NCBI GenBank assembly: GCA_964349095.1 | Contig: CAYGFD010000001.1 | Coordinates: forward strand, 13,867-56,580 | Direction: 5' to 3' | Origin: an uncultured Gammaproteobacteria bacterium | GTDB lineage: Bacteria > Patescibacteriota > Patescibacteriia > Veblenbacterales > UBA10138 | Length of the DNA: 42,714 bases | Shown here: positions 1 to 42,714 of the stretch, piece by piece | Position numbering within the stretch: position 1 is the first letter of the stretch | Layout of the letters: each line of letters starts with the position of its first letter | The notes under the pieces: generated by a model | Told to the model about the DNA's origin: nothing | Seen by the model: the letters and a program-made list of their open reading frames with translations, nothing else | Databases searched by the model: none | Translations under genes and position numbers: made by a program

Positions 1-2
1 TT

Positions 3-740
3 ATGAAAGGTGTAATTTTAGCTGGAGGCATGGGGACACGGCTTTACCCCATAACCCGAGTAACCAATAAACACTTGTTGCCAATTTACAACAAGCCGAT
101 GATTTATTATCCGCTCGAAACTTTAATCAAGGGCGGTATTAAAGATATTTTAATTGTGTCGGGGCCTGAACACGCTGGTCATTTTTTACACCTGTTAGGA
201 TCGGGAAAAGATTTTGGAGTACGATTGTCATACGAGATGCAAGAAGAGGCCGGGGGTATTGCGCAGGCCTTGGGGCTAGCTGAGAATTTTGCTGACGGCG
301 ATTCGATCGCGGCAATTTTAGGCGACAATATTTATGAAGATAATTTAGGAAAAGACATTTCAAGTTTTTCTCAAATAAATCAAGGGGCGCATATATTTTT
401 AAAAAAAGTTACAGACCCAGAACGTTTTGGTGTGGCAGAAGTTAGCGCTGACAAAATTGTTCAGATTGTTGAAAAACCAACAAGTCCAGTTAGTGATCTC
501 GCTGTAACGGGCTGTTATTTATACGACGGCAATGTTTTTTCAGTAATTAAAAACCTAAAACCATCGGCTCGAGGTGAATTGGAAATCACAGATGTAAACA
601 ACGCCTTTGTTGCTAAAGGTAATATGAGTTATTCGTTGCTTGCTGGTGAATGGACTGACGCTGGTACTTTTAAGTCCCTATTGAAAGCTAATTTGTTGGC
701 TGCCCGTCAAGCAGGTGTAGATTTTCCAGAGGCAGTCTAA
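3..740 (+). CDS. Sugar-1-phosphate nucleotidyltransferase (glucose-1-phosphate thymidylyl/uridylyltransferase-like, short form)
   Basis: N-terminal GxGTRLxPxT signature (ILAGGMGTRLYPITRVTNKHLLP) and overall RmlA/G1P-nucleotidyltransferase-like layout. Complete 245-aa ORF. Confidence 0.85.
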   Translation: MKGVILAGGMGTRLYPITRVTNKHLLPIYNKPMIYYPLETLIKGGIKDILIVSGPEHAGHFLHLLGSGKDFGVRLSYEMQEEAGGIAQALGLAENFADGDSIAAILGDNIYEDNLGKDISSFSQINQGAHIFLKKVTDPERFGVAEVSADKIVQIVEKPTSPVSDLAVTGCYLYDGNVFSVIKNLKPSARGELEITDVNNAFVAKGNMSYSLLAGEWTDAGTFKSLLKANLLAARQAGVDFPEAV

Positions 741-2061
741 ATAAACCCTCTCTAGTTTCTAGGGTGAGGAGTTCTTTAGCGACCGTCATATAAAAATCTG
801 TTATAGGGTTGGTTTGCGAAGCGACCACCCATTTTTGTTGTTCAAAAACCGGCTCTAGCTCTAACGCTTCAATATTTGATGTGGTGGAAAACAGAATGTA
901 GTTTTCATTATACCAACGGGCACGACCAATCGCCGAACTAATGCGATAAAGCAAATCTAACTTATCTTCGCTCGGCGTGTATTGCCAAATCTCAAAATTG
1001 TTATTAAGTAATAATTTTTTTTCGTCAACCGACCAATCAATATTGGTGACGGCTGGTAATTTTATAATTGGTCTTAAGGATGTAAGTGGAGAGTCAAGAA
1101 GGTAAAGTAGATGCCGATTGGTGTCAATAATAGGTAACCAATCGTCACTCTTATCCATAAATTTAAATTCGGAGGACAGTGGTATTTCTTCTGGTAGAGG
1201 AACTGTTTGGAGGTTTCGTGGATTTAGTATTTTAATTATTTGACCGACTCCGTTTTGTTTCACTATTGCGTAAATTAATTTTTGGTGATTACGGAAATCA
1301 ATTAATGGTGCCTGCCAGAGTAGTTTGGCGATATTAGACTGAATATCAAATTCAAACAGTTCTTTATCTGAGGCGTAGTATAAAGTGTCTTGATCAGTTG
1401 TTGACCAATGTGCAACCTGAATATTACTGTCGTTTGGTATTTTTACGACAGTTTTTTGATTTGAAGTGAGGTTGTATATAAACCAGATATTCTCGGCGTT
1501 CTTAGCCAAGATTTGGCGATTTGTTGGCGACCACTCCATGTAAACTATCGCTTGTTCTAATGGAAGCTTATCAATCCGTACCGATTCAGCCGAAGTAAGG
1601 TTTAATAGCCATAGCTCGAAATCTTTTTTTAATGTCTTGGTATAAATTAATGTTTCACGATTTGGCGATATGACCGAATAGGAGTTTGTGGCATCGTCTA
1701 AAATTTTACCCGGCTGAGGTTCGGCCCATAACTTAATATTATCTAGCCTCGTTACCTGATGGTCGTAGACTGTAATCTTCTGTTCCCAAGTTTGCCACCC
1801 ATCATAGCGAACAGTCACGGTATAATTACCGGCATGTAAATTTTTTATAGACATCGGGGTTGATTCTTCTTGTTGTTTACCGTCTAGCCAAACAGTTGCA
1901 CCTTCCGGCGTAGTGATAACAGAAACAGCACCGCTGGTTTCAATTTTTCTGTTAAAGAAATCATAATGGTAACCTTGAGACCATAAGGTTAACCAAGCGC
2001 CAATTAAAAAAAATACTGCAAAAAAAGATATATAAATTACACGACGACTCTGGAGTTTCAT
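688..2061 (-). CDS. Membrane-anchored PEGA-domain protein with C-terminal repeat (beta-propeller-like) region
   Basis: N-terminal TM helix (VIYISFFAVFFLIGAWLTLW), then a PEGA-type motif (TTPEGATVWLDGK...GNYTVTV). The long remainder has TolB-like repeat character. The 3' end overlaps the convergent gene by 53 nt. Confidence 0.6.
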   Translation of the reverse strand: MKLQSRRVIYISFFAVFFLIGAWLTLWSQGYHYDFFNRKIETSGAVSVITTPEGATVWLDGKQQEESTPMSIKNLHAGNYTVTVRYDGWQTWEQKITVYDHQVTRLDNIKLWAEPQPGKILDDATNSYSVISPNRETLIYTKTLKKDFELWLLNLTSAESVRIDKLPLEQAIVYMEWSPTNRQILAKNAENIWFIYNLTSNQKTVVKIPNDSNIQVAHWSTTDQDTLYYASDKELFEFDIQSNIAKLLWQAPLIDFRNHQKLIYAIVKQNGVGQIIKILNPRNLQTVPLPEEIPLSSEFKFMDKSDDWLPIIDTNRHLLYLLDSPLTSLRPIIKLPAVTNIDWSVDEKKLLLNNNFEIWQYTPSEDKLDLLYRISSAIGRARWYNENYILFSTTSNIEALELEPVFEQQKWVVASQTNPITDFYMTVAKELLTLETREGLFRLPLENLHLLDGQPTN

Positions 2062-2092
2062 GGTTTGCTTTTATTAGTTTAAAACTATAAAA

Positions 2093-2121
2093 TTACCAAT
2101 AATTGCCTAATTCCTTATAAT
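2093..2121 (+). promoter_or_regulatory. Putative sigma-70 promoter of murA (TTACCA-17-TATAAT), -10 box only 6 nt from the ATG (leaderless candidate)
   Basis: TTACCA 2093-2098, 17-nt spacer, TATAAT 2116-2121, then tgtatc and ATG at 2128. No SD. Confidence 0.45.
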
Positions 2122-2127
2122 TGTATC

Positions 2128-3390
2128 ATGAGTTCATTAGTTATTGAAGGCGGAGTAAAACTGAGTGGCGACATACTAATTCCGGGGGCTAAAAATTCAG
2201 CCACTCCGATTTTGGCGGCGGCACTACTTGTTGCTGGCCAGTGCACCATTCATAATGTGCCAACTATTACAGATGTTGAAAAGATGCTTAATCTCTTAAA
2301 AAGTTTGGGTGTAGAAGTAAAAAGAGAGGGTACTACTGTTGTAACTAAAGCGAGTAATATTAATTTAAGTAATTTAGTAGCCAACGACGTGAAGGCGATG
2401 AGGTCTTCAATTTTGTTATTTGGTCCATTGTTAGCCCGTTGTAAAAACATACGGCTTCCTGAACCGGGGGGATGTATTATTGGTAATCGTCCATTGTCAG
2501 CTCATCTACACGGTTTAGCGCAAATGGGTGTGACTTATGAAACGGGGCATGATTATTATGATTTAAAAACTGACGGACTCAAGGGCGCCCGGATTGTTTT
2601 GCCAGAATTTTCAGTAACCGCAACCGAAAATTTAATTATGGCGGCAGTTTTGGCAAAGGGGCAAACAGTAATTGAAATAGCGGCTACCGAACCGCATGTT
2701 CAGGATTTGTGCAATTTTCTAGTTAGCGCTGGTGCGCGTATTGCAGGTATCGGTACTCATACACTCACAATAGATGGCGTAGCTGAGTTGCGGGAAGTAG
2801 AGTATACAATAATTCCTGATCCCATTGAGGCTGGAACGTGGGCGGTCTTAGGGGCGGTGGCGCGGGGAAGTTTAAACATAAGACCAGTCCGTCCCGAGCA
2901 TCTGGATCTAGTGCTTTGGCATCTTAAGGAGATTGGTGTTGATTTTGAAATAAAGGGGGATACTTTGACTGTCCATTCATCACGACAACTTAAGCCGTTT
3001 AAAAAATTACAAGCCTTACCTTATCCAGGTTTTCCCACTGATTTACAAGCGCCATTTTCAGTATTAGCGACTCAGGCTGAAGGAACATCATTGATTCATG
3101 ACCCGCTTTATGAAGGCAGAATGAACCATATCTCGGAGCTTATAAAAATGGGAGCCAATGCGTTAATTGCCGATCCGCATCGAGTAGTAATAACTGGCCC
3201 AACCACCTTATATGGTCGGGAAATAAATTCGTATGATTTAAGAGCGGGAGCAACCTTAATAATTGCCGCGCTTATTGCAGAGGGACAGAGTAAAATTAGC
3301 GGCGCTGAAATAATTGATCGCGGGTACGCTGATATTGAAAATCGTTTACGGGCAGTCGGTGCCAAGATTAGTCGAGACACTAATTTTTGA
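2128..3390 (+). CDS. murA: UDP-N-acetylglucosamine 1-carboxyvinyltransferase
   Basis: Full-length 420-aa match to the MurA pattern (GAKNSATPILAAALL, catalytic-loop region LPEPGGCIIGNRPL, C-terminal IDRGY..IE.KL..LGA). Confidence 0.95.
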   Translation: MSSLVIEGGVKLSGDILIPGAKNSATPILAAALLVAGQCTIHNVPTITDVEKMLNLLKSLGVEVKREGTTVVTKASNINLSNLVANDVKAMRSSILLFGPLLARCKNIRLPEPGGCIIGNRPLSAHLHGLAQMGVTYETGHDYYDLKTDGLKGARIVLPEFSVTATENLIMAAVLAKGQTVIEIAATEPHVQDLCNFLVSAGARIAGIGTHTLTIDGVAELREVEYTIIPDPIEAGTWAVLGAVARGSLNIRPVRPEHLDLVLWHLKEIGVDFEIKGDTLTVHSSRQLKPFKKLQALPYPGFPTDLQAPFSVLATQAEGTSLIHDPLYEGRMNHISELIKMGANALIADPHRVVITGPTTLYGREINSYDLRAGATLIIAALIAEGQSKISGAEIIDRGYADIENRLRAVGAKISRDTNF

Positions 3391-3436
3391 CCAGTGCGTG
3401 TGCGAATGTTAAAATCAATAGCAGTTAATAATATAT

Positions 3437-4696
3437 ATGGACGAATCTATATCTATTGAATCTGCTTCAAAAAATAAATCTACCAAACTAATTTCTAGTA
3501 TCGTTATATTGGTCTTAGTGGTGGGTTCTTTTGGTGTTGGGTTAATGGTTGGCTCAAGATATAGTAATCAGTCAAATTCAATATCAAATCTAGTAAACGT
3601 TGACCGTGGACAGCCAGCTGGCGTTAGTAAGGATGTTGATTTTTCGCTTTTCTGGAAAGTTTGGGATCACGTCAAAGCTAACGCCTTGCAACAACCGGTG
3701 AAAGATACTGATTTATTTTATGGTAGTATTGCTGGCATCGTTGCCTCATTACAAGACCCTTACTCAGTCTTTATGAGTCCGCAAGTTGCTAAACAGTTTA
3801 ATCAAGAACTATCTGGTAGTTTTGAAGGGATTGGTGCAGAAATTGGAATAAAAAATGATAACCTGGTAATTATTGCACCTCTTCCCGATACCCCAGCCGA
3901 GCGAGCTGGGCTCAGAGCAGGAGATAGAATTTTGGCGATTGATGGCCATGACACCACTGGTATAGCCTTGGACTATGCGGTCAGCATAATTAAAGGTGTA
4001 AAGGGCTCTAAGGTTAAATTACTTATTTTAGCCAATGGCGACAAAGAACCCAAAGAGTTAGAGATACAGAGAGATAAAATTAATGTGGCTGTTTTGCGAT
4101 CAGAATTAAAAATTAATCCCAATAATCAGGAGAAGGTTGGTTATGTACGTTTAATCCATTTTTCCGAAGATACAGAAATTAATTTCGCCAAAGCCTGGAC
4201 AGATTTAAAGAATAAAGGAGCGAAAAGTATTATTTTAGATTTACGAAATAATCCCGGCGGATTTTTGTCAGTGGCGGTGGATCTTTCGAGTCATTGGATA
4301 AAAGATGGAGTAGTGGTAAAAGAACAATTTTTGCCACCGCAATTTAAAGAATATAAGGCCAATGGTCGAGGGGAGTTACAGGGTATACCTACCATTGTGT
4401 TAGTCAACGAAGGTTCAGCTTCGGCCTCGGAGATTGTAGCCGGCGCTTTGCAGGACTTTAAATTAGCCACTTTAGTCGGCGAGAAAACGTTTGGTAAGGG
4501 ATCCGTTCAAGATTATCAAACGTTTGATGATGGCTCTTCTTTAAAATTAACGGTTGCTAAATGGTTTACACCTCTCGGTCGGCAAATTGACAAAACCGGT
4601 ATTGAGCCAGATATAAAAGTTGAATTATCTACAAAAGATTTTAACGAGGATAAAGATCCGCAACTAGAGAAAGCTTTTGAGCTTTTGGCAAAGTAG
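3437..4696 (+). CDS. Carboxyl-terminal processing protease, S41 family, with PDZ domain and N-terminal TM anchor
   Basis: PDZ-like segment (GIGAEIGIKNDNLVIIAPLPDTPAERAGLRAGDRILAIDG), S41 core (LDLRNNPGG ... GSASASEIVAGALQD ... GEKTFGKG). Confidence 0.9.
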   Translation: MDESISIESASKNKSTKLISSIVILVLVVGSFGVGLMVGSRYSNQSNSISNLVNVDRGQPAGVSKDVDFSLFWKVWDHVKANALQQPVKDTDLFYGSIAGIVASLQDPYSVFMSPQVAKQFNQELSGSFEGIGAEIGIKNDNLVIIAPLPDTPAERAGLRAGDRILAIDGHDTTGIALDYAVSIIKGVKGSKVKLLILANGDKEPKELEIQRDKINVAVLRSELKINPNNQEKVGYVRLIHFSEDTEINFAKAWTDLKNKGAKSIILDLRNNPGGFLSVAVDLSSHWIKDGVVVKEQFLPPQFKEYKANGRGELQGIPTIVLVNEGSASASEIVAGALQDFKLATLVGEKTFGKGSVQDYQTFDDGSSLKLTVAKWFTPLGRQIDKTGIEPDIKVELSTKDFNEDKDPQLEKAFELLAK

Positions 4697-4699
4697 TCT

Positions 4700-4969
4700 A
4701 TGCTGCGGTGGCGGTTTGTGCTTTCTGGCAGAGTACAAGGCGTTGGTTTGCGATACAGTTCTGCGCAAGTAGCGCGTCAACTTGGTTTGTCTGGTTGGGT
4801 AAAAAATATTGACGATAAGGTGGTCTTAGAGGTCGAGGGGTTTGAGGAAGCTCTGGAAAAGATGGAGAAATGGCTGAAAAAGGGAAAATGGTTTGCTAAA
4901 ATCACCAACCTTGATAAAATAGTATTGGCTCTAGAACATGACAATGGATTTAATATAAGGCTTAAGTGA
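4700..4969 (+). CDS. acyP: Acylphosphatase
   Basis: 89 aa with the acylphosphatase signatures GRVQGVGLRY and GWVKN. TGA stop at 4967-4969. Confidence 0.85.
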   Translation: MLRWRFVLSGRVQGVGLRYSSAQVARQLGLSGWVKNIDDKVVLEVEGFEEALEKMEKWLKKGKWFAKITNLDKIVLALEHDNGFNIRLK

Positions 4970-5421
4970 TGGAAATAATTTTTTTGCAAAATGTGGCAGG
5001 GGTGGGTAAGTCTGGTGAGGTAAAAAAAGTCAACGATGGATTTGCTTTAAATTATTTAATACCAAAACAACTTGCCGTCGCCGCCACACCGGAACGATTA
5101 AAAAAAATCGCTGATAATATCAAACACAGGGCTCATGAATCCAAGGAGCGAGAAAAGGAATTGCTGAAAATAATTAACAGGTTACAGAATCAGCAACTGA
5201 CAATAAAAAGTAAATCATCTACCGAAGGAACGCTTTATGCGGCCGTGGATGAGCAGAAAATTGCGGACGCAGTATTGAGTAGATTTGGCTTACCAGTGCC
5301 AATAAACAGTATTAAGTTGGACCAACATATTAAAAAAATAGGACAATACGATATATTATTAAAATTAACCTCTACACTTTCAACTAATTTCAAAATTAAA
5401 GTAGAAGCGGACAATGGCTAA
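4969..5421 (+). CDS. rplI: 50S ribosomal protein L9
   Basis: MEIIFLQNVAGVGKSGEVKKVNDGFALNYLIP is a typical L9 N-domain. I prefer ATG 4969 (TGATG overlap with the acyP stop) over the track's GTG at 4966. Confidence 0.9.
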   Translation: MEIIFLQNVAGVGKSGEVKKVNDGFALNYLIPKQLAVAATPERLKKIADNIKHRAHESKEREKELLKIINRLQNQQLTIKSKSSTEGTLYAAVDEQKIADAVLSRFGLPVPINSIKLDQHIKKIGQYDILLKLTSTLSTNFKIKVEADNG

Positions 5422-7048
5422 GACTAAATTCATATTTATTTCCGGAGGAGTAATGTCTTCAGTAGGCAAAGGTATTGCCGCCGCTTCGTTAGCTAAATTA
5501 TTACAAAGTAAAGGTTATAAGGTCTGCCCAGTAAAGTGCGAAAATTATTTGAATGTTGACGCGGGCACTATTCGTCCCACCGAGCACGGTGAGGTTTTTG
5601 TTTGCGATGATGGTATTGAAACAGATCAAGATATTGGTACTTATGAAAGGTTTTTAGATTTATCTTTGGCTAAAGATAATTTCATTACCATGGGTCAAAT
5701 ATACAAAACAGTTATAGATCGTGAACGATCTTTTGGGTATGAAGGTGAGGATGTTGAGGCAATCCCTCATTTATGTGATGAAATTATTAACCGTATAAAA
5801 AAGGCTGGCCAAAAAATGAAAGCCGATATCGTGGTCATTGAGTTGGGGGGGACGGCAGGCGAATACCAAAACGTTTTCTATTATGAGTCTTCACGTATTA
5901 TGAAATTACGTGATAAAGACAGTGTTTTGCACGTACATGTAGCCTATTTACCAACGCCACCAACAGTTGGAGAAATGAAATCAAAACCAGTACAGACATC
6001 AGTGCATATTTTAAATTCCATGGGTATACAGCCAGATTTCTTAATAGCACGGGCTCAAAAACCTTTGGATAAAAAGCGCAGTGAGCGATTAGCTATGTTT
6101 TGTAACATGGATAGTGGCGATATTATCTCTAATCCTGATTTGGATTCGGTCTATGATGTGGCACTGAAGTTTGATGAGCAGGATTTTGCTGATAAAATAT
6201 TAAAACGTTTTCATCAAAAACCGCGTGGCAAGGATTTGAAGGAGTGGCGCGCGTTGGCTGAGACTGTAAAATCTGTTGAGCAAGAGGTTCCGATTGCTAT
6301 GGTCGGTAAGTATTTTTCTACCGGCGATTATGTTTTATCCGATGTCTATGTTTCCGTGATCGAGTCGTTAAAACACGCCGGCTGGCATAACAACGTTAAA
6401 CCAAAGTTTTATTGGATTGATTCAGAAAAAATAGAAAGTGAGGGGGCGGCGAAATATTTAGATGGCATGGCTGGTATTGTGGTGCCGGGTGGTTTTGGTA
6501 GTAGAGGAATCGAGGGTATTATTCAGGCGGTAACTTATGCCCGAGAGAAAAATATTCCTTATCTTGGTTTGTGTTATGGTATGCAGTTGGCAACGATCGA
6601 GGTCGCGCGTAATTTATCTGGTTTAAAAGACGCTAATTCTGAAGAAATAAATTCAAAGACTAAGCATCCAGTGATCCATATTATGCCCGAGCAAGAAAAA
6701 AAGTTATTATCTAAGGACTATGGGGCGACTATGAGGCTGGGGGCTTGGGATTGTATTATTGAGAAGGGGACTAAAGCCTATCAAGCATATGGTGAGGTAA
6801 AAATATCGGAGCGCCATCGCCATCGTTATGAATTTAATAATGATTATCGTGGGCGTTTGGAAAAAGTTGGGTTAGTTATTTCTGGGACTTCTCCCGATGG
6901 GCATTTGGTAGAAATGGTGGAGCTGAAAAATCATCCATGGTTTGTGGGCGTGCAATTTCACCCAGAGTTCAAGTCTAGACCGTTAAGACCCCATCCATTA
7001 TTTAGGGACTTTATCAGTGCGGCAATAAAAGTGGTGCCAATAACTTAA
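5414..7048 (+). CDS. pyrG: CTP synthase
   Basis: FISGGVMSSVGKGI N-terminus, glutaminase domain with GLCYGMQ and HRHRYE motifs. Start overlaps the rplI stop. Confidence 0.97.
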   Translation: MAKTKFIFISGGVMSSVGKGIAAASLAKLLQSKGYKVCPVKCENYLNVDAGTIRPTEHGEVFVCDDGIETDQDIGTYERFLDLSLAKDNFITMGQIYKTVIDRERSFGYEGEDVEAIPHLCDEIINRIKKAGQKMKADIVVIELGGTAGEYQNVFYYESSRIMKLRDKDSVLHVHVAYLPTPPTVGEMKSKPVQTSVHILNSMGIQPDFLIARAQKPLDKKRSERLAMFCNMDSGDIISNPDLDSVYDVALKFDEQDFADKILKRFHQKPRGKDLKEWRALAETVKSVEQEVPIAMVGKYFSTGDYVLSDVYVSVIESLKHAGWHNNVKPKFYWIDSEKIESEGAAKYLDGMAGIVVPGGFGSRGIEGIIQAVTYAREKNIPYLGLCYGMQLATIEVARNLSGLKDANSEEINSKTKHPVIHIMPEQEKKLLSKDYGATMRLGAWDCIIEKGTKAYQAYGEVKISERHRHRYEFNNDYRGRLEKVGLVISGTSPDGHLVEMVELKNHPWFVGVQFHPEFKSRPLRPHPLFRDFISAAIKVVPIT

Positions 7049-7058
7049 TTTACATAAA

Positions 7059-7090
7059 CAAAAAACCCTTTCGTAAGCGAAGGGTTTTTT
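7059..7090. terminator. Bidirectional intrinsic terminator shared by pyrG (+) and rpmA (-)
   Basis: A-run, CCCTTTCG / CGAAGGG stem (one bulged T) with taag loop, then a T-run. Lies between two convergent genes. Confidence 0.7.
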
Positions 7091-7093
7091 AGT

Positions 7094-7372
7094 TTACTTA
7101 GCTGTAATTGAGACTACTCTAGATAACTTCAGTTTACCGGTAAATGACTTACGCCATTTATTACCAAACTTGATTACTCCAGCCTTAGTGGCAAATAGCG
7201 TGTCATCGCTGCCGCGTTTAACGCCCGGACCTGGAAAAAATTTAGTACCCCTTTGCCTAACAATTACCATACCTGCTTTGGCAACTTGCCCAGCAAATAG
7301 TTTAACGCCTAGTCTTTTAGATTGAGATTCGCGGCCTAAACTTGTGGAGCCGCCTGCCTTTGTATGTGCCAT
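7094..7372 (-). CDS. rpmA: 50S ribosomal protein L27
   Basis: [24 protein letters not shown]... canonical L27 N-terminus, 92 aa. Confidence 0.95.
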
Positions 7373-7477
7373 AAATTAGAATAAAATAATTGTGCAGTAA
7401 CTATAGAGAAATTTATCACTCCAGTCAAGCCCTAGGGGTGGTTATTAGTTTCTTTGGGTGTTAATATATATTTGAAT

Positions 7478-8236
7478 ATGCCTTTATTTATTACAATTTT
7501 AATACTAGTTTTCGGCCTTATTGGTGCCGGTTGCAATAAGGTAGCAGATATTAACCAACCTAATAACGATATTATAAACGCTAGTATTTCTAATACTAAC
7601 GCCGATGTTCCAATTGTTAGGGAAGAACCAGTAAAAACTGAGCCGGAAAAAATAGTGGTTAATAATGAACAGACTCACAGTATAAAAATCATCAGCGTCC
7701 CTTTTACTTCTCAGGCGCCATTTGCTAATTGGGATATGCCTTACCAAGAGGCCTGTGAAGAGGCGAGTATGATAATGATTGAGGATTTTAGTAAAGGCAT
7801 TAAGAGTCAAAGAATTGAGCCGTCTGAGGCAGATAGTAGGATTTTAGATTTGGTAAAGTGGGAAGAAAATAAAACTTATCCGATAGATTTAACTGCCCAA
7901 GAAGTTGTTCGGGTGTTATTTGAAAGGTTTGGTATAAAAGCCCGTGTCGCACCCTACAGCGCTAATTTAATAAGGCAACAAATTAATGCCGGTCGTCCGA
8001 TAATTTTACCAGCGGCCGGTAGATTGCTTGGAAATCCAAATTTTCATCAACCCGGGCCACTGTACCATATGTTAGTTGTAAAAGGTTACGAGGGCGATGA
8101 ATTTATTACGAACGATCCAGGTACTCGACGGGGCGAAAATTATCGCTACCATTTCTCGGCCTTTGATAAAGCGGCACATGACTGGAACGGGGGAGATGTT
8201 GAAAATGGTGAACAAGCTATAATTATCCTAGACTGA
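7478..8236 (+). CDS. C39-like (YvpB/Peptidase_C39_2-like) cysteine peptidase domain protein with N-terminal signal/lipobox-like segment
   Basis: LIGAGC lipobox-like N-terminus. VPFTSQAP..W..PYQEACEEASMIM (Cys) and YHMLVVKGYEGDEFITNDPG (His/Asp) resemble the C39_2 fold. ATG 7478 is preferred over the TTG at 7454 in the track. Confidence 0.6.
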   Translation: MPLFITILILVFGLIGAGCNKVADINQPNNDIINASISNTNADVPIVREEPVKTEPEKIVVNNEQTHSIKIISVPFTSQAPFANWDMPYQEACEEASMIMIEDFSKGIKSQRIEPSEADSRILDLVKWEENKTYPIDLTAQEVVRVLFERFGIKARVAPYSANLIRQQINAGRPIILPAAGRLLGNPNFHQPGPLYHMLVVKGYEGDEFITNDPGTRRGENYRYHFSAFDKAAHDWNGGDVENGEQAIIILD

Positions 8237-8242
8237 CTGTAT

Positions 8243-8271
8243 TTGATAATTAATAGAATTTATGTTAAACT
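8243..8271 (+). promoter_or_regulatory. Putative promoter of the abrB-like/efflux operon (TTGATA-17-TAAACT)
   Basis: TTGATA 8243-8248, 17-nt spacer, TAAACT 8266-8271. Confidence 0.45.
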
Positions 8272-8283
8272 TAAGTAAGCTAA

Positions 8284-8301
8284 ATCATACTTATCATACT
8301 T
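8284..8301 (+). repeat. Perfect tandem 9-mer ATCATACTT x2, ending 1 nt before the start codon of the AbrB-like gene
   Basis: ATCATACTT at 8284-8292 and 8293-8301, ATG at 8303. Candidate operator. Confidence 0.6.
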
Positions 8302-8302
8302 T

Positions 8303-8545
8303 ATGGCAAAAAAAAGAGAACAACATAATATACTGAATGAGGTTTTTTTTGGAAGTACAACCATGGGCTCGCGAGGCCAGGTGGTTATTCCAGCGGCTGC
8401 GCGTCAGTCCTTGAAAATGAAAACCGGTGATAAGTTGATGGTGTTTGGAAAGTTTGGTCAAGTTGTTGGTTTGGTGAAAGCCGAGGCGATTGATAGTTTT
8501 ATAAAAAAATTAATGTCACAATTTGGAAAGGTTATAAAAAAATAA
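8303..8545 (+). CDS. AbrB/MazE/SpoVT-family DNA-binding protein
   Basis: GSRGQVVIPAAARQSLKMKTGDKLMVF matches the swapped-hairpin SpoVT-AbrB motif. 80 aa. Confidence 0.75.
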   Translation: MAKKREQHNILNEVFFGSTTMGSRGQVVIPAAARQSLKMKTGDKLMVFGKFGQVVGLVKAEAIDSFIKKLMSQFGKVIKK

Positions 8546-8546
8546 T

Positions 8547-10073
8547 ATGTGGAGAATTATTAAATTAAAAAAAGTTTGGATCCCTTTGTTGATCGTTTTG
8601 GTTGTAACGGGTTTAATAGTTAATCAGGTTAGAAAAAGTGGTCAGCCAAAATATACTACAGAAAAAGTAGTTAAACAGGATTTATCACAAACAGTGTCGG
8701 TGACTGGTACTGTTGAGGCAGCCGAGGAAGTTGAATTAAATTTCAAAATTGGTGGGCGTTTGGCTAGTATGCCTGTTAAAGTTGGCGATTCAGTAGGTCG
8801 CGGAGTTTTCTTGGCCTCGCTGGAGGCCAACGATGTGCGAGCCAGTTTGCTATCTGCTGAAGCACAGGTTAAACAGTATCAGGCTCAGCTAGACAAATTA
8901 AAAGCTGGTGCTCAAATTGAAGATGTGGCAGTCTACCAGACGGCCGTTGATACGGCTACTATCAACCTAGCTAATGTAATAAAAACTCAGGAGCAAGCGG
9001 TTAAAAATGCTTTATCGCAATTAGTGGGCTTAGCAGCAGATGCAGTGCCGGCGAGTGGAAATATATCTACGGCCACCATCTCAATTTCTGGGGCCTATAA
9101 TGGATCAGAAACAGGTATATACACAATTAAAATTGATAATAATTCGAGTTTGACTTACTCGGTGTATGGCATAGAAAATATCTCTGGTTCAAATGGTAGT
9201 CGTTTAACTCCGACACTACTTGGCACCAAGGGTTTAAATATGATTTTTAGTTCAACAGGCACCGTTTCTAATAACGATATCTGGACTGTTGCTATACCAA
9301 ACACCAATCACTCCAGTTATACCACCTATAAAGCGGCCTACGATGCGGCATTGGTTACACAAAAAAAGGAGGTTGCTGCGGCGGAGCAGGCATTAGCTAA
9401 GGCCAAGGCCGAATTAAACTTAAAATTAGCCCCAGCACGATCTTACGATATTACATCAGCCGAAGCGCAATTAGCTTCAGCCCGGGCTACGCTTCTTAAA
9501 GCGCAATCAGATTTACTTGATCGATCTATCATTGCTCCGGTGGCAGGCACGGTCACTAAAATAAATTATCAATTAGGCGAAACTACTTCAGTAGCTACAC
9601 CGGTGTTAGTTTTATTGTCCGAGGGTAATTATGAAATCAAGGTTAAAGTACCAGAAGCAGACGTAGCCAAGCTCGCTAAAGATCAATCAGTTGACATCAC
9701 GCTTGACGCTTTTGGTTCGAGTCAACATTTTGCGGGACATATTCATTTTATTGATCCGGCTTCAACTGAATTGACCGACGTCGTTTATTATGAAGTTACA
9801 ATTTTATTTGATAATTCTGATGAACGTATTAAACCCGGAATGACAGCAAATGTTGATGTTAATACAGGCAGTAAAAGTGATATTTTAGTCATACCGTTAA
9901 GAGCGGTAAAGTATGACTCAGACTTTAAACCTTTTGTAGAGGTTTTGGTAAACGGAGAACTTGTTACCAAGGAAATCACTTTAGGTTTAAAGGGTGATGA
10001 CGGATTGACCGAGGTTGTTAGTGGATTAAGTGAGGGGGAATTAGTTGTTACCTCTAAAGTTAACGGAAAATAA
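8547..10073 (+). CDS. HlyD/MacA-type periplasmic adaptor (membrane fusion protein) with a large insert in the coiled-coil hairpin
   Basis: N-terminal TM, barrel-sandwich motifs (GTVEAAEEVELNFKIGGRL, APVAGTVTKINYQLGE), coiled-coil arms, C-terminal beta-barrel. Confidence 0.85.
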   Translation: MWRIIKLKKVWIPLLIVLVVTGLIVNQVRKSGQPKYTTEKVVKQDLSQTVSVTGTVEAAEEVELNFKIGGRLASMPVKVGDSVGRGVFLASLEANDVRASLLSAEAQVKQYQAQLDKLKAGAQIEDVAVYQTAVDTATINLANVIKTQEQAVKNALSQLVGLAADAVPASGNISTATISISGAYNGSETGIYTIKIDNNSSLTYSVYGIENISGSNGSRLTPTLLGTKGLNMIFSSTGTVSNNDIWTVAIPNTNHSSYTTYKAAYDAALVTQKKEVAAAEQALAKAKAELNLKLAPARSYDITSAEAQLASARATLLKAQSDLLDRSIIAPVAGTVTKINYQLGETTSVATPVLVLLSEGNYEIKVKVPEADVAKLAKDQSVDITLDAFGSSQHFAGHIHFIDPASTELTDVVYYEVTILFDNSDERIKPGMTANVDVNTGSKSDILVIPLRAVKYDSDFKPFVEVLVNGELVTKEITLGLKGDDGLTEVVSGLSEGELVVTSKVNGK

Positions 10074-10074
10074 T

Positions 10075-10803
10075 GTGTCAGATTTAATTAAAGTTGATAA
10101 TCTTTGTAAACAATACGAAAACGAAGAAGTAATTACTCCGGTACTTAAGGATATTTCTTTCACTATTGCCAGTGGCGAGTTTGTTTCTATTATGGGTCCA
10201 TCTGGTTCGGGTAAATCTACTCTCATGCACATCTTGGGGTTTTTGGACAAATTGTCTTCGGGGAAATATATTTTTGACGGTCAGGATGTAATTGGGTTAA
10301 ACGACGATCAATTGGCTGAACTAAGGCTCATGAAAGTCGGTTTTATTTTTCAACAATTCAATTTACTTCCAAAAACAACTGTTTTAGATAATGTTAAGTT
10401 ACCATTGCTTTATGCTGAAATGCCTGAGGAAGAGCGAGTGAAACGCGCCCGAGAAGCGATTGTGGCGGTTGGGCTAGAACACCGCATGGAATTTTTATCA
10501 AACCAGTTATCTGGCGGTGAAAAACAAAGGGTGGCAATCGCTAGATCTCTAGTTAATAATCCATCATTAATTTTTGCTGACGAACCGACCGGGAACCTGG
10601 ATTCAAAGTCCGGCGCACAGATAATGAAGATTTTATACGACCTAAATGAGCAAAAAAAACACACTATTATTTTAGTAACACATGAAATGTATACGGCCAA
10701 TCACGCACGGAGGATACTGCGTTTGAAAGATGGAAAGTTGATTTCCGATGATCGTGTAACAGAAAAGGATAGACAAGAGGCTCTCAGTGGAGAATTAAAG
10801 TAG
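10075..10803 (+). CDS. ABC transporter ATP-binding protein (MacB/LolD-like)
   Basis: Walker A GPSGSGKST, Q-loop, signature LSGGEKQRVAIAR, Walker B LIFADEPTGNLD, H-loop VTHE. GTV at 10075, just after the adaptor stop, is preferred to the TTG at 10045. Confidence 0.9.
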   Translation: MSDLIKVDNLCKQYENEEVITPVLKDISFTIASGEFVSIMGPSGSGKSTLMHILGFLDKLSSGKYIFDGQDVIGLNDDQLAELRLMKVGFIFQQFNLLPKTTVLDNVKLPLLYAEMPEEERVKRAREAIVAVGLEHRMEFLSNQLSGGEKQRVAIARSLVNNPSLIFADEPTGNLDSKSGAQIMKILYDLNEQKKHTIILVTHEMYTANHARRILRLKDGKLISDDRVTEKDRQEALSGELK

Positions 10804-10814
10804 GTTTTTCCCAT

Positions 10815-12059
10815 ATGGAAATAAGGGGAATATTAAAATTAGTAACCACAAACTTGCGGGCCAATCGGCTGCGTTCTTTTCTTACCATGCTGGGGCTTAT
10901 TATTGGTATTGGCTCTGTCATTTTAATCATTTCAATTGGCGCTGGCGCTCAGTCGCTAATATTGCAACAAGTGAATAGCTTGGGAAGTGATTTAGTTGGT
11001 GTGTTGCCTGGGGCTTCTGATGAAAACGGTCCACCAGCAGCCGTGTTTGGTATTCAAGTGAAGACATTAGTTAACGACGATGTTAAGGCGCTGCTTAATG
11101 ATAGTAGAACTCATCATATTGTGGCCGCGTCGGGGTATGTAAGAGGAAGTGATAAGATGTCTTATCAAAACCGGGACATTGATAATGGAGCATACATGGG
11201 TGTGGAAGCTTCTTATCCAGAAATAGAAAATGTTGAGTTAGAGCGCGGACGGTTTTTTTCACCTGAAGAGGACGCGGGTCTTGCTCGCGTCGCTGTTATT
11301 GGTAGTGAAACTTCTCAGGAATTATTTCAAGGCGATGATCCTTTGGGTCAGAATATTAAAATTGGACGCGAGACCTTTAGAGTAATCGGAGAGTTAAAAG
11401 AGCGTGGTACGGTTGCTTTTACTAACCAGGACAAGATGGTATTCATACCGTTAAACACCGCGCAAAAAATAATGTTAGGATGGCGGCACTTGTCATTAAT
11501 TAGAGCTAAGGTTGATGATTCTACAACTATTGATGAAACACTGGTTTCGATTAAACAAGTACTGCGCGAACAGCACAATATTGACTCTGAGCAAGAAGAC
11601 GATTTTTCTGTTCGGGCGGCGGTACAAGCTCTGGATTTATTAACAAGTATAACTAATGCCTTTAAATTTTTCTTAGCGTCAATTGCGGCATTATCATTAT
11701 TGGTTGGCGGAATTGGTATTATGAATATAATGCTGGTAGCGGTTACTGAAAGATTTAGGGAAATAGGATTAAGAAAAGCGGTTGGAGCTAAACGTCGAGA
11801 TATTTTGAATCAGTTTTTAATAGAAACATTAATTATTACAGGCGTCGCCTCAATAATCGGAATAATGGGCGGAGCTATCATCTCTGGTCTGATCGCTATT
11901 ATCGCTAACAGCCTTGGTTATGCGTGGTCATTTATTGTTTCGGCCTCGTCTATAATAGTTGCCGTTGGTGTTGGTGGAATGATCGGCTTGATTTTTGGTT
12001 ATTATCCGGCAAAAAGAGCGGCCGAACTTGATCCGGTCGTAACATTGAGATACGAGTAA
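10815..12059 (+). CDS. ABC transporter permease, MacB/FtsX family (copy 1)
   Basis: MacB_PCD-type extracytoplasmic domain between TM1 and TM2. C-terminal FtsX domain (GIGIMNIMLVAVTERFREIGLRKAVGA). Confidence 0.9.
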   Translation: MEIRGILKLVTTNLRANRLRSFLTMLGLIIGIGSVILIISIGAGAQSLILQQVNSLGSDLVGVLPGASDENGPPAAVFGIQVKTLVNDDVKALLNDSRTHHIVAASGYVRGSDKMSYQNRDIDNGAYMGVEASYPEIENVELERGRFFSPEEDAGLARVAVIGSETSQELFQGDDPLGQNIKIGRETFRVIGELKERGTVAFTNQDKMVFIPLNTAQKIMLGWRHLSLIRAKVDDSTTIDETLVSIKQVLREQHNIDSEQEDDFSVRAAVQALDLLTSITNAFKFFLASIAALSLLVGGIGIMNIMLVAVTERFREIGLRKAVGAKRRDILNQFLIETLIITGVASIIGIMGGAIISGLIAIIANSLGYAWSFIVSASSIIVAVGVGGMIGLIFGYYPAKRAAELDPVVTLRYE

Positions 12060-12060
12060 T

Positions 12061-13311
12061 ATGAATTTAAGAAATTACGCCACTTTAGCATATGATAATT
12101 TTAAAAGGCATCGCGCACGATCACTGCTTACAGGTCTTGGTATTGTAATTGGGATTGCCGCCGTAATCATAGTTATTTCGGCAGGTCAGGGCGTAAAAGG
12201 CTTTTTAGTTGCTCAGCTAGAATCTTTTGGCTCTAATTTATTGCAAATTGAAACCAAGATTCCATCAATGGGTAGTCAGTCTGATGAAGCGCAGGCGCGA
12301 GGTTTTGGGCAGGTAGTTACCACTCTGACGCTTGATGATATGATGGCCATAAGAAAACATCCAAATATTGTAAACAACTATGCCGGGCAGGTTGGTCAGG
12401 AAGTGGTTCAGGGGCCGGGTACAAAAAAAACCGTCAGCTTATTTGGTTCCACCGCGACTGTGCAGGACATAGATACTGCCAGGGTAGAGAAGGGGAGATT
12501 TTTCACTGATGAAGAGGATCAATCATTAGCGCGCGTAGCTGTATTGGGTAGTAAGGTTGCCAACGATTTATTTGGCAACACTGAACCAGTAGGGCAATTC
12601 GTGAAAATAGATCAAAAAAGTTTTAAAGTAATTGGCGTCATGGCGCCTCGTGGAGCGGCGTTATTTTTTGATTATGACGTTTATGTTTATCTACCAATCC
12701 GCACGATGCAAAAACAATTACTCGGAATAGATTATGTAAGTTTTATTTCCAACCAGTATCGCGATAATACTAAACTAAAATCAACGATTGATGATCTAAC
12801 CTATTTATTACGCGAACGGCACAATATACCTTTAGATGAACCGGATAAAGATGACTTTGTTATTAGTTCTAATGAAGACGTCATGGCTATTTTTGATACC
12901 ATCATTGGTGGCTTTACATTACTGCTAGTGGCGCTGGCGGCTATTTCCTTAATTGTCGGTGGCGTCGGTATTATGAATATTATGTACGTTTCTGTTTTGG
13001 AAAGAACTTTTGAGATTGGTTTAAGAAAAGCAGTCGGCGCAAAAAGGCGGGAAATTTTGAGACAATTTTTGGCTGAGGCTATTTTTACAACTGGGCTGGG
13101 TGGTATCACAGGAATTATTGTGGGCGCGGCTATTGCTTATTTAATATCTTTAGCTGCCGGTTTTCTAGGTTTTGCGTGGACATTTTCAGTGCCCATCTAT
13201 TCGGTGGTTTTAGCAGTAGGTTTTTCAGTGGGTACGGGATTAGTATTTGGTATTTACCCAGCACGTCAGGCCGCTGATTTAAACCCCATCGACGCTTTAA
13301 GACGAGAATAG
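12061..13311 (+). CDS. ABC transporter permease, MacB/FtsX family (copy 2)
   Basis: Paralogue of the preceding gene (GVGIMNIMYVSVLERTFEIGLRKAVGA). The start abuts the previous stop. Confidence 0.9.
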   Translation: MNLRNYATLAYDNFKRHRARSLLTGLGIVIGIAAVIIVISAGQGVKGFLVAQLESFGSNLLQIETKIPSMGSQSDEAQARGFGQVVTTLTLDDMMAIRKHPNIVNNYAGQVGQEVVQGPGTKKTVSLFGSTATVQDIDTARVEKGRFFTDEEDQSLARVAVLGSKVANDLFGNTEPVGQFVKIDQKSFKVIGVMAPRGAALFFDYDVYVYLPIRTMQKQLLGIDYVSFISNQYRDNTKLKSTIDDLTYLLRERHNIPLDEPDKDDFVISSNEDVMAIFDTIIGGFTLLLVALAAISLIVGGVGIMNIMYVSVLERTFEIGLRKAVGAKRREILRQFLAEAIFTTGLGGITGIIVGAAIAYLISLAAGFLGFAWTFSVPIYSVVLAVGFSVGTGLVFGIYPARQAADLNPIDALRRE

Positions 13312-13345
13312 ATAGATGTCTGAGTGCCGAGAGGGGTTTTTTGTA

Positions 13346-13374
13346 TTGACAAAGAGGATAAAAAAAGGTATATT
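13346..13374 (+). promoter_or_regulatory. Putative promoter of a GC-rich cassette (TTGACA-17-TATATT)
   Basis: TTGACA 13346-13351, 17-nt spacer, TATATT 13369-13374. Follows a T-run. Confidence 0.5.
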
Positions 13375-13433
13375 GATTTGAAAATACAACACAAATAACG
13401 CTCATCATATCAATAATTATAGGAGACATCACA

Positions 13434-13868
13434 TTGATTGACATAAAAATTCGGTCGTTCATTGACGCAATTTGCGGCCCGCATTACTGGCCATCTTACT
13501 TCGAGCACGTGCGTGTCCCGCAGGAGCGCTGGAATGATCTCGCCAAGTCAATTCATGGCGACATTACGGCTGAGGATATCTCTCCGGAAGTGCAGACGGC
13601 TCTGTTCAGCTACCTCTGCGAGGATCACGCCCCAGTTCAGGGGTCAAGGCCGGAATTCAAGTTCGCCGAGGAAAAGGCCCGCCAGTTTGGCATGAAGCAG
13701 CTCCAGGTAGCTGAATTCTGCCAGGTGGTGGACAGGATGCGTGTACGATACACGCACATTCTTCAGGGATTCCGCTCGGAAACACCCGCACCGAATTCGG
13801 CTGAAGCAGCTAAGTGCGTTTCCTCCTACATGGCCTCTCAGGGCATCATCATCGATCTGGCAGCCTAA
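13434..13868 (+). CDS. Hypothetical protein (144 aa) in a compositionally foreign, GC-rich ORF
   Basis: AGGAG SD at 13421-13425, TTG start. The ORF fills the space exactly between promoter and terminator. I recognise no family. Confidence 0.6.
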   Translation: MIDIKIRSFIDAICGPHYWPSYFEHVRVPQERWNDLAKSIHGDITAEDISPEVQTALFSYLCEDHAPVQGSRPEFKFAEEKARQFGMKQLQVAEFCQVVDRMRVRYTHILQGFRSETPAPNSAEAAKCVSSYMASQGIIIDLAA

Positions 13869-13891
13869 TATCAGGCCGCCAAGCTCCTTTA

Positions 13892-13925
13892 AGACGGGAA
13901 GCTAGTAAAGCAACCCGTCTTTTTT
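13892..13925 (+). terminator. Intrinsic terminator
   Basis: AGACGGG ... CCCGTCT stem followed by TTTTT. Confidence 0.7.
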
Positions 13926-13936
13926 ATTTAAAGCTC

Positions 13937-13965
13937 TTGACAGGCTTTTCAGTGTATTTTAAACT
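13937..13965 (+). promoter_or_regulatory. hrcA operon promoter (TTGACA-17-TAAACT)
   Basis: TTGACA 13937-13942, 17-nt spacer, TAAACT 13960-13965, with CIRCE 4 nt downstream. Confidence 0.65.
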
Positions 13966-13969
13966 GAAA

Positions 13970-13996
13970 TTAGCACTCTAACAATGAGAGTGCTAA
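13970..13996 (+). promoter_or_regulatory. CIRCE operator (HrcA binding site)
   Basis: TTAGCACTC-taacaatga-GAGTGCTAA is a perfect match to the CIRCE consensus TTAGCACTC-N9-GAGTGCTAA. Confidence 0.92.
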
Positions 13997-14007
13997 TAGG
14001 TAAAATT

Positions 14008-14691
14008 ATGATGGAAAATAGGAAAAAAGAACTAATTGCCGAGGTAGTTCGGGGTTATATAAGGCAGGCAGAACCGATTGGTTCCAAGCAACTTGAAAAA
14101 AAACTTGGCGTTTCCTCAGCCACTATTAGAAATGAAATGCTCGATTTAGAGCAAGAGGGTTTTTTAAATCAACCACACACTTCAGCCGGACGCGTACCAA
14201 CCGTTAAAGCCTATGAGTACTATGTTAGTAATTTTTTATCACCTAAATATCCTAGCGAGTTGGTGGTGAAGGAATTGAAACGTTTACAAAAATTTAACCC
14301 GCGGGACGATATTTTTTGGAAAGAGACGGCAAAGAAATTGGCAGATTTTTCTGGACAGGCAGTAATTGTCGGATTTAATAAGAATGATTTGTATTATACC
14401 GGCCTAGCCAATTTGTTTTCGCAGCCTGAATTTAGCCACCTTGATATGGTGCAGTCAATGAGCCAGGTGATTGATAAGTTAGATGAGGTCATGGAGGGGC
14501 TATATAAGGATTTGTCACAAGAGGTACAAATTAAAATTGGTGCTAATAATCCATTCGGAAATAGTTGCGCAACAGTTATCACAAGTTTTGCGATGCCGGA
14601 TAAAAGGGTGGTGGGATTTTTAGGGCCATGGCGTATGGATTATGAAATTAATGTAGGTTTATTAAATTATGTCAGACAAATTATCAAATAA
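14008..14691 (+). CDS. hrcA: Heat-inducible transcription repressor HrcA (short form)
   Basis: N-terminal winged helix (PIGSKQLEKKLGVSSATIRNEMLDLEQEGFLNQPHTSAGRVPT) and C-terminal GPWRMDYE motif. ATG 14008 is preferred because the track start 13984 lies inside CIRCE. Confidence 0.9.
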   Translation: MMENRKKELIAEVVRGYIRQAEPIGSKQLEKKLGVSSATIRNEMLDLEQEGFLNQPHTSAGRVPTVKAYEYYVSNFLSPKYPSELVVKELKRLQKFNPRDDIFWKETAKKLADFSGQAVIVGFNKNDLYYTGLANLFSQPEFSHLDMVQSMSQVIDKLDEVMEGLYKDLSQEVQIKIGANNPFGNSCATVITSFAMPDKRVVGFLGPWRMDYEINVGLLNYVRQIIK

Positions 14692-15142
14692 TGATGAAAA
14701 TATAATTGATTTTGAGAAACAAGCGGCCGAATATTTGGCTGGCTGGCAAAGGGCCAGGGCTGATTATCAAAATTTAAAAAAAGAAACTGATTCCAGAATG
14801 GGTGAGTATATTGCAGGCGCTAATCAGGCCTTATTAATGGAATTATTACCGCTAGTTGATTATTTTAAAAACGCTTTTAAACACCTTCCGGAAGATTTAA
14901 AAAGTAGTGATTGGGTAGTTGGTATTAGACATATTCAATCGAAATTGGAACAAGTTCTTGCATATAGTGGTGTTAAAGAGATGGAAGTGGTCGGCGAGTT
15001 ATTTAATCCCGAATTACACGAATCAGCGGGCGAAGTGGAGGTGGCAGGGGCTGAGCACGGCACAATAATTGAAGAGGTTAGAACTGGGTTTAAGTTGCAT
15101 GATAAAGTATTGCAGCCGGCTAGGGTAAAAATCGCAAAATAA
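14669..15142 (+). CDS. grpE: Nucleotide exchange factor GrpE (short form)
   Basis: WQRARADYQNLKKE coiled-coil motif, C-terminal beta-domain (FNPELHESAG ... LQPARVKI). Overlaps the hrcA end by 23 nt. Confidence 0.9.
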   Translation: MSDKLSNNDENIIDFEKQAAEYLAGWQRARADYQNLKKETDSRMGEYIAGANQALLMELLPLVDYFKNAFKHLPEDLKSSDWVVGIRHIQSKLEQVLAYSGVKEMEVVGELFNPELHESAGEVEVAGAEHGTIIEEVRTGFKLHDKVLQPARVKIAK

Positions 15143-15165
15143 TTAACAAGTTTAGTATTTCAAGT

Positions 15166-15285
15166 ATGGAATACATTTGCCCAGAGTGTGGATATACCGA
15201 TGAATACCGCGGTCGTTGCCCGCAATGCAATGTGCCGTTGGTGCCGATCGATGAGCCACGCAATGGAAACGGAGAAGAGGAGTAA
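15166..15285 (+). CDS. Candidate 39-aa zinc-ribbon mini-protein (not in the ORF track because <60 aa)
   Basis: MEYICPECGYTDEYRGRCPQCNVPLVPIDEPRNGNGEEE has two CxxC pairs. G+C looks clearly above the flanks by eye. No obvious SD. Confidence 0.4.
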   Translation: MEYICPECGYTDEYRGRCPQCNVPLVPIDEPRNGNGEEE

Positions 15286-15293
15286 TCCTCTCT

Positions 15294-15339
15294 CTGGATC
15301 TGCCACTTTTAAGGTGTTAGATCCAGGGTAAAACCCTTT
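15294..15339 (+). terminator. Terminator-like double hairpin after the mini-ORF
   Basis: CTGGATCT (15294-15301) pairs with AGATCCAG (15319-15326). A GGGTaaaACCC hairpin plus TTT follows. Confidence 0.4.
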
Positions 15340-15363
15340 ATTAATAATTAAGCAAAAAATTAT

Positions 15364-15777
15364 ATGTCACTAATAAAATGGACACCATTACTGCCACAGA
15401 TTGACGATTTTGATCGATTCTTTGATGATATGCGACCAATGGGCGGGTTTGTCCCAGCCATTGATGTGTATCAAACCAAGGATGATGTTGTGGTTGAAGC
15501 GCCGCTTGCCGGTATTGATCCTAATCAGGTCAATGTATCAATTGAAAACGATGTTTTGACTTTGGAAGGTAAAAGCGAGCACAAATCGGAAGTAGATGAA
15601 AAAAATTATTATCGAAAGGAAGTTAGATTTGGATCATTTCATCGTTCGGTTGCGTTACCAGCGGCAGTAAAAGGTGATGCCGCTAAAGCAACCTATGAAA
15701 AGGGAGTTCTAAAAATAGTCATACCTAAAGAAGAGCGCGCAAAGCCTCGGACAGTTAAAGTCGAGGTAAGGGATTAA
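15364..15777 (+). CDS. Hsp20/alpha-crystallin family small heat-shock protein
   Basis: Alpha-crystallin domain (PAIDVYQTKDDVVVEAPLAGIDPNQVNVSIENDVLTLEG ... FHRSVALP ... YEKGVLKIVIPK). Confidence 0.92.
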   Translation: MSLIKWTPLLPQIDDFDRFFDDMRPMGGFVPAIDVYQTKDDVVVEAPLAGIDPNQVNVSIENDVLTLEGKSEHKSEVDEKNYYRKEVRFGSFHRSVALPAAVKGDAAKATYEKGVLKIVIPKEERAKPRTVKVEVRD

Positions 15778-15782
15778 TAAAA

Positions 15783-15809
15783 AAGACCCGATTTGTAAGA
15801 TCGGGTCTT
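15783..15809. terminator. 10-bp hairpin between convergent genes. The U-tract is on the minus strand, so it mainly terminates the minus-strand gene.
   Basis: AAGACCCGAT / ATCGGGTCTT stem, 7-nt loop, A-run on the plus-strand 5' side. Confidence 0.6.
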
Positions 15810-15848
15810 GGGGTGAGTCTCCCTTTGGGAGATTCACTTCAAGATGCG

Positions 15849-16337
15849 TTATTTGAAAAGGAGAAAACGATCGCGGATCCAGATTACGGCATTGCTGGCA
15901 ATCATGAGCGTCATCAGTCCAATGCACGTAAGGCAAAAAATAATAGTCCAGTTGAGTAAAACATGTTCGGTGGAAATGTATAGTTTGTAAATGCCGGTCG
16001 CGCAAAAATAAGTCATAATAAGCCAGATGGCTAGAAGAGACAACGAGACCGTGTATCTTTCCGACTTAATCTCATCAGGATGTTGTCGTCTTAGTATTAA
16101 ACCCAAGGCGTTCCGATGTTTTATCGTGTTGTCAATAAAGATGACGCTAAGTAGCACGCAGCAAACAAATGCGAATCCCAGAACCCATTTTCCAAATTGG
16201 ATTACTCCGTCGAAATAGATTGCCAAGTATAGAAAAAATCCGAGCAGGCAGGCGCCAAATAAGAAAGCAATCGCGTTGTTGAAGTAGCCAATAATTTCTT
16301 GGCGGTAGTCAGATATATGATCAAATCGATAGGCCAT
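15849..16337 (-). CDS. Hypothetical integral membrane protein (about 4 TM)
   Basis: Hydrophobic profile. GGGAGA SD 4 nt upstream of ATG 16337 (preferred over the TTG at 16373). A TTGACA box on the minus strand lies at 16419-16414. Confidence 0.55.
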   Translation of the reverse strand: MAYRFDHISDYRQEIIGYFNNAIAFLFGACLLGFFLYLAIYFDGVIQFGKWVLGFAFVCCVLLSVIFIDNTIKHRNALGLILRRQHPDEIKSERYTVSLSLLAIWLIMTYFCATGIYKLYISTEHVLLNWTIIFCLTCIGLMTLMIASNAVIWIRDRFLLFK

Positions 16338-16442
16338 TTTTCTCCCAATCAGTTGATGTTTAAAAGGAAACAATGTTTGTTAATTAGGTAAACTTATAAA
16401 AAATTTAATTATTTGTCAATTAATTATTATTTATAAAAAATT

Positions 16443-18344
16443 ATGTCGAAAATATTAGGTATAGATTTAGGAACAACTAACTCATGTATGGCGGTGATGG
16501 AGGGTGGCTCGCCTAAGGTATTGGAAAATAAAGAGGGCGCGAGAACCACGCCGTCAATGGTGGCTATGACTAAGGCCAATGAGCGATTAGTTGGATTATT
16601 AGCCAAAAGGCAAGCGGTTACTAACCCTACCAACACTTTATATTCATTAAAGCGCTTAATCGGTCGTCGCTGGGATGATCCTGAAGTTCAGCGCGATTTG
16701 AAAGTTTTGCCATTTAAAATGAATAAGTCCGGAGATGGTGTAAAAGTGGAAATGGGTGGAAAAGACTATAGTCCACAAGAAATTTCAGCTATGGTTTTAC
16801 AAAAACTTAAGGCCGACGCGGAAGAAAAGTTGGGTGAGAAAATTACCGAGGCTATCATAACCGTGCCAGCTTATTTTGATGACTCACAAAGACAAGCTAC
16901 TAAGGACGCTGGTGAAATCGCCGGGCTTACTGTTAAACGCATAATAAATGAGCCGACGGCAGCAGCTCTGGCCTATGGTTTTGACAAGAAAAAAGATCAA
17001 AAGATCGCTGTTTATGATTTAGGTGGTGGGACTTTTGATATTTCTATATTAGAAATATCGGCTGATACCGTGGAGGTTAAATCAACAAATGGTGACACTC
17101 ACTTGGGTGGTGATGATTTTGATCAACGTTTAATTGGTTGGGTAGTTGATGAATTTAAGAAGGACCAAGGAATCGACCTATCAAAGGATCCGTTGGCCTT
17201 ACAAAGAATTAAAGAAGCTTCAGAAAAAGCCAAGATAGAGCTTTCGACTGCGTCAGAAACAGAAATAAATCAGCCCTTTATTACTTCGGATGCATCTGGT
17301 CCAAAACACATGCTAATAAAATTATCTCGTTCCAAAATGGAAGAGATAGTAGGGGATTTAGTTGAAAAAACCTTGGAACCAGTAAAAAAAGCTTTGTCTG
17401 ATTCTGGTTTATCCACCAAAGAAATTGATGAAGTAGTAATGGTTGGGGGTATGACTCGTATGCCTTTAGTTTTACAAACTGTTGAAAAATTTTTCGGTAA
17501 GAAACCAAACGTATCAGTTAATCCCGACGAGGTAGTGGCTATTGGTGCGGCAGTACAAGCCGGAGTATTGCAGGGCGAAGTTAAGGATGTATTGCTACTT
17601 GATGTGACACCGCTATCACTCGGCCTTGAAACCTTAGGTGGTGTTTCCACTAAACTTATTGATAGGAATACAACAATACCTACTTCTAAATCACAAGTAT
17701 TTTCTACTGCAGCTGATAGTCAAACGTCCGTTGAAATTCATATTCTTCAAGGCGAAAGAGAATTTGCTCGCGATAACAAGACTTTAGGTAGATTTATTCT
17801 GGACGGTATTCCGCCAGCACCGCGCGGCATGCCCCAAGTGGAAGTGACTTTTGATATTGATGCCAATGGTATATTGAATGTGAAAGCCAAGGATAAAGCG
17901 ACTAATAAAGAGCAACACATAACAATTACGGCTTCAACAGGACTATCTAAAGACGAGGTAGAGAAAATGAAGAAAGAGGCTGAAATTCATGCAGCCGAAG
18001 ATAAGAAGCGCCGTGAATCAGTTGATGTAAAAAATCAAGCTGAGAGTGTGCTTTATCAAACGGAGAAAATGTTAAAAGATCAGGGCGATAAGGTGCCAGC
18101 CGATGTTAAAAAGACAGTTGAGGAAAAGTTGGAAGACTTACGTAAAGCAAAAGATGGTGAAGATTCCGAGGCCACTAAAAAGGCGCTTGATGAATTAAAC
18201 CAAGCGGCTATGAAAATAGGGGAAGCGATGTATAAAGCCCAAGGTCAATCTGCACCTCAAGGTGATGGCACAGATAAAGCTGGTGGCGAGCCAAGTAAGT
18301 CAGAAGGCCCGGTGGAGGGTGAAGTAGAGGATGTTAAGAAGTAA
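16443..18344 (+). CDS. dnaK: Molecular chaperone DnaK (Hsp70)
   Basis: [31 protein letters not shown] and other canonical Hsp70 motifs. 633 aa. Confidence 0.98.
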
Positions 18345-18365
18345 TTAATATTTATATTTATTCAT

Positions 18366-18656
18366 ATGTCACAACAACAACCACAACAAATTCAAGTTAA
18401 GATTCCAGACGATGTTTTAAAAGGTGTGTATGCTAATCTGGTTCAAATTGCTCACACCAAAGAAGAATTCGTTTTAGACTTTGCTAACGTTATGCCTCCA
18501 CAAGGCATTGTCAATTCCCGAATTTATATTTCACCAGCTCATGCCAAAAGATTGGCTACAGCACTTCTTGATAATATAAAACGTTATGAGTCACAGTTTA
18601 ATAAAATAGAGGAGGGTTTAGCGACGGTACCAGAGGTTGGTTTTAAGACAGAATAA
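18366..18656 (+). CDS. DUF3467-like small protein
   Basis: GVYANLVQIAHTKEEFVLDFANVMPPQ ... ISPAHAKRLATALLDNIKRYESQF resembles the DUF3467 pattern as I remember it. Not verified by search. Confidence 0.6.
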   Translation: MSQQQPQQIQVKIPDDVLKGVYANLVQIAHTKEEFVLDFANVMPPQGIVNSRIYISPAHAKRLATALLDNIKRYESQFNKIEEGLATVPEVGFKTE

Positions 18657-18658
18657 CT

Positions 18659-18687
18659 TTGACAAACGGTTATATAAATTATAGCCT
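18659..18687 (+). promoter_or_regulatory. Putative promoter of a GC-rich cassette (TTGACA, -10 TATAGC/TAGCCT)
   Basis: TTGACA 18659-18664 begins 3 nt after the DUF3467 stop. The -10 is ambiguous (15- or 17-nt spacer). Confidence 0.4.
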
Positions 18688-18741
18688 TAAAGCAAATCGT
18701 TCTATTCATTTTCACTAGTATCACAACAATAGGAGCTGAAA

Positions 18742-18951
18742 ATGTCTCATTCTCCAGAGCAACCGTCCCTAGGTCGGGGATCATCTCCGACACCGAATCA
18801 ACAGCGGGAGATGTTTTCTCCCGAAGAAACCACTTTCCGCATTCGTCGCGGCAATGACGTCAAGAGCGGGTGTCGACATCCAGGTTTGTTGAGTGATGAA
18901 GCAATCAAAGCCGTCGTGCATGCGCAGAATGATAGTGATACTATCAAGTGA
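18742..18951 (+). CDS. Hypothetical protein (69 aa), GC-rich ORF between dnaK and dnaJ
   Basis: AGGAG SD at 18731-18735, 6 nt from the ATG. Own promoter-like box and downstream hairpin. I recognise no family. Confidence 0.5.
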   Translation: MSHSPEQPSLGRGSSPTPNQQREMFSPEETTFRIRRGNDVKSGCRHPGLLSDEAIKAVVHAQNDSDTIK

Positions 18952-18964
18952 AACACTTTCTCTA

Positions 18965-19004
18965 AGGCACAAACATTCTTTTTTGAATGCGCGTGCCTTT
19001 TAAT
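18965..19004 (+). terminator. Terminator-like hairpin
   Basis: AAGGCAC (18965-18971) / GTGCCTT (18994-19000), followed by TT-AATTT. The loop is large (22 nt). Confidence 0.45.
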
Positions 19005-19012
19005 TTAAAATC

Positions 19013-20137
19013 ATGTCCAAAGATTACTATCAAGTATTGGGTGTAGCTAAGTCAGCTAGTCAAGACGAAGTCAAGAAGGCTTTTCGAAAACTCGCTCACG
19101 AACATCACCCAGATAAACACGGTGGCTCTGATGCTAAGTTTAAAGAAATAAACGAAGCGTATCAGGTTCTTTCTAATCCAGAAAAAAGAAAGCAATATGA
19201 TCAGTTTGGTACTTCCTTTGATTCATCAAGTGGTGCCGGTGGTTTTAACTGGAGTGATTTTCAAAGGCAAGGTGGTTTTGGAGGCTTTCAGTCTGACAAT
19301 GTAAATTTTGAAGACCTGGGAGATATCTTTGGCGGTTTTGGAGATATGTTTGGTTTTGGCGGTGGACGTTCACGTCGCGCTAGTCGCGGTCACGATCTTC
19401 AATTAGAGATGAGTATTGATTTTGAAGAAGCGGTTTTTGGGGTAGTTAAGGATATAAGTTTAGAAAAAAATATTAGTTGCGAAAGGTGTAATGGTTCTGG
19501 CGGTGAACCAGGTTCTAAGGTTGTAAAGTGTAATCAATGTAATGGTCAGGGACAGGTAACTCAAACTCAGAGGACATTTTTAGGTAATATTCAATCGGTG
19601 ACCGTGTGCCCGACGTGTATGGGGGTAGGTAGCAAGCCTGAAAAAAATTGCACGCGGTGCCACGGCGTTGGGCACTATAGAGGTGTAAAAAATATTCAAA
19701 TAAAAATTCCCGCAGGTATTAATAATGGACAGCAAATTAGAATACCATCAGCGGGTGATTTAGGACAAAAAGGTGCGCCGGCAGGAGACCTGCTTATTTA
19801 TATAAAAGTTAAGCCGAGCAAGTTATTTAAGAGAGAGGGTTTTAATTTATATACGGAAAAAGAAATAAGCTTACCGTTAGCGGCGATTGGGGGAAAGGTA
19901 ATAATCAAGACATTAGATGGCGAGGTTACATTAAAAATACCGAGCGGCACGCAAGGTGGTACGGTTTTTAAGATTGCTGATCGTGGTGTACCTCATTTGA
20001 ATTCAACCAAACGAGGTGATATTTTTGTTGAAGTAAAAGTGAAAGTGCCTTCTAAATTAAATAAAAAAGAAAAGGAGATGATGAAGGCCCTGCGATTAGA
20101 AAATGGCGAAACACTGGATGGCGGTTTATTTAGTTAG
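19013..20137 (+). CDS. dnaJ: Molecular chaperone DnaJ
   Basis: J domain with HPD (AHEHHPDKHGG), G/F-rich linker, four CxxCxGxG zinc-finger repeats, C-terminal domains. Confidence 0.97.
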   Translation: MSKDYYQVLGVAKSASQDEVKKAFRKLAHEHHPDKHGGSDAKFKEINEAYQVLSNPEKRKQYDQFGTSFDSSSGAGGFNWSDFQRQGGFGGFQSDNVNFEDLGDIFGGFGDMFGFGGGRSRRASRGHDLQLEMSIDFEEAVFGVVKDISLEKNISCERCNGSGGEPGSKVVKCNQCNGQGQVTQTQRTFLGNIQSVTVCPTCMGVGSKPEKNCTRCHGVGHYRGVKNIQIKIPAGINNGQQIRIPSAGDLGQKGAPAGDLLIYIKVKPSKLFKREGFNLYTEKEISLPLAAIGGKVIIKTLDGEVTLKIPSGTQGGTVFKIADRGVPHLNSTKRGDIFVEVKVKVPSKLNKKEKEMMKALRLENGETLDGGLFS

Positions 20138-20154
20138 GAAATCATAATATTATT

Positions 20155-20177
20155 GACCTAAGCATTTTAGGTTTTTT
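20155..20177 (+). terminator. Intrinsic terminator after dnaJ
   Basis: ACCTAA / TTAGGT stem, 5-nt loop, T6 tract. Confidence 0.7.
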
Positions 20178-20259
20178 TAGCTATCCGAAGTCGTATATTT
20201 CTGCTACCGTTAAAGTAATAAAATCAAAATTATTCTTTGTCAAATTAATCAAGATTAAC

Positions 20260-21117
20260 ATGCTAACACTGGCTGCGATAATAGCGCTTCTTTCCTACCT
20301 CATTATTACGGTAGCGACATCTGGCCACGCAATTAGTGTCACTATTACTCTTTATCTTCATCGTCAACTCACACATGGGTCAGTTAAGTTTAGGAATGGG
20401 CTTACAGTCATTATGCGGTTGTGGATATGGTTACACGCCGGAATTAATCGGTGCCAATGGGTAGCCGTACATGTTTATCATCATATTACTTCTGACACTC
20501 CAGACGACCCGCATTCACCACAACAGTACGGGACATTCTGTGTTCCGCCCGACAATACAATTAAACACAGACCAATCTGGCCGCTGAGACTTATTTGTCC
20601 ACAGGGTTTTGGCCTTTTTTGGACCAATCTCAAACAATATCTAAAAGCTGCTCGAAATCCCGAGATTGTGAATAAGTATGGGCAAATCTCACAAGACTGG
20701 TTAGAGCGTAAAGTGACAGGTAGGCTTTTTTGGTTAGGACCTTTTGTGTTATTGCCGTTACTCCACATCTTCTTGAGCGCCTGCCTATTTTATTTAATAG
20801 GCGTTAGCCTATGGTGGAGCTTGGTAGCCGGTCCTTTAGTGATGATTGGTGTGATTGTCTGGACCATATATAGTCAGGCATTTGTTAATAGTTATGGGCA
20901 TGCGGGCTTAATACGTGATGCACGAACACACGACTACAGTGTAGATATCAGGGGTGGCTGGTTAAAAAACTTGATTCTAAACTGGGTAGTTGTGGGAGAA
21001 CAAATTCACCACGGTCATCATACAAATCAAAAAAAATGGAACTTCGGTAAGGGCGATCTTGGAGGTTTATATATAAAAATATTAGTTCGCCTAGGTTTAG
21101 CGAGCGTGCAACGCTAG
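20260..21117 (+). CDS. Membrane fatty-acid (acyl-CoA/acyl-lipid delta-9-type) desaturase
   Basis: Three histidine boxes in the right order and context: HRQLTH, HVYHHITSDTPDDPHSP, GEQIHHGHH. Hydrophobic segments lie between them. Confidence 0.8.
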   Translation: MLTLAAIIALLSYLIITVATSGHAISVTITLYLHRQLTHGSVKFRNGLTVIMRLWIWLHAGINRCQWVAVHVYHHITSDTPDDPHSPQQYGTFCVPPDNTIKHRPIWPLRLICPQGFGLFWTNLKQYLKAARNPEIVNKYGQISQDWLERKVTGRLFWLGPFVLLPLLHIFLSACLFYLIGVSLWWSLVAGPLVMIGVIVWTIYSQAFVNSYGHAGLIRDARTHDYSVDIRGGWLKNLILNWVVVGEQIHHGHHTNQKKWNFGKGDLGGLYIKILVRLGLASVQR

Positions 21118-21135
21118 TTGCGAAATTGCAATTCA

Positions 21136-21168
21136 CCCTACTCTGATTTAATTGGAGTAGGGTTTTTT
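21136..21168. terminator. Bidirectional intrinsic terminator (desaturase / dus)
   Basis: CCCTACTC / GAGTAGGG stem, 11-nt loop, T-run. The dus stop codon lies at its 3' edge. Confidence 0.75.
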
Positions 21169-22171
21169 ATTTTAATATTGTCTTAACGTCACTCAAAGTC
21201 TTTACCTGTACTAGTTGAGAACGTAATGATGCGGCACCACTAAAACCTTTTACATACCAGGCAAGATGTTTTCTGAGTTCGACTAAACCGTAATCGCCCT
21301 TGAGTTCGAATGTCAGCTGGGCATGTTCAAGCATGACTTTTTTTATTTCTGACCAATCCGGATTAGTATATGAACCAGTTGATAGAAAATCTTTTATTTG
21401 TTTAAAAATCCAAGGTTTTCCCCAAGACCCCCTGGCAATACCGACACCGTCGGCGCCGGTTTCATTTAAAATCTCTTGAGCTTTTTCAGGTGTATAAATA
21501 CCACCGTTGGCAATCAAAATTTTTGGCCAAATTTTTCTGATTTCGCTTATGATATTAACATTTGGTTCGCCATCAAAAGGTTGTTCAAAACTACGGGCAT
21601 GAATCATAATCGATGATGCTGGTAAGTCCTTCACTTTATTAACCAAGTCAACCGCTGTCACCATATCAACTGGACATTCATAATCATCAAGTTCGTCCTC
21701 GCCTTCGATTTTATCTTTAGTGCCATGGCCTTTCCTGATGCTTGCACGCATTTTGATTGATACTGGTAAGTTGGTTCCACGACAAGTGGCGTCGACTATT
21801 TCACGGCAAAGATTTAGGTTCTTCATTAAACTTACCCCACCGCCGTGTTTAACAACTTTGTAGGCGGGACAGCCAAAATTTATATCCACACCAGCAAATC
21901 CCATTTGCTCTAGTATTTTACTTGCTTTAAAAAACATTTCTGGGTCTCTACCAAATATTTGGCACACGACCGGTTGCTCTTTAGGCTCAAAACTAATTAA
22001 ATCTTTTGTTTTGGCGTTTTCGTAAACTAAAGCATTGGCTGACGCAAATTCAGTGTAAATAACGTCAGCACCATAAGCTTTACACATTTGTCGAAATGGT
22101 GTGTCCGTAACACCGGCCATGGGGGCGAGTGTGACAAAAGGTTTATTAAGTTTTTCCCAAAAATTATTCAT
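21167..22171 (-). CDS. tRNA-dihydrouridine synthase (Dus family)
   Basis: LAPMAGVTDTPFR, DINFGCP, catalytic-region and TIM-barrel FMN motifs typical of Dus. 334 aa. Confidence 0.9.
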   Translation of the reverse strand: MNNFWEKLNKPFVTLAPMAGVTDTPFRQMCKAYGADVIYTEFASANALVYENAKTKDLISFEPKEQPVVCQIFGRDPEMFFKASKILEQMGFAGVDINFGCPAYKVVKHGGGVSLMKNLNLCREIVDATCRGTNLPVSIKMRASIRKGHGTKDKIEGEDELDDYECPVDMVTAVDLVNKVKDLPASSIMIHARSFEQPFDGEPNVNIISEIRKIWPKILIANGGIYTPEKAQEILNETGADGVGIARGSWGKPWIFKQIKDFLSTGSYTNPDWSEIKKVMLEHAQLTFELKGDYGLVELRKHLAWYVKGFSGAASLRSQLVQVKTLSDVKTILK

Positions 22172-22205
22172 AAATCAGACTATATTCTAGTAGGATTATA
22201 GTTTC

Positions 22206-22234
22206 TTGACAAGCATTACTTTAAAGGGTAGTTT
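22206..22234 (+). promoter_or_regulatory. Putative promoter, micro-cassette A (TTGACA-17-TAGTTT)
   Basis: TTGACA 22206-22211, 17-nt spacer, TAGTTT 22229-22234. 79 nt from the -35 start to the ATG. Confidence 0.5.
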
Positions 22235-22284
22235 TGAATCATAATCGTTCTTTCACTTTCTCCTAACACTCACTAGGAGGTTAT

Positions 22285-22443
22285 ATGGATCAAACAACTC
22301 TAACTCACTTTTTTCGTTTTTGTTTGGATGTAATTACAGTTGGCGGCGTTGTCCTCTTCGGATGCGCATATTTATTCACTCAGAATGCGAGGGATCGCCG
22401 GCGTCGGCTAGCCGCTGCTTGCCTCAACGAAAACGAGAATTGA
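22285..22443 (+). CDS. Candidate 52-aa single-TM mini-protein (not in the ORF track)
   Basis: AGGAGG SD at 22275-22280. MDQTTLTHFFRFCLDVITVGGVVLFGCAYLFTQNARDRRRRLAAACLNENEN is one TM helix followed by an Arg cluster. Own terminator. Confidence 0.5.
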   Translation: MDQTTLTHFFRFCLDVITVGGVVLFGCAYLFTQNARDRRRRLAAACLNENEN

Positions 22444-22462
22444 CAATGAGTCTCGATCTTTG

Positions 22463-22490
22463 AAAAAACCCGATTGCGACGGGTTTTTTT
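22463..22490 (+). terminator. Intrinsic terminator of cassette A
   Basis: ACCCG / CGGGT stem, 7-nt loop, T7 tract. Confidence 0.8.
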
Positions 22491-22491
22491 A

Positions 22492-22520
22492 TTGACATTT
22501 ATAAATGATAGGAATAAAGT
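22492..22520 (+). promoter_or_regulatory. Putative promoter, micro-cassette B (TTGACA-17-TAAAGT)
   Basis: TTGACA 22492-22497 starts 2 nt after the preceding T-tract. 79 nt from the -35 start to the ATG. Confidence 0.5.
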
Positions 22521-22570
22521 TTTATTAAATGTACCTTAATTTAATTCATCACTTACTCACAGGAGGAGTT

Positions 22571-22711
22571 ATGGATGAAAAAAATACCCCTTTCGGTACC
22601 TTTATTTTTTATGCTGTTCTGGCAGTAGCATGCGCCGTTGGTTTCTTTGTAATCAAAAAACAGATGGATGAGCTTGATTGCCCCTACCAAGAGGAAGAAA
22701 TCGGTATTTAG
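22571..22711 (+). CDS. Candidate 46-aa single-TM mini-protein
   Basis: GGAGGAG SD at 22562-22568. MDEKNTPFGTFIFYAVLAVACAVGFFVIKKQMDELDCPYQEEEIGI. ATG 22571 is preferred over the track start at 22529. Confidence 0.5.
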   Translation: MDEKNTPFGTFIFYAVLAVACAVGFFVIKKQMDELDCPYQEEEIGI

Positions 22712-22718
22712 TCTCGGA

Positions 22719-22750
22719 AAACCCATTGAAAATTTTAATGGGTTTTTTTA
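22719..22750. terminator. Intrinsic terminator of cassette B, overlapping the cysS stop codon
   Basis: AACCCATT / AATGGGTT stem, 9-nt loop, T7 tract. Confidence 0.8.
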
Positions 22751-24184
22751 TTTTCTTGCCTTAACAATTGGTCCTGAATCCGCGTCTTCAACTCTAAAAC
22801 CAGCATCCTCAATTTGTTGTCTAAATTTGTCAGCACCAATCCAATCCCGATCTTTTCTAGCAATCTCTCTGTGTTTGACCAGCTCCATTACTTTTGTGGG
22901 AATACTGACTGCCTTAAAATTTTCCATGCCGAGTCCGAGTATTTTATCAAAATTCATTATTAATTCGCGTTTGACGGAATCATCAATATTTGACTTTAGC
23001 ACCTCCCAGAGTACAGCTAGGCCAGCCGAAGTATTTAAATCATCATTGAGCGCCTGCATAAATTTTTCTTGATAAGTTTCTTGCTCTGGGGTTAGCTTGC
23101 CAAAGTTGATAGGCATTGAGATGAGGGGGCGTTGTAGACTGAGAATTTTATCCTTAAGATTGTTATATCCTTCTTGCGCAGCAGCTAAAGAATCCCAACT
23201 AAATTTGAGAGGGGAGCGGTAGTGGGCATTTAAGATTAGGAATCTATAAGCCAACGGGCTGAAACCTTTATCTTTAATGGATTGTAGTGTGAGAAAATTA
23301 TCTTCTGATTTAGACATTTTACCGCTGTCCACGTTTAAAAATTCACCATGCAACCAAAAACGGACAAATTGTTTTCCGGTTGCTCCTTCACTTTGTGCTA
23401 TTTCGTTGGTGTGATGCACAGAGATATGATCGACGCCGCCGCAATGTATATCAATAGTGTCGCCAAGAGTGTTCATTGCCATAGCACTGCACTCGACGTG
23501 CCAACCGGGAAATCCTTCATCCCAAGGTGAGGGCCAGTGCAAAATGTGATTCTTAAAACGGCCAGATAATTTAAACCATAAAGCAAAATCAGCTGGATGT
23601 TTTTTTTGACTATCTACCACCACTTCTTCACGGGCGCCAACTGATTTGTCATCTAAATTTTGTCCAGATAGCTTGGTGTAATTTGGAAATTTACTCACAT
23701 TAAAGTAAACAGCCTGGTTAGTTTCGTAGGTAAAGCCATTAGCTTCAAGCCTTTTTATCAATTCGATTTGCTCCTTAATGTATTTAGTTGCTGGAGTCCA
23801 TTTATCTGGTTTTAAAATGTTTAATTCCTTTACATTATCTTTAAAAATTTTAGTATAAAAATCCGACAATTCTTGAATGGTTTTACCGCTCTTAGCCGCA
23901 CCTTTTTCCATCTTATCTTCGCCGACATCACCGTCGCTTGTTAAGTGACCGACATCTGTTATGTTCATCACGTGTTTAACATCAAAATTATTGGCCATTA
24001 AGGTGCGTTTTAAAATGTCTTCGAAAATATAGGTGCGTAGATTACCAATATGGGGATAATCATAAACCGTTGGTCCGCAGGTATATAAAGAAACGCTTGG
24101 TTTCTGAAACCAAAGTTTAGAAGGGTGTTGCGGCGTAAACTCCTCTTTTTGTCGGGAGATAGTATTAAATAGATACAACTTCAT
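22748..24184 (-). CDS. cysS: Cysteine--tRNA ligase
   Basis: Class I signatures HIGN (YPHIGNLR) and KMSKS, plus the CysRS Zn-site context (CGPTVY, HVEC). Confidence 0.97.
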   Translation of the reverse strand: MKLYLFNTISRQKEEFTPQHPSKLWFQKPSVSLYTCGPTVYDYPHIGNLRTYIFEDILKRTLMANNFDVKHVMNITDVGHLTSDGDVGEDKMEKGAAKSGKTIQELSDFYTKIFKDNVKELNILKPDKWTPATKYIKEQIELIKRLEANGFTYETNQAVYFNVSKFPNYTKLSGQNLDDKSVGAREEVVVDSQKKHPADFALWFKLSGRFKNHILHWPSPWDEGFPGWHVECSAMAMNTLGDTIDIHCGGVDHISVHHTNEIAQSEGATGKQFVRFWLHGEFLNVDSGKMSKSEDNFLTLQSIKDKGFSPLAYRFLILNAHYRSPLKFSWDSLAAAQEGYNNLKDKILSLQRPLISMPINFGKLTPEQETYQEKFMQALNDDLNTSAGLAVLWEVLKSNIDDSVKRELIMNFDKILGLGMENFKAVSIPTKVMELVKHREIARKDRDWIGADKFRQQIEDAGFRVEDADSGPIVKARK

Positions 24185-24212
24185 AACATCATTTTACTCC
24201 GCTTTTAATGGT

Positions 24213-24241
24213 TTGACAAAAACGATTTAATAACTTAACAT
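24213..24241 (+). promoter_or_regulatory. Putative promoter, micro-cassette C (TTGACA-17-TAACAT)
   Basis: TTGACA 24213-24218, 17-nt spacer, TAACAT 24236-24241. 79 nt from the -35 start to the ATG. Confidence 0.45.
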
Positions 24242-24291
24242 AAGCAATTAAACAGACAAAAAATCGCTCATTCATTCAATCATGGTGCGGA

Positions 24292-24579
24292 ATGGAAACA
24301 AATAATTTCTATGCGGAAATTGCTCGACTGCAGTCAACTGGACTGCCAATTGAATTTATTATCTTCTTTCTCGCCTCGTTCCTTCTAACAATGCTGACAA
24401 TCTTGTTTTGTTCACGATTGTTAGCAGTCTCTTCATTGTTCAGTGCGGTATTATCGCTTTGGTTCATTGTTCCTACATTGAGCGTAGTGGGGATTTTATT
24501 GAGCTCGGTCACTATATTAGTATCGCTCACATATTTTTTTGCTGTGATGCAAAAACCCCAATACCGATATCGGTCGTGA
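24292..24579 (+). CDS. Hypothetical small membrane protein (95 aa, about 3 TM)
   Basis: Strongly hydrophobic, with promoter upstream and terminator downstream on the same strand. No clear SD, and an antisense ORF of equal length exists. Confidence 0.45.
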   Translation: METNNFYAEIARLQSTGLPIEFIIFFLASFLLTMLTILFCSRLLAVSSLFSAVLSLWFIVPTLSVVGILLSSVTILVSLTYFFAVMQKPQYRYRS

Positions 24580-24585
24580 TTTACG

Positions 24586-24612
24586 AAACCCCAAAACAAC
24601 TGGGGTTTTTTT
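24586..24612. terminator. Intrinsic terminator between the convergent cassette C and antiporter genes
   Basis: ACCCCA / TGGGGT stem, 7-nt loop, T7 tract on the plus strand. Confidence 0.75.
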
Positions 24613-24615
24613 ATT

Positions 24616-26301
24616 TTAATTTTTATTATAGCGGTGCTCTAGCTCGGCCAAATGTTTTTGTTTATCAACCAGAAACCGATCCTTGTTCATCAATAATTTT
24701 TGCAGATCGTTACCAAACTGAATTCCCGCAAGATAGTGGGGGAATATTACGTAATCAACGCCGGCGCTATATAAATCACGAGCGTCATGCCACATATCAG
24801 CGGCAGCAAAAAAAGGCACTTTCAAACCTCTGAGTTTTATGTTTTGAAGCAAGGTCAGGTTGTCGTAGATGTCAGAGTTAGTGGAAATAATTAAATTAGC
24901 TTCGGCCATTTGCGTTTTATCTATTAATTCCAAGTCAGTCATATCACCATAAAAACAAGGAATGTTCTGCTTTTTCAAATACTGTATAGCAACTGGATTG
25001 AAATCGACAACAATTACCGGTTTTCCTAATTTTTGTAAAATAGTAACAATATGTTCACCCAGGCGATGATAGCCAAAAAGTATTATGTGATTTGATAGTT
25101 TTTTTTCATCGACTTCGTTTTCTTCGATTTCGTTTTGAAAAATATTTAACCAATTAGAAACCGTTCGGTATATTTTTTCATTGTAAGTAATGTAGTATGT
25201 TGAGACAGTAATAGAAATCACACCTACAAGAGTCACTAGTGAAACGTGGTTGGTGTTTAGGTGTCCGAGGTGTCGACCAAGTTCAACTAAAATTAGTGAG
25301 AATTCACTGACTTGTGCAATTGCTAGGCCGACAAATAAACCAGTGCGTTTTCGATAACCCATAAATTTCATTATTATCATGACGATCAGAGGATTGCCGA
25401 TAAGAACAAACAGGGTTAGGGTAATCAAAAGCGATAGGTTAATTGTTTGTGGATCAAAAATTAGTTTACTTCCTAGAACAATAAAAAAGATCACAATAAA
25501 AAAATCACGTAGATGTCTAATTTTGGAGGCGATCTCTAGGTTATAAGGTAGGGAAGCGAGCGTTAGGCCAGCAAGGAACGCGCCAATTTCCAGCGAGAAG
25601 CCGATGCTCAATGAAAATATGGACAGCACAAAACACCAGCTCATACTAGCGAGAAGTAATAATTCGTCGTTGCGTGCTAGTCGATTGAAAATAGGAGGTA
25701 AGAAATAACGACGGCACAAGAAAACAATGAGTAGTAAGATTGCCACCTTTATGCCGGTATTAATTAGTTGTTGTCCAATACCTTGTTCAGCTCCAGTTAG
25801 ACCTGAGATAAATATTAAAGCAACGATGGCTAAAAAATCTTGAACCAAAAGCATCCCAAGTGCCAGTCTACCGTGAAGGGAATCAACTGATTTTTGCTCC
25901 GCTAGTATTTTGACAACTATTATAGTACTGGAGAAAGTTAGAGCCACAGCAATGTAAAGAGCGGGGATTGCTGCAAAACCAAAAAATTTAATAATAAAAA
26001 AGCCCACCACCGTGGTTATGATAACCTGTGATAAACCAAGAATTAATGATTGTCTACCAACTGCTTTTACCTTTATTAAATTAAGTTCCAGACCAACTAA
26101 GAATAATAAAAAAGCAATACCAAAAGTTGACAGCGACTCTAACATGTCCTGGTTGTTGATGAAGTTCAAAACCGCAGGGCCTAAAATAACGCCAGTGGCT
26201 ACGTAGCCTAAAATAGCGGGTTGTTTTAGAAAACGTACAATCAAAACAATTACTGTGGCGATAATTATTATTAGCCCAAGTTCGGTAAAAAAGTTATTCA
26301 T
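24616..26301 (-). CDS. Cation:proton antiporter (CPA2/Kef-type) with C-terminal RCK/TrkA-N domain
   Basis: About 12 TM Na_H_Exchanger-like core, then a Rossmann-like HIILFGYHRLGEHIVTILQKLGKPVIVVDFNP. Confidence 0.9.
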   Translation of the reverse strand: MNNFFTELGLIIIIATVIVLIVRFLKQPAILGYVATGVILGPAVLNFINNQDMLESLSTFGIAFLLFLVGLELNLIKVKAVGRQSLILGLSQVIITTVVGFFIIKFFGFAAIPALYIAVALTFSSTIIVVKILAEQKSVDSLHGRLALGMLLVQDFLAIVALIFISGLTGAEQGIGQQLINTGIKVAILLLIVFLCRRYFLPPIFNRLARNDELLLLASMSWCFVLSIFSLSIGFSLEIGAFLAGLTLASLPYNLEIASKIRHLRDFFIVIFFIVLGSKLIFDPQTINLSLLITLTLFVLIGNPLIVMIIMKFMGYRKRTGLFVGLAIAQVSEFSLILVELGRHLGHLNTNHVSLVTLVGVISITVSTYYITYNEKIYRTVSNWLNIFQNEIEENEVDEKKLSNHIILFGYHRLGEHIVTILQKLGKPVIVVDFNPVAIQYLKKQNIPCFYGDMTDLELIDKTQMAEANLIISTNSDIYDNLTLLQNIKLRGLKVPFFAAADMWHDARDLYSAGVDYVIFPHYLAGIQFGNDLQKLLMNKDRFLVDKQKHLAELEHRYNKN

Positions 26302-26307
26302 GGCATA

Positions 26308-26362
26308 ATTATATCATAATTAAACTGATTTAATTGAATTAAGCAGTAAAAAGTGGTATAAT
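26308..26362. promoter_or_regulatory. Back-to-back extended -10 promoters for the divergent antiporter gene and the 26373 operon, both leaderless candidates
   Basis: Minus strand: TGaTATAAT (plus coordinates 26316-26308), then 6 nt to ATG 26301. Plus strand: TTGAAT 26334-26339, 17 nt, TGgTATAAT 26354-26362, then 10 nt to ATG 26373. Confidence 0.55.
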
Positions 26363-26372
26363 TTGTCATATT

Positions 26373-26837
26373 ATGCAAGATATTAGGAAAGAGTATAAAG
26401 GACGAGAGGTCACGATTCCAACAGGAGTAGAACAGTCAGAATTGAAGGAAGTTTTTCCAGATGCTCCTAAAGAAGCCGTGGATCAGAGAGTTGTTCCAGC
26501 GCCTCTACCAGTCGAGCCAGTTGCGAATATTAGTTCAAGTATATCCACCCCAGTTATAAGTGTTGATCCAATTCAAAAGAACGTGGAGAATATTTTACAG
26601 GAAGACATGTTGGATCTGTATAAAGAATTAAGTCCGATCGAACAACAACAGTTTAAAATAAAAGGTGAGGAAACCGCCAAAGCGATCAGCCAAATAGTTA
26701 GGGCAATGCAGGTAAAGATTCAAGACATCATAAATTTAATTAAAGATTGGTTAAAGGTGATACCGGGCGTTAAGAATTATTTTGTTGAGCAAGAGGCAAA
26801 AATAAAAGCGGAAAAAATATTAAAATTGCAAAAATAA
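26373..26837 (+). CDS. Hypothetical protein (154 aa, Pro-rich N-half, helical Lys/Glu-rich C-half)
   Basis: ORF with a consensus promoter. The stop overlaps the start of the next gene (ATAATG). I recognise no family. Confidence 0.6.
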   Translation: MQDIRKEYKGREVTIPTGVEQSELKEVFPDAPKEAVDQRVVPAPLPVEPVANISSSISTPVISVDPIQKNVENILQEDMLDLYKELSPIEQQQFKIKGEETAKAISQIVRAMQVKIQDIINLIKDWLKVIPGVKNYFVEQEAKIKAEKILKLQK

Positions 26838-29383
26838 TGAATGGGTTAGACTCGTCAACTCAATCTCTGAATAATTCTTTTATCGGATCGCCGTTAATGT
26901 GGTTGATAATTTTTTTGGTATTTGTTGTTGGAGTCATTGTTTTTCTTTTTATAATGAGAAGGTTAACTCGCAGGGTGTCACAAGTTGACCTAAGTTTGCA
27001 GATGCAGGCGCTGTTAATTACGGTACCTAAAGAGTCTTTTGGTTCAGACCAAGATAAATCATCGGGTCATCAGTTTATTGTTGAACAAATCGGTGTAGCA
27101 GAAGTGTTATGGTCAGCATTAGGGGGATTAAAGCCTGAGGGTGGGTTGAAGAATAAATTTAAAGTTAGGCAGGATCAAATATCTCTGGAAATAGTCCTTA
27201 AGGACGAAGTAATTTCTTTTTACGTAGTTGTACCGCCGGTTTTACGAAGTTTTATTGAACAACAAATTTTGTCTCATTATCCGCACGCAAATATTGAAGC
27301 GGTTGATGATTACAATATATTTCTAGCACGCGGTGCGGTCGCGGGCACATATTTAACATTTTCAAAGATGTCCGCTTTTCCTACCAGAACATTTAAGCAG
27401 TTGGAAGCCGATCCTTTAAATTCTATAACTAATTCCTTAAGTAAGATTCCAGCTGGCTCTGGCGCAGCAATTCAATTGGTTGTCCGATCTGCTAAATCAA
27501 GTTGGCGTAACGAGGGCGTCAGGATTGCTTCGGCGATGCAGCAGGGCAAAGCTTTAAATGAGGTTTCCCATGGCCAGGGTTTTGGAAAAATTGCCTCCGG
27601 CGCTTGGAAGTTAGGCAAAGAGATGTTTGGTTCTAGCACTAAAAAATCCGAAATTGAGAAAGCTAATAATAAATACCAACTGTCTCCTCTGGAGCAAGAG
27701 ATGATAAAGGGGATTGAAAATAAGGCTTCTAACGCTGGTTTGGACGTAAATATTCGCATCGTCACCGCCGCGCCCGATCAGGTATCTGCTGATCGGTACC
27801 TTTATGATATTGCCAATGCTTTTAATCAATTCAATGTTTATGAATACGGTAATAGTTATGTGGCAACCAAGCCGCATTCGCTGGATGATTTTATGACGGG
27901 TTTTATTCATCGCGAATTAAATGAAAGTAAAAAAATAGTTTTAAATACTGAAGAACTCGCGACGATCTATCATTTTCCGTTGCCATCTACTGAAACACCA
28001 AATATTAAGTGGCTAGGCGCTCGTCGAGCGGCCGCACCTGTAAATATGCCCGCTGCTGGTTTGCAATTAGGTATTAATTATTACCGAGGGCAGGAAGTTC
28101 CGGTCAAAATTAAAGATGATGATCGACGAAGACATGTCTATGTAATTGGTAAGTCTGGTACAGGTAAATCAGTTTTGTTGCAGAACATGATTGTGCAGGA
28201 TATTAAAGCTGGCCACGGTGTTGGTGTTATTGATCCGCACGGGGATTTAGTGGAAGGTATTTTGGAACAAGTACCGCCCGAGCGAGTTGACGATATAATT
28301 GTTTTTAACCCATCAGATGTCGAGCGACCAATGGGACTTAATATGCTTGAGTTTTCCGCTCCGGAGCAGATGGATTTTGCGGTTCAGGAAATGATTTCTA
28401 TTTTTTACAAATTATTTCCACCGGAAATGATTGGCCCAATGTTTGAACATAACATGAGAAATGTCATGTTAACCTTAATGGCTGATAAGGAATTCCCCGG
28501 CACGATTGCTGACATCCCACGCATGTTCACTGATAAAGAGTTTCAAAAGTATAAAGTGTCAAAATTGGGTGACCCAGTAGTTCGTGCTTTTTGGGAAAAG
28601 GAAATGGCGCAGACAACGGATTTTCACAAATCTGAAATGTTGGGTTATCTGATTTCCAAAGTTGGCAGGTTTGTTGAAAATGAAATGATGCGTAATATTA
28701 TCGGTCAACCAAAGTCAGGGTTTAATTTCCGAGAAGTTATGGATAATCAAAAGGTCGTTCTGGTTAATTTATCTAAAGGGACGACTGGTGAAGTAAATTC
28801 CTCGTTATTGGGATTGATAATTGTTTCAAAAATGCAGATGGCGGCAATGTCTCGTGCTAACTTGCCGGAATCAGAACGTAAGGATTTTTATTTATACATT
28901 GATGAGTTTCAAAACTTTATAACTGATTCCATAGCGACTATTTTATCTGAAGCAAGAAAGTACAGATTGGATTTAATAATTGCCAATCAATATCTTAAGC
29001 AATTAACTCAGGGTAATGACACTAAAATTAGGGATGCCGTTCTAGGAACGGTGGGCACATTAGTTAGTTTTAAAATTGGCGTTGAGGATGCTGAAGTATT
29101 GGCCAAGGAGTTTGAGCCTGTATTTAATGCCCACGATATTGTTAATATTGAGCAATATAACGCTTATGTTAAGCTTTTGGTTGATAACGCGCCGGCCAGA
29201 CCTTTTAATATGAGAACCTTACCACCAGGACGTGGAGACAAAAATATTGCTAAAAAAATTAAGGAATTATCAAGGCTTAAATATGGGAAAGCACGTGCCG
29301 AGGTACAGTCAGAAATAATGGAGAGAACAAGACTTGGTTCAGCAATCACTAAACAGGCGGTACCAACTGAGCGAACGCTATGA
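26837..29383 (+). CDS. Fused membrane-anchored N-module + VirD4/TraD-like (FtsK-HerA superfamily) P-loop NTPase, 848 aa
   Basis: TM helix LMWLIIFLVFVVGVIVFLFIM. The N-module is homologous to ORF 37331-38737. Walker A GKSGTGKS (nt 28149-28172), DPHGDL, Walker B FYLYIDEFQNF, LIIANQY sensor-like motif. The C-half aligns with ORF 38740-40515. Confidence 0.8.
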   Translation: MNGLDSSTQSLNNSFIGSPLMWLIIFLVFVVGVIVFLFIMRRLTRRVSQVDLSLQMQALLITVPKESFGSDQDKSSGHQFIVEQIGVAEVLWSALGGLKPEGGLKNKFKVRQDQISLEIVLKDEVISFYVVVPPVLRSFIEQQILSHYPHANIEAVDDYNIFLARGAVAGTYLTFSKMSAFPTRTFKQLEADPLNSITNSLSKIPAGSGAAIQLVVRSAKSSWRNEGVRIASAMQQGKALNEVSHGQGFGKIASGAWKLGKEMFGSSTKKSEIEKANNKYQLSPLEQEMIKGIENKASNAGLDVNIRIVTAAPDQVSADRYLYDIANAFNQFNVYEYGNSYVATKPHSLDDFMTGFIHRELNESKKIVLNTEELATIYHFPLPSTETPNIKWLGARRAAAPVNMPAAGLQLGINYYRGQEVPVKIKDDDRRRHVYVIGKSGTGKSVLLQNMIVQDIKAGHGVGVIDPHGDLVEGILEQVPPERVDDIIVFNPSDVERPMGLNMLEFSAPEQMDFAVQEMISIFYKLFPPEMIGPMFEHNMRNVMLTLMADKEFPGTIADIPRMFTDKEFQKYKVSKLGDPVVRAFWEKEMAQTTDFHKSEMLGYLISKVGRFVENEMMRNIIGQPKSGFNFREVMDNQKVVLVNLSKGTTGEVNSSLLGLIIVSKMQMAAMSRANLPESERKDFYLYIDEFQNFITDSIATILSEARKYRLDLIIANQYLKQLTQGNDTKIRDAVLGTVGTLVSFKIGVEDAEVLAKEFEPVFNAHDIVNIEQYNAYVKLLVDNAPARPFNMRTLPPGRGDKNIAKKIKELSRLKYGKARAEVQSEIMERTRLGSAITKQAVPTERTL

Positions 29384-29907
29384 TAATATTGCAACTTGTA
29401 TTTCTAATACTACTGCTGGTGGTATTAGGGAGTGTTGCTTTTGCAACTTTATCAGCGGCCCCTTGGGTTCCGCTACCAAAAAAAGACGTCCGGCGTATGG
29501 TGGCGCACGCCAACATTAAGCCAGGTGAAACGGTTTATGATTTAGGCTGTGGCGATGGCAGAGTACTAATTGAGGTTGCAAGAGCAATGAATGCAAAGGC
29601 TATTGGTTTTGAAATATCAATACTCATGTATGTAGTTGCCTTACTTAGGGTTTATTTATCTGGTCAGTCAAAGAACATTAAGATACACCTTAAAAATTTT
29701 TACAAAACAGACTTTAAAGAGGCCGATGTTATACTTTGTTTTTTAACACCCAATGCTATGCGTAATTTAAAGACCAAAGTCGAAAGTGAATTAAAATTCG
29801 GCGCCAGGTTTCTGAGTTACGTTTTTCCAATTAATGGCATAAAGCCTAAAGAGATATTTAAGGAACGCGAAACTGACGCAACTATATATTTATATTCTAC
29901 TGAATAA
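29380..29907 (+). CDS. Membrane-anchored class I SAM-dependent methyltransferase
   Basis: N-terminal TM (LQLVFLILLLVVLGSVAFATL), then APWVPLPKKDV...VYDLGCGDGRVLIEVA (motif I). ATGA overlap with the preceding gene. Confidence 0.8.
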   Translation: MIILQLVFLILLLVVLGSVAFATLSAAPWVPLPKKDVRRMVAHANIKPGETVYDLGCGDGRVLIEVARAMNAKAIGFEISILMYVVALLRVYLSGQSKNIKIHLKNFYKTDFKEADVILCFLTPNAMRNLKTKVESELKFGARFLSYVFPINGIKPKEIFKERETDATIYLYSTE

Positions 29908-29947
29908 ATTATTTGCTCAAGCAAAGTTTAGTATGTGTATAAGTAAA

Positions 29948-29976
29948 TTGACAGTTGGGGTTGTTTTTTTTATACT
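29948..29976 (+). promoter_or_regulatory. Putative promoter (TTGACA-17-TATACT) followed by a very A-rich, SD-less leader of about 80 nt
   Basis: TTGACA 29948-29953, 17-nt spacer, TATACT 29971-29976. Confidence 0.5.
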
Positions 29977-30059
29977 TAGCGGGTAAAATATAAAACAAAA
30001 AAAATCAAAATTGGAACAAATCAAAAAAAATAAATCAGAAAACTAACCCAAAAATAAAT

Positions 30060-30647
30060 ATGACAACCGACGGAAACAAACTAGTTTTAATTAGGCAATT
30101 AGTTGAGGCGGCAAAAAATAATTTAGATACCGCTACCCAGCTTTTAAAAAATTTAGGAGCGGAAACAATTGCCACCGGAAAAATTGAAGCGCCCGATACA
30201 GCAGTACAGCACACCGAACAGGGGGCTGTGATTATCGAGGGTGTTTTTGACGGTCAAAATATGGTTGGACCAGACGGAAAACTTTACAGTGTCCCAGCAA
30301 ACTACGCCTCCAAATCAAAATTGGTTGAAGGTGATTTGCTAAAACTTACTATTTCACCAGACGGGTCTTTTATTTATAAACAAATTGGTCCGGTTGAACG
30401 CGAGCGGTTGGTTGGTGTTTTAATGAAAGATGATCAAACAGAAGAATATAAAGTTTTAGCGCGGGGGACATACTACCGTATTTTACTTGCGAGCGTAACT
30501 TATTTTAAAGCTTCGTTAAGTGATGAAGTGGTTGTGTTGGTGCCTAAAGGTTCTGCCTCCACTTGGGCAGCTGTTGAAAATGTCATAAAGACCCATGAAA
30601 ACGGGGATATTGAGATGATATCAGGTGATGAGGAAGTGCCGGAATAA
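30060..30647 (+). CDS. Hypothetical protein (195 aa)
   Basis: Clean ORF with a helical N-terminus and a beta-rich middle (VIIEGVFDGQNMVGPDGKLYSVPANYASKSKLVEGDLLKL). I recognise no family. Confidence 0.6.
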   Translation: MTTDGNKLVLIRQLVEAAKNNLDTATQLLKNLGAETIATGKIEAPDTAVQHTEQGAVIIEGVFDGQNMVGPDGKLYSVPANYASKSKLVEGDLLKLTISPDGSFIYKQIGPVERERLVGVLMKDDQTEEYKVLARGTYYRILLASVTYFKASLSDEVVVLVPKGSASTWAAVENVIKTHENGDIEMISGDEEVPE

Positions 30648-30686
30648 TTGATGAAAATTAATTGAAGATTTTGTTTTGTTACTTAT

Positions 30687-30715
30687 TTGCCAACTGACCA
30701 ATACTCGTTTAAAAT
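30687..30715 (+). promoter_or_regulatory. Putative dnaX promoter (TTGCCA-17-TAAAAT), -10 box 11 nt from the ATG
   Basis: TTGCCA 30687-30692, 17-nt spacer, TAAAAT 30710-30715, ATG 30727. No SD. Confidence 0.5.
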
Positions 30716-30726
30716 AGTAGTACTTT

Positions 30727-32232
30727 ATGACCACTACTATTTATCGAAAGTATCGGCCGCAGTTTTTTTCTGACGTCATTGGTCAGGAGCATGTAACTAA
30801 GACTTTGCAAAATGAATTGGCTACCAATAAGTTGGCTCATGCTTATTTGTTTTGCGGTATTCGTGGGGTCGGTAAAACAACACTCGCTAGATTGCTAGCC
30901 AAGTCACTGAATTGTCAGAAAAGAAAAGCTGGGGATTATGAGCCATGTGATAAATGTGATTCGTGTTTAGCTATTAAAAGTGGTTCTTCTTTAGACTTGC
31001 TTGAATTAGACGCCGCCTCTAATAGAAGGATCGATGACATTAGAGAAATAAAAGAACATATTCCCTATGGTCCGGTTTCCAGTAATTACAAGGTCGTCAT
31101 CATCGACGAGGTCCACATGTTAACAACCGAAGCTTTCAATGCATTACTTAAAACTTTGGAAGAGCCCCCAACCCATACGATTTTCGTTTTAGCCACCACC
31201 GAGATTCATAAATTACCTGAAACCATTATTTCCCGTTGTCAGCGGTTTGATTTTCATAAAGTGCCGGCGCGGACCATTGCAACAAGACTTACTGAGATAG
31301 CTAAGTCAGAGGATGTAAAAATAGAGGATGATGTGCTAATGGAGGTGGCGCGACTTTCTGGTGGTTCCACTAGAGACGCCGAGAGTATGTTAGGAAAGTT
31401 ACTTTCACTGGGAGAGAAAAAAATAGGCATGACTGAAGCTTTATTGGTTTTACCTAGATCAGATATTGGGACAGCTTTAAAGTTGTTAGAGTTTTTAGTT
31501 AAGAAAAATGGAGCCGAAGCAGTGGGGTTGATTAATGGATTCTATGATGAGGGCGGAGATTTGGATTACTTACATAACCAGACAACTGAATTGATGAGGA
31601 AATTATTACTTATTAAGTTAGGCGGCGGTTTAACAAAGTTATCAAGTTATGATTTATCTCCTGAACAGGAAGAGCAATTGGTTAAGTTGGCGCAAATGAT
31701 AACAGCTCTGCAGGTTCAGCAAGTTTTGGAAGAGTGGCTTAGGGTCCAAAGTTTTAATAATCAAACCGATATTTTGCAGCTGCCTATAGAAATGGCAATT
31801 ATCTCTATTACTGAGAGAAATACTTCGAGCAGGGAAGTTATTGTAGAACGACCAGTTAGTAAACCAGAGTCGATGGTGACTTTTAAAAAGGAAACAGAGC
31901 CATTAACAACAGAGACTCCAGCCTCTCCAACAGTAATTGGCGATTGGTCGCAAGTGATTGATAAACTCAAGGCTTTTAATCATTCGCTGTCATTTATTTT
32001 GAGCTCGGCCGCTTTTGAGGGCGTCAAAGATGATAAGTTAGTGGTCAATTTCAATTACAAGCTACATTATGAAAGAGTAAACAGCGCCAAGATTAAACAG
32101 GTGATAGATGATGCTATTAAAAGTGTATATGGTAGGGCGTTAAAGTTTTCTCCTCGGGTTGTGGAAAACACACCAGTCAAAGATGATTTATTGTCGGCTG
32201 TTCTCAACACATTTGGTGGCAAAGTAAATTAA
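30727..32232 (+). CDS. dnaX: DNA polymerase III subunit gamma/tau
   Basis: YRPQFFSDVIGQEHV, Walker A GIRGVGKTT, Zn module CxxC..CxxC (CQKRKAGDYEPCDKCDSC), DEVHML, SRCQRFDF. Confidence 0.95.
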   Translation: MTTTIYRKYRPQFFSDVIGQEHVTKTLQNELATNKLAHAYLFCGIRGVGKTTLARLLAKSLNCQKRKAGDYEPCDKCDSCLAIKSGSSLDLLELDAASNRRIDDIREIKEHIPYGPVSSNYKVVIIDEVHMLTTEAFNALLKTLEEPPTHTIFVLATTEIHKLPETIISRCQRFDFHKVPARTIATRLTEIAKSEDVKIEDDVLMEVARLSGGSTRDAESMLGKLLSLGEKKIGMTEALLVLPRSDIGTALKLLEFLVKKNGAEAVGLINGFYDEGGDLDYLHNQTTELMRKLLLIKLGGGLTKLSSYDLSPEQEEQLVKLAQMITALQVQQVLEEWLRVQSFNNQTDILQLPIEMAIISITERNTSSREVIVERPVSKPESMVTFKKETEPLTTETPASPTVIGDWSQVIDKLKAFNHSLSFILSSAAFEGVKDDKLVVNFNYKLHYERVNSAKIKQVIDDAIKSVYGRALKFSPRVVENTPVKDDLLSAVLNTFGGKVN

Positions 32233-32265
32233 TTGTTAGCAAGAAGGCGAGACAGCAGGGTAGGG

Positions 32266-32294
32266 TTGATTTTTTTGTGAAATTTTAATAATAT
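32266..32294 (+). promoter_or_regulatory. Putative tRNA promoter (TTGATT-17-TAATAT)
   Basis: TTGATT 32266-32271, 17-nt spacer, TAATAT 32289-32294. The tRNA 5' end is 10 nt downstream. Confidence 0.45.
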
Positions 32295-32304
32295 GTTGGA
32301 ACAT

Positions 32305-32378
32305 TGCGGGATCGTCTAATGGTAGGACTTCGCCCTCTGGAGGCGACTATCTTGGTTCGAATCCAAGTCCCGCAGCCA
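32305..32378 (+). tRNA. tRNA-Gln (anticodon CUG), CCA encoded
   Basis: Hand-folded cloverleaf. Acceptor TGCGGGA/TCCCGCA (U1-A72, G73 as in bacterial tRNA-Gln), anticodon stem TCGCC/GGCGA with loop CT-CTG-GA, T arm CTTGG-TTCGAAT-CCAAG, 3' GCCA. Confidence 0.9.
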
Positions 32379-32424
32379 GTTTAAACGCGGTTCGATGCTC
32401 AAAGAGCGTCGATAAGTTAAACAC

Positions 32425-32991
32425 ATGAAAACAGCAATTATAATACATGGCTACAATAATAAGTCGGAATATTTAGATACAAGCCGTCCATCTGCTTCTA
32501 ACGATCATTGGATTCCTTGGATTCAAAGACAGCTTTTGCTAAATGGAATTGAAGCCCAGACCCCAGAAATGCCAGGATTTTATCAGCCGAATTATGAAAA
32601 ATGGAGAGAAGCTCTGGAAAAGTTTGGCGTTGATGAGAACACTATGTTGGTTGGACATAGTTGTGGCGGAGGCTTTCTTGTAAGGTGGCTAAGCGAAAAT
32701 AATGTAAAAGTCGGAAAAGTTGTTTTGGTTGCTCCTTGGTTAGATCCAGAAGAGAAGATTATCCCTAACTTTTTTAAATTTGAAATTAATCCCGATATAT
32801 CCGCGAAGACAGCAGATCTTACAATAATGTATTCAACAGATGACGACCCCTCGATACTAAAAAGTATTGAAATTCTTAAGGCTAAATTAAAGAATGTTAA
32901 ATTCAAAGAGTATCACGACAAAGGCCATTTTGTATTAGGTGATTTAAAGACAGAAAAATTCCCAGAACTCTTATCTATTCTTCTGGATTAG
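32425..32991 (+). CDS. Alpha/beta hydrolase, YdeN/RBBP9-like serine hydrolase family
   Basis: IIIHGY...HWIPW... nucleophile elbow GHSCGG ... C-terminal D and H (GHF). 188 aa. Confidence 0.7.
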   Translation: MKTAIIIHGYNNKSEYLDTSRPSASNDHWIPWIQRQLLLNGIEAQTPEMPGFYQPNYEKWREALEKFGVDENTMLVGHSCGGGFLVRWLSENNVKVGKVVLVAPWLDPEEKIIPNFFKFEINPDISAKTADLTIMYSTDDDPSILKSIEILKAKLKNVKFKEYHDKGHFVLGDLKTEKFPELLSILLD

Positions 32992-33161
32992 CGCTCAAGA
33001 CCAGTCGTTAGTGATAAAATGGCATTGGTCTAAATCAGCCGTGCCGGTTTTGACCATTAAAAGGTCTGAGCTCAAGCTCGCCAGCCAGTTTGAGCGTACA
33101 ACCGCAGTTTCATTGTCGGCAGATGGTAGGCACCGCAGTCAAACTATTGTAAAATTTAAAC

Positions 33162-34517
33162 ATGTTTAAGTTTTCGAATGAAGTACACGCCGAAGCTAAG
33201 GAAAAAGCTATGCGCGCAGGCGGTAAGAAGACTAAAGGTCTAAAAAAGATTAGTCGATTTTTACGTATATTTGGTCCAGGTATTGTCACTGGTGCGGCCG
33301 ATGATGATCCGTCTGGAATTGCGACATACTCCCAAGGAGGAGCGCAGTTTGGTTTTCAGATGCCGTGGACAATGCTATTTACTCTTCCGCTCATGACCTC
33401 AGTACAGGAAGCATGCATGCGCATCGGAGCTGTAACAGGCAAAGGATTGGCTGCGGTCATCCGAGATAACTATTCAAAGAAAATATTATATGCGGTAGTG
33501 CTCCTAGTTGTGTGTGCGAATACCCTCAATATAGGCTCAGACCTTGGAGCAATGGCCGCGAGTACAAGGCTCATTTTCCCCGACATACCGTTTGCAGTCC
33601 TGACCGTTGGGTTTGCGATTCTTATGATTCTCTTGGAAGTTTTTATTCCGTATCGCAGCTATATCCGTATTTTAAAATGGCTGGCAACAGCACTGTTCGC
33701 TTATATGATCACTGCATTCCTTGTGGCAGTACCATGGACAGCTGTCATTACGGCCACTCTCGTTCCGCATATACAATGGAGCAGTGAATATCTGTATATT
33801 ATTGTGGCAATTTTTGGCACCACGATCTCGCCCTATCTTTTCTTCTGGCAGACAAGTAATGTCGTTGAAGACGAAATAATGGAACACCGGCTTACTCAGG
33901 GCGGTGGAATTCCCAAACTCTCCCGCTCTTATTTGAAACGGCTTCGCATTGATAATGCACTGGGTATGTTTTTCTCCAATTTTATGGCCTGGTTTATGAT
34001 TGTGGTCGGTGCGGTCGTGCTCAATCAGGCCGGAGTGACAAATATAAATTCGGCTGCCGATGCGGCAAAAGCCCTTGAACCCTTAGTGCATACGTTTCCT
34101 AACGCAGGCCTCCTTGCTAAAATTATTTTCTCCGTCGGTATTATTGGGATTGGTCTCCAGAGCATTCCAGTTCTGGCTGGAAGTTCAGCATATGCTGTTG
34201 CCGAAACATTCAGCTGGAAAGAAGGGTTGTTCCGTAAATTCAAACAATCTCGAAATTTTTATTTCGTCATTATTTTGGGGACTTTAGTAGGTTTGATTTT
34301 TAACTTTATCGGATTTGACCCGATAAAGGCGCTCGTATTTACCGCGGTATTTAACGGTATTGCAGCCGTACCGCTTATTTTTCTTATCACGCGTATTTCC
34401 AGTAGGGAAGATATCTTGGGAGAGCATAAAAGTGGAATTGGCTCGCGTCTGGGCCTATGGACCGCCTTTATCGTTATGGGTGTATTTGCTGTGGCATTAA
34501 TCCTATCGTTTGTTTAG
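33162..34517 (+). CDS. NRAMP/SLC11-related transporter with non-canonical metal-site motifs
   Basis: GPGIVTGAADDDPSGIATYSQGGAQFG (TM1 motif with DPSG in place of DPGN) and FGTTISPYLFFWQ (TM6 motif in place of A..MPHN). About 11 TM. Confidence 0.85.
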   Translation: MFKFSNEVHAEAKEKAMRAGGKKTKGLKKISRFLRIFGPGIVTGAADDDPSGIATYSQGGAQFGFQMPWTMLFTLPLMTSVQEACMRIGAVTGKGLAAVIRDNYSKKILYAVVLLVVCANTLNIGSDLGAMAASTRLIFPDIPFAVLTVGFAILMILLEVFIPYRSYIRILKWLATALFAYMITAFLVAVPWTAVITATLVPHIQWSSEYLYIIVAIFGTTISPYLFFWQTSNVVEDEIMEHRLTQGGGIPKLSRSYLKRLRIDNALGMFFSNFMAWFMIVVGAVVLNQAGVTNINSAADAAKALEPLVHTFPNAGLLAKIIFSVGIIGIGLQSIPVLAGSSAYAVAETFSWKEGLFRKFKQSRNFYFVIILGTLVGLIFNFIGFDPIKALVFTAVFNGIAAVPLIFLITRISSREDILGEHKSGIGSRLGLWTAFIVMGVFAVALILSFV

Positions 34518-34554
34518 TTATCTGCTGCGACTCTACAGTGCTTTATTGAAAAAG

Positions 34555-34580
34555 TAACTAGATAAGACTAGTTATTTTTT
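34555..34580 (+). terminator. Intrinsic terminator after the NRAMP-related gene
   Basis: TAACTAG / CTAGTTA stem, 6-nt loop, T6 tract. Confidence 0.75.
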
Positions 34581-34620
34581 GTATATGGATATATTTTAAT
34601 AGAAGGACTATGATAATTAT

Positions 34621-35274
34621 ATGAGCAACAAAGTAATTAAAGTAATAACCATTTTATTAATCGCAGCCTCTGTATTGATAGGGTTATATGCTTATCCACA
34701 ACTACCGGAGCGGGTAGCTTCGCACTGGAACGCAGCCGGAGAAGTGGATGGTTACATGTCCCGTTTCTGGGGTGTGTTTATATTGCCGATAATTTTAGTA
34801 GCGATGTATTTACTTTTAATCTTCTTCCCGCGTATTGATCCTTTTAAAAAAAATATTGAATCATTTAAACAATATTACAACGGGATTATATTGACGATTA
34901 TTGTTTTTCTATTCTATGTTTATATACTTTCGATAGCTGCAAATCTAGGTTGGGAATTTAATATGACTTTGGCTATTATACCAATGATGGCTATATTTAT
35001 ATTTGTTCTTGGCGCGCTCTTAAAGAAGACTAAGCGCAATTGGTTTATGGGGATTAGGACGCCTTGGACATTATCTAGCGACAGCGTTTGGGATAAAACG
35101 CATTTACTCGGTAGTAAGCTATTTATGATGGCGGGCGTTATAACTATTTTTGGAATATTTTTTCCCAAATACACTTTGTATTTAGGTATTTTTCCTCTGA
35201 TAATCGCAGCTGTTGTAACAATCATTTACTCCTACATTTTTTTTCAACAAGAACAGAGACAAAGTTCCAAATAA
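34621..35274 (+). CDS. SdpI/YhfL-family membrane protein with N-terminal DUF1648-like segment
   Basis: YPQLPERVASHWNAAGEVDGY (DUF1648-like) and NWFMGIRTPWTLSSDSVWDKTH (SdpI-family motif). Multiple TM helices. Confidence 0.7.
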   Translation: MSNKVIKVITILLIAASVLIGLYAYPQLPERVASHWNAAGEVDGYMSRFWGVFILPIILVAMYLLLIFFPRIDPFKKNIESFKQYYNGIILTIIVFLFYVYILSIAANLGWEFNMTLAIIPMMAIFIFVLGALLKKTKRNWFMGIRTPWTLSSDSVWDKTHLLGSKLFMMAGVITIFGIFFPKYTLYLGIFPLIIAAVVTIIYSYIFFQQEQRQSSK

Positions 35275-35277
35275 AAA

Positions 35278-35298
35278 AAGCCCAGATGTTTTGGGCTT
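35278..35298 (-). terminator. Hairpin terminator with its U-tract on the minus strand (ends the 35549-35307 ORF)
   Basis: AAGCCCA / TGGGCTT stem. The A-run on plus at 35273-35279 gives a T-run on minus after the stem. Confidence 0.65.
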
Positions 35299-35306
35299 GA
35301 TGAAAA

Positions 35307-35549
35307 TTAGGGTGAGAGTAGAAGGCGGTGGGGTTGGGGCACTCGATGGGGTGTGCCGCAGAATTTAATTTTGAGGTGGTCGTGGCGAGCAAGTTCAAGA
35401 GCGAGTTGGTTTTCTGACCATGGCGTCAGGTTTCCACGGCCGATGTTGTTGATCATTCTGGGGTGAGTGTAAAGTTCGTCAATTTCTTGTGGGGTGGCGC
35501 AACCCTCGTGGATTTTTGATAATGAAATTAAAGTAATATTGCGCTCCAT
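35307..35549 (-). CDS. Hypothetical protein (80 aa), GC-rich ORF
   Basis: GGAGGAG SD just upstream of the ATG (35549). Own promoter-like box and terminator. I recognise no family. Confidence 0.5.
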   Translation of the reverse strand: MERNITLISLSKIHEGCATPQEIDELYTHPRMINNIGRGNLTPWSENQLALELARHDHLKIKFCGTPHRVPQPHRLLLSP

Positions 35550-35586
35550 CTCTCCTCCGTAAATTTATAAAGAACGACGCATAGTT

Positions 35587-35615
35587 AGGTTAGACCCTGA
35601 TTTATAATTGGTCAA
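35587..35615 (-). promoter_or_regulatory. Putative promoter of the GC-rich cassette on the minus strand (TTGACC-17-TAACCT)
   Basis: TTGACC at 35615-35610, 17-nt spacer, TAACCT at 35592-35587. The -35 box directly follows the upstream terminator T-run. Confidence 0.4.
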
Positions 35616-35622
35616 TAAAAAA

Positions 35623-35644
35623 AACCTTACTTTGAGGTAAGGTT
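35623..35644 (-). terminator. Intrinsic terminator of the minus-strand membrane gene 36061-35654
   Basis: AACCTTAC / GTAAGGTT stem, 6-nt loop, T8 on the minus strand. Confidence 0.7.
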
Positions 35645-35653
35645 TTGCGTGAC

Positions 35654-36061
35654 TCACAGAATCACATAAGCTTGGGTAATTAGGAGAATGATAACTGAGC
35701 AAAAAAATGACCAGTATATTGAATGAATCTTGTAATCAACCAGTCGATAGTCCCGGACTAATCCCGGTGACTCGGGGTCTGTGGTTAGGACGTAGGTTGC
35801 TAGTCCTATGAATAAAAGAATTCCGACAATCACGGGCACGATGGGGGCCAGCAAGATTAAAACAAGATAGTCAGGATTTACAGCCTCGGCCAGGGAAGTG
35901 AAGTTCAGTGTGGTTAAAATAAATAGAAGAACTAAAGCGAAGCTAATGAAAACAATTGCCGTAATGGCAAGGTTGCGACCCATGTCGTAGGTTTTAACGA
36001 TTCTTATAAATACCAACGACATAAAAGCCACAAGGGCTGAGATAATCCATAAGGCATTCAT
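35654..36061 (-). CDS. Hypothetical integral membrane protein (about 4 TM)
   Basis: Hydrophobic profile, GAGAGGA SD upstream of ATG 36061. Confidence 0.55.
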   Translation of the reverse strand: MNALWIISALVAFMSLVFIRIVKTYDMGRNLAITAIVFISFALVLLFILTTLNFTSLAEAVNPDYLVLILLAPIVPVIVGILLFIGLATYVLTTDPESPGLVRDYRLVDYKIHSIYWSFFCSVIILLITQAYVIL

Positions 36062-36160
36062 TTCATCCTCTCTAATTGGTTATGAACAGTGTTTTTTGCC
36101 ACCTTATCACCTCATTATTTAATAGGCAATAGTTACTACTTCGTATATTTTACAATATTC

Positions 36161-36189
36161 TTGACATAAATGTCATAATATGATATAAT
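36161..36189 (+). promoter_or_regulatory. Consensus sigma-70 promoter (TTGACA-17-TATAAT), -10 box 10 nt from the ATG (leaderless candidate)
   Basis: TTGACA 36161-36166, 17-nt spacer, TATAAT 36184-36189, ATG 36200. No SD. Confidence 0.7.
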
Positions 36190-36199
36190 TAAGTGGTAT

Positions 36200-37321
36200 A
36201 TGAGTGCAGATCAAGGTTCAATTCTTGATAAAATCATTTCAACACAACAGTTTTCCAGAAAGGAACATTTTCGTCCCCAGGAGGTTCTGGCAGAAATAAT
36301 GCGAAGTTTGAATGAAAGAGAGGCGCAAGTTGTTATGCGCCGTTTTGGTTTACCCGATAATGAGCACGAAACTCTGGAAAGTGTTGGTAAAAGCTTCAAT
36401 ATTACTCGCGAAAGGGTAAGGCAGATAGAAAAGTTGGTCATAAATAAGATAAAAGCGAACGATAAGATGCAGGATCTGCTAAGTCCGGTACGAGCGGTTA
36501 TAGTGGAAACTTTAGAAACAGAAGGCGGGGCCATGACCGAGGATCATTTACTTAAGTCACTAAATGACACATCTTCCCAAGATGTTCCTAAAAATACCCT
36601 GTCGTTTTATTTGAACTTTTTACTTGATGATGTCGTTTCTAAAATTAGTGATGAAAATTTTTTGGATGCCTGGATGCTCAAGACCGCGTCGCTTGATGCT
36701 CTGAAAAACCTCAGCAATATTGCAAAAACAATATTGGAAAAAGCTAATCGACCACTATCCGACGAAATTTTATGGCATGAAATGTCCAAAGTAGGGAATT
36801 TATTATCTCCTCTAGGTGACGCGCTTACCGATGTTCGGGTGACGGTTTCGCTTTTGGAAATTTCTAATGATATTAAGCGTAATCCGTATGGTGAATGGGG
36901 GTTAACTGTTTGGGACACTATCACTCCTAAGCGAATGAGTGATAAAATATACTTAGTACTAAAGAAAAAGGGGAGCCCCTTACATTTTAGGGAAATTACC
37001 AATCTAATTAACGATCAAAAGTTTGATCATAAACAGGCGCACGCACCTACGGTGCACAACGAGTTGATTTTGGATAGTCGTTTTGTGTTGGTGGGTCGTG
37101 GAATCTACGCTTTATCAGAGTGGGGATACAAGCCCGGCGCAGTGGCGGATGTGATCGTTGAGATTATAAAGCAAAAAGGTCCGCTTACTAGAGACGAGGT
37201 TGTGACTGAAGTATTATCGCGTAGAGTTGTACAAGCTGGTACAATTCATTTAGCTCTAACTAACAAAAAAATATTTATAAGAAACGAGCAGGGTAAATAT
37301 ACTCTAGCTAATCAAAATTAA
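36200..37321 (+). CDS. Sigma-70 region-4-like HTH fused to HARE-HTH-type winged-helix repeat(s). No sigma region 2.
   Basis: LNEREAQVVMRRFGLPDNEHETLESVGKSFNITRERVRQIEKLVINKIK is sigma region 4.2-like. KIYLVLKKKGSPLHFREITNLIN...TVHNELILDSRFVLVGRGIYALSEWGY is HARE-HTH-like (RpoE-delta N-domain). Weaker similar repeats end in GEWGLTVW and GKYTLAN. Confidence 0.8.
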   Translation: MSADQGSILDKIISTQQFSRKEHFRPQEVLAEIMRSLNEREAQVVMRRFGLPDNEHETLESVGKSFNITRERVRQIEKLVINKIKANDKMQDLLSPVRAVIVETLETEGGAMTEDHLLKSLNDTSSQDVPKNTLSFYLNFLLDDVVSKISDENFLDAWMLKTASLDALKNLSNIAKTILEKANRPLSDEILWHEMSKVGNLLSPLGDALTDVRVTVSLLEISNDIKRNPYGEWGLTVWDTITPKRMSDKIYLVLKKKGSPLHFREITNLINDQKFDHKQAHAPTVHNELILDSRFVLVGRGIYALSEWGYKPGAVADVIVEIIKQKGPLTRDEVVTEVLSRRVVQAGTIHLALTNKKIFIRNEQGKYTLANQN

Positions 37322-37330
37322 AACTAAACT

Positions 37331-38737
37331 ATGGATTGGGAGGCAATCCGGATCTCAATTGAACAATTTACTAATTTAGGCCCTTTAGAACAGCAGTGGT
37401 GGATATTCACACACGGCGGTTGGGCGCTTATTTTATTTATTGGAGTTCCGTTGTGGCTAAAGGAAAGGTTAAGGAGAAAACGCATCGAGCATATCGAGCA
37501 TACTAAGTATGTTTTGTTAGCCTTGGACGTACCAAAAGGTACCGAACAATCACCGAAGGCTGTGGAAAGTATTTTTACTGCTTTGGCTGGTGCGCATAGT
37601 CATGGTAATTTAATTGAGCATTATTGGGATGGCCATGTTCAGGAGCCATTTAGTTTTGAAATAGCTTCTCTAGGCGGTTATATTCAATTTTTTGTTAGAA
37701 CCCCAGAACAATTTCGTGATCTGGTGGAGGCGGCAATTTATGCTCAGTATCCGGACGCTGAAATTATTGAGAGTGAGGACTACGTCGATCGTATTCCGTC
37801 TTTTTATGATACTGAAGAATTTGACTTGTGGGGAACGGAATTAACATTTACTAATAAAAATTATTTTCCCATTAGAACTTATCCGGAATTTGAGCACACC
37901 GCTAGTGAAGATTTTAAGGATCCAATGGCTGGTATTTTGGAAATATTATCGCGTGTTCATCCAGATGAGGATGTTTGGTTGCAATTTTTAGTGACGCCGA
38001 TAGAAGATGAGTGGAAAGAAGAGGGTTTAGCGGTAGTAGAAAAAATGGCTGGCGTCACACATGCAGCTCATAAACCAGGGGTAGCGGCGAGAATGGGCAG
38101 TGGTTTAGTGGAAACACTGAGGGTAATGGGACACTCATTAATACCTTATAATAAGGATGAGGAGACTCATACCACAGAGAAATCTACGACCAATGATAAA
38201 AGAGTAACGCCTGGGCAGAAAGTAATAATGGAAGCGATTGAGAAGAAAATTGCTAAAATTGGATTTAGAGTAAAACCTAGAATGATTTATTGGGGAAGGC
38301 GCGAAACTTTCACTAAGGGCAGAGGAGTAGCCGCAGTTATGGGAGCTATTCAACAATTTAATACTTTAAATTTAAATGGTTTTAAACCATCAAAATTGGT
38401 TACTACTAAAGCCAACTATTTTTTGGTTAAAAGTAGGATAACAAAACGTCAGAGAAAAGTTTTGATTGCTTATAAACGTCGTGACCCGTTTCGAGGTGCT
38501 GGGCCAGGGATTATTTTAAATACTGAAGAATTAGCAACGGTATTCCATTTCCCAGTCGCAACAGTTAAAGCACCGTTGGTGAGAAAAACCGAGTTGAAAA
38601 AGTCGGAGCCACCTTTTGCACTCCCTGTGTTTAGAAGTCAGGGTCGGGTGCAGGTAGACTCTCAAGTTAATAGAGGTGATGAACCTTCTCGAAAGACGGG
38701 TGGCGGATCACCAACTAATTTACCGATTATTGAATAA
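37331..38737 (+). CDS. Membrane-anchored N-module protein (468 aa), homologous to the N-half of ORF 26837-29383
   Basis: TM WWIFTHGGWALILFIGVPLWL. Shared blocks are FSFEIASLGGYIQFFVRTPEQFRDLVEAAIYAQYPDAEIIESEDY vs ISLEIVLKDEVISFYVVVPPVLRSFIEQQILSHYPHANIEAVDDY, and IILNTEELATVFHFPVATVKAP vs IVLNTEELATIYHFPLPSTETP. Confidence 0.75.
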   Translation: MDWEAIRISIEQFTNLGPLEQQWWIFTHGGWALILFIGVPLWLKERLRRKRIEHIEHTKYVLLALDVPKGTEQSPKAVESIFTALAGAHSHGNLIEHYWDGHVQEPFSFEIASLGGYIQFFVRTPEQFRDLVEAAIYAQYPDAEIIESEDYVDRIPSFYDTEEFDLWGTELTFTNKNYFPIRTYPEFEHTASEDFKDPMAGILEILSRVHPDEDVWLQFLVTPIEDEWKEEGLAVVEKMAGVTHAAHKPGVAARMGSGLVETLRVMGHSLIPYNKDEETHTTEKSTTNDKRVTPGQKVIMEAIEKKIAKIGFRVKPRMIYWGRRETFTKGRGVAAVMGAIQQFNTLNLNGFKPSKLVTTKANYFLVKSRITKRQRKVLIAYKRRDPFRGAGPGIILNTEELATVFHFPVATVKAPLVRKTELKKSEPPFALPVFRSQGRVQVDSQVNRGDEPSRKTGGGSPTNLPIIE

Positions 38738-38739
38738 TT

Positions 38740-40515
38740 ATGGCAGTAGTAGACAAACAAAACGATATCGTACCGTTTGCGCAGACTAGTTTTCGCAACC
38801 ATAATGTTAAGTTTGGAATTAAACTCGATGATCGTCGTCGACATGTTTATATAGTTGGTAAGACTGGTATGGGAAAGACCGTAGTTTTGGAAAACATGAT
38901 TACGGCCGATATTCGAAATGGACACGGGTTAGCGGTAGTAGATCCACACGGCGATTTAGTGCAAAAAATTCTTGAAACTATTCCAGCCCATCGCATTAAC
39001 GATGTTATTTATTTCAATCCGTCAGATATTGATTACCCTGTTGCTTTCAACGTTTTAGAGCAAGTGGATCCTCGTTACCGTCACTTGGTAGCGTCTGGTC
39101 TGGTTGGTGTCTTTAAGAAAATTTGGGCAGATTCCTGGGGGCCGCGACTGGAGTACATATTGAGAAATGCCATTTTATCGTTATTGGAATATCCCAGCTC
39201 AACTTTGCTAGGTATCACCAGAATTTTAGTAGATAAAAAATATAGAAAGAAAGTTTTGGAACAGGTTACCGATCCGGTTGTTCGGTCGTTTTGGCTAGAC
39301 GAGTATGAGAACTACAATGAGAAATTTAGAGTTGAGGCAGTATCGCCAATCCAGAATAAGATAGGACAATTTTTATCGTCATCAATTATTAGAAATATTG
39401 TCGGTCAGCCCAAATCAACGCTCGATGTTAGAGATATAATGGATAATGAAAAAATACTTCTACTGGACTTGGCTAAGGGAAAGATCGGTGAAGATAACGC
39501 TTCGCTACTGGGAGCTATGATGATAACCAAGATGCAACTGGCCGCGATGAGTAGAATTGATATACCAGAAATGGAAAGAAAGGATTTCTTCCTATACGTT
39601 GATGAGTTCCAAAACTTTATAACAGATTCTTTTGCCAATATTTTATCGGAGGCGCGAAAATATCGCCTTAACTTAATTATGGCTCATCAATACATCGAGC
39701 AACTGGGCGATGTAGTAAAGGCCGCGGTATTTGGTAACGTCGGGACAATTATTTGTTTTAGAATCGGGGCTGAAGACGCGGAGTTTTTGGAAAAAGAATT
39801 TGAGCCCATATTCATGCAGAATGATTTAGTTAACTTGCCGAAGTTTCATGTTTATTTGAAATTAATGATTGATGGAATTACTTCTGACCCATTTAGCGCT
39901 AACACTCTTCCGCCTGTCGCGCAGTTGACTGGCAATAAAGCAAAAGTAATAAAAGTTTCTCGGGAACGCTATAGTAATAAGAGGGAAGAGGTTGAGGAAA
40001 AAATATTGCGATGGTCTGGTGTGGAGGATGTCTTTAAAGCCACGGCCCATCAGGAGAGTAAAAGCATTCCAGATGAGGATAAGATGTTTAAGTCCGCTCC
40101 AGCTAGAAAAAAAACAGAAAATAAAGAGTCGGAAGATTTGTTTGAGAGTCAGTGTTGGGTTTGTGGAAAAAAAGTTATGTTACCTTTTGAGCCTGATGGT
40201 GTGCGTCCGGTATATTGCAAGGAAGATATAAAGAAGGTGCGGCAGGGTCTGATTCCTAAACCAAAACCGCCATTGCAAGTAAAATCGCATCAAGTCGAGA
40301 AGCAGATTGTGGAGGATCAGGTAAAGCCGGTTAGCATCCCGCACGATGTAATAGTAAGGGATACAGGACCGTCGGTTTCATTGCAGGAGTTATTAAAAAA
40401 AGCCCAACCACGCCATGAGACTAAGAATATTTCTCAGTCGCCTCAGCCGATTTTAGCTGAGTCGTCTGACACTAGTTTAAGTAGCTTAAAGCCCGGGCAG
40501 GTAGTTCGTTTTTAA
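38740..40515 (+). CDS. VirD4/TraD-like (FtsK-HerA superfamily) P-loop NTPase (591 aa) with a Lys/Pro-rich, Cys-motif C-terminal tail
   Basis: DDRRRHVYIVGKTGMGKT (Walker A, nt 38858-38881), DPHGDL, FFLYVDEFQNF (Walker B), LIMAHQY. Long collinear similarity to the C-half of ORF 26837-29383. Tail CWVCGKKVMLPFEPDGVRPVYC. Confidence 0.85.
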   Translation: MAVVDKQNDIVPFAQTSFRNHNVKFGIKLDDRRRHVYIVGKTGMGKTVVLENMITADIRNGHGLAVVDPHGDLVQKILETIPAHRINDVIYFNPSDIDYPVAFNVLEQVDPRYRHLVASGLVGVFKKIWADSWGPRLEYILRNAILSLLEYPSSTLLGITRILVDKKYRKKVLEQVTDPVVRSFWLDEYENYNEKFRVEAVSPIQNKIGQFLSSSIIRNIVGQPKSTLDVRDIMDNEKILLLDLAKGKIGEDNASLLGAMMITKMQLAAMSRIDIPEMERKDFFLYVDEFQNFITDSFANILSEARKYRLNLIMAHQYIEQLGDVVKAAVFGNVGTIICFRIGAEDAEFLEKEFEPIFMQNDLVNLPKFHVYLKLMIDGITSDPFSANTLPPVAQLTGNKAKVIKVSRERYSNKREEVEEKILRWSGVEDVFKATAHQESKSIPDEDKMFKSAPARKKTENKESEDLFESQCWVCGKKVMLPFEPDGVRPVYCKEDIKKVRQGLIPKPKPPLQVKSHQVEKQIVEDQVKPVSIPHDVIVRDTGPSVSLQELLKKAQPRHETKNISQSPQPILAESSDTSLSSLKPGQVVRF

Positions 40516-40516
40516 T

Positions 40517-41443
40517 ATGAATAAAATTATCAAAAATATTTCAAGTATAAAAGTTCAGGGCGCAACCAAGGTGGCGTTCACATCTTTATTACTGGTCAAA
40601 AATTCTTTAAGAAAATTATCGTGGCCGCCTCAAAAAAAATCTTTTGATCTGGTTGCTGACCAGGCAGGCCTGATTGGTAGATTGCGATCTACTGAACCAC
40701 TGACGAGAAATTTAATCCGCTGGTTATTGCTTGAGGCCTTTACCATCTACAAGAAAAACAATAATCGAGAAAATTTTAATAAATATTTGAACGCGCTATA
40801 TAACAGGGCGATTGGACATTATGCCGATGTCGAAGATAGTATTGTTCGAACGGCTTTAAAAAAGATAAATGATGGTGATAATGTTTTTACGCATTGCCAC
40901 TCCAGTTTAGTTGAGAAGATATTAATCGCGGCTAAGCAATCTGGAAAAAAAATTACCGTGTATCATACAGAAACCAGACCTTTATTTCAAGGGAGGATTA
41001 CCGAGAAAAATTTGCGTAAGGCTGGTGTTAAGTCATTCATGGTTGCAGATTCAGCTGCCGCTTATTTAGTATCCAAGCACTCGGGTGACGATATTAGTAT
41101 TGATTTGGTTGTCTTGGGCGCAGACGCCCTCTTGGCTGATGGCAGTGTTATTAACAAGATTGGTAGTTTTGGTATCGCACTGGCTGCGTATGACTCTAAA
41201 ATACCAGTTTATGTTGCAAGTAGTTTGTTAAAGTTTGATATAGATTCCACAACTAAAATTGAAATGAGGAGTTCGGGGGAGATTTGGCCAAACCATCCTA
41301 GTAAAACACGTATTTTAAATTATGCCTTTGACCGCATCCCTGCTAAAATGATTACAGAAATTATTTGTGAAAACGGGGCTGTAAAGCCTAAATCGATTTC
41401 TAAATTAGCTAAAAAACAATATGCGAAATTATTTAATTATTAA
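40517..41443 (+). CDS. eIF-2B alpha/beta/delta-family isomerase, probable ribose-1,5-bisphosphate isomerase
   Basis: eIF-2B-family fold motifs (VFTHCHSS with Cys, VVLGADALLADGSVINKIGS with Asp). Size is about 308 aa and it lies next to RuBisCO. The start is 1 nt after the upstream stop. Confidence 0.8.
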   Translation: MNKIIKNISSIKVQGATKVAFTSLLLVKNSLRKLSWPPQKKSFDLVADQAGLIGRLRSTEPLTRNLIRWLLLEAFTIYKKNNNRENFNKYLNALYNRAIGHYADVEDSIVRTALKKINDGDNVFTHCHSSLVEKILIAAKQSGKKITVYHTETRPLFQGRITEKNLRKAGVKSFMVADSAAAYLVSKHSGDDISIDLVVLGADALLADGSVINKIGSFGIALAAYDSKIPVYVASSLLKFDIDSTTKIEMRSSGEIWPNHPSKTRILNYAFDRIPAKMITEIICENGAVKPKSISKLAKKQYAKLFNY

Positions 41444-41452
41444 TCCATCGCT

Positions 41453-41860
41453 ATGTCACTAAAGATGAAAACTGCTGAAAAATTGAATATCGTTAGAGGT
41501 CAGCCACGACTTAGAAAGATGTGGTATACATACATAACGCTTGTCAGTATAAACATTATTTTGGTTTTAATTAATTTATCAAACCATTACTTCAGTAGCC
41601 TTAAAGATGCTGACAATTCAGAAAAATTGATATTTGCAATCTTGGCTTTGCTTGTGCTGACTTGGTTAATTATTGTCCTTATAGGTGCGTACAGATTGAG
41701 CCGTTGGGTAGGTATTTTTTACATACTTGGATTATTGGAGGCTATAGGGAATTTTAATATTTTAGCAATAATATTTACAGGTTTAGTAATTTATTTTTAT
41801 TATTATATTTCTAATAAAGTTGAGTTACTTGGAAATACACCAGTTACAAGTAAGTCGTAA
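41453..41860 (+). CDS. Hypothetical membrane protein (135 aa, 3-4 TM)
   Basis: Hydrophobic profile. Sits between the isomerase and RuBisCO genes. Confidence 0.5.
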   Translation: MSLKMKTAEKLNIVRGQPRLRKMWYTYITLVSINIILVLINLSNHYFSSLKDADNSEKLIFAILALLVLTWLIIVLIGAYRLSRWVGIFYILGLLEAIGNFNILAIIFTGLVIYFYYYISNKVELLGNTPVTSKS

Positions 41861-41905
41861 TTTATCCTAAAGTCTTGACTCTGTTTAAAAATTATTTAAT
41901 TAAAT

Positions 41906-42714
41906 ATGGCCGTACAACTAAATTATATTGCCCCAGATGGGTGGCAACCAAAAAACCCAGACGAAGATTACGTTATCGCCCAGTTTAAAATACAGCTCGC
42001 AGCTGGTATTCCCGATAACGTATTTTTAGATGCCGCTGCATCTGTGGCCGCTGAATCCTCAACCGGGACCTGGACCAAGGTAGAATCAAGGCCGGATTCT
42101 GGGATGAAAACCGCAGAAGAATATAAAGCGGTTGTATTTGATGTTGATAGAAAAAACCACATGTTCAAAGTGGCCTACAGAACCGATTTATTTGAACCAG
42201 GAAATATATCTGGATTTTTGGCAGGGCCGGCGGGAAATATTGCCGGAATGAAAATGGTGCAGGGCTTGAGATTATTTGATGTTCGTTTTCCACGCTCACT
42301 GGTAGAGTCATTTCCTGGGCCACGTTTTGGTATAGCCGGACTTAGAGATATGCTGGGCAGCAAGAATCGCTGGCCAATTATGGGTACAGTTCCTAAACCT
42401 AAGGTGGGTAGGTCGGCAACCGAGCAAGCGATGTTAGCAAGACGTATGTGGCAGGCCGGTGACGGTACTTATGAATTTATTAAGGATGATGAAAATTTAA
42501 CCAGCTTACCTTTTAATAAATTTGAAGATCGTACGCGACAAATATTAGATGTGCAGCGTGAGATTGAGCAGGCGAGTGGAAATAAAAAATTATATTTATG
42601 TAATTTAACGCACTCCAACATCGATATTATGATGGATCGGGCAAACTTGATTAAAGAAAATGGCGGTCGGGTAATGATGATCGATGTTGTTACAACTGGC
42701 ATGGCGGCCGTTCA
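41906..42714 (+). CDS. rbcL: RuBisCO large subunit, form II/III or III-like (5' partial, runs off the window, so absent from the ORF track)
   Basis: My translation from ATG 41906 is MAVQLNYIAPDG...AAESSTGTWT...GNISGF...GTVPKPKVGRS...FIKDDENLTS...LYLCNLT. It has the RuBisCO N-domain motif, the KPK catalytic lysines and the KDDE carbamylation/metal motif. The frame is open to 42714. Confidence 0.9.
   Translation, partial: MAVQLNYIAPDGWQPKNPDEDYVIAQFKIQLAAGIPDNVFLDAAASVAAESSTGTWTKVESRPDSGMKTAEEYKAVVFDVDRKNHMFKVAYRTDLFEPGNISGFLAGPAGNIAGMKMVQGLRLFDVRFPRSLVESFPGPRFGIAGLRDMLGSKNRWPIMGTVPKPKVGRSATEQAMLARRMWQAGDGTYEFIKDDENLTSLPFNKFEDRTRQILDVQREIEQASGNKKLYLCNLTHSNIDIMMDRANLIKENGGRVMMIDVVTTGMAAV

Follow-up and report, generated by a model that had tools for sequence, protein, structure and literature searches.

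The junction between the permease gene perm2 and hrcA is an insertion hotspot in Patescibacteria (CPR): the slot was empty in the ancestral arrangement, and unrelated genes have entered it independently in different lineages. In the Patescibacteria bacterium studied here, from which a 42.7-kb stretch of DNA was analysed (hereafter the window), this slot holds a single ORF of 144 codons (ORF144) whose base composition sets it apart from all its neighbours. Taking the explanation as a whole, we consider it probable that ORF144 is a real stand-alone gene occupying a hotspot slot and that its GC-rich allele is horizontally derived, having either replaced another allele or recently spread. The host belongs to a lineage of roughly 1-Mb-class Patescibacteria, and a search of the literature found nothing specific to this locus.

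The transcription unit and its product

The features of the locus are listed in Table 1. The upstream edge of the slot is formed by perm2, the last gene of an adaptor-ATPase-permease-permease efflux operon, and the identical gene in an independent assembly (L012) matches the Pfam families MacB_PCD and FtsX. No terminator-like fold was detected after its stop codon (13306-13345, z = 0.2). On the other side of the slot, the hrcA promoter is highly conserved in four relatives (L013, L014, L015 and L104). It is followed by an operator that was identified by its likeness to the CIRCE consensus, TTAGCACTC-N9-GAGTGCTAA. This operator precedes hrcA in all relatives inspected and belongs to the hrcA-grpE-hsp20-dnaK-dnaJ cluster. 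The short hrcA was called at 227 aa in three other assemblies as well (L001, L002 and L012).

Table 1. Features of the perm2-hrcA slot and its edges (window coordinates).
Feature	Position	Strand	Basis or remark
perm2, second MacB/FtsX-type permease	12061..13311	+	NCBIfam MacB, E = 9e-59
14-nt direct repeat CTTTAAGACGAGAA, upstream copy, in the last perm2 codons	13295..13308	+	possible insertion junction
Cassette promoter TTGACA-17-TATATT, putative, sigma-70-type	13346-13374	+	11/12 consensus matches
Leader of ~50-60 nt with ribosome-binding site	13375..13433	+	read from sequence
ORF144, 144 aa, TTG start	13434..13868	+	ORF listing
Post-ORF segment, weak likeness to the perm2 3' end (TCAGGCCGC ... 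CTTTAAGACGGGAA)	13870..13905	+	local alignment score 30.5
Intrinsic terminator, stem AAGACGGG/CCCGUCUU, inner stem and U-tract	13891..13928	+	inverted repeat I5
hrcA promoter TTGACA-17-TAAACT	13937-13965	+	10/12 consensus matches; downstream slot edge
CIRCE operator ATTAGCACTC-N9-GAGTGCTAAT	13969..13997	+	perfect 11-nt inverted repeat I6
hrcA, 227 aa, short Patescibacteria form	14008..14691	+	NCBIfam TIGR00331, E = 9e-48

The original prediction, made from the bare sequence, described a self-contained unit of promoter, ribosome-binding site, ORF and terminator with TTGACA promoters on both sides, and all of these elements were recovered. The AGGAG ribosome-binding site (13421-13425) lies 8 nt 5' of the TTG start codon. 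The terminator hairpin (13891-13921) has a predicted energy of -15.6 kcal/mol (z = -4.39), and none of 200 shuffled sequences folded as well. The same terminator is carried by a third species (L015), and its 3' half by L013. The cassette promoter had also been described as native-looking. It may, however, be the cassette's own rather than a captured one: the cassette of a sister species (L016) has the identical hexamers, TTGACA-17-TATATT, at the same spacing. The leaders of the two cassettes are not significantly alignable. In L012, a G>A variant falls on 13375, the first base past the -10 hexamer. The terminator would insulate the downstream, CIRCE-controlled hrcA promoter from the cassette. 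At the upstream end, the lack of a terminator behind perm2 may let transcription of the efflux operon run on into ORF144 and contribute to its expression. A search of sequencing runs with the cassette sequence returned no RNA run among those holding it.

ORF144 is very probably a genuine protein-coding gene, as had been proposed, judging from its codon structure and conservation. Within its frame, GC3 exceeds GC1 and GC1 exceeds GC2; a homologue lies in frame in the same slot of a sister species; and the sole coding variant within the population (13493 A>C) is synonymous. For the ORF, pN (0.51) is lower than pS (0.90), and a simple arithmetic estimate puts the chance of a 140-codon open frame at 40% GC at ~1e-4. 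The predicted product is soluble, with a mass of 16.4 kDa, a pI of 5.7 and no membrane segment. A structure model built from a two-sequence alignment (pLDDT 69.7) is mostly helical, and the positions that are conserved carry mostly hydrophobic or aromatic residues or proline. A single-sequence AlphaFold model (pLDDT 47) was unusable.

Among about 15 billion proteins, the sole full-length homologue of ORF144 was P0122, a protein of 140 aa. It aligned to ORF144 end to end with 27% identity (HMMER, E = 1.4e-5, 1.84 billion representative proteins) and was matched in frame by tblastn within the fetched loci (E = 4e-11). A word-indexed search of 5.8 billion protein clusters, first with the protein and then with the two-sequence profile, recovered only ORF144 itself and P0122. 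Two other proteins from the HMMER scan, P0123 and P0124, were long repeat proteins aligned in 5-6 stretches and were judged spurious.

The original prediction had recognised no family, and scans of Pfam, NCBIfam, PHROGs, PADLOC and PDB agreed, the best match being E = 0.39 for PHROGs and E = 0.22 for a PDB sequence-profile search. Neither ORF144 nor P0122 matched Pfam, nor PADLOC at E <= 10, although the product may belong to an undescribed system. Foldseek searches with the two-sequence model gave best matches of E = 0.67 in PDB and E = 1.3 in BFVD. Because the confidence of this model is moderate (pLDDT 69.7, two-sequence alignment), they weakly suggest that the protein has no known fold. 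Viral contigs yielded no match to ORF144, phages none by tblastn, and plasmids and phages none by blastn with the GC-rich block. One tblastn match to a Pantoea plasmid (E = 0.02) ran antisense to an annotated CDS and was rejected. Likewise, no donor and no GC-rich homologue outside the window's clade was found among the about 15 billion proteins. As far as these searches reach, ORF144 and its relatives form a very small orphan family that diverges fast and is known from a single genus-level clade of Patescibacteria.

Occupancy of the slot in relatives

The adjacency of perm2 and hrcA is old. In 12 relatives without an insert (L026, L028, L033, L034, L041, L059, L070, L073, L074, L097, L101 and L104), the gap between the two genes measures 69-154 nt. 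In the closest outgroup, L104, perm2 is 81% identical and 99 nt separate the permease stop from the hrcA start. This gap, together with those of the 11 more distant relatives, confirms the earlier proposal that the cassette is an insertion into the older gene order. In other lineages the gap is taken up by unrelated genes, and it is therefore a recurrent insertion hotspot. This cargo comprises a 246-304-aa minus-strand family whose N-terminal segment is hydrophobic and resembles a signal peptide, a GIY-YIG protein, a NUDIX protein, ORFs of 142, 156 and 188 aa and a 3.5-kb block. A further group of relatives, found through HrcA in a genome collection (39-46% identity), did not conserve the upstream synteny and was useless as empty-site controls.

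Within the population, the cassette is a stable resident. The same arrangement is present in three other independent assemblies (L001, L002 and L012), in which single contigs span both junctions, and no joint corresponding to an empty site was seen in four runs. Polymorphism amounts to 2 SNPs in the 580 nt of the cassette, compared with 42 in 14,001 nt overall.

The nearest recovered relatives carry a homologue in the slot. In the sister species (L016 and L014), this is ORF140, which encodes P0122 and has a host-like composition (GC 0.400, GC3 0.440). ORF140 and ORF144 are unalignable as DNA and are conserved only as proteins, in frame. A third species (L015) carries, together with the common terminator, a GC-rich C-terminal fragment (53% GC). 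The 3' flanks of the window and L015 cassettes are ~85% identical (score 63, p < 0.001), and their coding 3' ends, read off the alignment, share ~35% amino acid identity over the last ~23 residues. On neither side do the flanks of the window and L016 cassettes align significantly (5' flank, p = 0.20; 3' flank, p = 0.06). The flanking genes themselves are synonymously saturated between the window's species and its sisters (perm2 pS 0.76 and hrcA dS 2.4, window against sister species). The ORF144 family diverges far faster than these flanking genes, and faster even than its own non-coding 3' flank. A partner contig of L013 was searched for in JGI metagenomes and not found.

The presence of homologues in the slot of the nearest relatives means that the family is resident in this small clade and is not a one-off recent arrival. 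The original prediction had held that homologues universally present at this position would point to vertical inheritance; the nearest relatives (L016/L014 and L015), with homologues at exactly this position, go part of the way towards that outcome.

Origin of the GC-rich allele

The GC content of ORF144 is 0.545, with values of 0.579, 0.407 and 0.648 at the first, second and third codon positions, in a host genome of ~40% GC. Against the ORFs of the window, it is an outlier in both GC3 (z = 7.5) and total GC (z = 5.7), the GC3 of the other 35 ORFs averaging 0.350 (sd 0.040, maximum 0.469). The predicted compositional anomaly is thus strong, the comparison being with the 36 ORFs of the window rather than with the whole genome. 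When all 435-nt segments of the 42.7 kb were scanned, the one richest in GC (0.563) started at 13452; only 0.18% of the segments reached the GC content of ORF144, and the next independent peak was 0.487. In codon adaptation to the window's own genes, ORF144 ranked lowest of the 36 (0.575, z = -2.9), and two other ORFs were nearly as low. Base counts made by hand for the original prediction were reproduced exactly, both within the block (27, 33 and 33 G+C in three 60-nt blocks from 13434) and in the flanks (25/60 at 13201 and 19/60 at 14001). The GC block rises at ~13455, eight codons into ORF144, and falls at ~13905, inside the 5' arm of the terminator. The leader is AT-rich (7-9 G+C per 30-nt block). 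The window and L015 alleles are both GC-rich despite saturated dS, a pattern that could equally mean that GC is actively maintained in place.

Composition, with a GC3 of 65% compared with 35% in the host, would mark the window allele as horizontally derived, and it is composition and synteny that suggest this origin. Its source would be an unsampled, GC-richer carrier. The likeliest history may be that the resident allele was replaced later on or, alternatively, that a GC-rich 'type A' cassette common to L015 spread recently. Because the flanks are saturated and the sister allele has host-like GC, the GC-richness is unlikely to be a passive relic of one old insertion. Horizontal acquisition, as originally predicted, agrees with the compositional outlier and with the insertion, but the saturated flanks contradict the idea that the GC-richness was left over, un-ameliorated, from one early acquisition.

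The rival that survives best, although we regard it as rather unlikely, is that the family entered the slot once, before the sister species split, and has since been inherited purely vertically; selection on codons, mRNA or amino-acid content, or GC-biased conversion, would then have made or kept the alleles GC-rich where they are. The homologues in the slot of the nearest relatives fit this history, as do the identical promoter hexamers of the window and L016 and the equal rates at which the cassette and its flanks diverge within the population. The GC-richness of both the window and L015 cassettes, with their common 3' junction and terminator, is also what an ancestral GC-rich state would leave. 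With saturated flanks, however, unselected third positions should have reached the host value of ~35% in every lineage; the L016 allele has drifted (GC3 0.44), whereas the window allele has not (0.65). Selection through RNA structure would have left an excess of structure that is not seen in the ORF (ORF-only fold, z = -0.65), and highly expressed native genes such as dnaK have a GC3 of 0.33. As for conversion, the window holds no second copy that could serve as donor.

Independent Campbell-style integration of small mobile cassettes in each species, through short core sequences, is less probable again; several observations at the junctions speak for it. The upstream copy of CTTTAAGACGAGAA has a downstream partner at 13887-13900, which matches at 13 of 14 positions, the copies being 592 nt apart. 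These are the only two copies in the whole window (at most one mismatch), and shuffled sequences contained none, but a whole-gap, two-strand shuffle test gave p ~0.1, and the repeat is suggestive as an insertion junction. The post-ORF segment may be a remnant of the perm2 3' end: 0.25% of shuffles reached the alignment score when only the two flanks were compared, and the whole-gap, two-strand value was again p ~0.1. In the sister species, promoter, ORF140 and terminator lie between perfect 14-nt direct repeats of a different sequence, CCAATACTTGGCAT, 644 nt apart, for which we estimate a chance of ~1e-3. Near-perfect duplications of the perm2 3' end occur at the slot junction in two other loci (L017 and L105).

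The mobile-cassette reading would likewise accommodate the unalignable flanks of the window and L016, except that saturated intergenic DNA is expected to be unalignable anyway. Neither the window nor the sister contigs encode a recombinase, and the 42.7-kb window holds no integrase, transposase or reverse transcriptase. Three members confined to one slot in one clade would be unusual for a mobile unit, and the four runs contain no cassette-free allele. No part of the cassette longer than 21 nt is repeated elsewhere in the window. We also considered a target of a diversity-generating retroelement; a search of the window revealed neither a template repeat nor an RT domain, and this candidate was rejected.

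ORF144 is very unlikely to be an accessory of its neighbours, whether it were to regulate or partner the MacB-type pump or to serve the HrcA heat-shock regulon as a co-factor. It does lie directly 3' of the last permease, where co-transcription is possible in the absence of an intervening terminator, and directly upstream of hrcA. More than 20 relatives nevertheless conserve both sets of neighbours without the gene, their slots being empty or filled with unrelated genes, and, beyond the small clade to which the window belongs, every relative conserves the efflux operon without ORF144. Moreover, the gene has its own promoter and terminator, and the sole CIRCE element lies downstream of that terminator, with none upstream of the ORF.

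GC islands in AT-rich genomes are often structured RNAs, and one that has a promoter and a terminator of its own, in a genome of 40% GC, could be taken for a non-coding RNA in which the open frame is incidental. This we find scarcely credible. The full transcript folds better than its shuffles (z = -3.67), but this signal is due to the terminator and to the mixing of two compositions, as the fold of the ORF by itself is unremarkable, as is that of the sister ORF (z = -1.33). The block gave no Rfam match at E <= 1; the sole match in the region searched (E = 0.81) covers the CIRCE element on the other strand. The sister copy lacks the GC-richness and is conserved at the protein level only, and the GC pattern across codon positions is that of a coding sequence. 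Finally, a metagenomic chimera joining a GC-rich foreign fragment to a Patescibacteria contig, which the sharp changes in composition, each spread over no more than a few tens of bases, might evoke, can be practically discounted, as the arrangement is identical in the window and in L001, L002 and L012, from different runs and assemblers, the junction-spanning contigs have 12.5x and 25.2x coverage with no alternative joints, and a diverged homologue occupies the same slot in the sister species.

Resemblance to known systems and possible role

Conserved core genes can bracket integration hotspots, or 'genomic islets', a concept from the comparative genomics of horizontal transfer. The slot resembles them in that perm2 and hrcA, conserved and syntenic, bracket a site that is empty in many relatives and filled with unrelated, often unannotatable cargo in others, and in that the cassette has an atypical composition and its own expression signals. 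It differs from the well-studied islets in consisting of one gene of 0.6 kb that is not accompanied by a recombinase, a tRNA or remnants of a phage, in a Patescibacteria rather than a proteobacterial host. A further difference is that the slot of the sister species holds homologous, extremely diverged alleles.

Allelic (xenologous) replacement is known from O-antigen and capsule loci, which are variable and of atypical GC between conserved flanks. By analogy, the locus may be likened to these in its conserved flanks, its hypervariable interior, its DNA-unalignable alleles and a composition that differs both from the host and between alleles. It is unlike them in encoding one small cytoplasmic protein, of which only three alleles are known. 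Integron cassettes are similar in being discrete single-gene blocks of ~0.6 kb with a hairpin-forming sequence at the 3' end. They are normally promoterless, however, whereas the ORF144 unit has its own promoter with 11 of 12 consensus matches, and its 3' hairpin, unlike attC, is a terminator with a G+C stem and a U-tract. No integron integrase or attI was found in the 42.7-kb window.

The genomes of Patescibacteria are tiny and full of unannotatable genes, and gene gain and exchange in them are poorly documented. Like other CPR orphan genes, ORF144 belongs to no Pfam, NCBIfam, PHROG or PADLOC family and has no PDB or viral fold match. Most such orphans share the composition of their host, whereas ORF144 is the strongest outlier in 42.7 kb, and it sits demonstrably in an ancestrally empty site.

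As for function, we tentatively suggest that the product is non-enzymatic and may act through a binding partner, as an accessory factor for conflict or interaction (immunity, anti-defence or host interaction). The suggestion draws on the small size of the protein, its mainly helical model, its conservation mainly at hydrophobic, aromatic and proline positions, its fast divergence, its patchy distribution and its hotspot position. A more specific proposal, which we hold to be doubtful, is that ORF144, ORF140 and the L015 fragment would form a new hypervariable conflict or interaction family of Patescibacteria, retained in a fixed slot between conserved flanks, under diversifying selection in its coding sequence and repeatedly swapped between lineages of differing GC. 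Examples of what such a family could supply are an immunity factor, an anti-defence factor or a factor for episymbiotic interaction with the host cell.

The case of ORF144 is well documented and fairly ordinary. The locus offers a clean, checkable example of a core-gene junction reused as an insertion slot, which public metagenomes show empty, with other contents and with apparently swapped alleles. The locus also carries a caution, in that atypical GC need not mean recent acquisition: here the family is resident and the composition of one allele is foreign. ORF144 represents a new orphan family and is, for now, one more hypothetical protein; should it turn out to act in conflict or in host interaction, it would offer a useful way into CPR biology.

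Composition and integrity of the cassette

ORF144, a 144-codon frame between hrcA and the gene for the second MacB/FtsX-type efflux permease (perm2), has a GC content of 0.545 (0.579, 0.407 and 0.648 at the three codon positions). GC3 in the other 35 window ORFs of at least 110 aa has a mean of 0.350 (sd 0.040, maximum 0.469), placing ORF144 at a GC3 z of 7.5 (total GC, z = 5.7). Measured against the genes of the window, its codon adaptation (0.575, z = -2.9) is at the bottom of the 36 ORFs, with two others near it. When the 42.7 kb were scanned in 435-nt windows, GC peaked at 0.563 (start 13452), the next independent peak being 0.487. The block has sharp edges, rising eight codons into ORF144 (~13455) and falling within the terminator's 5' arm (~13905). 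Windowed GC, GC3 and codon adaptation all bear out the GC-rich outlier of the original prediction, whose five hand counts of G+C were matched exactly by a recount; its two TTGACA promoters, AGGAG and terminator were all found where it had placed them. No CIRCE operator was found upstream of ORF144. Elsewhere in the window, a 174-aa hydrophobic ORF between hsp20 and dnaK (15849-16373, minus strand), without Pfam or NCBIfam match, has the second highest GC3 (0.469) and a low codon adaptation (0.582); minus-strand ORFs of 170-183 aa fill its position in the relatives L017, L102, L104 and L105.

Features of the cassette and its surroundings, and contents of the perm2-hrcA gap (slot) in related loci (L numbers)
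Feature	Position or locus	Strand	Details
Predicted cassette promoter	13346-13374	+	TTGACA-17-TATATT, 11/12 in consensus scan
Ribosome-binding site	13421-13425	+	AGGAG, 8 nt upstream of TTG
ORF144	13434..13868	+	TTG start, 144 codons; longest frame of the region (ORF listing)
Predicted terminator	hairpin 13891-13921 + U-tract	+	fold -15.6 kcal/mol, z = -4.4
Predicted hrcA promoter	13937-13965	+	TTGACA-17-TAAACT, 10/12 in consensus scan
CIRCE-type operator	13969-13997		perfect inverted repeat, 3' of cassette, followed by hrcA
hrcA	start 14008		227 aa; same gene call in three other assemblies
Slot cargo	L017-L023, L020/L021, L025, L105/L106	-	246-304-aa family, N-terminal hydrophobic, signal-peptide-like segment
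Slot cargo	L051		GIY-YIG protein
Slot cargo	L060		NUDIX protein
Slot cargo	L053, L058, L064		ORFs of 142, 156 and 188 aa
Slot cargo	L086		3.5-kb block
Slot content	L024, L029, L102		358-534 nt, without convincing ORF

Two Logan contigs (L001, L002) and an ENA contig (L012) share this arrangement. Window positions 4008-18008 match L012 at 99.7% identity (42 mismatches, 0 gaps), and the two mismatches within the 580-nt cassette, a density equal to that of the flanks, are 13375 G>A, one base past the -10 hexamer, and 13493 A>C, synonymous in a Pro codon. Among the contigs of four runs over 12700-14500, single contigs cross both junctions (12.5x and 25.2x), and no joint skipping the cassette was found. 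The cassette is no artefact, and the population carries it stably. A search for RNA runs with its sequence found none.

Elsewhere L012 departs from the window in clusters: the ABC ATPase gene has seven synonymous changes within 116 nt (10290-10405), dnaK has six within 34 nt (17753-17786), and in grpE three of four changes (14813-14827) are non-synonymous. These clusters look like short recombination tracts between strains. The final ~45 nt of L001 differ at ~27 positions from window 15299-15340, in the grpE-hsp20 gap; either this intergenic segment varies from strain to strain or the mismatches are an artefact of the contig end.

The ORF144 protein family

Pfam, NCBIfam and PADLOC gave no match to ORF144, PHROGs nothing better than E = 0.39, and a word-indexed search of 5.8 billion clusters returned ORF144 itself and no other. 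Scanning 1.84 billion representatives exhaustively with HMMER yielded one credible relative, P0122 (140 aa, 27% identity over ORF144 residues 5-139, E = 1.4e-5); two further matches were discarded as repeat proteins. The pair share an N-terminal block (FI..I.G..YW.S.F..V..P.E.W..LA) and a C-terminal block (PAPN......SSYMAS.GI). The P0122 gene, ORF140, lies on contig L016 of a sister species, immediately 3' of a perm2 orthologue (360/416 residues identical). L016 ends in the 30 nt with which L014 begins, and L014 bears an hrcA orthologue (82% identical); the order in the sister species is therefore perm2, ORF140, terminator, hrcA. ORF140 has its own predicted TTGACA-17-TATATT promoter and a host-like composition (GC 0.400, GC3 0.440).

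In a third species (L015, HrcA 81% identical), the 87-nt end of an ORF with 53% GC stands directly upstream of hrcA. Its C-terminus (…TEAAIDSVPWIIARDGIELPIPA, then a stop) aligns weakly to ORF144 and ORF140, and its 3' flank and terminator share ~85% identity with those of the window (score 63, p < 0.001); L013 starts within this same terminator. The cassette flanks of the window and L016 gave no significant alignment (5' p = 0.20; 3' p = 0.06), and tblastn of both proteins found no further copies in any fetched locus.

ORF144 is very probably protein-coding, because P0122, encoded in the same slot, gives an in-frame match end to end, an open frame of 140 codons in DNA of 40% GC has a chance of ~1e-4 (our own arithmetic), GC across codon positions follows a coding-type pattern, the single coding variant in the population is synonymous, and pN (0.51) is below pS (0.90). 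Against a structured RNA, no Rfam match was found in the block, ORF144 alone folds like its shuffles (z = -0.65; sister ORF140, z = -1.33), and the z = -3.67 of the whole transcript was traced to the terminator and the mixing of two compositions. The original prediction, which had recognised no family and called the frame probably coding, agrees with these results.

The perm2-hrcA slot in related Patescibacteria

The relatives of the window's HrcA are Patescibacteria (labels include Falkowbacteria, Kerfeldbacteria and 'Patescibacteria group'), the nearest at 77-82% identity on 1-2-kb contigs (L013, L014, L015) and the next tier at 63-65%. HrcA usually has ~340 aa; it is short, ~227-230 aa, in all Patescibacteria relatives retrieved. 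An hrcA start at ATG 13984, from a mechanical ORF list, was rejected, as it sits within the CIRCE operator and homologues and three independent calls give 14008 (MMENRKKE). The hrcA-grpE-hsp20-dnaK-dnaJ cluster in its short-HrcA form, as is typical among the Patescibacteria relatives, is found in three GTDB records titled 'uncultured Gammaproteobacteria bacterium' (L003, L004, L005). Their DnaK shares 73-79% identity with that of the window, and their Gammaproteobacteria labels may be wrong.

To survey the slot, JGI metagenomes were scanned with perm2, HrcA relatives were looked up, and perm2, hrcA and grpE were mapped on all loci. Genes for adaptor, ATPase and two permeases followed by hrcA-grpE-hsp20-dnaK form an arrangement that is both widespread and old. 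In twelve distinct relatives (L026, L028, L033, L034, L041, L059, L070, L073, L074, L097, L101 and L104), only 69-154 nt, with nothing but the hrcA promoter and CIRCE in them, separate the perm2 stop from the hrcA start; the slot is 99 nt in L104, the closest outgroup available (perm2 81%, GrpE 74.5% and HrcA 63% identical). Because the slot is empty in these relatives and has unrelated cargo in other lineages, it is an ancestrally empty, recurrent insertion site and ORF144 one of its fillings.

The last codons of perm2 (CTTTAAGACGAGAA, 13295-13308) recur with one mismatch at 13887-13900, with no third copy in the window, and the segment after ORF144 and the perm2 3' end both contain TCAGGCCGC (p ~0.1 in a whole-gap, two-strand shuffle test). 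A different direct repeat, the 14-nt CCAATACTTGGCAT, brackets the sister cassette (promoter, ORF140, terminator); its two copies are perfect and 644 nt apart (L016 2077-2090 and 2721-2733, into L014). At L017:6823-6875 and L105:2936-3011, 28-45 nt past the perm2 stop, the terminal ~53 nt of perm2 are repeated almost perfectly (local alignment scores 81 and 59.5, unmatched by any shuffle). Duplication of the perm2 3' end at the slot junction appears recurrent, and these features may point to integration with duplication of short target sequences. The CCAATACTTGGCAT core is partly palindromic (GCCAA-TAC-TTGGC), and Logan contig L016 ends right at the second copy, overlapping L014 by 30 nt; L017 and L105 both carry the minus-strand slot gene. 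No recombinase, transposase or reverse transcriptase was found in the window, nor a template repeat of diversity-generating-retroelement type.

Upstream of the pump genes, a Peptidase_C39_2-like protein (7454-8236) and an 80-aa SpoVT/AbrB (MazE-like) protein (8303-8545) are encoded, and the whole layout is kept in L012, L017, L018 and L020. Given this conserved arrangement, what the pump exports may be a processed peptide, not drugs. The window also encodes two VirD4/TrwB-like coupling-protein ATPases ~10 kb apart (26837-29383 and 38740-40515; domains TrwB_AAD_bind, T4SS-DNA_transf and DUF87), the second adjoining a sigma-70-region-4/HARE-HTH protein (36200-37321).

Origin and possible role of ORF144

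The flanking genes have reached synonymous saturation between the window and the sister species (perm2 pS 0.76; hrcA dS about 2.4), and third positions free of selection should in that time have drifted towards the host's ~35%. GC3 is 44% in the L016 allele, close to the host value, and 65% in the window allele; the L015 fragment is GC-rich too. With host-like and GC-rich alleles between saturated flanks, passive decay after one old acquisition cannot account for both states. A GC-rich 'type A' cassette, represented by the window and L015 with their common 3' junction, would instead have entered or spread once the species had separated, taking the place of a resident allele. We consider this later entry or spread probable, and GC actively maintained in place less so, because neither RNA folding nor native codon usage explains selection for GC and because related Patescibacteria span 32% to 57% GC, making GC-richer carriers plausible. 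A weakness of this view is that no donor or further homologue was found among protein clusters and representatives, viral contigs, phages or plasmids. Of the horizontally acquired accessory gene envisaged in the original prediction, the insertion stands, the slot being empty in twelve relatives including L104, as does the foreign composition, but the gene is no simple, recent one-off, its family being resident in the clade.

The protein (16.4 kDa, pI 5.7) has no hydrophobic segment. A two-sequence AlphaFold model (pLDDT 69.7, pTM 0.55) has a short N-terminal beta-hairpin and six helices, and Foldseek found no significant match to it in PDB or BFVD. The neighbourhood is uninformative on function, as both neighbour gene sets occur without ORF144 and the slot elsewhere holds unrelated genes. 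Because its divergence is extreme beside that of the flanking genes and even of its own non-coding 3' flank, its distribution is patchy and it lies in a hotspot, ORF144 may be a non-enzymatic binding protein of conflict or interaction type, a role we put forward tentatively. The ORF144 protein family is new, and an orphan gene in an integration hotspot is a well-known kind of feature.

Follow-up and report, generated by a model that had tools for sequence, protein, structure and literature searches.

The 42.7-kb window (the whole stretch of DNA that was analysed) contains two related ATPase systems, both encoded on the forward strand. The fused system is a single gene (26837-29383) for an 848-aa protein with a transmembrane (TM) helix, a DUF8128 module and a T4CP-type ATPase domain. 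The split system includes a 468-aa N-module with a TM helix and DUF8128 (37331-38737) and a 591-aa T4CP-type ATPase (38740-40515). All three ORFs are present where an earlier note on this DNA had placed them, and the similarity that it had noticed between both halves of the fused ORF and the split proteins is significant in pairwise BLASTP alignments. Residues 27-405 of the fused protein align with the 468-aa ORF at 24% identity (93.6 bits, E=2e-24), and residues 416-828 align with the 591-aa ORF at 47% identity (404 bits, E=3e-135). The first alignment contains the blocks LLITVPKE/LLALDVPKG, ISLEIV.../FSFEIA... and NTEELATIYHFPLP/NTEELATVFHFPVA. In precomputed Pfam annotation, DUF8128 (PF26449) is common to relatives of the fused and the split N-modules.

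The TM helix of the fused protein (aa 19-41, 26891..26959; read from the translation) falls within a long helix at aa 19-55 in the full-length AF2 model (pLDDT 84.1, pTM 0.67). It is followed by RRLTRR, and the positive-inside rule predicts a cytoplasmic location for the remainder of the protein. The DUF8128 module (27005..28051, aa ~57-405) ends with NTEELATIYHFP and a PxxMP linker motif. The T4CP-type (VirD4/TrwB) nucleotide-binding domain (28082..29326) contains a Walker A motif GKSGTGKS (28148..28171, aa 438-445), an all-alpha insertion (helices at aa ~509-622) and a Walker B motif YLYIDE (28889..28906, aa 685-690). Residues G438, G441, G443 and K444 of the former and D689 and E690 of the latter are invariant in 51 homologues. 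The C-terminal half scores above the Pfam gathering cut-offs of TrwB_AAD_bind (PF10412, 37.2 bits), T4SS-DNA_transf (PF02534, 32.2 bits) and TraG-D_C (PF12696), and likewise of DUF87. The family is already known to databases as a combination of DUF8128 and T4CP domains.

The split N-module (AF2 model: pLDDT 82.4, pTM 0.77) has a disordered tail with two PxxLP motifs; this conserved 36-aa tail is its own, and the second motif is nearly invariant. Only 2 nt separate the two split genes (TAA-tt-ATG, 38735-38742). The split ATPase carries a Walker A motif GKTGMGKT (nt 38857-38880, aa 40-47) and a C-terminal zinc ribbon CxxC-x17-CxxC (nt 40141-40224, aa 468-495; Pfam zf_Tbcl_2). The earlier note had described the Cys-motif tail as missing from the fused copy, and a Pfam scan agrees; the tail is present in 36 of 54 split ATPases and in none of 120 fused homologues.

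The fused gene is the second of a three-gene unit (26373-29907) that is preceded by a promoter-like site, TTGAAT-17-TATAAT with TG (26334..26362), which comes from a consensus scan alone and is not evidence of function. The first gene (26373..26837) encodes a 154-aa soluble helical protein and ends in a stop codon that overlaps with the start of the ATPase gene (TAATG, 26835-26839). Homologues of this small protein lie directly upstream of the fused gene in 50 of 66 metagenomic loci and in loci L001-L003, mostly at an intergenic distance of 26 nt or less. Its C-terminal motif, WLKxIPGVNxFFLEQEAKIK, is conserved, and its family has at least 3,997 members and no Pfam or NCBIfam matches. The fused gene and this small conserved helical protein form a tight unit. 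The third gene (29380..29907), joined to the ATPase gene by an ATGA overlap (29380-29383), encodes a 175-aa TM-anchored class I SAM methyltransferase (Pfam Methyltransf_31/25) that reaches 85.5 bits against the NCBIfam archaeal protein-lysine methyltransferase model, under the cut-off of 200. It adjoins the fused gene in only 11 of 71 loci and is a lineage-specific neighbour outside the core of the fused system. Both flanking genes had been singled out before; the helical protein stands as a conserved partner, and the methyltransferase does not. Further downstream are a 195-aa conserved protein (30060..30647; found in 31/64 loci at 41-76% identity, with no family match in Pfam or NCBIfam) and dnaX (30727..32232; DNA polymerase III gamma/tau by its Pfam labels), which is kept downstream of the fused locus in 35 of 51 loci.

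Ahead of the split operon is a perfect sigma-70-type promoter-like site, TTGACA-17-TATAAT with TG (36161..36189), again from a consensus scan alone. It is followed by a gene for a 373-aa DNA-binding protein with Pfam matches to Sigma70_r4 and HARE-HTH (36200..37321); such a gene was found upstream in 44 of 76 split loci. The split ATPase gene lies directly downstream of the N-module gene in 50 of the 72 independent loci with enough flanking sequence. In the window and in loci L004, L005, L017 and L024 the pair is followed by an IF-2B-family gene, possibly a ribose-1,5-bisphosphate isomerase, and in L004 also by a glycosyl-transferase-3/PYNP_C phosphorylase-family gene. The IF-2B gene is linked to the split pair in only 3 of 71 loci.

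Database proteins related to the fused form number more than 5,000, and those related to the split N-module more than 2,300. The named relatives of both are nearly all from Patescibacteria (CPR), the group to which the genome had been correctly assigned in the earlier note. That note had spoken of a natural Rosetta-stone fusion; the fused architecture is not special to this genome but is the common form and may be the ancestral state. The tree of ATPase cores shows a clean bipartition into fused and split groups, with a median identity of 72% and 68% inside the groups and 46% between them. Since the cores separate so cleanly, the duplication is, as judged from these sequences, old. Each form also has its own, different, conserved chromosomal neighbourhood, which bears out the proposal of two old, specialised systems.

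The DUF8128 model of the split paralogue finds TrwK/VirB4 chains as its top 12 matches in the PDB (E=2.9e-4 to 3.4e-3, prob 0.97-0.99). In BFVD it matches phage G gp156 (E=3.9e-17), and it also matches gp155 of this phage (E=1e-5), which scores VirB4-like in NCBIfam. The full-length fused model is collinear with full-length TrwK/VirB4 over 930 columns (Foldseek, E=3.7e-15), and both follow a two-domain plan with an N-terminal alpha/beta domain and a C-terminal RecA-like ATPase. In its predicted fold, DUF8128 resembles the N-terminal domain of VirB4/TrwK, and the resemblance is at the level of fold only: TM-scores to TrwK are low (~0.3), hhalign against TrwK gives Prob 1%, and none of 51 members matches a VirB4 Pfam family, even with E-values of up to 10 allowed. 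The genes virB3, virB6 and virB8 are absent near the fused gene.

In sequence the fused ATPase is nearer to TrwB (hhalign Prob 95.6, E=1.2e-8, 254 columns) than to TrwK (Prob 9.7). The alignment with TrwB runs through the P-loop, the all-alpha region and Walker B, and superposition of the full-length model by Foldseek gives TMt 0.62-0.68. Like the T4CPs (VirD4, TrwB, TraD), the fused protein is N-terminally membrane-anchored. In contrast to them, it has one TM helix where T4CPs usually have two, a ~350-aa DUF8128 module between the anchor and the ATPase, and no relaxase or T4SS genes nearby; its gene lies on the chromosome, is near-universal in the phylum and has been duplicated there, and its scores are far below all curated NCBIfam T4CP models (e.g., 46.8 bits against a cut-off of 366). 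The gene product is a relative of the "coupling" ATPases found in bacterial machines for DNA transfer. Within the explanation that we consider best as a whole, and hold with moderate confidence, it is an ATPase with a single-pass membrane anchor that belongs to the VirB4/VirD4 branch of the FtsK-HerA P-loop motors.

Homologues of the fused protein were also found in phages and plasmids. Phage G gp156 (hhalign Prob 100, E=8.6e-41, 745 columns) is homologous over its full length, DUF8128 and ATPase included, and so is an 800-aa protein of C. sporogenes pNPD7 (Prob 99.4, E=5.7e-21); orf201 of phage 0305phi8-36 aligns over aa 127-790. Natrinema pNATPE01 has a haloarchaeal split version, in which the gene for a 994-aa T4CP-like ATPase directly follows one for a 382-aa DUF8128-like protein. 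In phage G, gp156 has the VirB4-like gp155 as its neighbour and a nicking protein close by. The Clostridium gene overlaps a TrbC/VirB2 pilin gene, and the "DNA translocation operon" that contains orf201 also encodes a MobC-like relaxase and a VirB6-like protein (PMC3357382). That the N-terminal domain is unlike that of VirD4 was already remarked by Pathria et al. 2012 (PMC3357382). The phage coupling ATPases (0305phi8-36 orf201, SPO1 gp27.4 and phage G gp156; PMC3357382) differ from the fused protein in that they have no N-terminal TM helix, sit with MobC-like relaxase, VirB4-like and VirB6-like genes, are dispensable for laboratory growth, and share only ~20-24% identity with it. The two domains form one protein in thousands of Patescibacteria sequences, in Bacillus phages and on a Clostridium plasmid, and in Patescibacteria and on the Natrinema plasmid they also occur as neighbouring genes. 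DUF8128 and the ATPase are thus one functional unit, as had been argued from the window.

A survey of 3,035 Patescibacteria genomes (Quinonero-Coronel et al. 2025, PMC12102498) reported VirB4 in 2,417 assemblies (2,474 genes, or about one per VirB4-positive genome) and T4CP-like genes in 2,918, with 5,713 copies, only 148 of them near virB4. These genes come from the same phylum and have the same annotation as ours, and about two copies per genome match the fused and split systems seen here. In Southlakia (Wang et al. 2023, PMC10633639), SEML1_0142 and SEML1_0293 are look-alikes by architecture and synteny, not by sequence comparison. Upstream of SEML1_0142 is a gene for a 139-aa hypothetical protein, just as the fused ATPase gene follows that of its 154-aa partner, and SEML1_0293, like the split pair, lies downstream of a Sigma70_r4 and HARE-HTH protein. 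In both, which are longer proteins (1,019 and 921 aa), the ATPase domain starts at ~aa 360-400. As the sigma-linked gene is a single ORF (921 aa) in Southlakia and two ORFs in the window, the split pair probably arose by fission.

For the fused ATPase we infer substrate, oligomeric state and partners as follows. DUF8128 may be a membrane-proximal scaffold and assembly domain, since its predicted fold resembles the VirB4 N-terminal domain. The ATPase domain would probably form a TrwB-like hexameric ring on the cytoplasmic face of the membrane and spend ATP on selecting and pushing a polymer substrate, more likely DNA or nucleoprotein, possibly protein. The substrate would enter an envelope channel. 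The likeliest candidate is the T4SS of VirB4/VirB6/pilin type, which the majority of Patescibacteria encode at other loci and whose gene cluster would have no coupling protein of its own; the T4SS cluster of Southlakia has no recognisable one (PMC10633639). A T4CP-like motor serving the Patescibacteria T4SS is the best explanation as a whole, and we rate it somewhat better than even. The T4SS and relaxase genes beside the phage and Clostridium homologues speak for it. Several observations speak against it: the window has no T4SS, relaxase or integrase gene and its neighbouring genes are of housekeeping type, T4CP-like genes occur in more genomes than VirB4 and rarely near virB4, genomes carry about two paralogues but only about one virB4 where VirB4 is present, DUF8128 resembles the VirB4 N-terminal domain in fold only, and one TM helix per protomer is insufficient for a channel. 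Published Southlakia Tn-seq data cut both ways: the essential call for the pair SEML1_0141/0142 favours the T4SS reading, and the dispensability of SEML1_0293, although the T4SS is essential, counts against it.

The same survey counts suit another reading, in which both systems are T4SS-independent housekeeping motors, i.e., exapted T4CP-like ATPases acting through another channel in, for example, DNA/RNA uptake for nucleotide salvage, chromosome handling at division or other polymer export. T4CP-like genes are almost universal (2,918/3,035), and the survey authors themselves raised exaptation (PMC12102498). The unusually conserved ATPase cores (~70% median identity per paralogue group), the zinc-ribbon tail of the split ATPase and the conserved chromosomal neighbours (dnaX and the sigma_r4/HARE-HTH gene) point the same way, and the IF-2B and L004 phosphorylase-family genes suggest nucleotide salvage. 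However, the IF-2B link is rare, the dnaX gene order may merely mirror the general synteny of small genomes, and genomes seemingly without VirB4 could reflect MAG incompleteness. Moreover, all non-Patescibacteria homologues with informative context adjoin T4SS or relaxase components, and we regard the housekeeping role as possible but doubtful.

It is improbable that the locus is a part or remnant of an integrated mobile element (ICE or prophage) with its own self-transfer coupling protein, even though homologues occur in Bacillus phages, Clostridium plasmids and haloarchaeal megaplasmids and one adjoins an integrase gene in the temperate phage D6E. No gene for an integrase or relaxase, and none of phage or plasmid type, is present in the window, whose GC content is flat (0.37-0.44). 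The same chromosomal synteny is kept among genomes whose orthologues share only 44-64% identity. When viral contigs were scanned with the N-module profile, nothing real emerged, and in Southlakia the look-alike family is marked as both core and enriched in Patescibacteria. Still less credible is a MADS-like or HerA-type anti-phage defence formed by the ATPase and the adjacent methyltransferase, as PADLOC matches at the domain level would suggest (both ATPases match mad8, at E=5e-17 and 5e-20, the methyltransferase matches mad2, at E=5e-18, and HerA models match weakly). The MADS operon comprises eight genes, and its N6 DNA methyltransferase has 492 aa (bioRxiv 10.1101/2023.03.30.534895); six of the eight mad genes are missing here, and our 175-aa TM-anchored enzyme, nearest to protein-lysine methyltransferases, differs in type and size and has no conserved link to the ATPase. 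Near-universal, syntenic and highly conserved core genes also differ from defence islands. An assembly or frameshift artefact in the fused ORF or the split pair, for which we found no support beyond the short spacing of the split genes, is rejected with near certainty: both arrangements recur in thousands of independent assemblies, the break sits within the linker between the domains, the split N-module ends in a conserved tail of its own, and the split ATPases form their own clade with their own zinc-ribbon tail.

The abundance of T4CP-like genes in Patescibacteria has already been published (PMC12102498); DUF8128 and the fused/split pair are described in neither PMC12102498 nor PMC10633639. 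The fused and split systems are two ancient paralogues that Patescibacteria keep on the chromosome, and the two probably serve different substrates or partners.

The fused ORF (26837-29383, plus strand, 848 aa) encodes in one chain what the window also carries as two adjacent genes, the split N-module ORF (37331-38737, plus strand, 468 aa) and the split ATPase ORF (38740-40515, plus strand, 591 aa). In BLASTP comparisons, residues 27-405 of the fused protein align with the 468-aa protein at 24% identity (E=2e-24), and residues 416-828 align with the 591-aa protein at 47% identity (E=3e-135). The similarity of the two halves to the split pair, proposed in the earlier note from matching blocks, is thus far beyond chance, and the blocks quoted there all lie inside the alignment of residues 27-405. 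The junctions also read as described there: the last A of the TAA stop codon of the upstream 154-aa ORF is the first base of the ATG at 26837, and the methyltransferase gene starts in an ATGA overlap with the fused ORF at 29380. The split genes are separated by TAA-tt-ATG. The fused form is not, however, a special fusion in one genome, as had been supposed, but the common architecture of a very large family. The fused and split proteins are a variant of the type IV coupling protein (T4CP; VirD4/TrwB/TraD) or VirB4 kind of ATPase, and this family is already catalogued. A conserved PxxΦP motif and the first beta-hairpin of the ATPase are joined by a linker, and it is in this linker that the split genes are broken. 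An additional tail of the split N-module ends in a second, nearly invariant PxxLP motif; we speculate that this tail may dock the ATPase in trans. Of the two forms, the split one is probably derived.

The C-half of the fused protein scores above the Pfam gathering cut-offs for PF10412 (TrwB_AAD_bind, 37.2 bits, cut-off 20.5), PF02534 (T4SS-DNA_transf, 32.2 bits, cut-off 20.1) and DUF87, and far below those of all curated NCBIfam T4CP/VirB4 models, the best being TIGR03743 with 46.8 bits against a cut-off of 366. The Walker A motif GKSGTGKS (aa 438-445) and the Walker B residues D689 and E690 are invariant in 51 fused homologues. By hhalign probability, the ATPase is nearer to TrwB than to TrwK/VirB4 of the R388 type IV secretion system (T4SS): the profile of these 51 homologues aligns with TrwB over 254 columns (Prob 95.6, E=1.2e-8), whereas its alignment with TrwK/VirB4 (Prob 9.7) is limited to the P-loop. 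The AlphaFold2 model has an all-alpha insertion of seven helices (aa 509-622) between the Walker A and B motifs, and both the TrwB alignment and the Foldseek superposition cover it; the C-half of the full-length model matches TrwB structures in the PDB with TMt of 0.62-0.68. The fused protein thus has in common with T4CPs the RecA-like domain with Walker A/B and the all-alpha insertion. The T4CP anchor directly precedes the ATPase; the fused protein has a single transmembrane (TM) helix (aa 19-41), with approximately 350 residues of DUF8128 between it and the ATPase. By sequence and predicted fold, we assign the ATPase to the T4CP type. No virB3, virB6 or virB8 neighbours and no relaxase or mating-pair-formation T4SS genes were found in the 42.7-kb window.

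The N-half had no match in a Pfam or NCBIfam scan, the Pfam copy scanned being one without the PF26449 (DUF8128) model. Precomputed annotation assigns PF26449 to the database entry identical to the fused protein (P0001), to all listed fused homologues and to 118 of the 120 listed split homologues. At the start of both N-modules a hydrophobic helix precedes an Arg/Lys cluster, and the positive-inside rule would place the remainder of the protein in the cytoplasm. AlphaFold2 models built from homologue alignments had a pLDDT of 82.4 and a pTM of 0.77 for the split N-module and a pLDDT of 84.1 and a pTM of 0.67 for the full fused protein. In a Foldseek search of the PDB, the top 12 matches of the N-module model were TrwK/VirB4 chains of the R388 T4SS (E=2.9e-4 to 3.4e-3, prob 0.97-0.99), with approximately 440 aligned columns and TM-scores of just about 0.3. 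The full-length model aligns collinearly with full-length TrwK over 930 columns (E=3.7e-15). A link between DUF8128 and the VirB4 N-terminal domain at the sequence level was not found: the DUF8128 profile reached just Prob 1% in hhalign against TrwK, the VirB4 Pfam family (CagE_TrbE_VirB) was absent from 51 DUF8128 proteins at E up to 10, and a PDB profile search returned zero matches. The likeness that remains is one of fold only. DUF8128 and the VirB4 N-terminal domain are plausibly related, the similarity of the modelled folds being of moderate strength.

The fused form, of approximately 850 aa, has more than 5,142 database relatives, and the DUF8128-only form more than 2,324. Among 1.84 billion representative proteins, the DUF8128 profile matched 3,366 clusters at 50% identity. 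Contigs of 40,498, 21,908, 23,254, 876,493 and 129,238 bp recur in both the fused and the DUF8128-only lists, a hint that the two forms share contigs. When GTDB species-representative genomes were scanned, all those retrieved were Patescibacteria-type MAGs, from the Kerfeld-, Buchanan-, Magasanik-, Uhr-, Kuenen- and Falkowbacteria and Paceibacter. Many representatives carrying the locus (homologous loci L009, L017, L023, L038, L044, L046-L048 and others, one of them a 931-kb chromosome) are titled 'uncultured Gammaproteobacteria bacterium', probably a placeholder taxonomy. In a neighbor-joining tree of 34 fused and 55 split ATPase cores, the two forms separate cleanly; the fused cores have a median identity of 72% to one another and the split cores one of 68%, whereas between the groups the median is 46% (maximum 52%). 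The earlier suggestion that the two copies are old is borne out by this tree and by the divergence between the groups. An attempt to root the tree with phage, plasmid, archaeal and TrwB outgroups met identities of 18-29%, at which distances saturate, and monophyly of the fused and split cores together was recovered in just 42 of 100 bootstraps. The fused and split forms are two ancient paralogous systems in housekeeping chromosomal contexts.

At the fused locus, the gene for a small helical protein is followed by the ATPase and then by dnaX, and in some loci a methyltransferase, a 195-aa protein or both come between these last two. Counted over 80 metagenomic loci, with denominators set per gene, the neighbours of the fused gene include the small protein (50/66), the methyltransferase (11/71), the 195-aa protein (31/64) and dnaX (35/51). 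The small partner (26373-26837, plus strand, 154 aa) has a family of at least 3,997 members, 150-200 aa in length, which are all annotated as 'hypothetical', lack a Pfam model and have in common a strongly conserved C-terminal motif, WLKxIPGVNxFFLEQEAKIK; a profile search found matches in close lineages only. The TM-anchored methyltransferase (29380-29907, plus strand, 175 aa), dismissed as a core partner at its frequency of neighbourhood, is closest to archaeal protein-lysine N-methyltransferases (85.5 bits, under the cut-off). The 195-aa protein (30060-30647, plus strand), whose gene separates the ATPase unit from dnaX, gave no match in Pfam or NCBIfam; its identity in related loci is 41-76%, in the nearest relatives it is conserved more than its neighbours, and a promoter-like site is found at 29948-29976. 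Elsewhere in the window, a fatty-acid desaturase family protein (20260-21117, plus strand) is encoded in an apparently reduced Patescibacteria genome, which is unexpected if the organism makes no lipids of its own.

The split locus has the order Sigma70_r4 and HARE-HTH protein, DUF8128 protein, zinc-ribbon ATPase. The sigma-like protein (36200-37321, plus strand, preceded by a perfect TTGACA-17-TATAAT site at 36161-36189) is upstream in 44/76 loci, and the ATPase is directly downstream of the DUF8128 gene in 50/72. A zinc ribbon was found in 36 of 54 split ATPases vs none of 120 fused proteins. In the other 22 of the 72 loci with enough flank (L028, L041, L043, L045, L047, L048, L052-L054, L057, L058, L060, L063, L069, L073-L075, L077, L078, L080, L081 and L083; those named by lineage are mostly Magasanikbacteria), the DUF8128-only gene has no T4CP-like ATPase beside it, and the partner must be encoded elsewhere or missing. 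DUF8128 is carried by or paired with the ATPase, and the association is obligate; the view of the earlier note that the N-module and the ATPase work as a single unit stands. One nucleotide after the split ATPase gene begins an IF-2B-family gene (40517-41443, plus strand), which may encode a ribose-1,5-bisphosphate isomerase. In locus L004 (9346-11780), an IF-2B-family gene is followed by a glycosyl-transferase-3/PYNP_C phosphorylase-family gene, an arrangement that suggests nucleotide salvage; the link between IF-2B and the split ATPase is weak, being found in 3/71 loci.

Both arrangements appear to be mirrored in Southlakia epibionticum, judging orthology by architecture and synteny only. SEML1_0142 (1,019 aa, P-loop domain at aa 381-800), a member of a core Patescibacteria-enriched family, is called essential by Tn-seq, as is SEML1_0141, a 139-aa hypothetical protein encoded 12 nt upstream (Wang et al. 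2023, PMC10633639). SEML1_0293 (921 aa, PF10412 at aa 402-719) is non-essential, and SEML1_0294, directly upstream of it, is an essential 349-aa Sigma70_r4 and HARE-HTH protein; the main-text discussion of that study does not mention these genes (PMC10633639). If the orthology is true, epibiotic growth would require the fused system together with its small partner, the sigma-linked one would be dispensable, and the split pair of the window would be the product of fission of one gene.

Relatives outside Patescibacteria were found in phages, plasmids and archaea. A scan of viral contigs with the N-module profile gave one marginal fragment, and phage homologues surfaced solely through Foldseek against viral models (BFVD) and tblastn against phage records. 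The N-module model matched the viral models of phage G gp156 (E=3.9e-17, TMq 0.49), JL (1.6e-15) and Slash (2.3e-13), much more strongly than it matched PDB entries. With the fused protein as query, tblastn matched 61 phage records, 54 of them from Bacillus phages; gp156 of Bacillus phage G is covered at aa 61-813 (E=3e-42), and 0305phi8-36 ORF201 and D6E ORF23 over approximately 80%. Against the fused-protein profile A2, gp156 is a full-length homologue (hhalign Prob 100, E=8.6e-41, 745 columns). The homology of the phage orf201/gp156 family to the fused protein extends across the N-terminal domain and the ATPase. Unlike the fused protein, gp156 lacks the TM helix, its residue 6 aligning with profile column 66, and the phage family has relaxase, VirB4-like or VirB6-like neighbours, which are absent from the window. 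In phage G the homologue is paired with the upstream gp155, a truncated VirB4-like gene (NCBIfam CD1110 family, 174 bits), and an SPO1-27.3-like nicking protein is encoded nearby. Orf201 and SPO1 gp27.4 have been assigned the part of coupling ATPase in a phage 'DNA translocation operon'; this operon also encodes a VirB6-like protein and a MobC-like relaxase, and under laboratory conditions it is dispensable (Pathria et al. 2012, PMC3357382). The homologues in phage G (L167, 4321-8463) and D6E (L168, 5785-8043) are annotated as 'lipid A export ATP-binding/permease MsbA', which looks like a misannotation.

Plasmid relatives were found by the N-half alone. On Natrinema pNATPE01, a gene for a 994-aa T4CP-like ATPase directly follows a DUF8128-like gene of 382 aa (hhalign Prob 88.7), a pair that is a split form in an archaeon. 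On C. sporogenes pNPD7, the gene for an 800-aa full-length homologue (Prob 99.4, E=5.7e-21) overlaps a TrbC/VirB2 pilin gene. Given the phage, plasmid and archaeal homologues, the two-module unit spans the domains of life in both fused and split forms. In mobile elements it is accompanied by T4SS and relaxase genes. By tblastn, the window, phage and R388 loci have no neighbours in common other than the ATPases themselves.

The fused protein combines a TM anchor with two modules, one of them a T4CP-type ATPase whose catalytic motifs are intact. It may assemble at the membrane into a TrwB-like hexameric ring, in which DUF8128 would act as a scaffold like the VirB4 N-terminal domain and ATP would drive delivery of DNA or another polymer. 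In the reading that we favour, the protein is the ATPase that couples or energises the Patescibacteria T4SS, because the Southlakia T4SS cluster is without a recognisable coupling protein (PMC10633639) and every informative homologue outside Patescibacteria adjoins T4SS or relaxase genes. An exapted motor working independently of the T4SS is the main rival. Published counts point that way: 5,713 T4CP-like genes occur in 2,918 of 3,035 Patescibacteria genomes (about 96%, about two copies each), VirB4 is present in 2,417 genomes, and 148 of the 5,713 genes are near virB4 (PMC12102498). The ATPase genes are thus far from virB4, commoner than VirB4 and present in two copies per genome, and the ATPase cores are strongly conserved. 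A defence system of the MADS/HerA kind is poorly supported or excluded: MADS is an eight-gene mad1-mad8 operon with an N6 DNA methyltransferase, whereas the window has matches to mad8 and mad2 at the domain level only (the PADLOC mad2 match being the gene at 29380-29907) and lacks the rest, and the low frequency of the methyltransferase beside the fused ATPase also argues against it. A mobile-element remnant and an assembly or frameshift artefact are likewise poorly supported or excluded.

Patescibacteria, which are dependent on host cells, account for a large part of bacterial diversity. The T4CP-like ATPase is among their most conserved phylum-enriched proteins, and the interest lies in the role of a near-universal, duplicated and possibly essential motor. 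Both copies are ancient and wired separately, in phages and plasmids this two-module unit accompanies DNA-transfer genes, and a published Tn-seq table holds syntenic look-alikes of opposite essentiality. These results sharpen a vague annotation into testable form and bear on the divergence of VirB4 and VirD4. We suggest, tentatively and with considerable doubt, that the family is a third lineage beside VirB4 and VirD4 that kept a VirB4-like N-terminal domain, with two near-universal paralogues, one of them essential together with its small partner, and that it acts either as a T4SS component or as an independent nucleic-acid motor. If so, it would be the missing energising or coupling component of the T4SS, or a motor supplying nucleotide-auxotrophic cells with nucleic acid.

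Follow-up and report, generated by a model that had tools for sequence, protein, structure and literature searches.

Type IV coupling proteins (T4CPs; TrwB, VirD4, TraD, TraG) share a P-loop NBD with a helical insertion. In Patescibacteria, 5,713 VirD4-like homologues were found in 2,918 genomes, of which only 148 are located near virB4 (PMC12102498). These orphan T4CPs, about two copies per genome, show no linkage to virB4 and are possibly exapted; in S. epibionticum a T4CP homologue was reported to be non-essential (PMC12102498). As comEC was not essential in S. epibionticum either, nucleotides should be obtained there by another route (PMC12102498). Hexameric translocases of the HerA/FtsK type, such as HerA-NurA and the archaeal Ced DNA-import ATPase, have the ASCE/FtsK-HerA superfamily fold, and HerA-NurA is a known pairing of a translocase with a nuclease. 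The CO2-incorporating AMP pathway clusters of CPR bacteria and archaea, on the other hand, combine deoA and e2b2 with a form III, III-like or II-III RuBisCO (Sato 2007; PMC5113843; PMC6389311). The RuBisCO phylogeny conflicts with the e2b2 and deoA phylogenies, and a T4CP-like ATPase as neighbour of the AMP genes is mentioned in neither of these studies (PMC5113843; PMC6389311).

A coupling protein-like ATPase module next to AMP pathway genes

We analysed a 42,714-nt stretch of DNA (42.7 kb; hereafter the window), for which a preliminary description had reported a six-gene array on the + strand (36200-42714). The ORF coordinates and the intergenic gaps (in order 9, 2, 1, 9 and 45 nt) were reproduced exactly, and the assigned domains were confirmed with Pfam and NCBIfam. 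The array consists of two modules, a trio of genes (Module 1) and genes of the AMP (pentose-bisphosphate) pathway (Module 2):

36161..36189, + strand: sigma-70-type promoter of the array (TTGACA, 17-nt spacer, extended -10 TG, TATAAT; 12/12)
36200..37321, + strand: gene 1, sigma-r4/HARE-HTH protein, 373 aa (Pfam, NCBIfam)
37331..38737, + strand: gene 2, DUF8128 protein, 468 aa (orthologues precomputed as PF26449)
38740..40515, + strand: gene 3, TrwB/VirD4-fold ATPase, 591 aa (Pfam, NCBIfam, AF2, Foldseek)
40517..41443, + strand: gene 4, predicted ribose-1,5-bisphosphate isomerase (e2b2), 308 aa (IF-2B)
41453..41860, + strand: gene 5, hydrophobic membrane ORF, 135 aa
41906..42714, + strand: gene 6, form III-like RuBisCO large subunit, first 269 aa (truncated at the end of the window)
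26837..29383, + strand: fused DUF8128-ATPase paralogue outside the array, 848 aa (alignment to genes 2 and 3)

The product of gene 1 is predicted to bind DNA, with a Sigma70_r4 domain (aa 27-92, 3.6e-13) and a HARE-HTH domain (aa 245-308, 2.7e-09) found by Pfam. In the PDB, its sequence matches primary sigma factors in their region 4 (e.g. 1tty, 1e-11); since sigma region 2 is absent, it is not a sigma factor. In most split-type loci, an orthologue of gene 1 is located directly 5′ of DUF8128. The DUF8128 protein has a hydrophobic helix near its N-terminus (~aa 23-43), and an EELA..HFP motif is conserved at its C-terminal end. Gene 2 itself gave no match in the local Pfam copy; its orthologues carry the precomputed PF26449 (DUF8128), a family of 2,031 representatives at 50% identity for which the profile search gave no PDB relative. 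Gene 2 aligns with aa 27-405 of the fused paralogue at 24% identity (2e-24). Residues 416-828 of this paralogue are 47% identical (3e-135) to the ATPase, and in the ATPase tree it forms part of a separate paralogue group. From these alignments, gene 2 is predicted to be the detached N-module of the ATPase, and because the paralogue carries both parts fused, genes 2 and 3 form one functional unit.

The ATPase harbours TrwB_AAD_bind, DUF87 and TraG-D_C domains (Pfam, NCBIfam) and the P-loop motifs Walker A (GKTGMGKT) and Walker B (DEFQ). Like T4CPs, it has a helical insertion (aa 111-235) in its NBD. When the AF2 model (pLDDT 79.9) was searched with Foldseek, the top matches were all TrwB (E 1e-13, target TM 0.61-0.66), followed by the HerA, Cagbeta and DotL families. 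The family-specific T4CP models of NCBIfam all scored far under their cutoffs, and a weak NCBIfam match to CedD (3.8e-07) was obtained. In total, more than 8,000 homologues were found, every one from Patescibacteria. As for the orphan T4CPs of this group, there are two copies in the window and no linkage to virB4. Unlike in T4CPs, however, the ATPase chain has no transmembrane segment, which sits on the separate DUF8128 protein instead; its disordered C-terminal tail bears a zinc ribbon (CxxC-x17-CxxC, aa 467-495), it is always paired with the sigma-r4/HARE-HTH protein, and no T4SS or relaxase genes surround it. The likeness to the HerA/FtsK-type translocases is at the superfamily level only: no NurA or Mre11/Rad50 partner is present, although in some lineages the next gene after the ATPase encodes an exonuclease or a PHP protein. 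Judging from the model, the trio most likely represents a hexameric translocase, anchored in the membrane and driven by NTP, that moves nucleic acid (or protein) and has its N-module split off. Neither this architecture, DUF8128 included, nor its conserved promoter is described in the searchable literature.

The matches to TrwB, TraD, TraG and VirD4 models in Pfam and NCBIfam and the TrwB-like fold could also be explained by a genuine T4SS coupling protein of a conjugative or mobile element that had integrated by chance beside the AMP genes. Such an origin is highly improbable and is effectively refuted by the window ORFs, which hold no VirB4, relaxase, integrase or other T4SS gene, by the synteny of the chromosomal trio with secDF across the CPR and by the sub-cutoff scores of the family-specific models. 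Housekeeping neighbours, an even base composition and the rarity of virB4 near patescibacterial T4CP homologues (148/5,713; PMC12102498) argue in the same direction.

Gene 4 matched IF-2B in Pfam (2.8e-52), and its best NCBIfam match was TIGR00511 ribulose_e2b2, under the cutoff of that model. R15P isomerases (5yfj, 3a11; about 5e-30) make up its five closest relatives of solved structure, with MtnA ranking after them, which points to a ribose-1,5-bisphosphate isomerase as the first AMP-pathway gene. Only 1 nt separates the ATPase stop codon from the e2b2 start, but such gaps are not special in the window, since the functionally unrelated rplI and pyrG overlap by 8 nt. The small membrane protein of the preliminary description is present in the array, within the lowest-GC kilobase of the window (0.346), but is not a conserved member. 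The 135-aa ORF gave no match in Pfam or NCBIfam and no homologue by tblastn in any related locus, and its position is variable, being taken by an unrelated 275-aa gene in L001 and empty in L002.

Gene 6 harbours the RuBisCO catalytic motifs GTVPKPKVG and FIKDDENL and matches RuBisCO_large_N and the catalytic domain in Pfam. Its best NCBIfam match is TIGR03326 rubisco_III, and the top PDB matches are archaeal form III enzymes. The N-terminal 269 aa are 77% identical to the 484-aa enzyme of L002, and homologues are labelled 'Form III-like' by their source, in line with the CPR form III-like enzymes of known AMP clusters. Every full-length relative encodes AMP phosphorylase, which had been suggested as a gene to look for, and the source contig very probably does so too, beyond the window end. 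Compared to known AMP pathway clusters, the genes here have no strong promoter of their own, follow a T4CP-like ATPase module after a gap of 1 nt and, in close relatives of the window, include a HAD hydrolase between RuBisCO and deoA.

Transcription signals of the array

The array promoter is the sole perfect (12/12) sigma-70 site on both strands of the window, where three sites in all, on either strand, score at least 11/12. As its -10 element ends 10 nt before the ATG of gene 1, the mRNA may be leaderless. A TTGACA-17-(TG)TATAAT-like site (11-12/12) precedes the gene 1 orthologue in 8/8 loci with 56-100% ATPase identity. As described before, no convincing terminator was found between the array genes (pattern search, RNAfold). 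The lone junction match to a terminator pattern (40494-40508; 5-pair stem with two G-U pairs) lies within the ATPase stop region, and this stem was not formed in RNAfold.

The same holds for the window's ATPase clade (clade A, 66-76% ATPase identity), where neither a near-consensus internal promoter nor a convincing terminator was found between the trio and AMP modules, and no promoter-like site above 9/12 in the 250 nt upstream of e2b2. In L169, a terminator 3′ of secF is followed by the 12/12 promoter of the trio, and the next + strand promoter of at least 10/12 is located only beyond Fdx. Similarly, in L002 no + strand promoter of at least 10/12 was found from the trio promoter to where the ferredoxin or SDR gene ends. 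With neither a strong promoter dedicated to them nor a terminator in front, the AMP genes are probably transcribed by read-through from the trio promoter. The signals thus suggest that trio and AMP genes are probably co-transcribed.

Alternatively, the AMP genes could be adjacent but separately expressed from weak or non-canonical promoters, the short gaps reflecting genome compaction and not one operon. A 10/12 site at 41774-41803, ~100 nt 5′ of RuBisCO, would fit this explanation, although such a score arises in about 4% of random 150-nt windows. So would a 9-10/12 site with conserved position 49-51 nt upstream of AMP phosphorylase (L001, L002, L010) and the 35-nt gap ahead of the L096 isomerase, where a separate TTTAAA-17-TG-TATAAT promoter is located 6 nt upstream of the ATG. 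Separate expression is nevertheless quite improbable, given the 9/12 maximum before e2b2 in clade A, the terminator-free ATPase/e2b2 junction, the 8-nt overlap of these two genes in L169 and the stretches through the ferredoxin or SDR gene in L169 and L002 that have no + strand promoter of at least 10/12.

Conservation of the linkage in related genomes

Conservation of gene order had been proposed as a test of the array. The ATPase-isomerase linkage proved to be clade-wide, whereas RuBisCO is not a conserved partner and most trios lack AMP genes. In clade A, the ATPase-to-isomerase junction is kept with gaps of -8 to +6 nt, which suggests translational coupling, and e2b2 orthologues are found at this site in L001, L002, L003, L010, L011 and L169. 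The order ATPase>e2b2>(RuBisCO)>AMPase>(DUF5671)>Fdx was found in 7/10 dereplicated clade A loci of the ATPase tree. The other three (L004, L089 and L090) retain Fdx without AMP genes, which looks like a deletion of these genes from a fixed position. RuBisCO is missing from the site in L003 and L169 (e2b2-AMPase only), lies alone on a different contig in GW2011_GWD2_43_10 (L013) and stands alone in 10/13 closest RuBisCO loci; only RuBisCOs at least 83% identical to that of L002 are linked. RuBisCO is a variable, dispensable member of the site, and its mobility relative to e2b2 and deoA agrees with the reported incongruence of the phylogenies (PMC5113843; PMC6389311).

Three more distant loci (L096, L119 and L135) have AMP-pathway genes in the same slot 3′ of the ATPase. 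On the ATPase tree, linked loci fall in three separate places, namely clade A, clade B (L096/L119) and L135, and they carry two different RuBisCO groups; as this NJ tree is rough, counts of independent linkage events are uncertain. In L175, a different ATPase paralogue in divergent orientation adjoins an isomerase-RuBisCO...AMPase cluster, and in Peribacteria a divergently oriented ATPase of the second paralogue group lies 1-2 kb from the RuBisCO cluster. The linkage is inherited across the whole of clade A and recurs in other lineages.

The trio was kept in every split-type locus examined, irrespective of the downstream genes, and 56/65 dereplicated loci have no AMP genes beside it. Among the 65 first genes downstream of the trio, we found IF-2B (7), AMPase (2), PHP (8), RNase_T (5) and PRTase (1). 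In clades B and C the variable slot is bordered by the ATPase on one side and a conserved GT2-DivIC pair on the other and contains DUF1361 (15), PHP (8), RNase_T (5), PRTase (1), AMPase (L119) or e2b2-RuBisCO (L096). Upstream of the trio, secD/secF was found in 9/22 testable loci of all clades (54-71% ATPase identity), compared to AMP genes by the trio in 8/57 loci. Because synteny of the trio with the functionally unrelated secDF reaches at least as deep, the adjacency is conserved but not beyond background synteny.

Inherited synteny and possible functional coupling

The preliminary description had suggested that the array could reflect a functional link between translocation and salvage. 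This is supported in part, by the inherited ATPase-isomerase-AMP phosphorylase linkage, but not with RuBisCO as conserved partner. In a generalised form of this interpretation, the trio would be a translocase for nucleic-acid uptake or processing, co-expressed with cargo-degrading or nucleotide-catabolising enzymes such as AMP phosphorylase, R15P isomerase and RuBisCO here and exonucleases, PHP phosphoesterases or a PRTase in other lineages, so that imported nucleic acid could enter glycolysis. The overlapping or nearly overlapping stop and start codons kept in clade A, the reappearance of the linkage in L096, L119 and L135 and the other paralogue by the AMP clusters of L175 and Peribacteria would be explained in this way. 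However, most trios (56/65) lack AMP genes, the ATPase family is near-universal in CPR while the AMP pathway is patchy, most CPR RuBisCO genes are solitary, and AMP clusters occur without the ATPase, as in Kuenen- and Falkowbacteria. In 23/65 loci the first downstream gene is nucleotide- or nucleic-acid-related, a category set post hoc after data inspection. These loci are not phylogenetically independent, PHP and RNase_T each occurring in one to three subclades; the RNase_T protein resembles the DnaQ proofreading subunit, and the PHP proteins had no NCBIfam or PDB match. The fold of DNA-translocating T4CP and HerA proteins would suit uptake, as would the possible exaptation of patescibacterial T4CPs and the dispensable comEC of S. 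epibionticum, but the T4CP homologue of that organism was reported as non-essential too (PMC12102498), and the conserved flanks secDF, GT2 and DivIC suggest roles in envelope or division over salvage. Overall, we consider functional coupling unlikely.

The best reading, in our view with a somewhat better than even chance of being correct, is inherited synteny with read-through co-transcription. In this reading the trio is an ancient unit, found throughout the Patescibacteria and equipped with a conserved near-consensus promoter, and the slot directly 3′ of the ATPase differs in gene content by lineage. In clade A this slot holds AMP salvage genes (R15P isomerase and AMP phosphorylase), and only the window's sub-clade has the form III-like RuBisCO as an insertion between the two. 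The AMP genes would be expressed by read-through on a long heterogeneous transcript, which in relatives may extend through DUF5671 and ferredoxin. Accepted with similarly modest confidence, the two modules would be joined by descent and would not constitute a single dedicated machine; linkage alone does not yet show that the trio and the AMP pathway work together.

Some observations fit inherited synteny less well. The linkage recurs more often than expected of a single accident, and a second ATPase paralogue is found near the RuBisCO clusters of L175 and Peribacteria. In addition, other ATPase-adjacent genes (DnaQ-like exonuclease, PHP phosphoesterases, PRTase) plausibly encode nucleic-acid or nucleotide enzymes as well.

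The array and its promoter

Six genes on the plus strand had been described as an operon-like array, and we recovered all six open reading frames at the same coordinates, separated by gaps of 9, 2, 1, 9 and 45 nt. Their domain identities were upheld by Pfam and NCBIfam searches, in which orthologues of the second gene belong to DUF8128 and the fifth gene has no match. The features needed here are:

36161-36189, plus strand: promoter of the array
36200-42714, plus strand: in order, the sigma-region-4/HARE-HTH gene, DUF8128, the 591-aa TrwB/VirD4-fold ATPase, the isomerase (e2b2), a 135-aa ORF (41453-41860) and RuBisCO
26837-29383: 848-aa fused DUF8128-ATPase paralogue, aligning to both DUF8128 (24% identity) and the ATPase (47%)

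The promoter reads TTGACA-17-TG-TATAAT, confirming the consensus claimed for it, and is the sole site in the window matching the sigma-70 hexamers at 12/12; sites of at least 11/12 number three in all on either strand, this one included. The TTGACA-17-(TG)TATAAT promoter of gene 1 was kept in 8/8 loci compared. Only 10-11 nt separate the −10 hexamer from the ATG of the HTH gene in the window (36161-36202) and in the homologous locus L002 (7443-7485), compared to 28-68 nt in other lineages, so that in these two the transcript is predicted to be leaderless or nearly so.

No stable or credible hairpin was found at any junction by a pattern scan and folding for canonical signals, which agrees with the preliminary description. 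We rejected a terminator-like stretch at 40494-40508, since its stem of 5 pairs, two of them G-U, falls within the final codons of the ATPase and does not appear in the MFE fold. Within clade A, to which the window's ATPase belongs, the scan for canonical promoters gave no site above 9/12 ahead of the isomerase gene. A 10/12 site lies ahead of RuBisCO in the window, and the isomerase gene of the metagenomic locus L096 has its own 10/12 promoter with TG within a 35-nt gap. In the related locus L169, the order of signals is secF, a terminator and then the 12/12 promoter of the first three genes (the trio), after which no plus-strand promoter of at least 10/12 was found until past the ferredoxin gene; L002 is similar. 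This layout predicts a long and heterogeneous transcription unit, made up of the trio, the AMP-salvage genes, DUF5671 and ferredoxin. The operon-like reading is thus probably right for clade A, given the common strand, the short gaps and the single upstream promoter, conserved in 8/8 loci. Elsewhere in the window, the functionally unrelated rplI (ribosomal protein L9) and pyrG (CTP synthase) form an equally tight junction (4966-7048), overlapping by 8 nt.

The three-gene module and its fused paralogues

The ATPase contains the nucleotide-binding domain (NBD) of the FtsK/HerA superfamily (PF10412, 2.5e-11; also PF02534 and PF12696), with Walker A GKTGMGKT, Walker B DEFQ and, besides the TrwB_AAD_bind/DUF87/TraG-D_C matches in Pfam, a zinc finger CxxC-x17-CxxC. 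In its AF2 model (pLDDT 79.9), the best fold match was the conjugative coupling protein TrwB (E 1e-13, target TM 0.61-0.66, ~420 columns), followed by HerA, Cagbeta and DotL. In the model, core strands flank eight helices (aa 111-235) at the site where type IV coupling proteins (T4CPs) have an inserted all-alpha domain. The NBD and, as far as the predicted structure goes, this insertion are therefore common to the ATPase and to VirD4/TrwB/TraG. In contrast, the N-terminal transmembrane anchor that T4CPs carry on the same chain is absent from the 591-aa protein, whose NBD starts at about aa 20; a hydrophobic helix (aa 23-43) sits on the separate DUF8128 protein, and in the window only the 848-aa paralogue is fused. 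The ATPase passes the Pfam domain-level cutoffs and stays far below those of curated T4CP models (TIGR03743, 51.5 vs 366; NF045973, 40.1 vs 250), and no VirB4, relaxase or other T4SS domain was detected among the window ORFs or in the related loci examined.

At least 8,000 matches to the ATPase were found, all from Patescibacteria. The window is an ordinary Patescibacteria chromosome, with rplI, pyrG, hrcA-grpE-dnaK-dnaJ, cysS, dnaX and tRNA-Gln at ~40% GC and uniform skew. A mobile-element origin of the ATPase was rejected because of these housekeeping genes, the uniform composition and the lack of T4SS genes among the window ORFs. Between dnaK and dnaJ lies a stretch of 668 nt (18345-19012) without any ORF of at least 110 aa; in L006, a Jacksonbacteria-type locus, a 98-aa DUF3467 gene occupies this place.

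Gene 2 had no match in our local Pfam copy, and its orthologues are precomputed as DUF8128, a family of 2,031 representatives at 50% identity. A PDB profile search found no solved relative (E 0.9 or worse, that is noise), a structure predicted from two sequences was discarded (pLDDT 35), and the searchable literature holds no description of the family. Since the 848-aa protein aligns to both genes 2 and 3, DUF8128 and the ATPase make up one functional unit. Gene 1 combines Sigma70_r4 with HARE-HTH, its region 4 resembling that of primary sigma factors (1tty, 1e-11; PDB matches span aa 27-92 only). Sigma region 2 was not detected with Pfam or NCBIfam and every sigma equivalog scored far below its cutoff, so that gene 1 is classed as encoding a DNA-binding protein rather than a sigma factor. 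This domain is nearly identical in type to the primary-sigma region 4 that reads TTGACA, and the TTGACA −35 of the gene's own promoter is invariant in 8/8 lineages. Judging from these sequences, it is conceivable that gene 1 autoregulates by competing at its own −35 element.

The 848-aa paralogue belongs to a group distinct from both the split type and a ~740-aa fused type. Around it (26373-29907), a 154-aa ORF without family match ends 1 nt into the gene, and a SAM-methyltransferase gene (29380-29907) overlaps it by 4 nt; the order fused ATPase, methyltransferase, dnaX is also present in L002. Locus L091 (5082-15214) has a split-type trio and, ~3 kb downstream on the same strand, a fused 839-aa DUF8128-ATPase. 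In one ATPase subclade, 63-64% identical to the window's (L105, L108, L113-L115, L121, L122, L125, L128, L130, L133, L139, L144, L153, L154 and related loci), neither DUF8128 nor an HTH gene was detected upstream, also when a custom HMM was used. Their place is taken by a ~240-aa gene, which is followed by a gap of ~300-420 nt and may be an alternative N-module.

AMP-salvage genes behind the ATPase

Gene 4 falls in the Pfam family IF-2B, with TIGR00511 as its best NCBIfam model (158 vs a cutoff of 314). Among solved structures, its five top-scoring relatives are all ribose-1,5-bisphosphate (R15P) isomerases, and MtnA ranks below them. We consider it a putative R15P isomerase (e2b2), an assignment supported by its neighbours RuBisCO and deoA. 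The RuBisCO fragment includes N-terminal and catalytic domains and, with PKPK and KDDE, the motifs of the catalytic Lys, Asp and Glu residues. Its best NCBIfam model is TIGR03326, whose cutoff it misses because the gene is truncated at the window end (full-length orthologues have 484 aa). The top PDB matches are archaeal form III enzymes, and the protein groups with the CPR 'form III-like' RuBisCOs. The position of AMP phosphorylase (deoA) is probably beyond the window end: the gene was found downstream in the relatives L001, L002, L003, L010, L011 and L169, and an AMP phosphorylase 79% identical to that of L002 is a singleton on an 83,746-bp contig, a length shared with the contig that carries the window's ATPase.

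The 135-aa membrane ORF was rejected as a pathway member, having no homologues in related loci. This hydrophobic orphan lies in the kilobase with the lowest GC of the window (41001-42000; 0.346 vs ~0.40), and its place holds an unrelated ~275-aa gene in L001 and L010 and nothing in L002, so that the AMP cluster includes a small variable site here. A HAD-family hydrolase gene is found between RuBisCO and AMP phosphorylase in L001 (6704-7330), L002 (14252-14878) and L010 (7668-8288), and is absent in L011; its weak NCBIfam matches include pyrimidine nucleotidases, ribulose-1,5-bisphosphate 5-phosphatase and phosphoglycolate phosphatase.

When loci were sampled at falling ATPase identity, the trio was present in every one of them and the genes behind it differed.

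Genes 3′ of the trio in homologous loci L001-L008 (locus; ATPase identity; genes)
L001, L002; 74-76%; isomerase-(x)-RuBisCO-HAD-AMP phosphorylase-ferredoxin
L003; 71%; isomerase-AMP phosphorylase, without RuBisCO
L004/L005; 67%; same ferredoxin/CAP block, without AMP genes
L006-L008; 57-61%; unrelated genes

In GW2011_GWD2_43_10-type genomes (ATPase 66%), isomerase and AMP phosphorylase genes also follow the ATPase, the ATPase and isomerase genes overlapping by 8 nt, and the RuBisCO of GW2011_GWD2_43_10 is on a separate contig, by itself (L013). Of 80 additional ATPase loci scanned in metagenomes (54-72% identity), three had AMP genes immediately 3′ of the ATPase: isomerase and a RuBisCO of a different group in L096, and AMP phosphorylase in L119 and in L135. 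Moreover, of the 31 best AMP-phosphorylase homologues, at least 17 have a longest contig equal in length to that of a top-120 ATPase homologue, which points to many more linked loci in clade A. The adjacency is hence conserved in related genomes, and its recurrence in L096, L119, L135 and GW2011_GWD2_43_10-type genomes rules out a one-off accident of a single genome. Of the gene order proposed for comparison, the isomerase/AMP phosphorylase adjacency to the ATPase is kept in clade A, whereas RuBisCO at this site is not conserved.

The pathway side gave a similar picture for RuBisCO. Among 80 RuBisCO-centred loci from species-dereplicated genomes, the trio lies upstream only in the three with the most similar RuBisCO (at least 83% identity), and the next ten form III-like loci (Veblen-, Kerfeld-, Gottesmanbacteria and GW2011_GWD2_43_10) have no trio, isomerase or phosphorylase within 10 kb. 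Missing at the site in L003 and GW2011_GWD2_43_10-type genomes and mostly unlinked elsewhere, RuBisCO was rejected as the conserved partner of the ATPase. This corrects the picture of a 'RuBisCO operon': isomerase and AMP phosphorylase form the stable pair, and it is RuBisCO that moves.

Blind sampling of three divergent AMP phosphorylases led to the loci L173 (Kuenenbacteria), L174 (Falkowbacteria) and L175. L173 and L174 have isomerase-RuBisCO-phosphorylase clusters without any ATPase. Upstream of the isomerase in both is a beta-CASP/RMMBL ribonuclease-like gene, directly adjoining in L174 (3307-4776) and with three small genes between in L173 (1-352); the L174 protein has its best NCBIfam scores with Cas14/aCPSF1 models, below cutoffs. 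This adjacency is a more direct nuclease-salvage neighbourhood than that of the ATPase.

Probable inherited placement and possible functional coupling

We placed the downstream content on a neighbour-joining tree built from the ATPases. In clades B and C it shows the conserved backbone secD-secF / [HTH-DUF8128-ATPase] / variable position / GT2-DivIC; in clade A, DUF5671-ferredoxin follows the variable position in place of GT2-DivIC.

First gene downstream of the ATPase in 65 dereplicated ATPase loci
GT2: 17/65
DUF1361: 15/65
PHP: 8/65
IF-2B: 7/65
RNase_T (DnaQ-like): 5/65
AMP phosphorylase: 2/65
PRTase: 1/65
Other families or no Pfam match: 10/65

The tally indicates that AMP genes fill a slot whose content shifts between lineages. 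They were found in 8 of the 57 loci with at least 2.5 kb downstream, and secD/secF precede the trio in 9 of 22 testable loci spanning the whole identity range. Long-range synteny around the trio is thus the rule, and synteny alone is no sign of shared function. Adjacency was rejected as proof of coupling for this reason, the secDF synteny being equally deep and the unit also including DUF5671 and ferredoxin.

A functional coupling of the translocase module with AMP salvage would agree with the recurrence of AMP genes in the same slot at three places on the ATPase tree, involving RuBisCOs of two groups, and with the presence of a second ATPase paralogue beside AMP clusters. Other occupants of the slot are plausibly nucleic-acid enzymes, although these counts are phylogenetically non-independent and the category was defined after the fact; the PHP protein was not accepted as a firm nuclease, as it has no NCBIfam or PDB sequence match. 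The second paralogue is a 738-aa fused DUF8128-ATPase of another group, which divergently adjoins the isomerase gene in L175 and whose group also occurs in three Peribacteria-like loci, there at 1-2 kb from form II/III RuBisCO with Fur and DoxX-like genes between. We set this linkage (L059, L061, L065 and L175) aside as not clearly above chance expectation, estimated from ~2 T4CP-like genes per genome (PMC12102498), an assumed genome of ~1 Mb, and one or two independent lineages among ~36 CPR RuBisCO and 3 AMP phosphorylase loci. Against coupling, nearly all CPR carry the trio, mostly without AMP genes, AMP clusters exist without the trio, RuBisCO is not a conserved partner, and unrelated flanking genes are equally syntenic. 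We therefore regard coupling as unlikely. Inherited placement together with promoter sharing fits the evidence at least as well, and even as inherited synteny the arrangement would account for the expression of the promoter-less AMP genes in clade A.

In Peribacteria-like loci (L059, 11363-12319), a DHH/DHHA1 (NrnA-like) phosphoesterase gene directly follows RuBisCO. In L175 (6424-7136), RuBisCO and AMP phosphorylase are separated by PNPOx-like and MazG-like NTP pyrophosphohydrolase genes.

To our knowledge, Patescibacteria cannot synthesise nucleotides de novo, and their means of getting them is an acknowledged open question. If the linkage were functional, it would offer a concrete candidate for nucleic-acid scavenging in CPR. 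The orphan T4CP-like trio would then be a motor for nucleic-acid import or processing, and the 3′ slot a docking site for cargo-processing enzymes (exonucleases/PHP phosphoesterases in some lineages, AMP phosphorylase, R15P isomerase and RuBisCO in others), together a missing route to nucleotides and ribose carbon; we hold this specific scheme to be slightly less probable still than coupling as such.

The CPR AMP pathway (PMC5113843, PMC6389311) and orphan T4CP homologues of Patescibacteria (PMC12102498) were already known. In line with what we observed for the window's ATPase, a 2025 survey counted 5,713 VirD4-like homologues in 2,918 Patescibacteria genomes, roughly two per genome without assigned role; just 148 of them lie near virB4, and the survey left the function of the others undecided. 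In the sole genetically tractable species, comEC could be dispensed with (PMC12102498). In the searchable literature we found no description of the three-gene module, its conserved promoter, the variable 3′ slot or the linkage to e2b2/deoA. New here is that an orphan VirD4-like ATPase belongs to a conserved, strongly promoted three-gene module, that in one sizeable clade AMP-salvage genes are embedded in its predicted transcription unit, and that the slot 3′ of the ATPase is repeatedly occupied by nucleotide- or nucleic-acid-related enzymes.

Four of the homologous loci (L010, L016, L021 and L069) come from MAGs labelled 'uncultured Gammaproteobacteria bacterium' and are of CPR type, for example with the trio and form III-like RuBisCO; these MAGs are probably mislabelled.

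What the first reader, a model, noticed from the sequence alone, without database searches (positions are those of the whole stretch)
37331..40515. Split two-gene module: membrane-anchored N-module plus VirD4/TraD-like P-loop ATPase, with no other conjugation or secretion genes nearby
Seen in the sequence: the two genes are separated by 2 nt (stop 38735-38737, ATG 38740).
- Gene 1 (468 aa) has one N-terminal TM segment and a soluble region of about 400 aa that I cannot assign to any family.
- Gene 2 (591 aa) has Walker A GKTGMGKT, DPHGDL, Walker B FFLYVDEFQNF and an AHQ sensor-like motif. That order is typical of FtsK/HerA-superfamily translocases and closest to type IV coupling proteins (VirD4/TraD/TrwB).
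- Unlike canonical coupling proteins, the ATPase has no TM segment of its own. The membrane anchor is supplied by the separate upstream protein.
- No relaxase, VirB4, VirB6, pilin, integrase or plasmid genes occur in the 42 kb.

Inference: this is a stand-alone membrane translocase of unknown substrate (DNA, RNA or protein), possibly lineage-specific. It is my best candidate in the window for an undescribed system.
Basis: partly seen in the sequence, partly recalled or inferred. Interest (0 to 1): 0.8.

Follow-up and report, generated by a model that had tools for sequence, protein, structure and literature searches.

The report
Split coupling-protein-like ATPase of Patescibacteria
The two genes are the split form of a widespread but uncharacterised membrane-anchored motor protein related to the "coupling" ATPases of bacterial conjugation, kept here on the chromosome of an ultrasmall (CPR/Patescibacteria) bacterium without the usual DNA-transfer partner genes.

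Summary
The two ORFs, their 2-nt spacing and the ATPase motifs are real. They are not an isolated oddity.

- **Gene 1** (468 aa) belongs to Pfam DUF8128 (PF26449). Its AF2 model resembles the N-terminal domain of VirB4/TrwK.
- **Gene 2** (591 aa) is a TrwB/VirD4-type motor with an all-alpha domain and a C-terminal zinc ribbon.
- **A fused copy was missed.** The same window holds a fused paralog (26837-29383, 848 aa) with the same TM, DUF8128 and ATPase layout, so the pair is a genuine gene-split form of one architecture.
- **The split pair is conserved.** Of 77 Patescibacteria species loci with enough flanking sequence to judge, 55 keep the ATPase immediately downstream and one is fused. A Sigma70_r4/HARE-HTH gene usually sits directly upstream.
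- **Relatives outside CPR are conjugation-linked.** In Bacillus plasmids, Bacillus phages (SPO1 gp27.4, phage G gp156) and haloarchaeal plasmids (also split), the family lies next to Replic_Relax relaxases and VirB4-like genes.
- **In Patescibacteria it is chromosomal and duplicated**, with no relaxase or VirB4 nearby. This matches the published "orphan T4CP" observation.

Best reading: a domesticated, split coupling-protein-like nucleic-acid translocase whose substrate is unknown. It is a new variant of a known kind and of moderate interest.

The parts
36161..36189 (+). Promoter-like site with a perfect consensus (TTGACA-17-TATAAT, with TG), ending 11 nt before the first gene of the cluster
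   Evidence: It is the only 12/12 match in 35500-42100. This is a consensus match only, not evidence of function.
36200..37321 (+). Conserved upstream companion gene: a 373-aa protein with Sigma70 region 4 (aa 34-85) and a HARE-HTH / RNAP-delta-like domain (aa 245-308). It has no sigma region 2. Its stop codon lies 9 nt before gene 1.
   Evidence: Pfam and NCBIfam. A homologue lies directly upstream of the DUF8128 gene in 47 of 80 species loci and in L001, L002 and L004.
37331..38737 (+). Gene 1: DUF8128 (PF26449) protein. It has one N-terminal membrane helix followed by a ~370-aa cytoplasmic domain with a VirB4-N-terminal-domain-like fold, then a disordered tail.
   Evidence: ORF. PF26449/DUF8128 labels. 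AF2 model pLDDT 81.4, pTM 0.76. The top 13 PDB fold hits are all TrwK/VirB4. It aligns end to end with the N-half of the fused paralog.
37403..37459 (+). Predicted membrane helix of gene 1 (aa 25-43, IFTHGGWALILFIGVPLWL), followed by KERLRRKR
   Evidence: Hydropathy and flanking charge. It lies within the long helix 18-57 of the AF2 model.
38525..38554 (+). Most conserved motif of the N-module, EELATVFHFP (aa 399-408). It is the last structured element before the split point.
   Evidence: Invariant columns E399 E400 L401 A402 H406 F407 P408 in alignment A1. The same motif, EELATIYHFP, occurs in the fused paralog.
38740..40515 (+). Gene 2: soluble TrwB/VirD4-type P-loop motor (aa ~18-425) with an all-alpha insertion, then a low-complexity tail bearing a zinc ribbon
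38857..38880 (+). Walker A, GKTGMGKT (aa 40-47)
   Evidence: G40, K41, G43, G45 and K46 are invariant in alignment A3.
39589..39606 (+). Walker B, FLYVDE (aa 284-289). It is followed by ARKYR (aa 305-309) and AHQ (aa 315-317).
   Evidence: These residues are invariant in A3 and align to the TrwB Walker B / RK / Q region.
40153..40227 (+). C-terminal treble-clef zinc ribbon of CxxC-x17-CxxC type. Here the ligands are C472, C475 and C493, and the fourth position is Asp496 instead of Cys.
   Evidence: Pfam zf_Tbcl_2 3e-08 and TIGR04272 2.9e-08. Residues. Of 52 full-length orthologues, 37 have the full motif, 3 have the Asp/Glu/His variant and 12 have none.
40517..41443 (+). Downstream gene, 1 nt after gene 2: an eIF-2B-family ribose-1,5-bisphosphate / MTR-1-P isomerase-like protein. 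It is probably co-transcribed. The linkage is conserved only in close relatives.
   Evidence: It is downstream in L006, L019 and L026 only.
26837..29383 (+). Fused paralog (848 aa) with a strong TM helix, then DUF8128, then a TrwB-like motor, and no zinc ribbon. It shows that genes 1 and 2 together form one architecture.
   Evidence: aa 27-405 align to gene 1 (24% identity, E 2e-24). aa 416-828 align to gene 2 (47% identity, E 3e-135). Pfam. More than 5,000 fused homologues in Patescibacteria. AF2 pLDDT 86.9. Fold hits to VirB4 over the full length and to TrwB.
26373..26837 (+). Small conserved companion of the fused paralog (154 aa). It matches no known family, its stop overlaps the ATG of the fused gene, and its C-terminal motif is DWLKVIPGV..FFVEQEAKIKAEKILKL.
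   Evidence: Homologues lie directly upstream of fused orthologues in L088, L089 and L090.
29380..29907 (+). 175-aa SAM-methyltransferase-like gene (resembling protein-lysine N-methyltransferases) that overlaps the end of the fused paralog
   Evidence: A homologue lies directly downstream in L088 and L090.

Best explanation
Genes 1 and 2 encode the two halves of a DUF8128-type type IV coupling protein (T4CP)-like ATPase.

Proposed mechanism:
- Gene 1 supplies a single N-out/C-in membrane helix and a cytoplasmic scaffold domain whose fold resembles the N-terminal domain of VirB4.
- Gene 2 supplies a TrwB/VirD4-type RecA-like motor with an all-alpha substrate-binding domain and a C-terminal zinc ribbon.
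- By analogy with TrwB and VirB4, the two proteins are inferred to assemble at the membrane into a ring. ATP hydrolysis would then engage and feed a nucleic-acid or nucleoprotein substrate to a membrane channel.

In Firmicutes plasmids, Bacillus phages and haloarchaeal plasmids the same family occupies the coupling-protein position, next to a Replic_Relax relaxase/nickase and VirB4-like genes.

In Patescibacteria the family has been domesticated. It is chromosomal, duplicated into a fused and a split paralog, embedded in housekeeping synteny, and uncoupled from relaxase and virB4. Each paralog has its own conserved small or HTH companion gene.

Shown here: domain identities, the fusion/fission relationship, conservation, and gene contexts. 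Inferred: physical association of the two products, hexamer formation, translocase activity, and the substrate.
For: Fusion/fission relationship:
- The in-window fused paralog aligns collinearly to gene 1 and then gene 2.
- L064 is a fused orthologue of the split lineage.
- PHROG 5156 (824 positions) covers gene 1 at positions 75-330 and gene 2 at 381-806.

T4CP identity of the motor:
- Pfam TrwB_AAD_bind, T4SS-DNA_transf and TraG-D_C all score above their cut-offs.
- A PDB profile search gives TrwB 6.6e-8 and DotL 8.5e-5, with no VirB4.
- hhalign to TrwB gives 96% probability over 271 columns spanning Walker A to the sensor. Against TrwK only the Walker A region aligns.
- Foldseek of the paralog model against TrwB gives TMt 0.60-0.65, rmsd ~5.4 A, E ~1e-11.
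- The catalytic motifs are invariant.

VirB4-like N-module:
- The top 13 PDB fold hits for the gene 1 model are all TrwK/VirB4 (best E 2.2e-4, probability 1.00).
- The full-length fused model's best hits are full-length TrwK (E 6e-13, ~910 aligned columns).
- hhalign of the family alignment against a 5-sequence VirB4 alignment gives 91% probability, E 9.5e-7. That alignment starts ~120 residues upstream of Walker A, inside the N-module.
- The VirB4-like phage G gp155 is also a fold hit of gene 1 (6.9e-6).

Conservation:
- Of 77 species loci with enough downstream sequence to judge, 55 have the ATPase immediately downstream, with a median gap of 3 nt.
- At least 593 species genomes hold a relative of gene 1.

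Conjugative context outside CPR:
- Bacillus licheniformis and Bacillus subtilis plasmids carry a fused gene followed by Replic_Relax, then conjugal-transfer and TcpD/TcpE genes, then a VirB4-like AAA_10 gene.
- Haloterrigena pHTS138 carries, in order, a pilin gene, a 1,099-aa 'conjugal transfer protein', a split DUF8128 gene and a TraM-recognition ATPase.
- SPO1 gp27.4 is followed by gp27.3, a Replic_Relax protein. Phage G has gp155, gp156 and gp146.

Literature:
- 5,713 VirD4-type T4CP homologues were found in 2,918 Patescibacteria genomes, and only 148 lie near virB4 (PMC12102498).
Against: - No T4SS channel, relaxase or oriT-like partner is present in the window or in the 6-kb flanks of 80 related loci. 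What the motor feeds is therefore unknown.
- The canonical T4CP feature of two TM helices in the same polypeptide is absent.
- All NCBIfam TraD/VirD4 equivalog scores are far below their cut-offs (51.5 against 366 bits).
- The VirB4-NTD similarity is fold-level only for most of the domain. TM-scores are low (0.3-0.35). Profile searches with gene 1 alone are negative.
- 21 of 77 loci have a DUF8128 gene with no adjacent ATPase, so the pairing is not obligatory in cis.
- According to PMC12102498 (citing the Tn-seq study of Wang et al. 2023), the T4CP homologue of S. epibionticum was not essential although the other T4SS genes were. Wang et al. themselves report no recognisable coupling protein within the T4SS cluster.
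- Physical interaction of the two products was not tested.
Confidence: 0.6

Rival explanations
1. The pair is a divergent split VirB4, the core T4SS energising ATPase, rather than a coupling protein. Gene 1 would be a VirB3-like anchor plus the VirB4 N-terminal domain, and gene 2 the VirB4 C-terminal motor.
For: - Best fold hits of gene 1 alone and of the full-length fused paralog are TrwK/VirB4.
- The collinear profile alignment to VirB4 reaches into the N-module.
- VirB3-VirB4 fusions are known from the general T4SS literature (my own knowledge).
Against: - The motor is closer to TrwB than to VirB4 in sequence and in structure (TMt 0.6 for TrwB against ~0.3 for TrwK).
- It carries the TrwB all-alpha-domain signature and the TraG-D_C signature.
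- It gives no AAA_10 or CagE_TrbE_VirB hit, and TIGR00929 scores 18.9 against a cut-off of 643 bits.
- In plasmids and in phage G a separate genuine VirB4-like (AAA_10) gene is encoded beside it, and the DUF8128 ATPase sits next to the relaxase, which is the T4CP position.
Confidence: 0.12
2. It is a housekeeping DNA pump exapted from a T4CP. It would act in chromosome segregation or division, or in nucleic-acid uptake, independently of any T4SS.
For: - It is chromosomal and sits in conserved housekeeping synteny (SecDF, sigma-like gene, DnaX and CysRS near the paralog) across many species.
- There are two paralogs per genome.
- No relaxase or virB4 is nearby.
- Zinc-ribbon and HTH companions suggest nucleic-acid binding.
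- PMC12102498 raises exaptation explicitly.
Against: - No FtsK gamma domain is present, and the FtsK_SpoIIIE hit is below its cut-off (14.9 against 24 bits).
- There is no direct evidence for any substrate.
- The S. epibionticum T4CP homologue is reported as non-essential.
- This reading overlaps the best explanation and differs only in its independence from a T4SS.
Confidence: 0.18
3. It is an anti-phage defence ATPase module of the HerA or MADS mad8 type.
For: The PADLOC mad8 profile hits gene 2 at 5e-20 and the fused paralog at 5e-17. Weaker HerA and DndH hits also appear.
Against: - No other mad, Dnd or Sir2/nuclease partner genes are in the window.
- Gene 1 has no PADLOC hit.
- The locus sits in stable housekeeping synteny across more than 50 species, not in a variable island.
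- Base composition is uniform (GC 0.39-0.41).
- The mad8 hit covers the generic TraD-like P-loop core.
Confidence: 0.03
4. It is a decaying remnant of an integrated conjugative element whose other genes lie outside the window.
For: Relatives on plasmids and phages are parts of conjugation-like modules. Only 42.7 kb of an 83.7-kb contig is visible.
Against: - Both ORFs are intact with invariant catalytic residues.
- The same gene order recurs in dozens of species at 36-64% identity.
- No integrase, relaxase or repeat-bounded island is present, and GC is uniform.
- Neighbours are core genes at 1-9 nt spacing.
Confidence: 0.04

Closest known systems
TrwB (R388) / VirD4 / TraD type IV coupling proteins
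   Same: - FtsK-HerA-superfamily RecA-like motor with Walker A, Walker B, an RK motif and a Q sensor.
- An all-alpha domain inserted between Walker A and Walker B.
- TraG-D_C signature.
- Membrane-tethered through an N-terminal region.
   Different: - The membrane anchor is one helix rather than two, and in the split form it is on a separate polypeptide.
- A ~370-aa cytoplasmic DUF8128 domain lies between the anchor and the motor.
- It has a C-terminal zinc ribbon.
- No relaxase or T4SS genes are nearby in Patescibacteria.
- Sequence similarity is far below the equivalog thresholds.
TrwK / VirB4 (R388 T4SS inner-membrane complex ATPase)
   Same: - Two-domain layout: a large N-terminal domain followed by the motor.
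- Best whole-chain fold match.
- A collinear profile alignment reaches from the last third of the N-module through the motor.
   Different: - The motor is closer to TrwB.
- It gives no AAA_10 or CagE signature.
- TM-scores to VirB4 are only ~0.3.
- The N-module alone shows no profile-level similarity to VirB4 or TrsD.
Fused DUF8128-ATPase ('DUF87 domain-containing protein') of Bacillus plasmids, next to a Replic_Relax relaxase (e.g. NZ_CP035190.1, NZ_OX419581.1)
   Same: Same family. The CPR-derived DUF8128 HMM hits the N-part at 7.6e-14, and the ATPase HMM hits the C-part at 3e-55.
   Different: - The two parts are fused.
- It is plasmid-borne.
- It is immediately followed by a relaxase and lies within a Tcp/VirB4-like conjugation cluster.
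- It has no zinc ribbon or sigma-like companion.
Haloarchaeal plasmid pair (Haloterrigena pHTS138: 399-aa hypothetical protein plus 1,034-aa TraM-recognition-domain protein)
   Same: Split arrangement with the DUF8128 gene directly upstream of the T4CP-like ATPase (HMM hits 8.8e-14 and 1.8e-50).
   Different: - It is on a plasmid beside pilin and 'conjugal transfer protein' genes.
- The ATPase is much longer.
- The host is archaeal.
Bacillus phage proteins SPO1 gp27.4 and phage G gp156 (PHROG 5156, function unknown)
   Same: Fused DUF8128 plus T4CP-like ATPase.
   Different: They are phage-encoded and adjacent to Replic_Relax 'replication initiation by nicking' genes. In phage G a VirB4-like gene, gp155, is also adjacent.
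'Orphan' VirD4-type T4CP homologues of Patescibacteria (Quinonero-Coronel et al. 2025, PMC12102498)
   Same: Very probably the same genes. There are about two per genome, they lie away from virB4, no relaxase is present, and exaptation is suggested.
   Different: As far as I could find, that paper does not describe the DUF8128 N-module, the split and fused paralogs, the VirB4-like fold or the conserved companion genes.

Membership tests
Type IV coupling protein (VirD4/TrwB/TraD/TraG) | P-loop motor of the FtsK-HerA superfamily with conserved Walker A, Walker B and sensor/arginine residues | tested here: met
   Motifs located and invariant in 30 homologues. They align to the TrwB motifs.
Type IV coupling protein (VirD4/TrwB/TraD/TraG) | All-alpha domain inserted in the nucleotide-binding domain (Pfam TrwB_AAD_bind), plus the T4SS-DNA_transf and TraG-D_C signatures | tested here: met
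   PF10412 scores 43.5 bits (cut-off 20.5), PF02534 28.3 (20.1) and PF12696 24.3 (22). In the model of the 47%-identical paralog a helical block at aa ~509-636 lies between Walker A and Walker B. Foldseek to TrwB gives TMt 0.60-0.65.
Type IV coupling protein (VirD4/TrwB/TraD/TraG) | N-terminal transmembrane domain (typically two helices) in the same polypeptide | tested here: not met
   Gene 2 has no TM segment. Gene 1 has a single, marginally hydrophobic helix. The fused paralog has one strong helix.
Type IV coupling protein (VirD4/TrwB/TraD/TraG) | Genetic linkage to a relaxase and/or a T4SS mating-pair-formation cluster | tested here: not met
   None in the window. None within 6 kb either side in 80 Patescibacteria loci, by single-sequence phmmer of limited sensitivity. 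The feature is met in non-CPR relatives.
Type IV coupling protein (VirD4/TrwB/TraD/TraG) | Scores above the curated equivalog/subfamily cut-offs of the NCBIfam TraD/VirD4 models | tested here: not met
   TIGR03743 scores 51.5 against 366 bits, NF045973 40.1 against 250, and TIGR03754 39.1 against 647.
Type IV coupling protein (VirD4/TrwB/TraD/TraG) | Hexameric ring with a central channel, DNA-stimulated ATPase activity and substrate recruitment to a T4SS | not testable with these tools
   Needs a multimer prediction or biochemistry.
VirB4 / TrwK / TraC | Large N-terminal domain preceding the motor, with VirB4-NTD fold | tested here: inconclusive
   Fold hits are specific to TrwK but TM-scores are low. 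hhalign of the whole-family alignment against VirB4 extends ~120 residues into the N-module at 91% probability. The N-module alone is negative against VirB4, TrsD and TrsE.
VirB4 / TrwK / TraC | VirB4 sequence signatures (AAA_10 / CagE_TrbE_VirB / TIGR00929) | tested here: not met
   No AAA_10 or CagE hit. TIGR00929 scores 18.9 against 643 bits. hhalign against TrwK aligns the Walker A region only.
Pfam DUF8128 (PF26449) | Match to the PF26449 model | tested here: met
   The exact gene 1 protein (P0001) and 118 of the 120 listed homologues carry the precomputed label PF26449.1. The model is named DUF8128. It is absent from the local Pfam copy, so I did not re-score it myself.
FtsK/SpoIIIE DNA translocase | FtsK_SpoIIIE motor signature, multi-span N-terminal domain and gamma (KOPS-binding) domain | tested here: not met
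   PF01580 scores 14.9 bits against a cut-off of 24, over the Walker A region only. No gamma-domain hit appears.
HerA helicase / defence HerA / MADS mad8 | HerA central domain plus HAS-barrel and a partner nuclease, or the MADS gene set | tested here: inconclusive
   DUF87 scores 31.3 bits (cut-off 23.2), but HerA_C is below its cut-off. PADLOC mad8 hits at 5e-20. No NurA, Sir2 or mad partner genes are in the window.

The most novel reading that the evidence does not exclude
The DUF8128-T4CP paralogs of Patescibacteria are domesticated conjugative coupling proteins that now act as stand-alone or T4SS-linked motors. They would move host-derived or self nucleic acid (DNA or RNA) across the epibiont membrane. 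The Sigma70_r4/HARE-HTH protein and the zinc ribbon would serve as nucleic-acid adaptors in place of a relaxosome. In evolutionary terms, the family would preserve a VirB4-like N-domain on a VirD4-like motor, making it a surviving intermediate between the two T4SS ATPases.
Probability: 0.15. Interest if true: 0.75.

Novelty: new variant of a known kind. Interest (0 to 1): 0.42.

Why it matters
Patescibacteria make up a large share of bacterial diversity. They live as epibionts and must obtain nucleotides and other building blocks from their hosts. Their T4SS is essential in the one genetically tractable species, yet it lacks a recognised coupling protein within its cluster.

This work gives three things:
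- It defines the abundant "orphan" T4CP homologues as a distinct DUF8128-bearing subfamily with split and fused paralogs and fixed companion genes.
- It ties that subfamily to relaxase-linked members on Bacillus and haloarchaeal plasmids and on phages.
- It thereby gives a concrete handle on what these motors do, and on how VirB4 and VirD4 are related.

It also assigns a first structural and contextual annotation to Pfam DUF8128 and PHROG 5156.

Tried and rejected
Negative results:
- Gene 1 gave nothing significant in the local Pfam, NCBIfam and PADLOC scans. The local Pfam copy lacks PF26449.
- A PDB sequence-profile search with the gene 1 alignment gave 0 hits.
- hhalign of the gene 1 alignment against single TrwK, TrsD and TrsE sequences, and against a 5-sequence VirB4 alignment, gave no signal. 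The VirB4-NTD link therefore rests on fold searches and on the whole-family alignment.
- Exact-sequence contig look-ups for gene 2 and for the fused paralog found nothing on record. The cluster look-up gave no names or accessions.
- A literature search for 'DUF8128' found 0 papers.
- The 154-aa companion of the fused paralog shows no similarity to the Sigma70_r4/HARE-HTH companion and matches no family.

Ideas considered and rejected:
- Defence system (mad8/HerA). No partner genes are present and the synteny is stable.
- ICE remnant. GC is uniform, the ORFs are intact and the core synteny is conserved.
- FtsK. It scores below its cut-off and there is no gamma domain.
- pLS20-type T4CP. The pLS20 T4CP has the canonical two TM helices (PMC8557374), so the Bacillus plasmids that carry the DUF8128 form belong to other families.

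Full report
**1. Observation**

The junction reads ...GAA TAA TT ATG..., so 2 nt lie between the stop and the start.

Gene 2 carries these motifs:
- Walker A GKTGMGKT (aa 40)
- DPHGD (aa 68)
- Walker B FLYVDE (aa 284)
- ARKYR (aa 305)
- AHQ (aa 315)

All of them are invariant in 30 homologues. Gene 2 has no membrane-quality hydrophobic segment.

Gene 1 has one N-terminal helix at aa 25-43. Its hydropathy is only marginal (KD19 1.67). The flanks are acidic on the N side and K/R-rich on the C side, which predicts an N-out/C-in topology.

Base composition across the locus (GC 0.39-0.41) matches the rest of the window.

The other genes in the window are housekeeping genes: MurA-like, CtpA, CTP synthase, L9, a MacB/HlyD ABC system, HrcA-GrpE-DnaK-DnaJ, Dus, CysRS, DnaX, tRNA-Gln, Nramp and others. 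No relaxase, VirB4, VirB6, pilin or integrase was found.

**2.

- **A fused copy in the same window.** ORF 26837-29383 (848 aa) is another TrwB-like ATPase.
  - Its aa 27-405 align to gene 1 aa 33-432 (24% identity, E 2e-24).
  - Its aa 416-828 align to gene 2 aa 18-423 (47% identity, E 3e-135).
  - Genes 1 and 2 are therefore the split version of one architecture: TM helix, then a ~370-aa N-module, then the motor.
- **Gene 1 has a family.** The exact protein and nearly all of its homologues carry the precomputed Pfam label PF26449 = DUF8128. That model is missing from the local Pfam copy. No paper in the library mentions DUF8128.
- **Gene 2 has a zinc-ribbon tail.** It ends in a CxxC-x17-CxxC treble-clef zinc ribbon (zf_Tbcl_2 3e-08, TIGR04272 2.9e-08). 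In this genome the fourth ligand is Asp496.

**3. Identity of the parts**

*Motor (gene 2)*
- Pfam TrwB_AAD_bind, T4SS-DNA_transf, TraG-D_C and DUF87 all score above their cut-offs.
- PDB sequence and profile searches find only TrwB (6.6e-8) and DotL (8.5e-5).
- hhalign against TrwB gives 96% probability over 271 columns, from Walker A through the all-alpha region to the sensor. Against TrwK only the Walker A region aligns. Against the Gram-positive proteins TrsE and TrsK the signal is weak.
- I modelled the fused paralog with AF2 (pLDDT 86.9, pTM 0.74). It superposes on TrwB with TMt 0.60-0.65 and rmsd ~5.4 A. The next matches are Cag-beta, DotL and HerA.

*N-module (gene 1)*
- The AF2 model has pLDDT 81.4 and pTM 0.76.
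- The top 13 PDB fold hits are all TrwK/VirB4 chains of the R388 T4SS (best E 2.2e-4, probability 1.00, ~450 aligned columns, but TMq only 0.35).
- The full-length fused model's best hits are full-length TrwK (E 6e-13, ~910 aligned columns).
- A profile-profile comparison of the family alignment with five VirB4-type ATPases gives 91% probability (E 9.5e-7). The alignment begins ~120 residues upstream of Walker A, inside the N-module.
- The N-module alone gives no profile-level signal against VirB4, TrsD or the PDB.

I therefore treat "VirB4-N-domain-like" as a moderately supported structural inference. It is not established homology.

**4. Distribution and context in Patescibacteria**

*Family size*
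- Gene 1 has more than 2,300 homologues, all labelled Patescibacteria/CPR or unnamed, and mostly 440-530 aa long.
- A profile search of 1.84 billion cluster representatives finds 3,790 hits.
- Gene 2 has more than 8,000 homologues. Their names include [quoted passage not shown], "DUF87" and "CxxC-x17-CxxC domain-containing protein".
- The fused form has more than 5,000 homologues, ~800-890 aa long.

*Gene order around the split pair*
I analysed 80 of these loci.
- Of 77 loci with enough downstream sequence to judge, 55 have the ATPase immediately downstream. Gaps range from -89 to +168 nt, with a median of 3 nt.
- One locus is fused (L064, 1,016 aa).
- 21 loci have no adjacent ATPase.
- A Sigma70_r4 + HARE-HTH gene lies directly upstream in 47 of the 80 loci. 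It is also present in three independently retrieved contigs, two of which have SecD/SecF further upstream.
- In the window this companion is 36200-37321, ending 9 nt before gene 1. A perfect sigma-70 consensus promoter-like site sits at 36161-36189.
- An eIF-2B-family isomerase-like gene follows 1 nt after gene 2. That linkage holds only in close relatives.

*Zinc ribbon*
- Of 52 full-length orthologues, 37 have the full motif, 3 have the Asp-type variant and 12 lack it.

*The fused paralog has its own companions*
- A 153-174-aa protein with no known family lies directly upstream. Its C-terminal motif is DWLKVIPGV..FFVEQEAKIKAEKILKL.
- A ~175-aa protein-lysine-methyltransferase-like gene is often found downstream.

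*Co-occurrence of the two forms*
- Both forms occur in the same genomes. Contig SCUL01000002.1 holds L067 (split) and L090 (fused).

*Absence of conjugation partners*
- No relaxase or VirB4-like gene was detected within 6 kb either side in the 80 loci, using single-sequence phmmer.

*Agreement with the literature*
- Quinonero-Coronel et al. 2025 report 5,713 VirD4-type T4CP homologues in 2,918 Patescibacteria genomes. Only 148 lie near virB4 and relaxases are rare. They suggest the proteins may have been exapted (PMC12102498).
- Wang et al. 2023 found no recognisable coupling protein or relaxase in the essential T4SS cluster of S. epibionticum (PMC10633639).

**5. Relatives outside Patescibacteria**

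- PHROG 5156 (function unknown) covers gene 1 and gene 2 collinearly.
- tblastn and fold searches find the fused architecture in several Bacillus phages: phage G gp156, Nachito, Goe26, 0305phi8-36 and SPO1 gp27.4. It also occurs in phage D6E.
- tblastn against plasmids finds 471 records, from Bacillus, Streptomyces, Staphylococcus, Clostridium, haloarchaea and Sulfolobus.
- HMMs built only from CPR sequences confirm the two-part match:

| Protein | N-module HMM | ATPase HMM |
|---|---|---|
| B. licheniformis plasmid, 885 aa | 7.6e-14 | 3e-55 |
| Phage G gp156 | 2e-20 | 3e-59 |
| SPO1 gp27.4 | 2e-5 | 2e-25 |
| Haloterrigena 399-aa hypothetical protein | 8.8e-14 | (separate gene) |
| Haloterrigena neighbouring 1,034-aa ATPase | (separate gene) | 1.8e-50 |
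| Canonical TrwB | no hit | 6e-10 |

- In these elements the gene occupies the coupling-protein position.
  - In the Bacillus plasmids it is followed directly by a Replic_Relax (PF13814) relaxase. Conjugal-transfer and TcpD/TcpE genes and a VirB4-like AAA_10 ATPase come after that.
  - SPO1 gp27.3 is a Replic_Relax protein.
  - Phage G encodes a VirB4-like gp155 next to gp156, with the Replic_Relax gp146 nearby.
  - The haloarchaeal plasmid places the split pair after a pilin gene and a "conjugal transfer protein" gene.

**6. Mechanism**

*Shown*
- Gene 1 plus gene 2 form the same domain series as a single-chain paralog.
- The motor is T4CP-like and its catalytic motifs are intact.
- The N-module carries the only membrane helix.
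- The pair is conserved and tightly spaced, which is compatible with co-transcription and translational coupling.
- Family members on mobile elements sit beside relaxases.

*Inferred*
- The gene 1 product tethers a ring of gene 2 motors to the cytoplasmic face of the membrane.
- The ring binds a nucleic-acid or nucleoprotein substrate. The all-alpha domain, the zinc ribbon and perhaps the HTH companion would contribute to binding.
- The ring delivers the substrate to a channel. That channel could be the Patescibacterial T4SS encoded elsewhere or an unknown partner.

I put ~0.6 on this overall reading. The family assignment is much more certain than the substrate or the channel.

*Rivals*
- Divergent split VirB4: 0.12.
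- T4SS-independent housekeeping DNA pump: 0.18.
- Defence ATPase: 0.03.
- ICE remnant: 0.04.

**7. Novelty and verdict**

The finding is real but is not an undescribed stand-alone system. It belongs to a large, already catalogued family (DUF8128 plus "T4SS DNA-binding domain protein"). The oddity of these proteins in Patescibacteria has been noted in print.

What I did not find described:
- the DUF8128 N-module as the defining feature of this T4CP subfamily
- its VirB4-like fold
- the recurrent gene fission, seen in Patescibacteria and in haloarchaea
- the paralog-specific companion genes
- the link to Replic_Relax modules in Bacillus plasmids and phages

I rate it a new variant of a known kind, with interest ~0.4.

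Noticed in passing
window 26373-29907: A second, fused DUF8128-T4CP paralog (26837-29383). A 154-aa family-less gene lies upstream and its stop overlaps the paralog's ATG. A protein-lysine-methyltransferase-like gene (29380-29907) overlaps the paralog's 3' end. The small upstream gene is conserved in three other genomes and the methyltransferase-like gene directly downstream in two of them.
   Followed up: partly
window 36161-37321: A 373-aa protein with Sigma70 region 4 plus a HARE-HTH (RNAP-delta-like) domain and no sigma region 2. It is preceded by a perfect TTGACA-17-TATAAT (TG) site ending 11 nt before its ATG, which would imply a near-leaderless transcript. The gene lies directly upstream of the DUF8128 gene in 47 of 80 species loci. 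Its role (RNAP accessory factor or adaptor for the ATPase) is unknown.
   Followed up: partly
window 40153-40227: The zinc ribbon of gene 2 has Asp (D496) in place of the fourth cysteine. Three of 52 orthologues show such a variant and 12 lack the ribbon altogether.
   Followed up: yes
window 40517-41443: An eIF-2B-family ribose-1,5-bisphosphate / MTR-1-P isomerase-like gene starts 1 nt after the ATPase stop. It scores below the equivalog cut-offs (158 against 314 bits). The linkage is kept only in close relatives (L006, L019, L026). A connection between nucleoside salvage and a nucleic-acid motor is tempting but untested.
   Followed up: no
L031, L039, L044, L046, L048, L050, L051, L054-L056, L059, L060, L062, L065, L071, L075, L076, L079, L080, L082, L083, L085: Orphan DUF8128 genes with no adjacent ATPase. 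In eight of them the gene is followed by a GT4 glycosyltransferase, a ~850-aa DUF4012 protein and a ~650-aa DUF11 protein. Several Magasanikbacteria-type loci instead have DUF6580 and a large secreted protein on the opposite strand.
   Followed up: partly
L091 (SPO1 88879-98102) and L092 (phage G 85874-98159): Bacillus phages carry a mini conjugation-like module. SPO1 has gp27.4 (DUF8128-T4CP) followed by gp27.3 (Replic_Relax nickase), with a 'partition protein' gene nearby. Phage G has gp155 (VirB4-like AAA_10) and gp156 (mis-annotated as MsbA-like), with gp146 (Replic_Relax) nearby. Their role in the phage life cycle is unknown.
   Followed up: partly
L010, L016, L019, L025, L028 and many other loci: Many MAG records titled 'uncultured Gammaproteobacteria bacterium' (binchicken and SRP co-assemblies) carry this Patescibacteria-type locus with the same synteny. 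The organism label in those titles looks like a placeholder or a misassignment.
   Followed up: no
window 8547-13311: A HlyD-like adaptor, a MacB-type ABC ATPase and two tandem MacB/FtsX permease paralogs in what is presumed to be a monoderm CPR genome.
   Followed up: no
window 20000-26300: GC skew falls to about zero or below only across the block of minus-strand genes (Dus, CysRS, Na+/H+ exchanger). This looks like a strand-of-transcription effect rather than a replication landmark.
   Followed up: no
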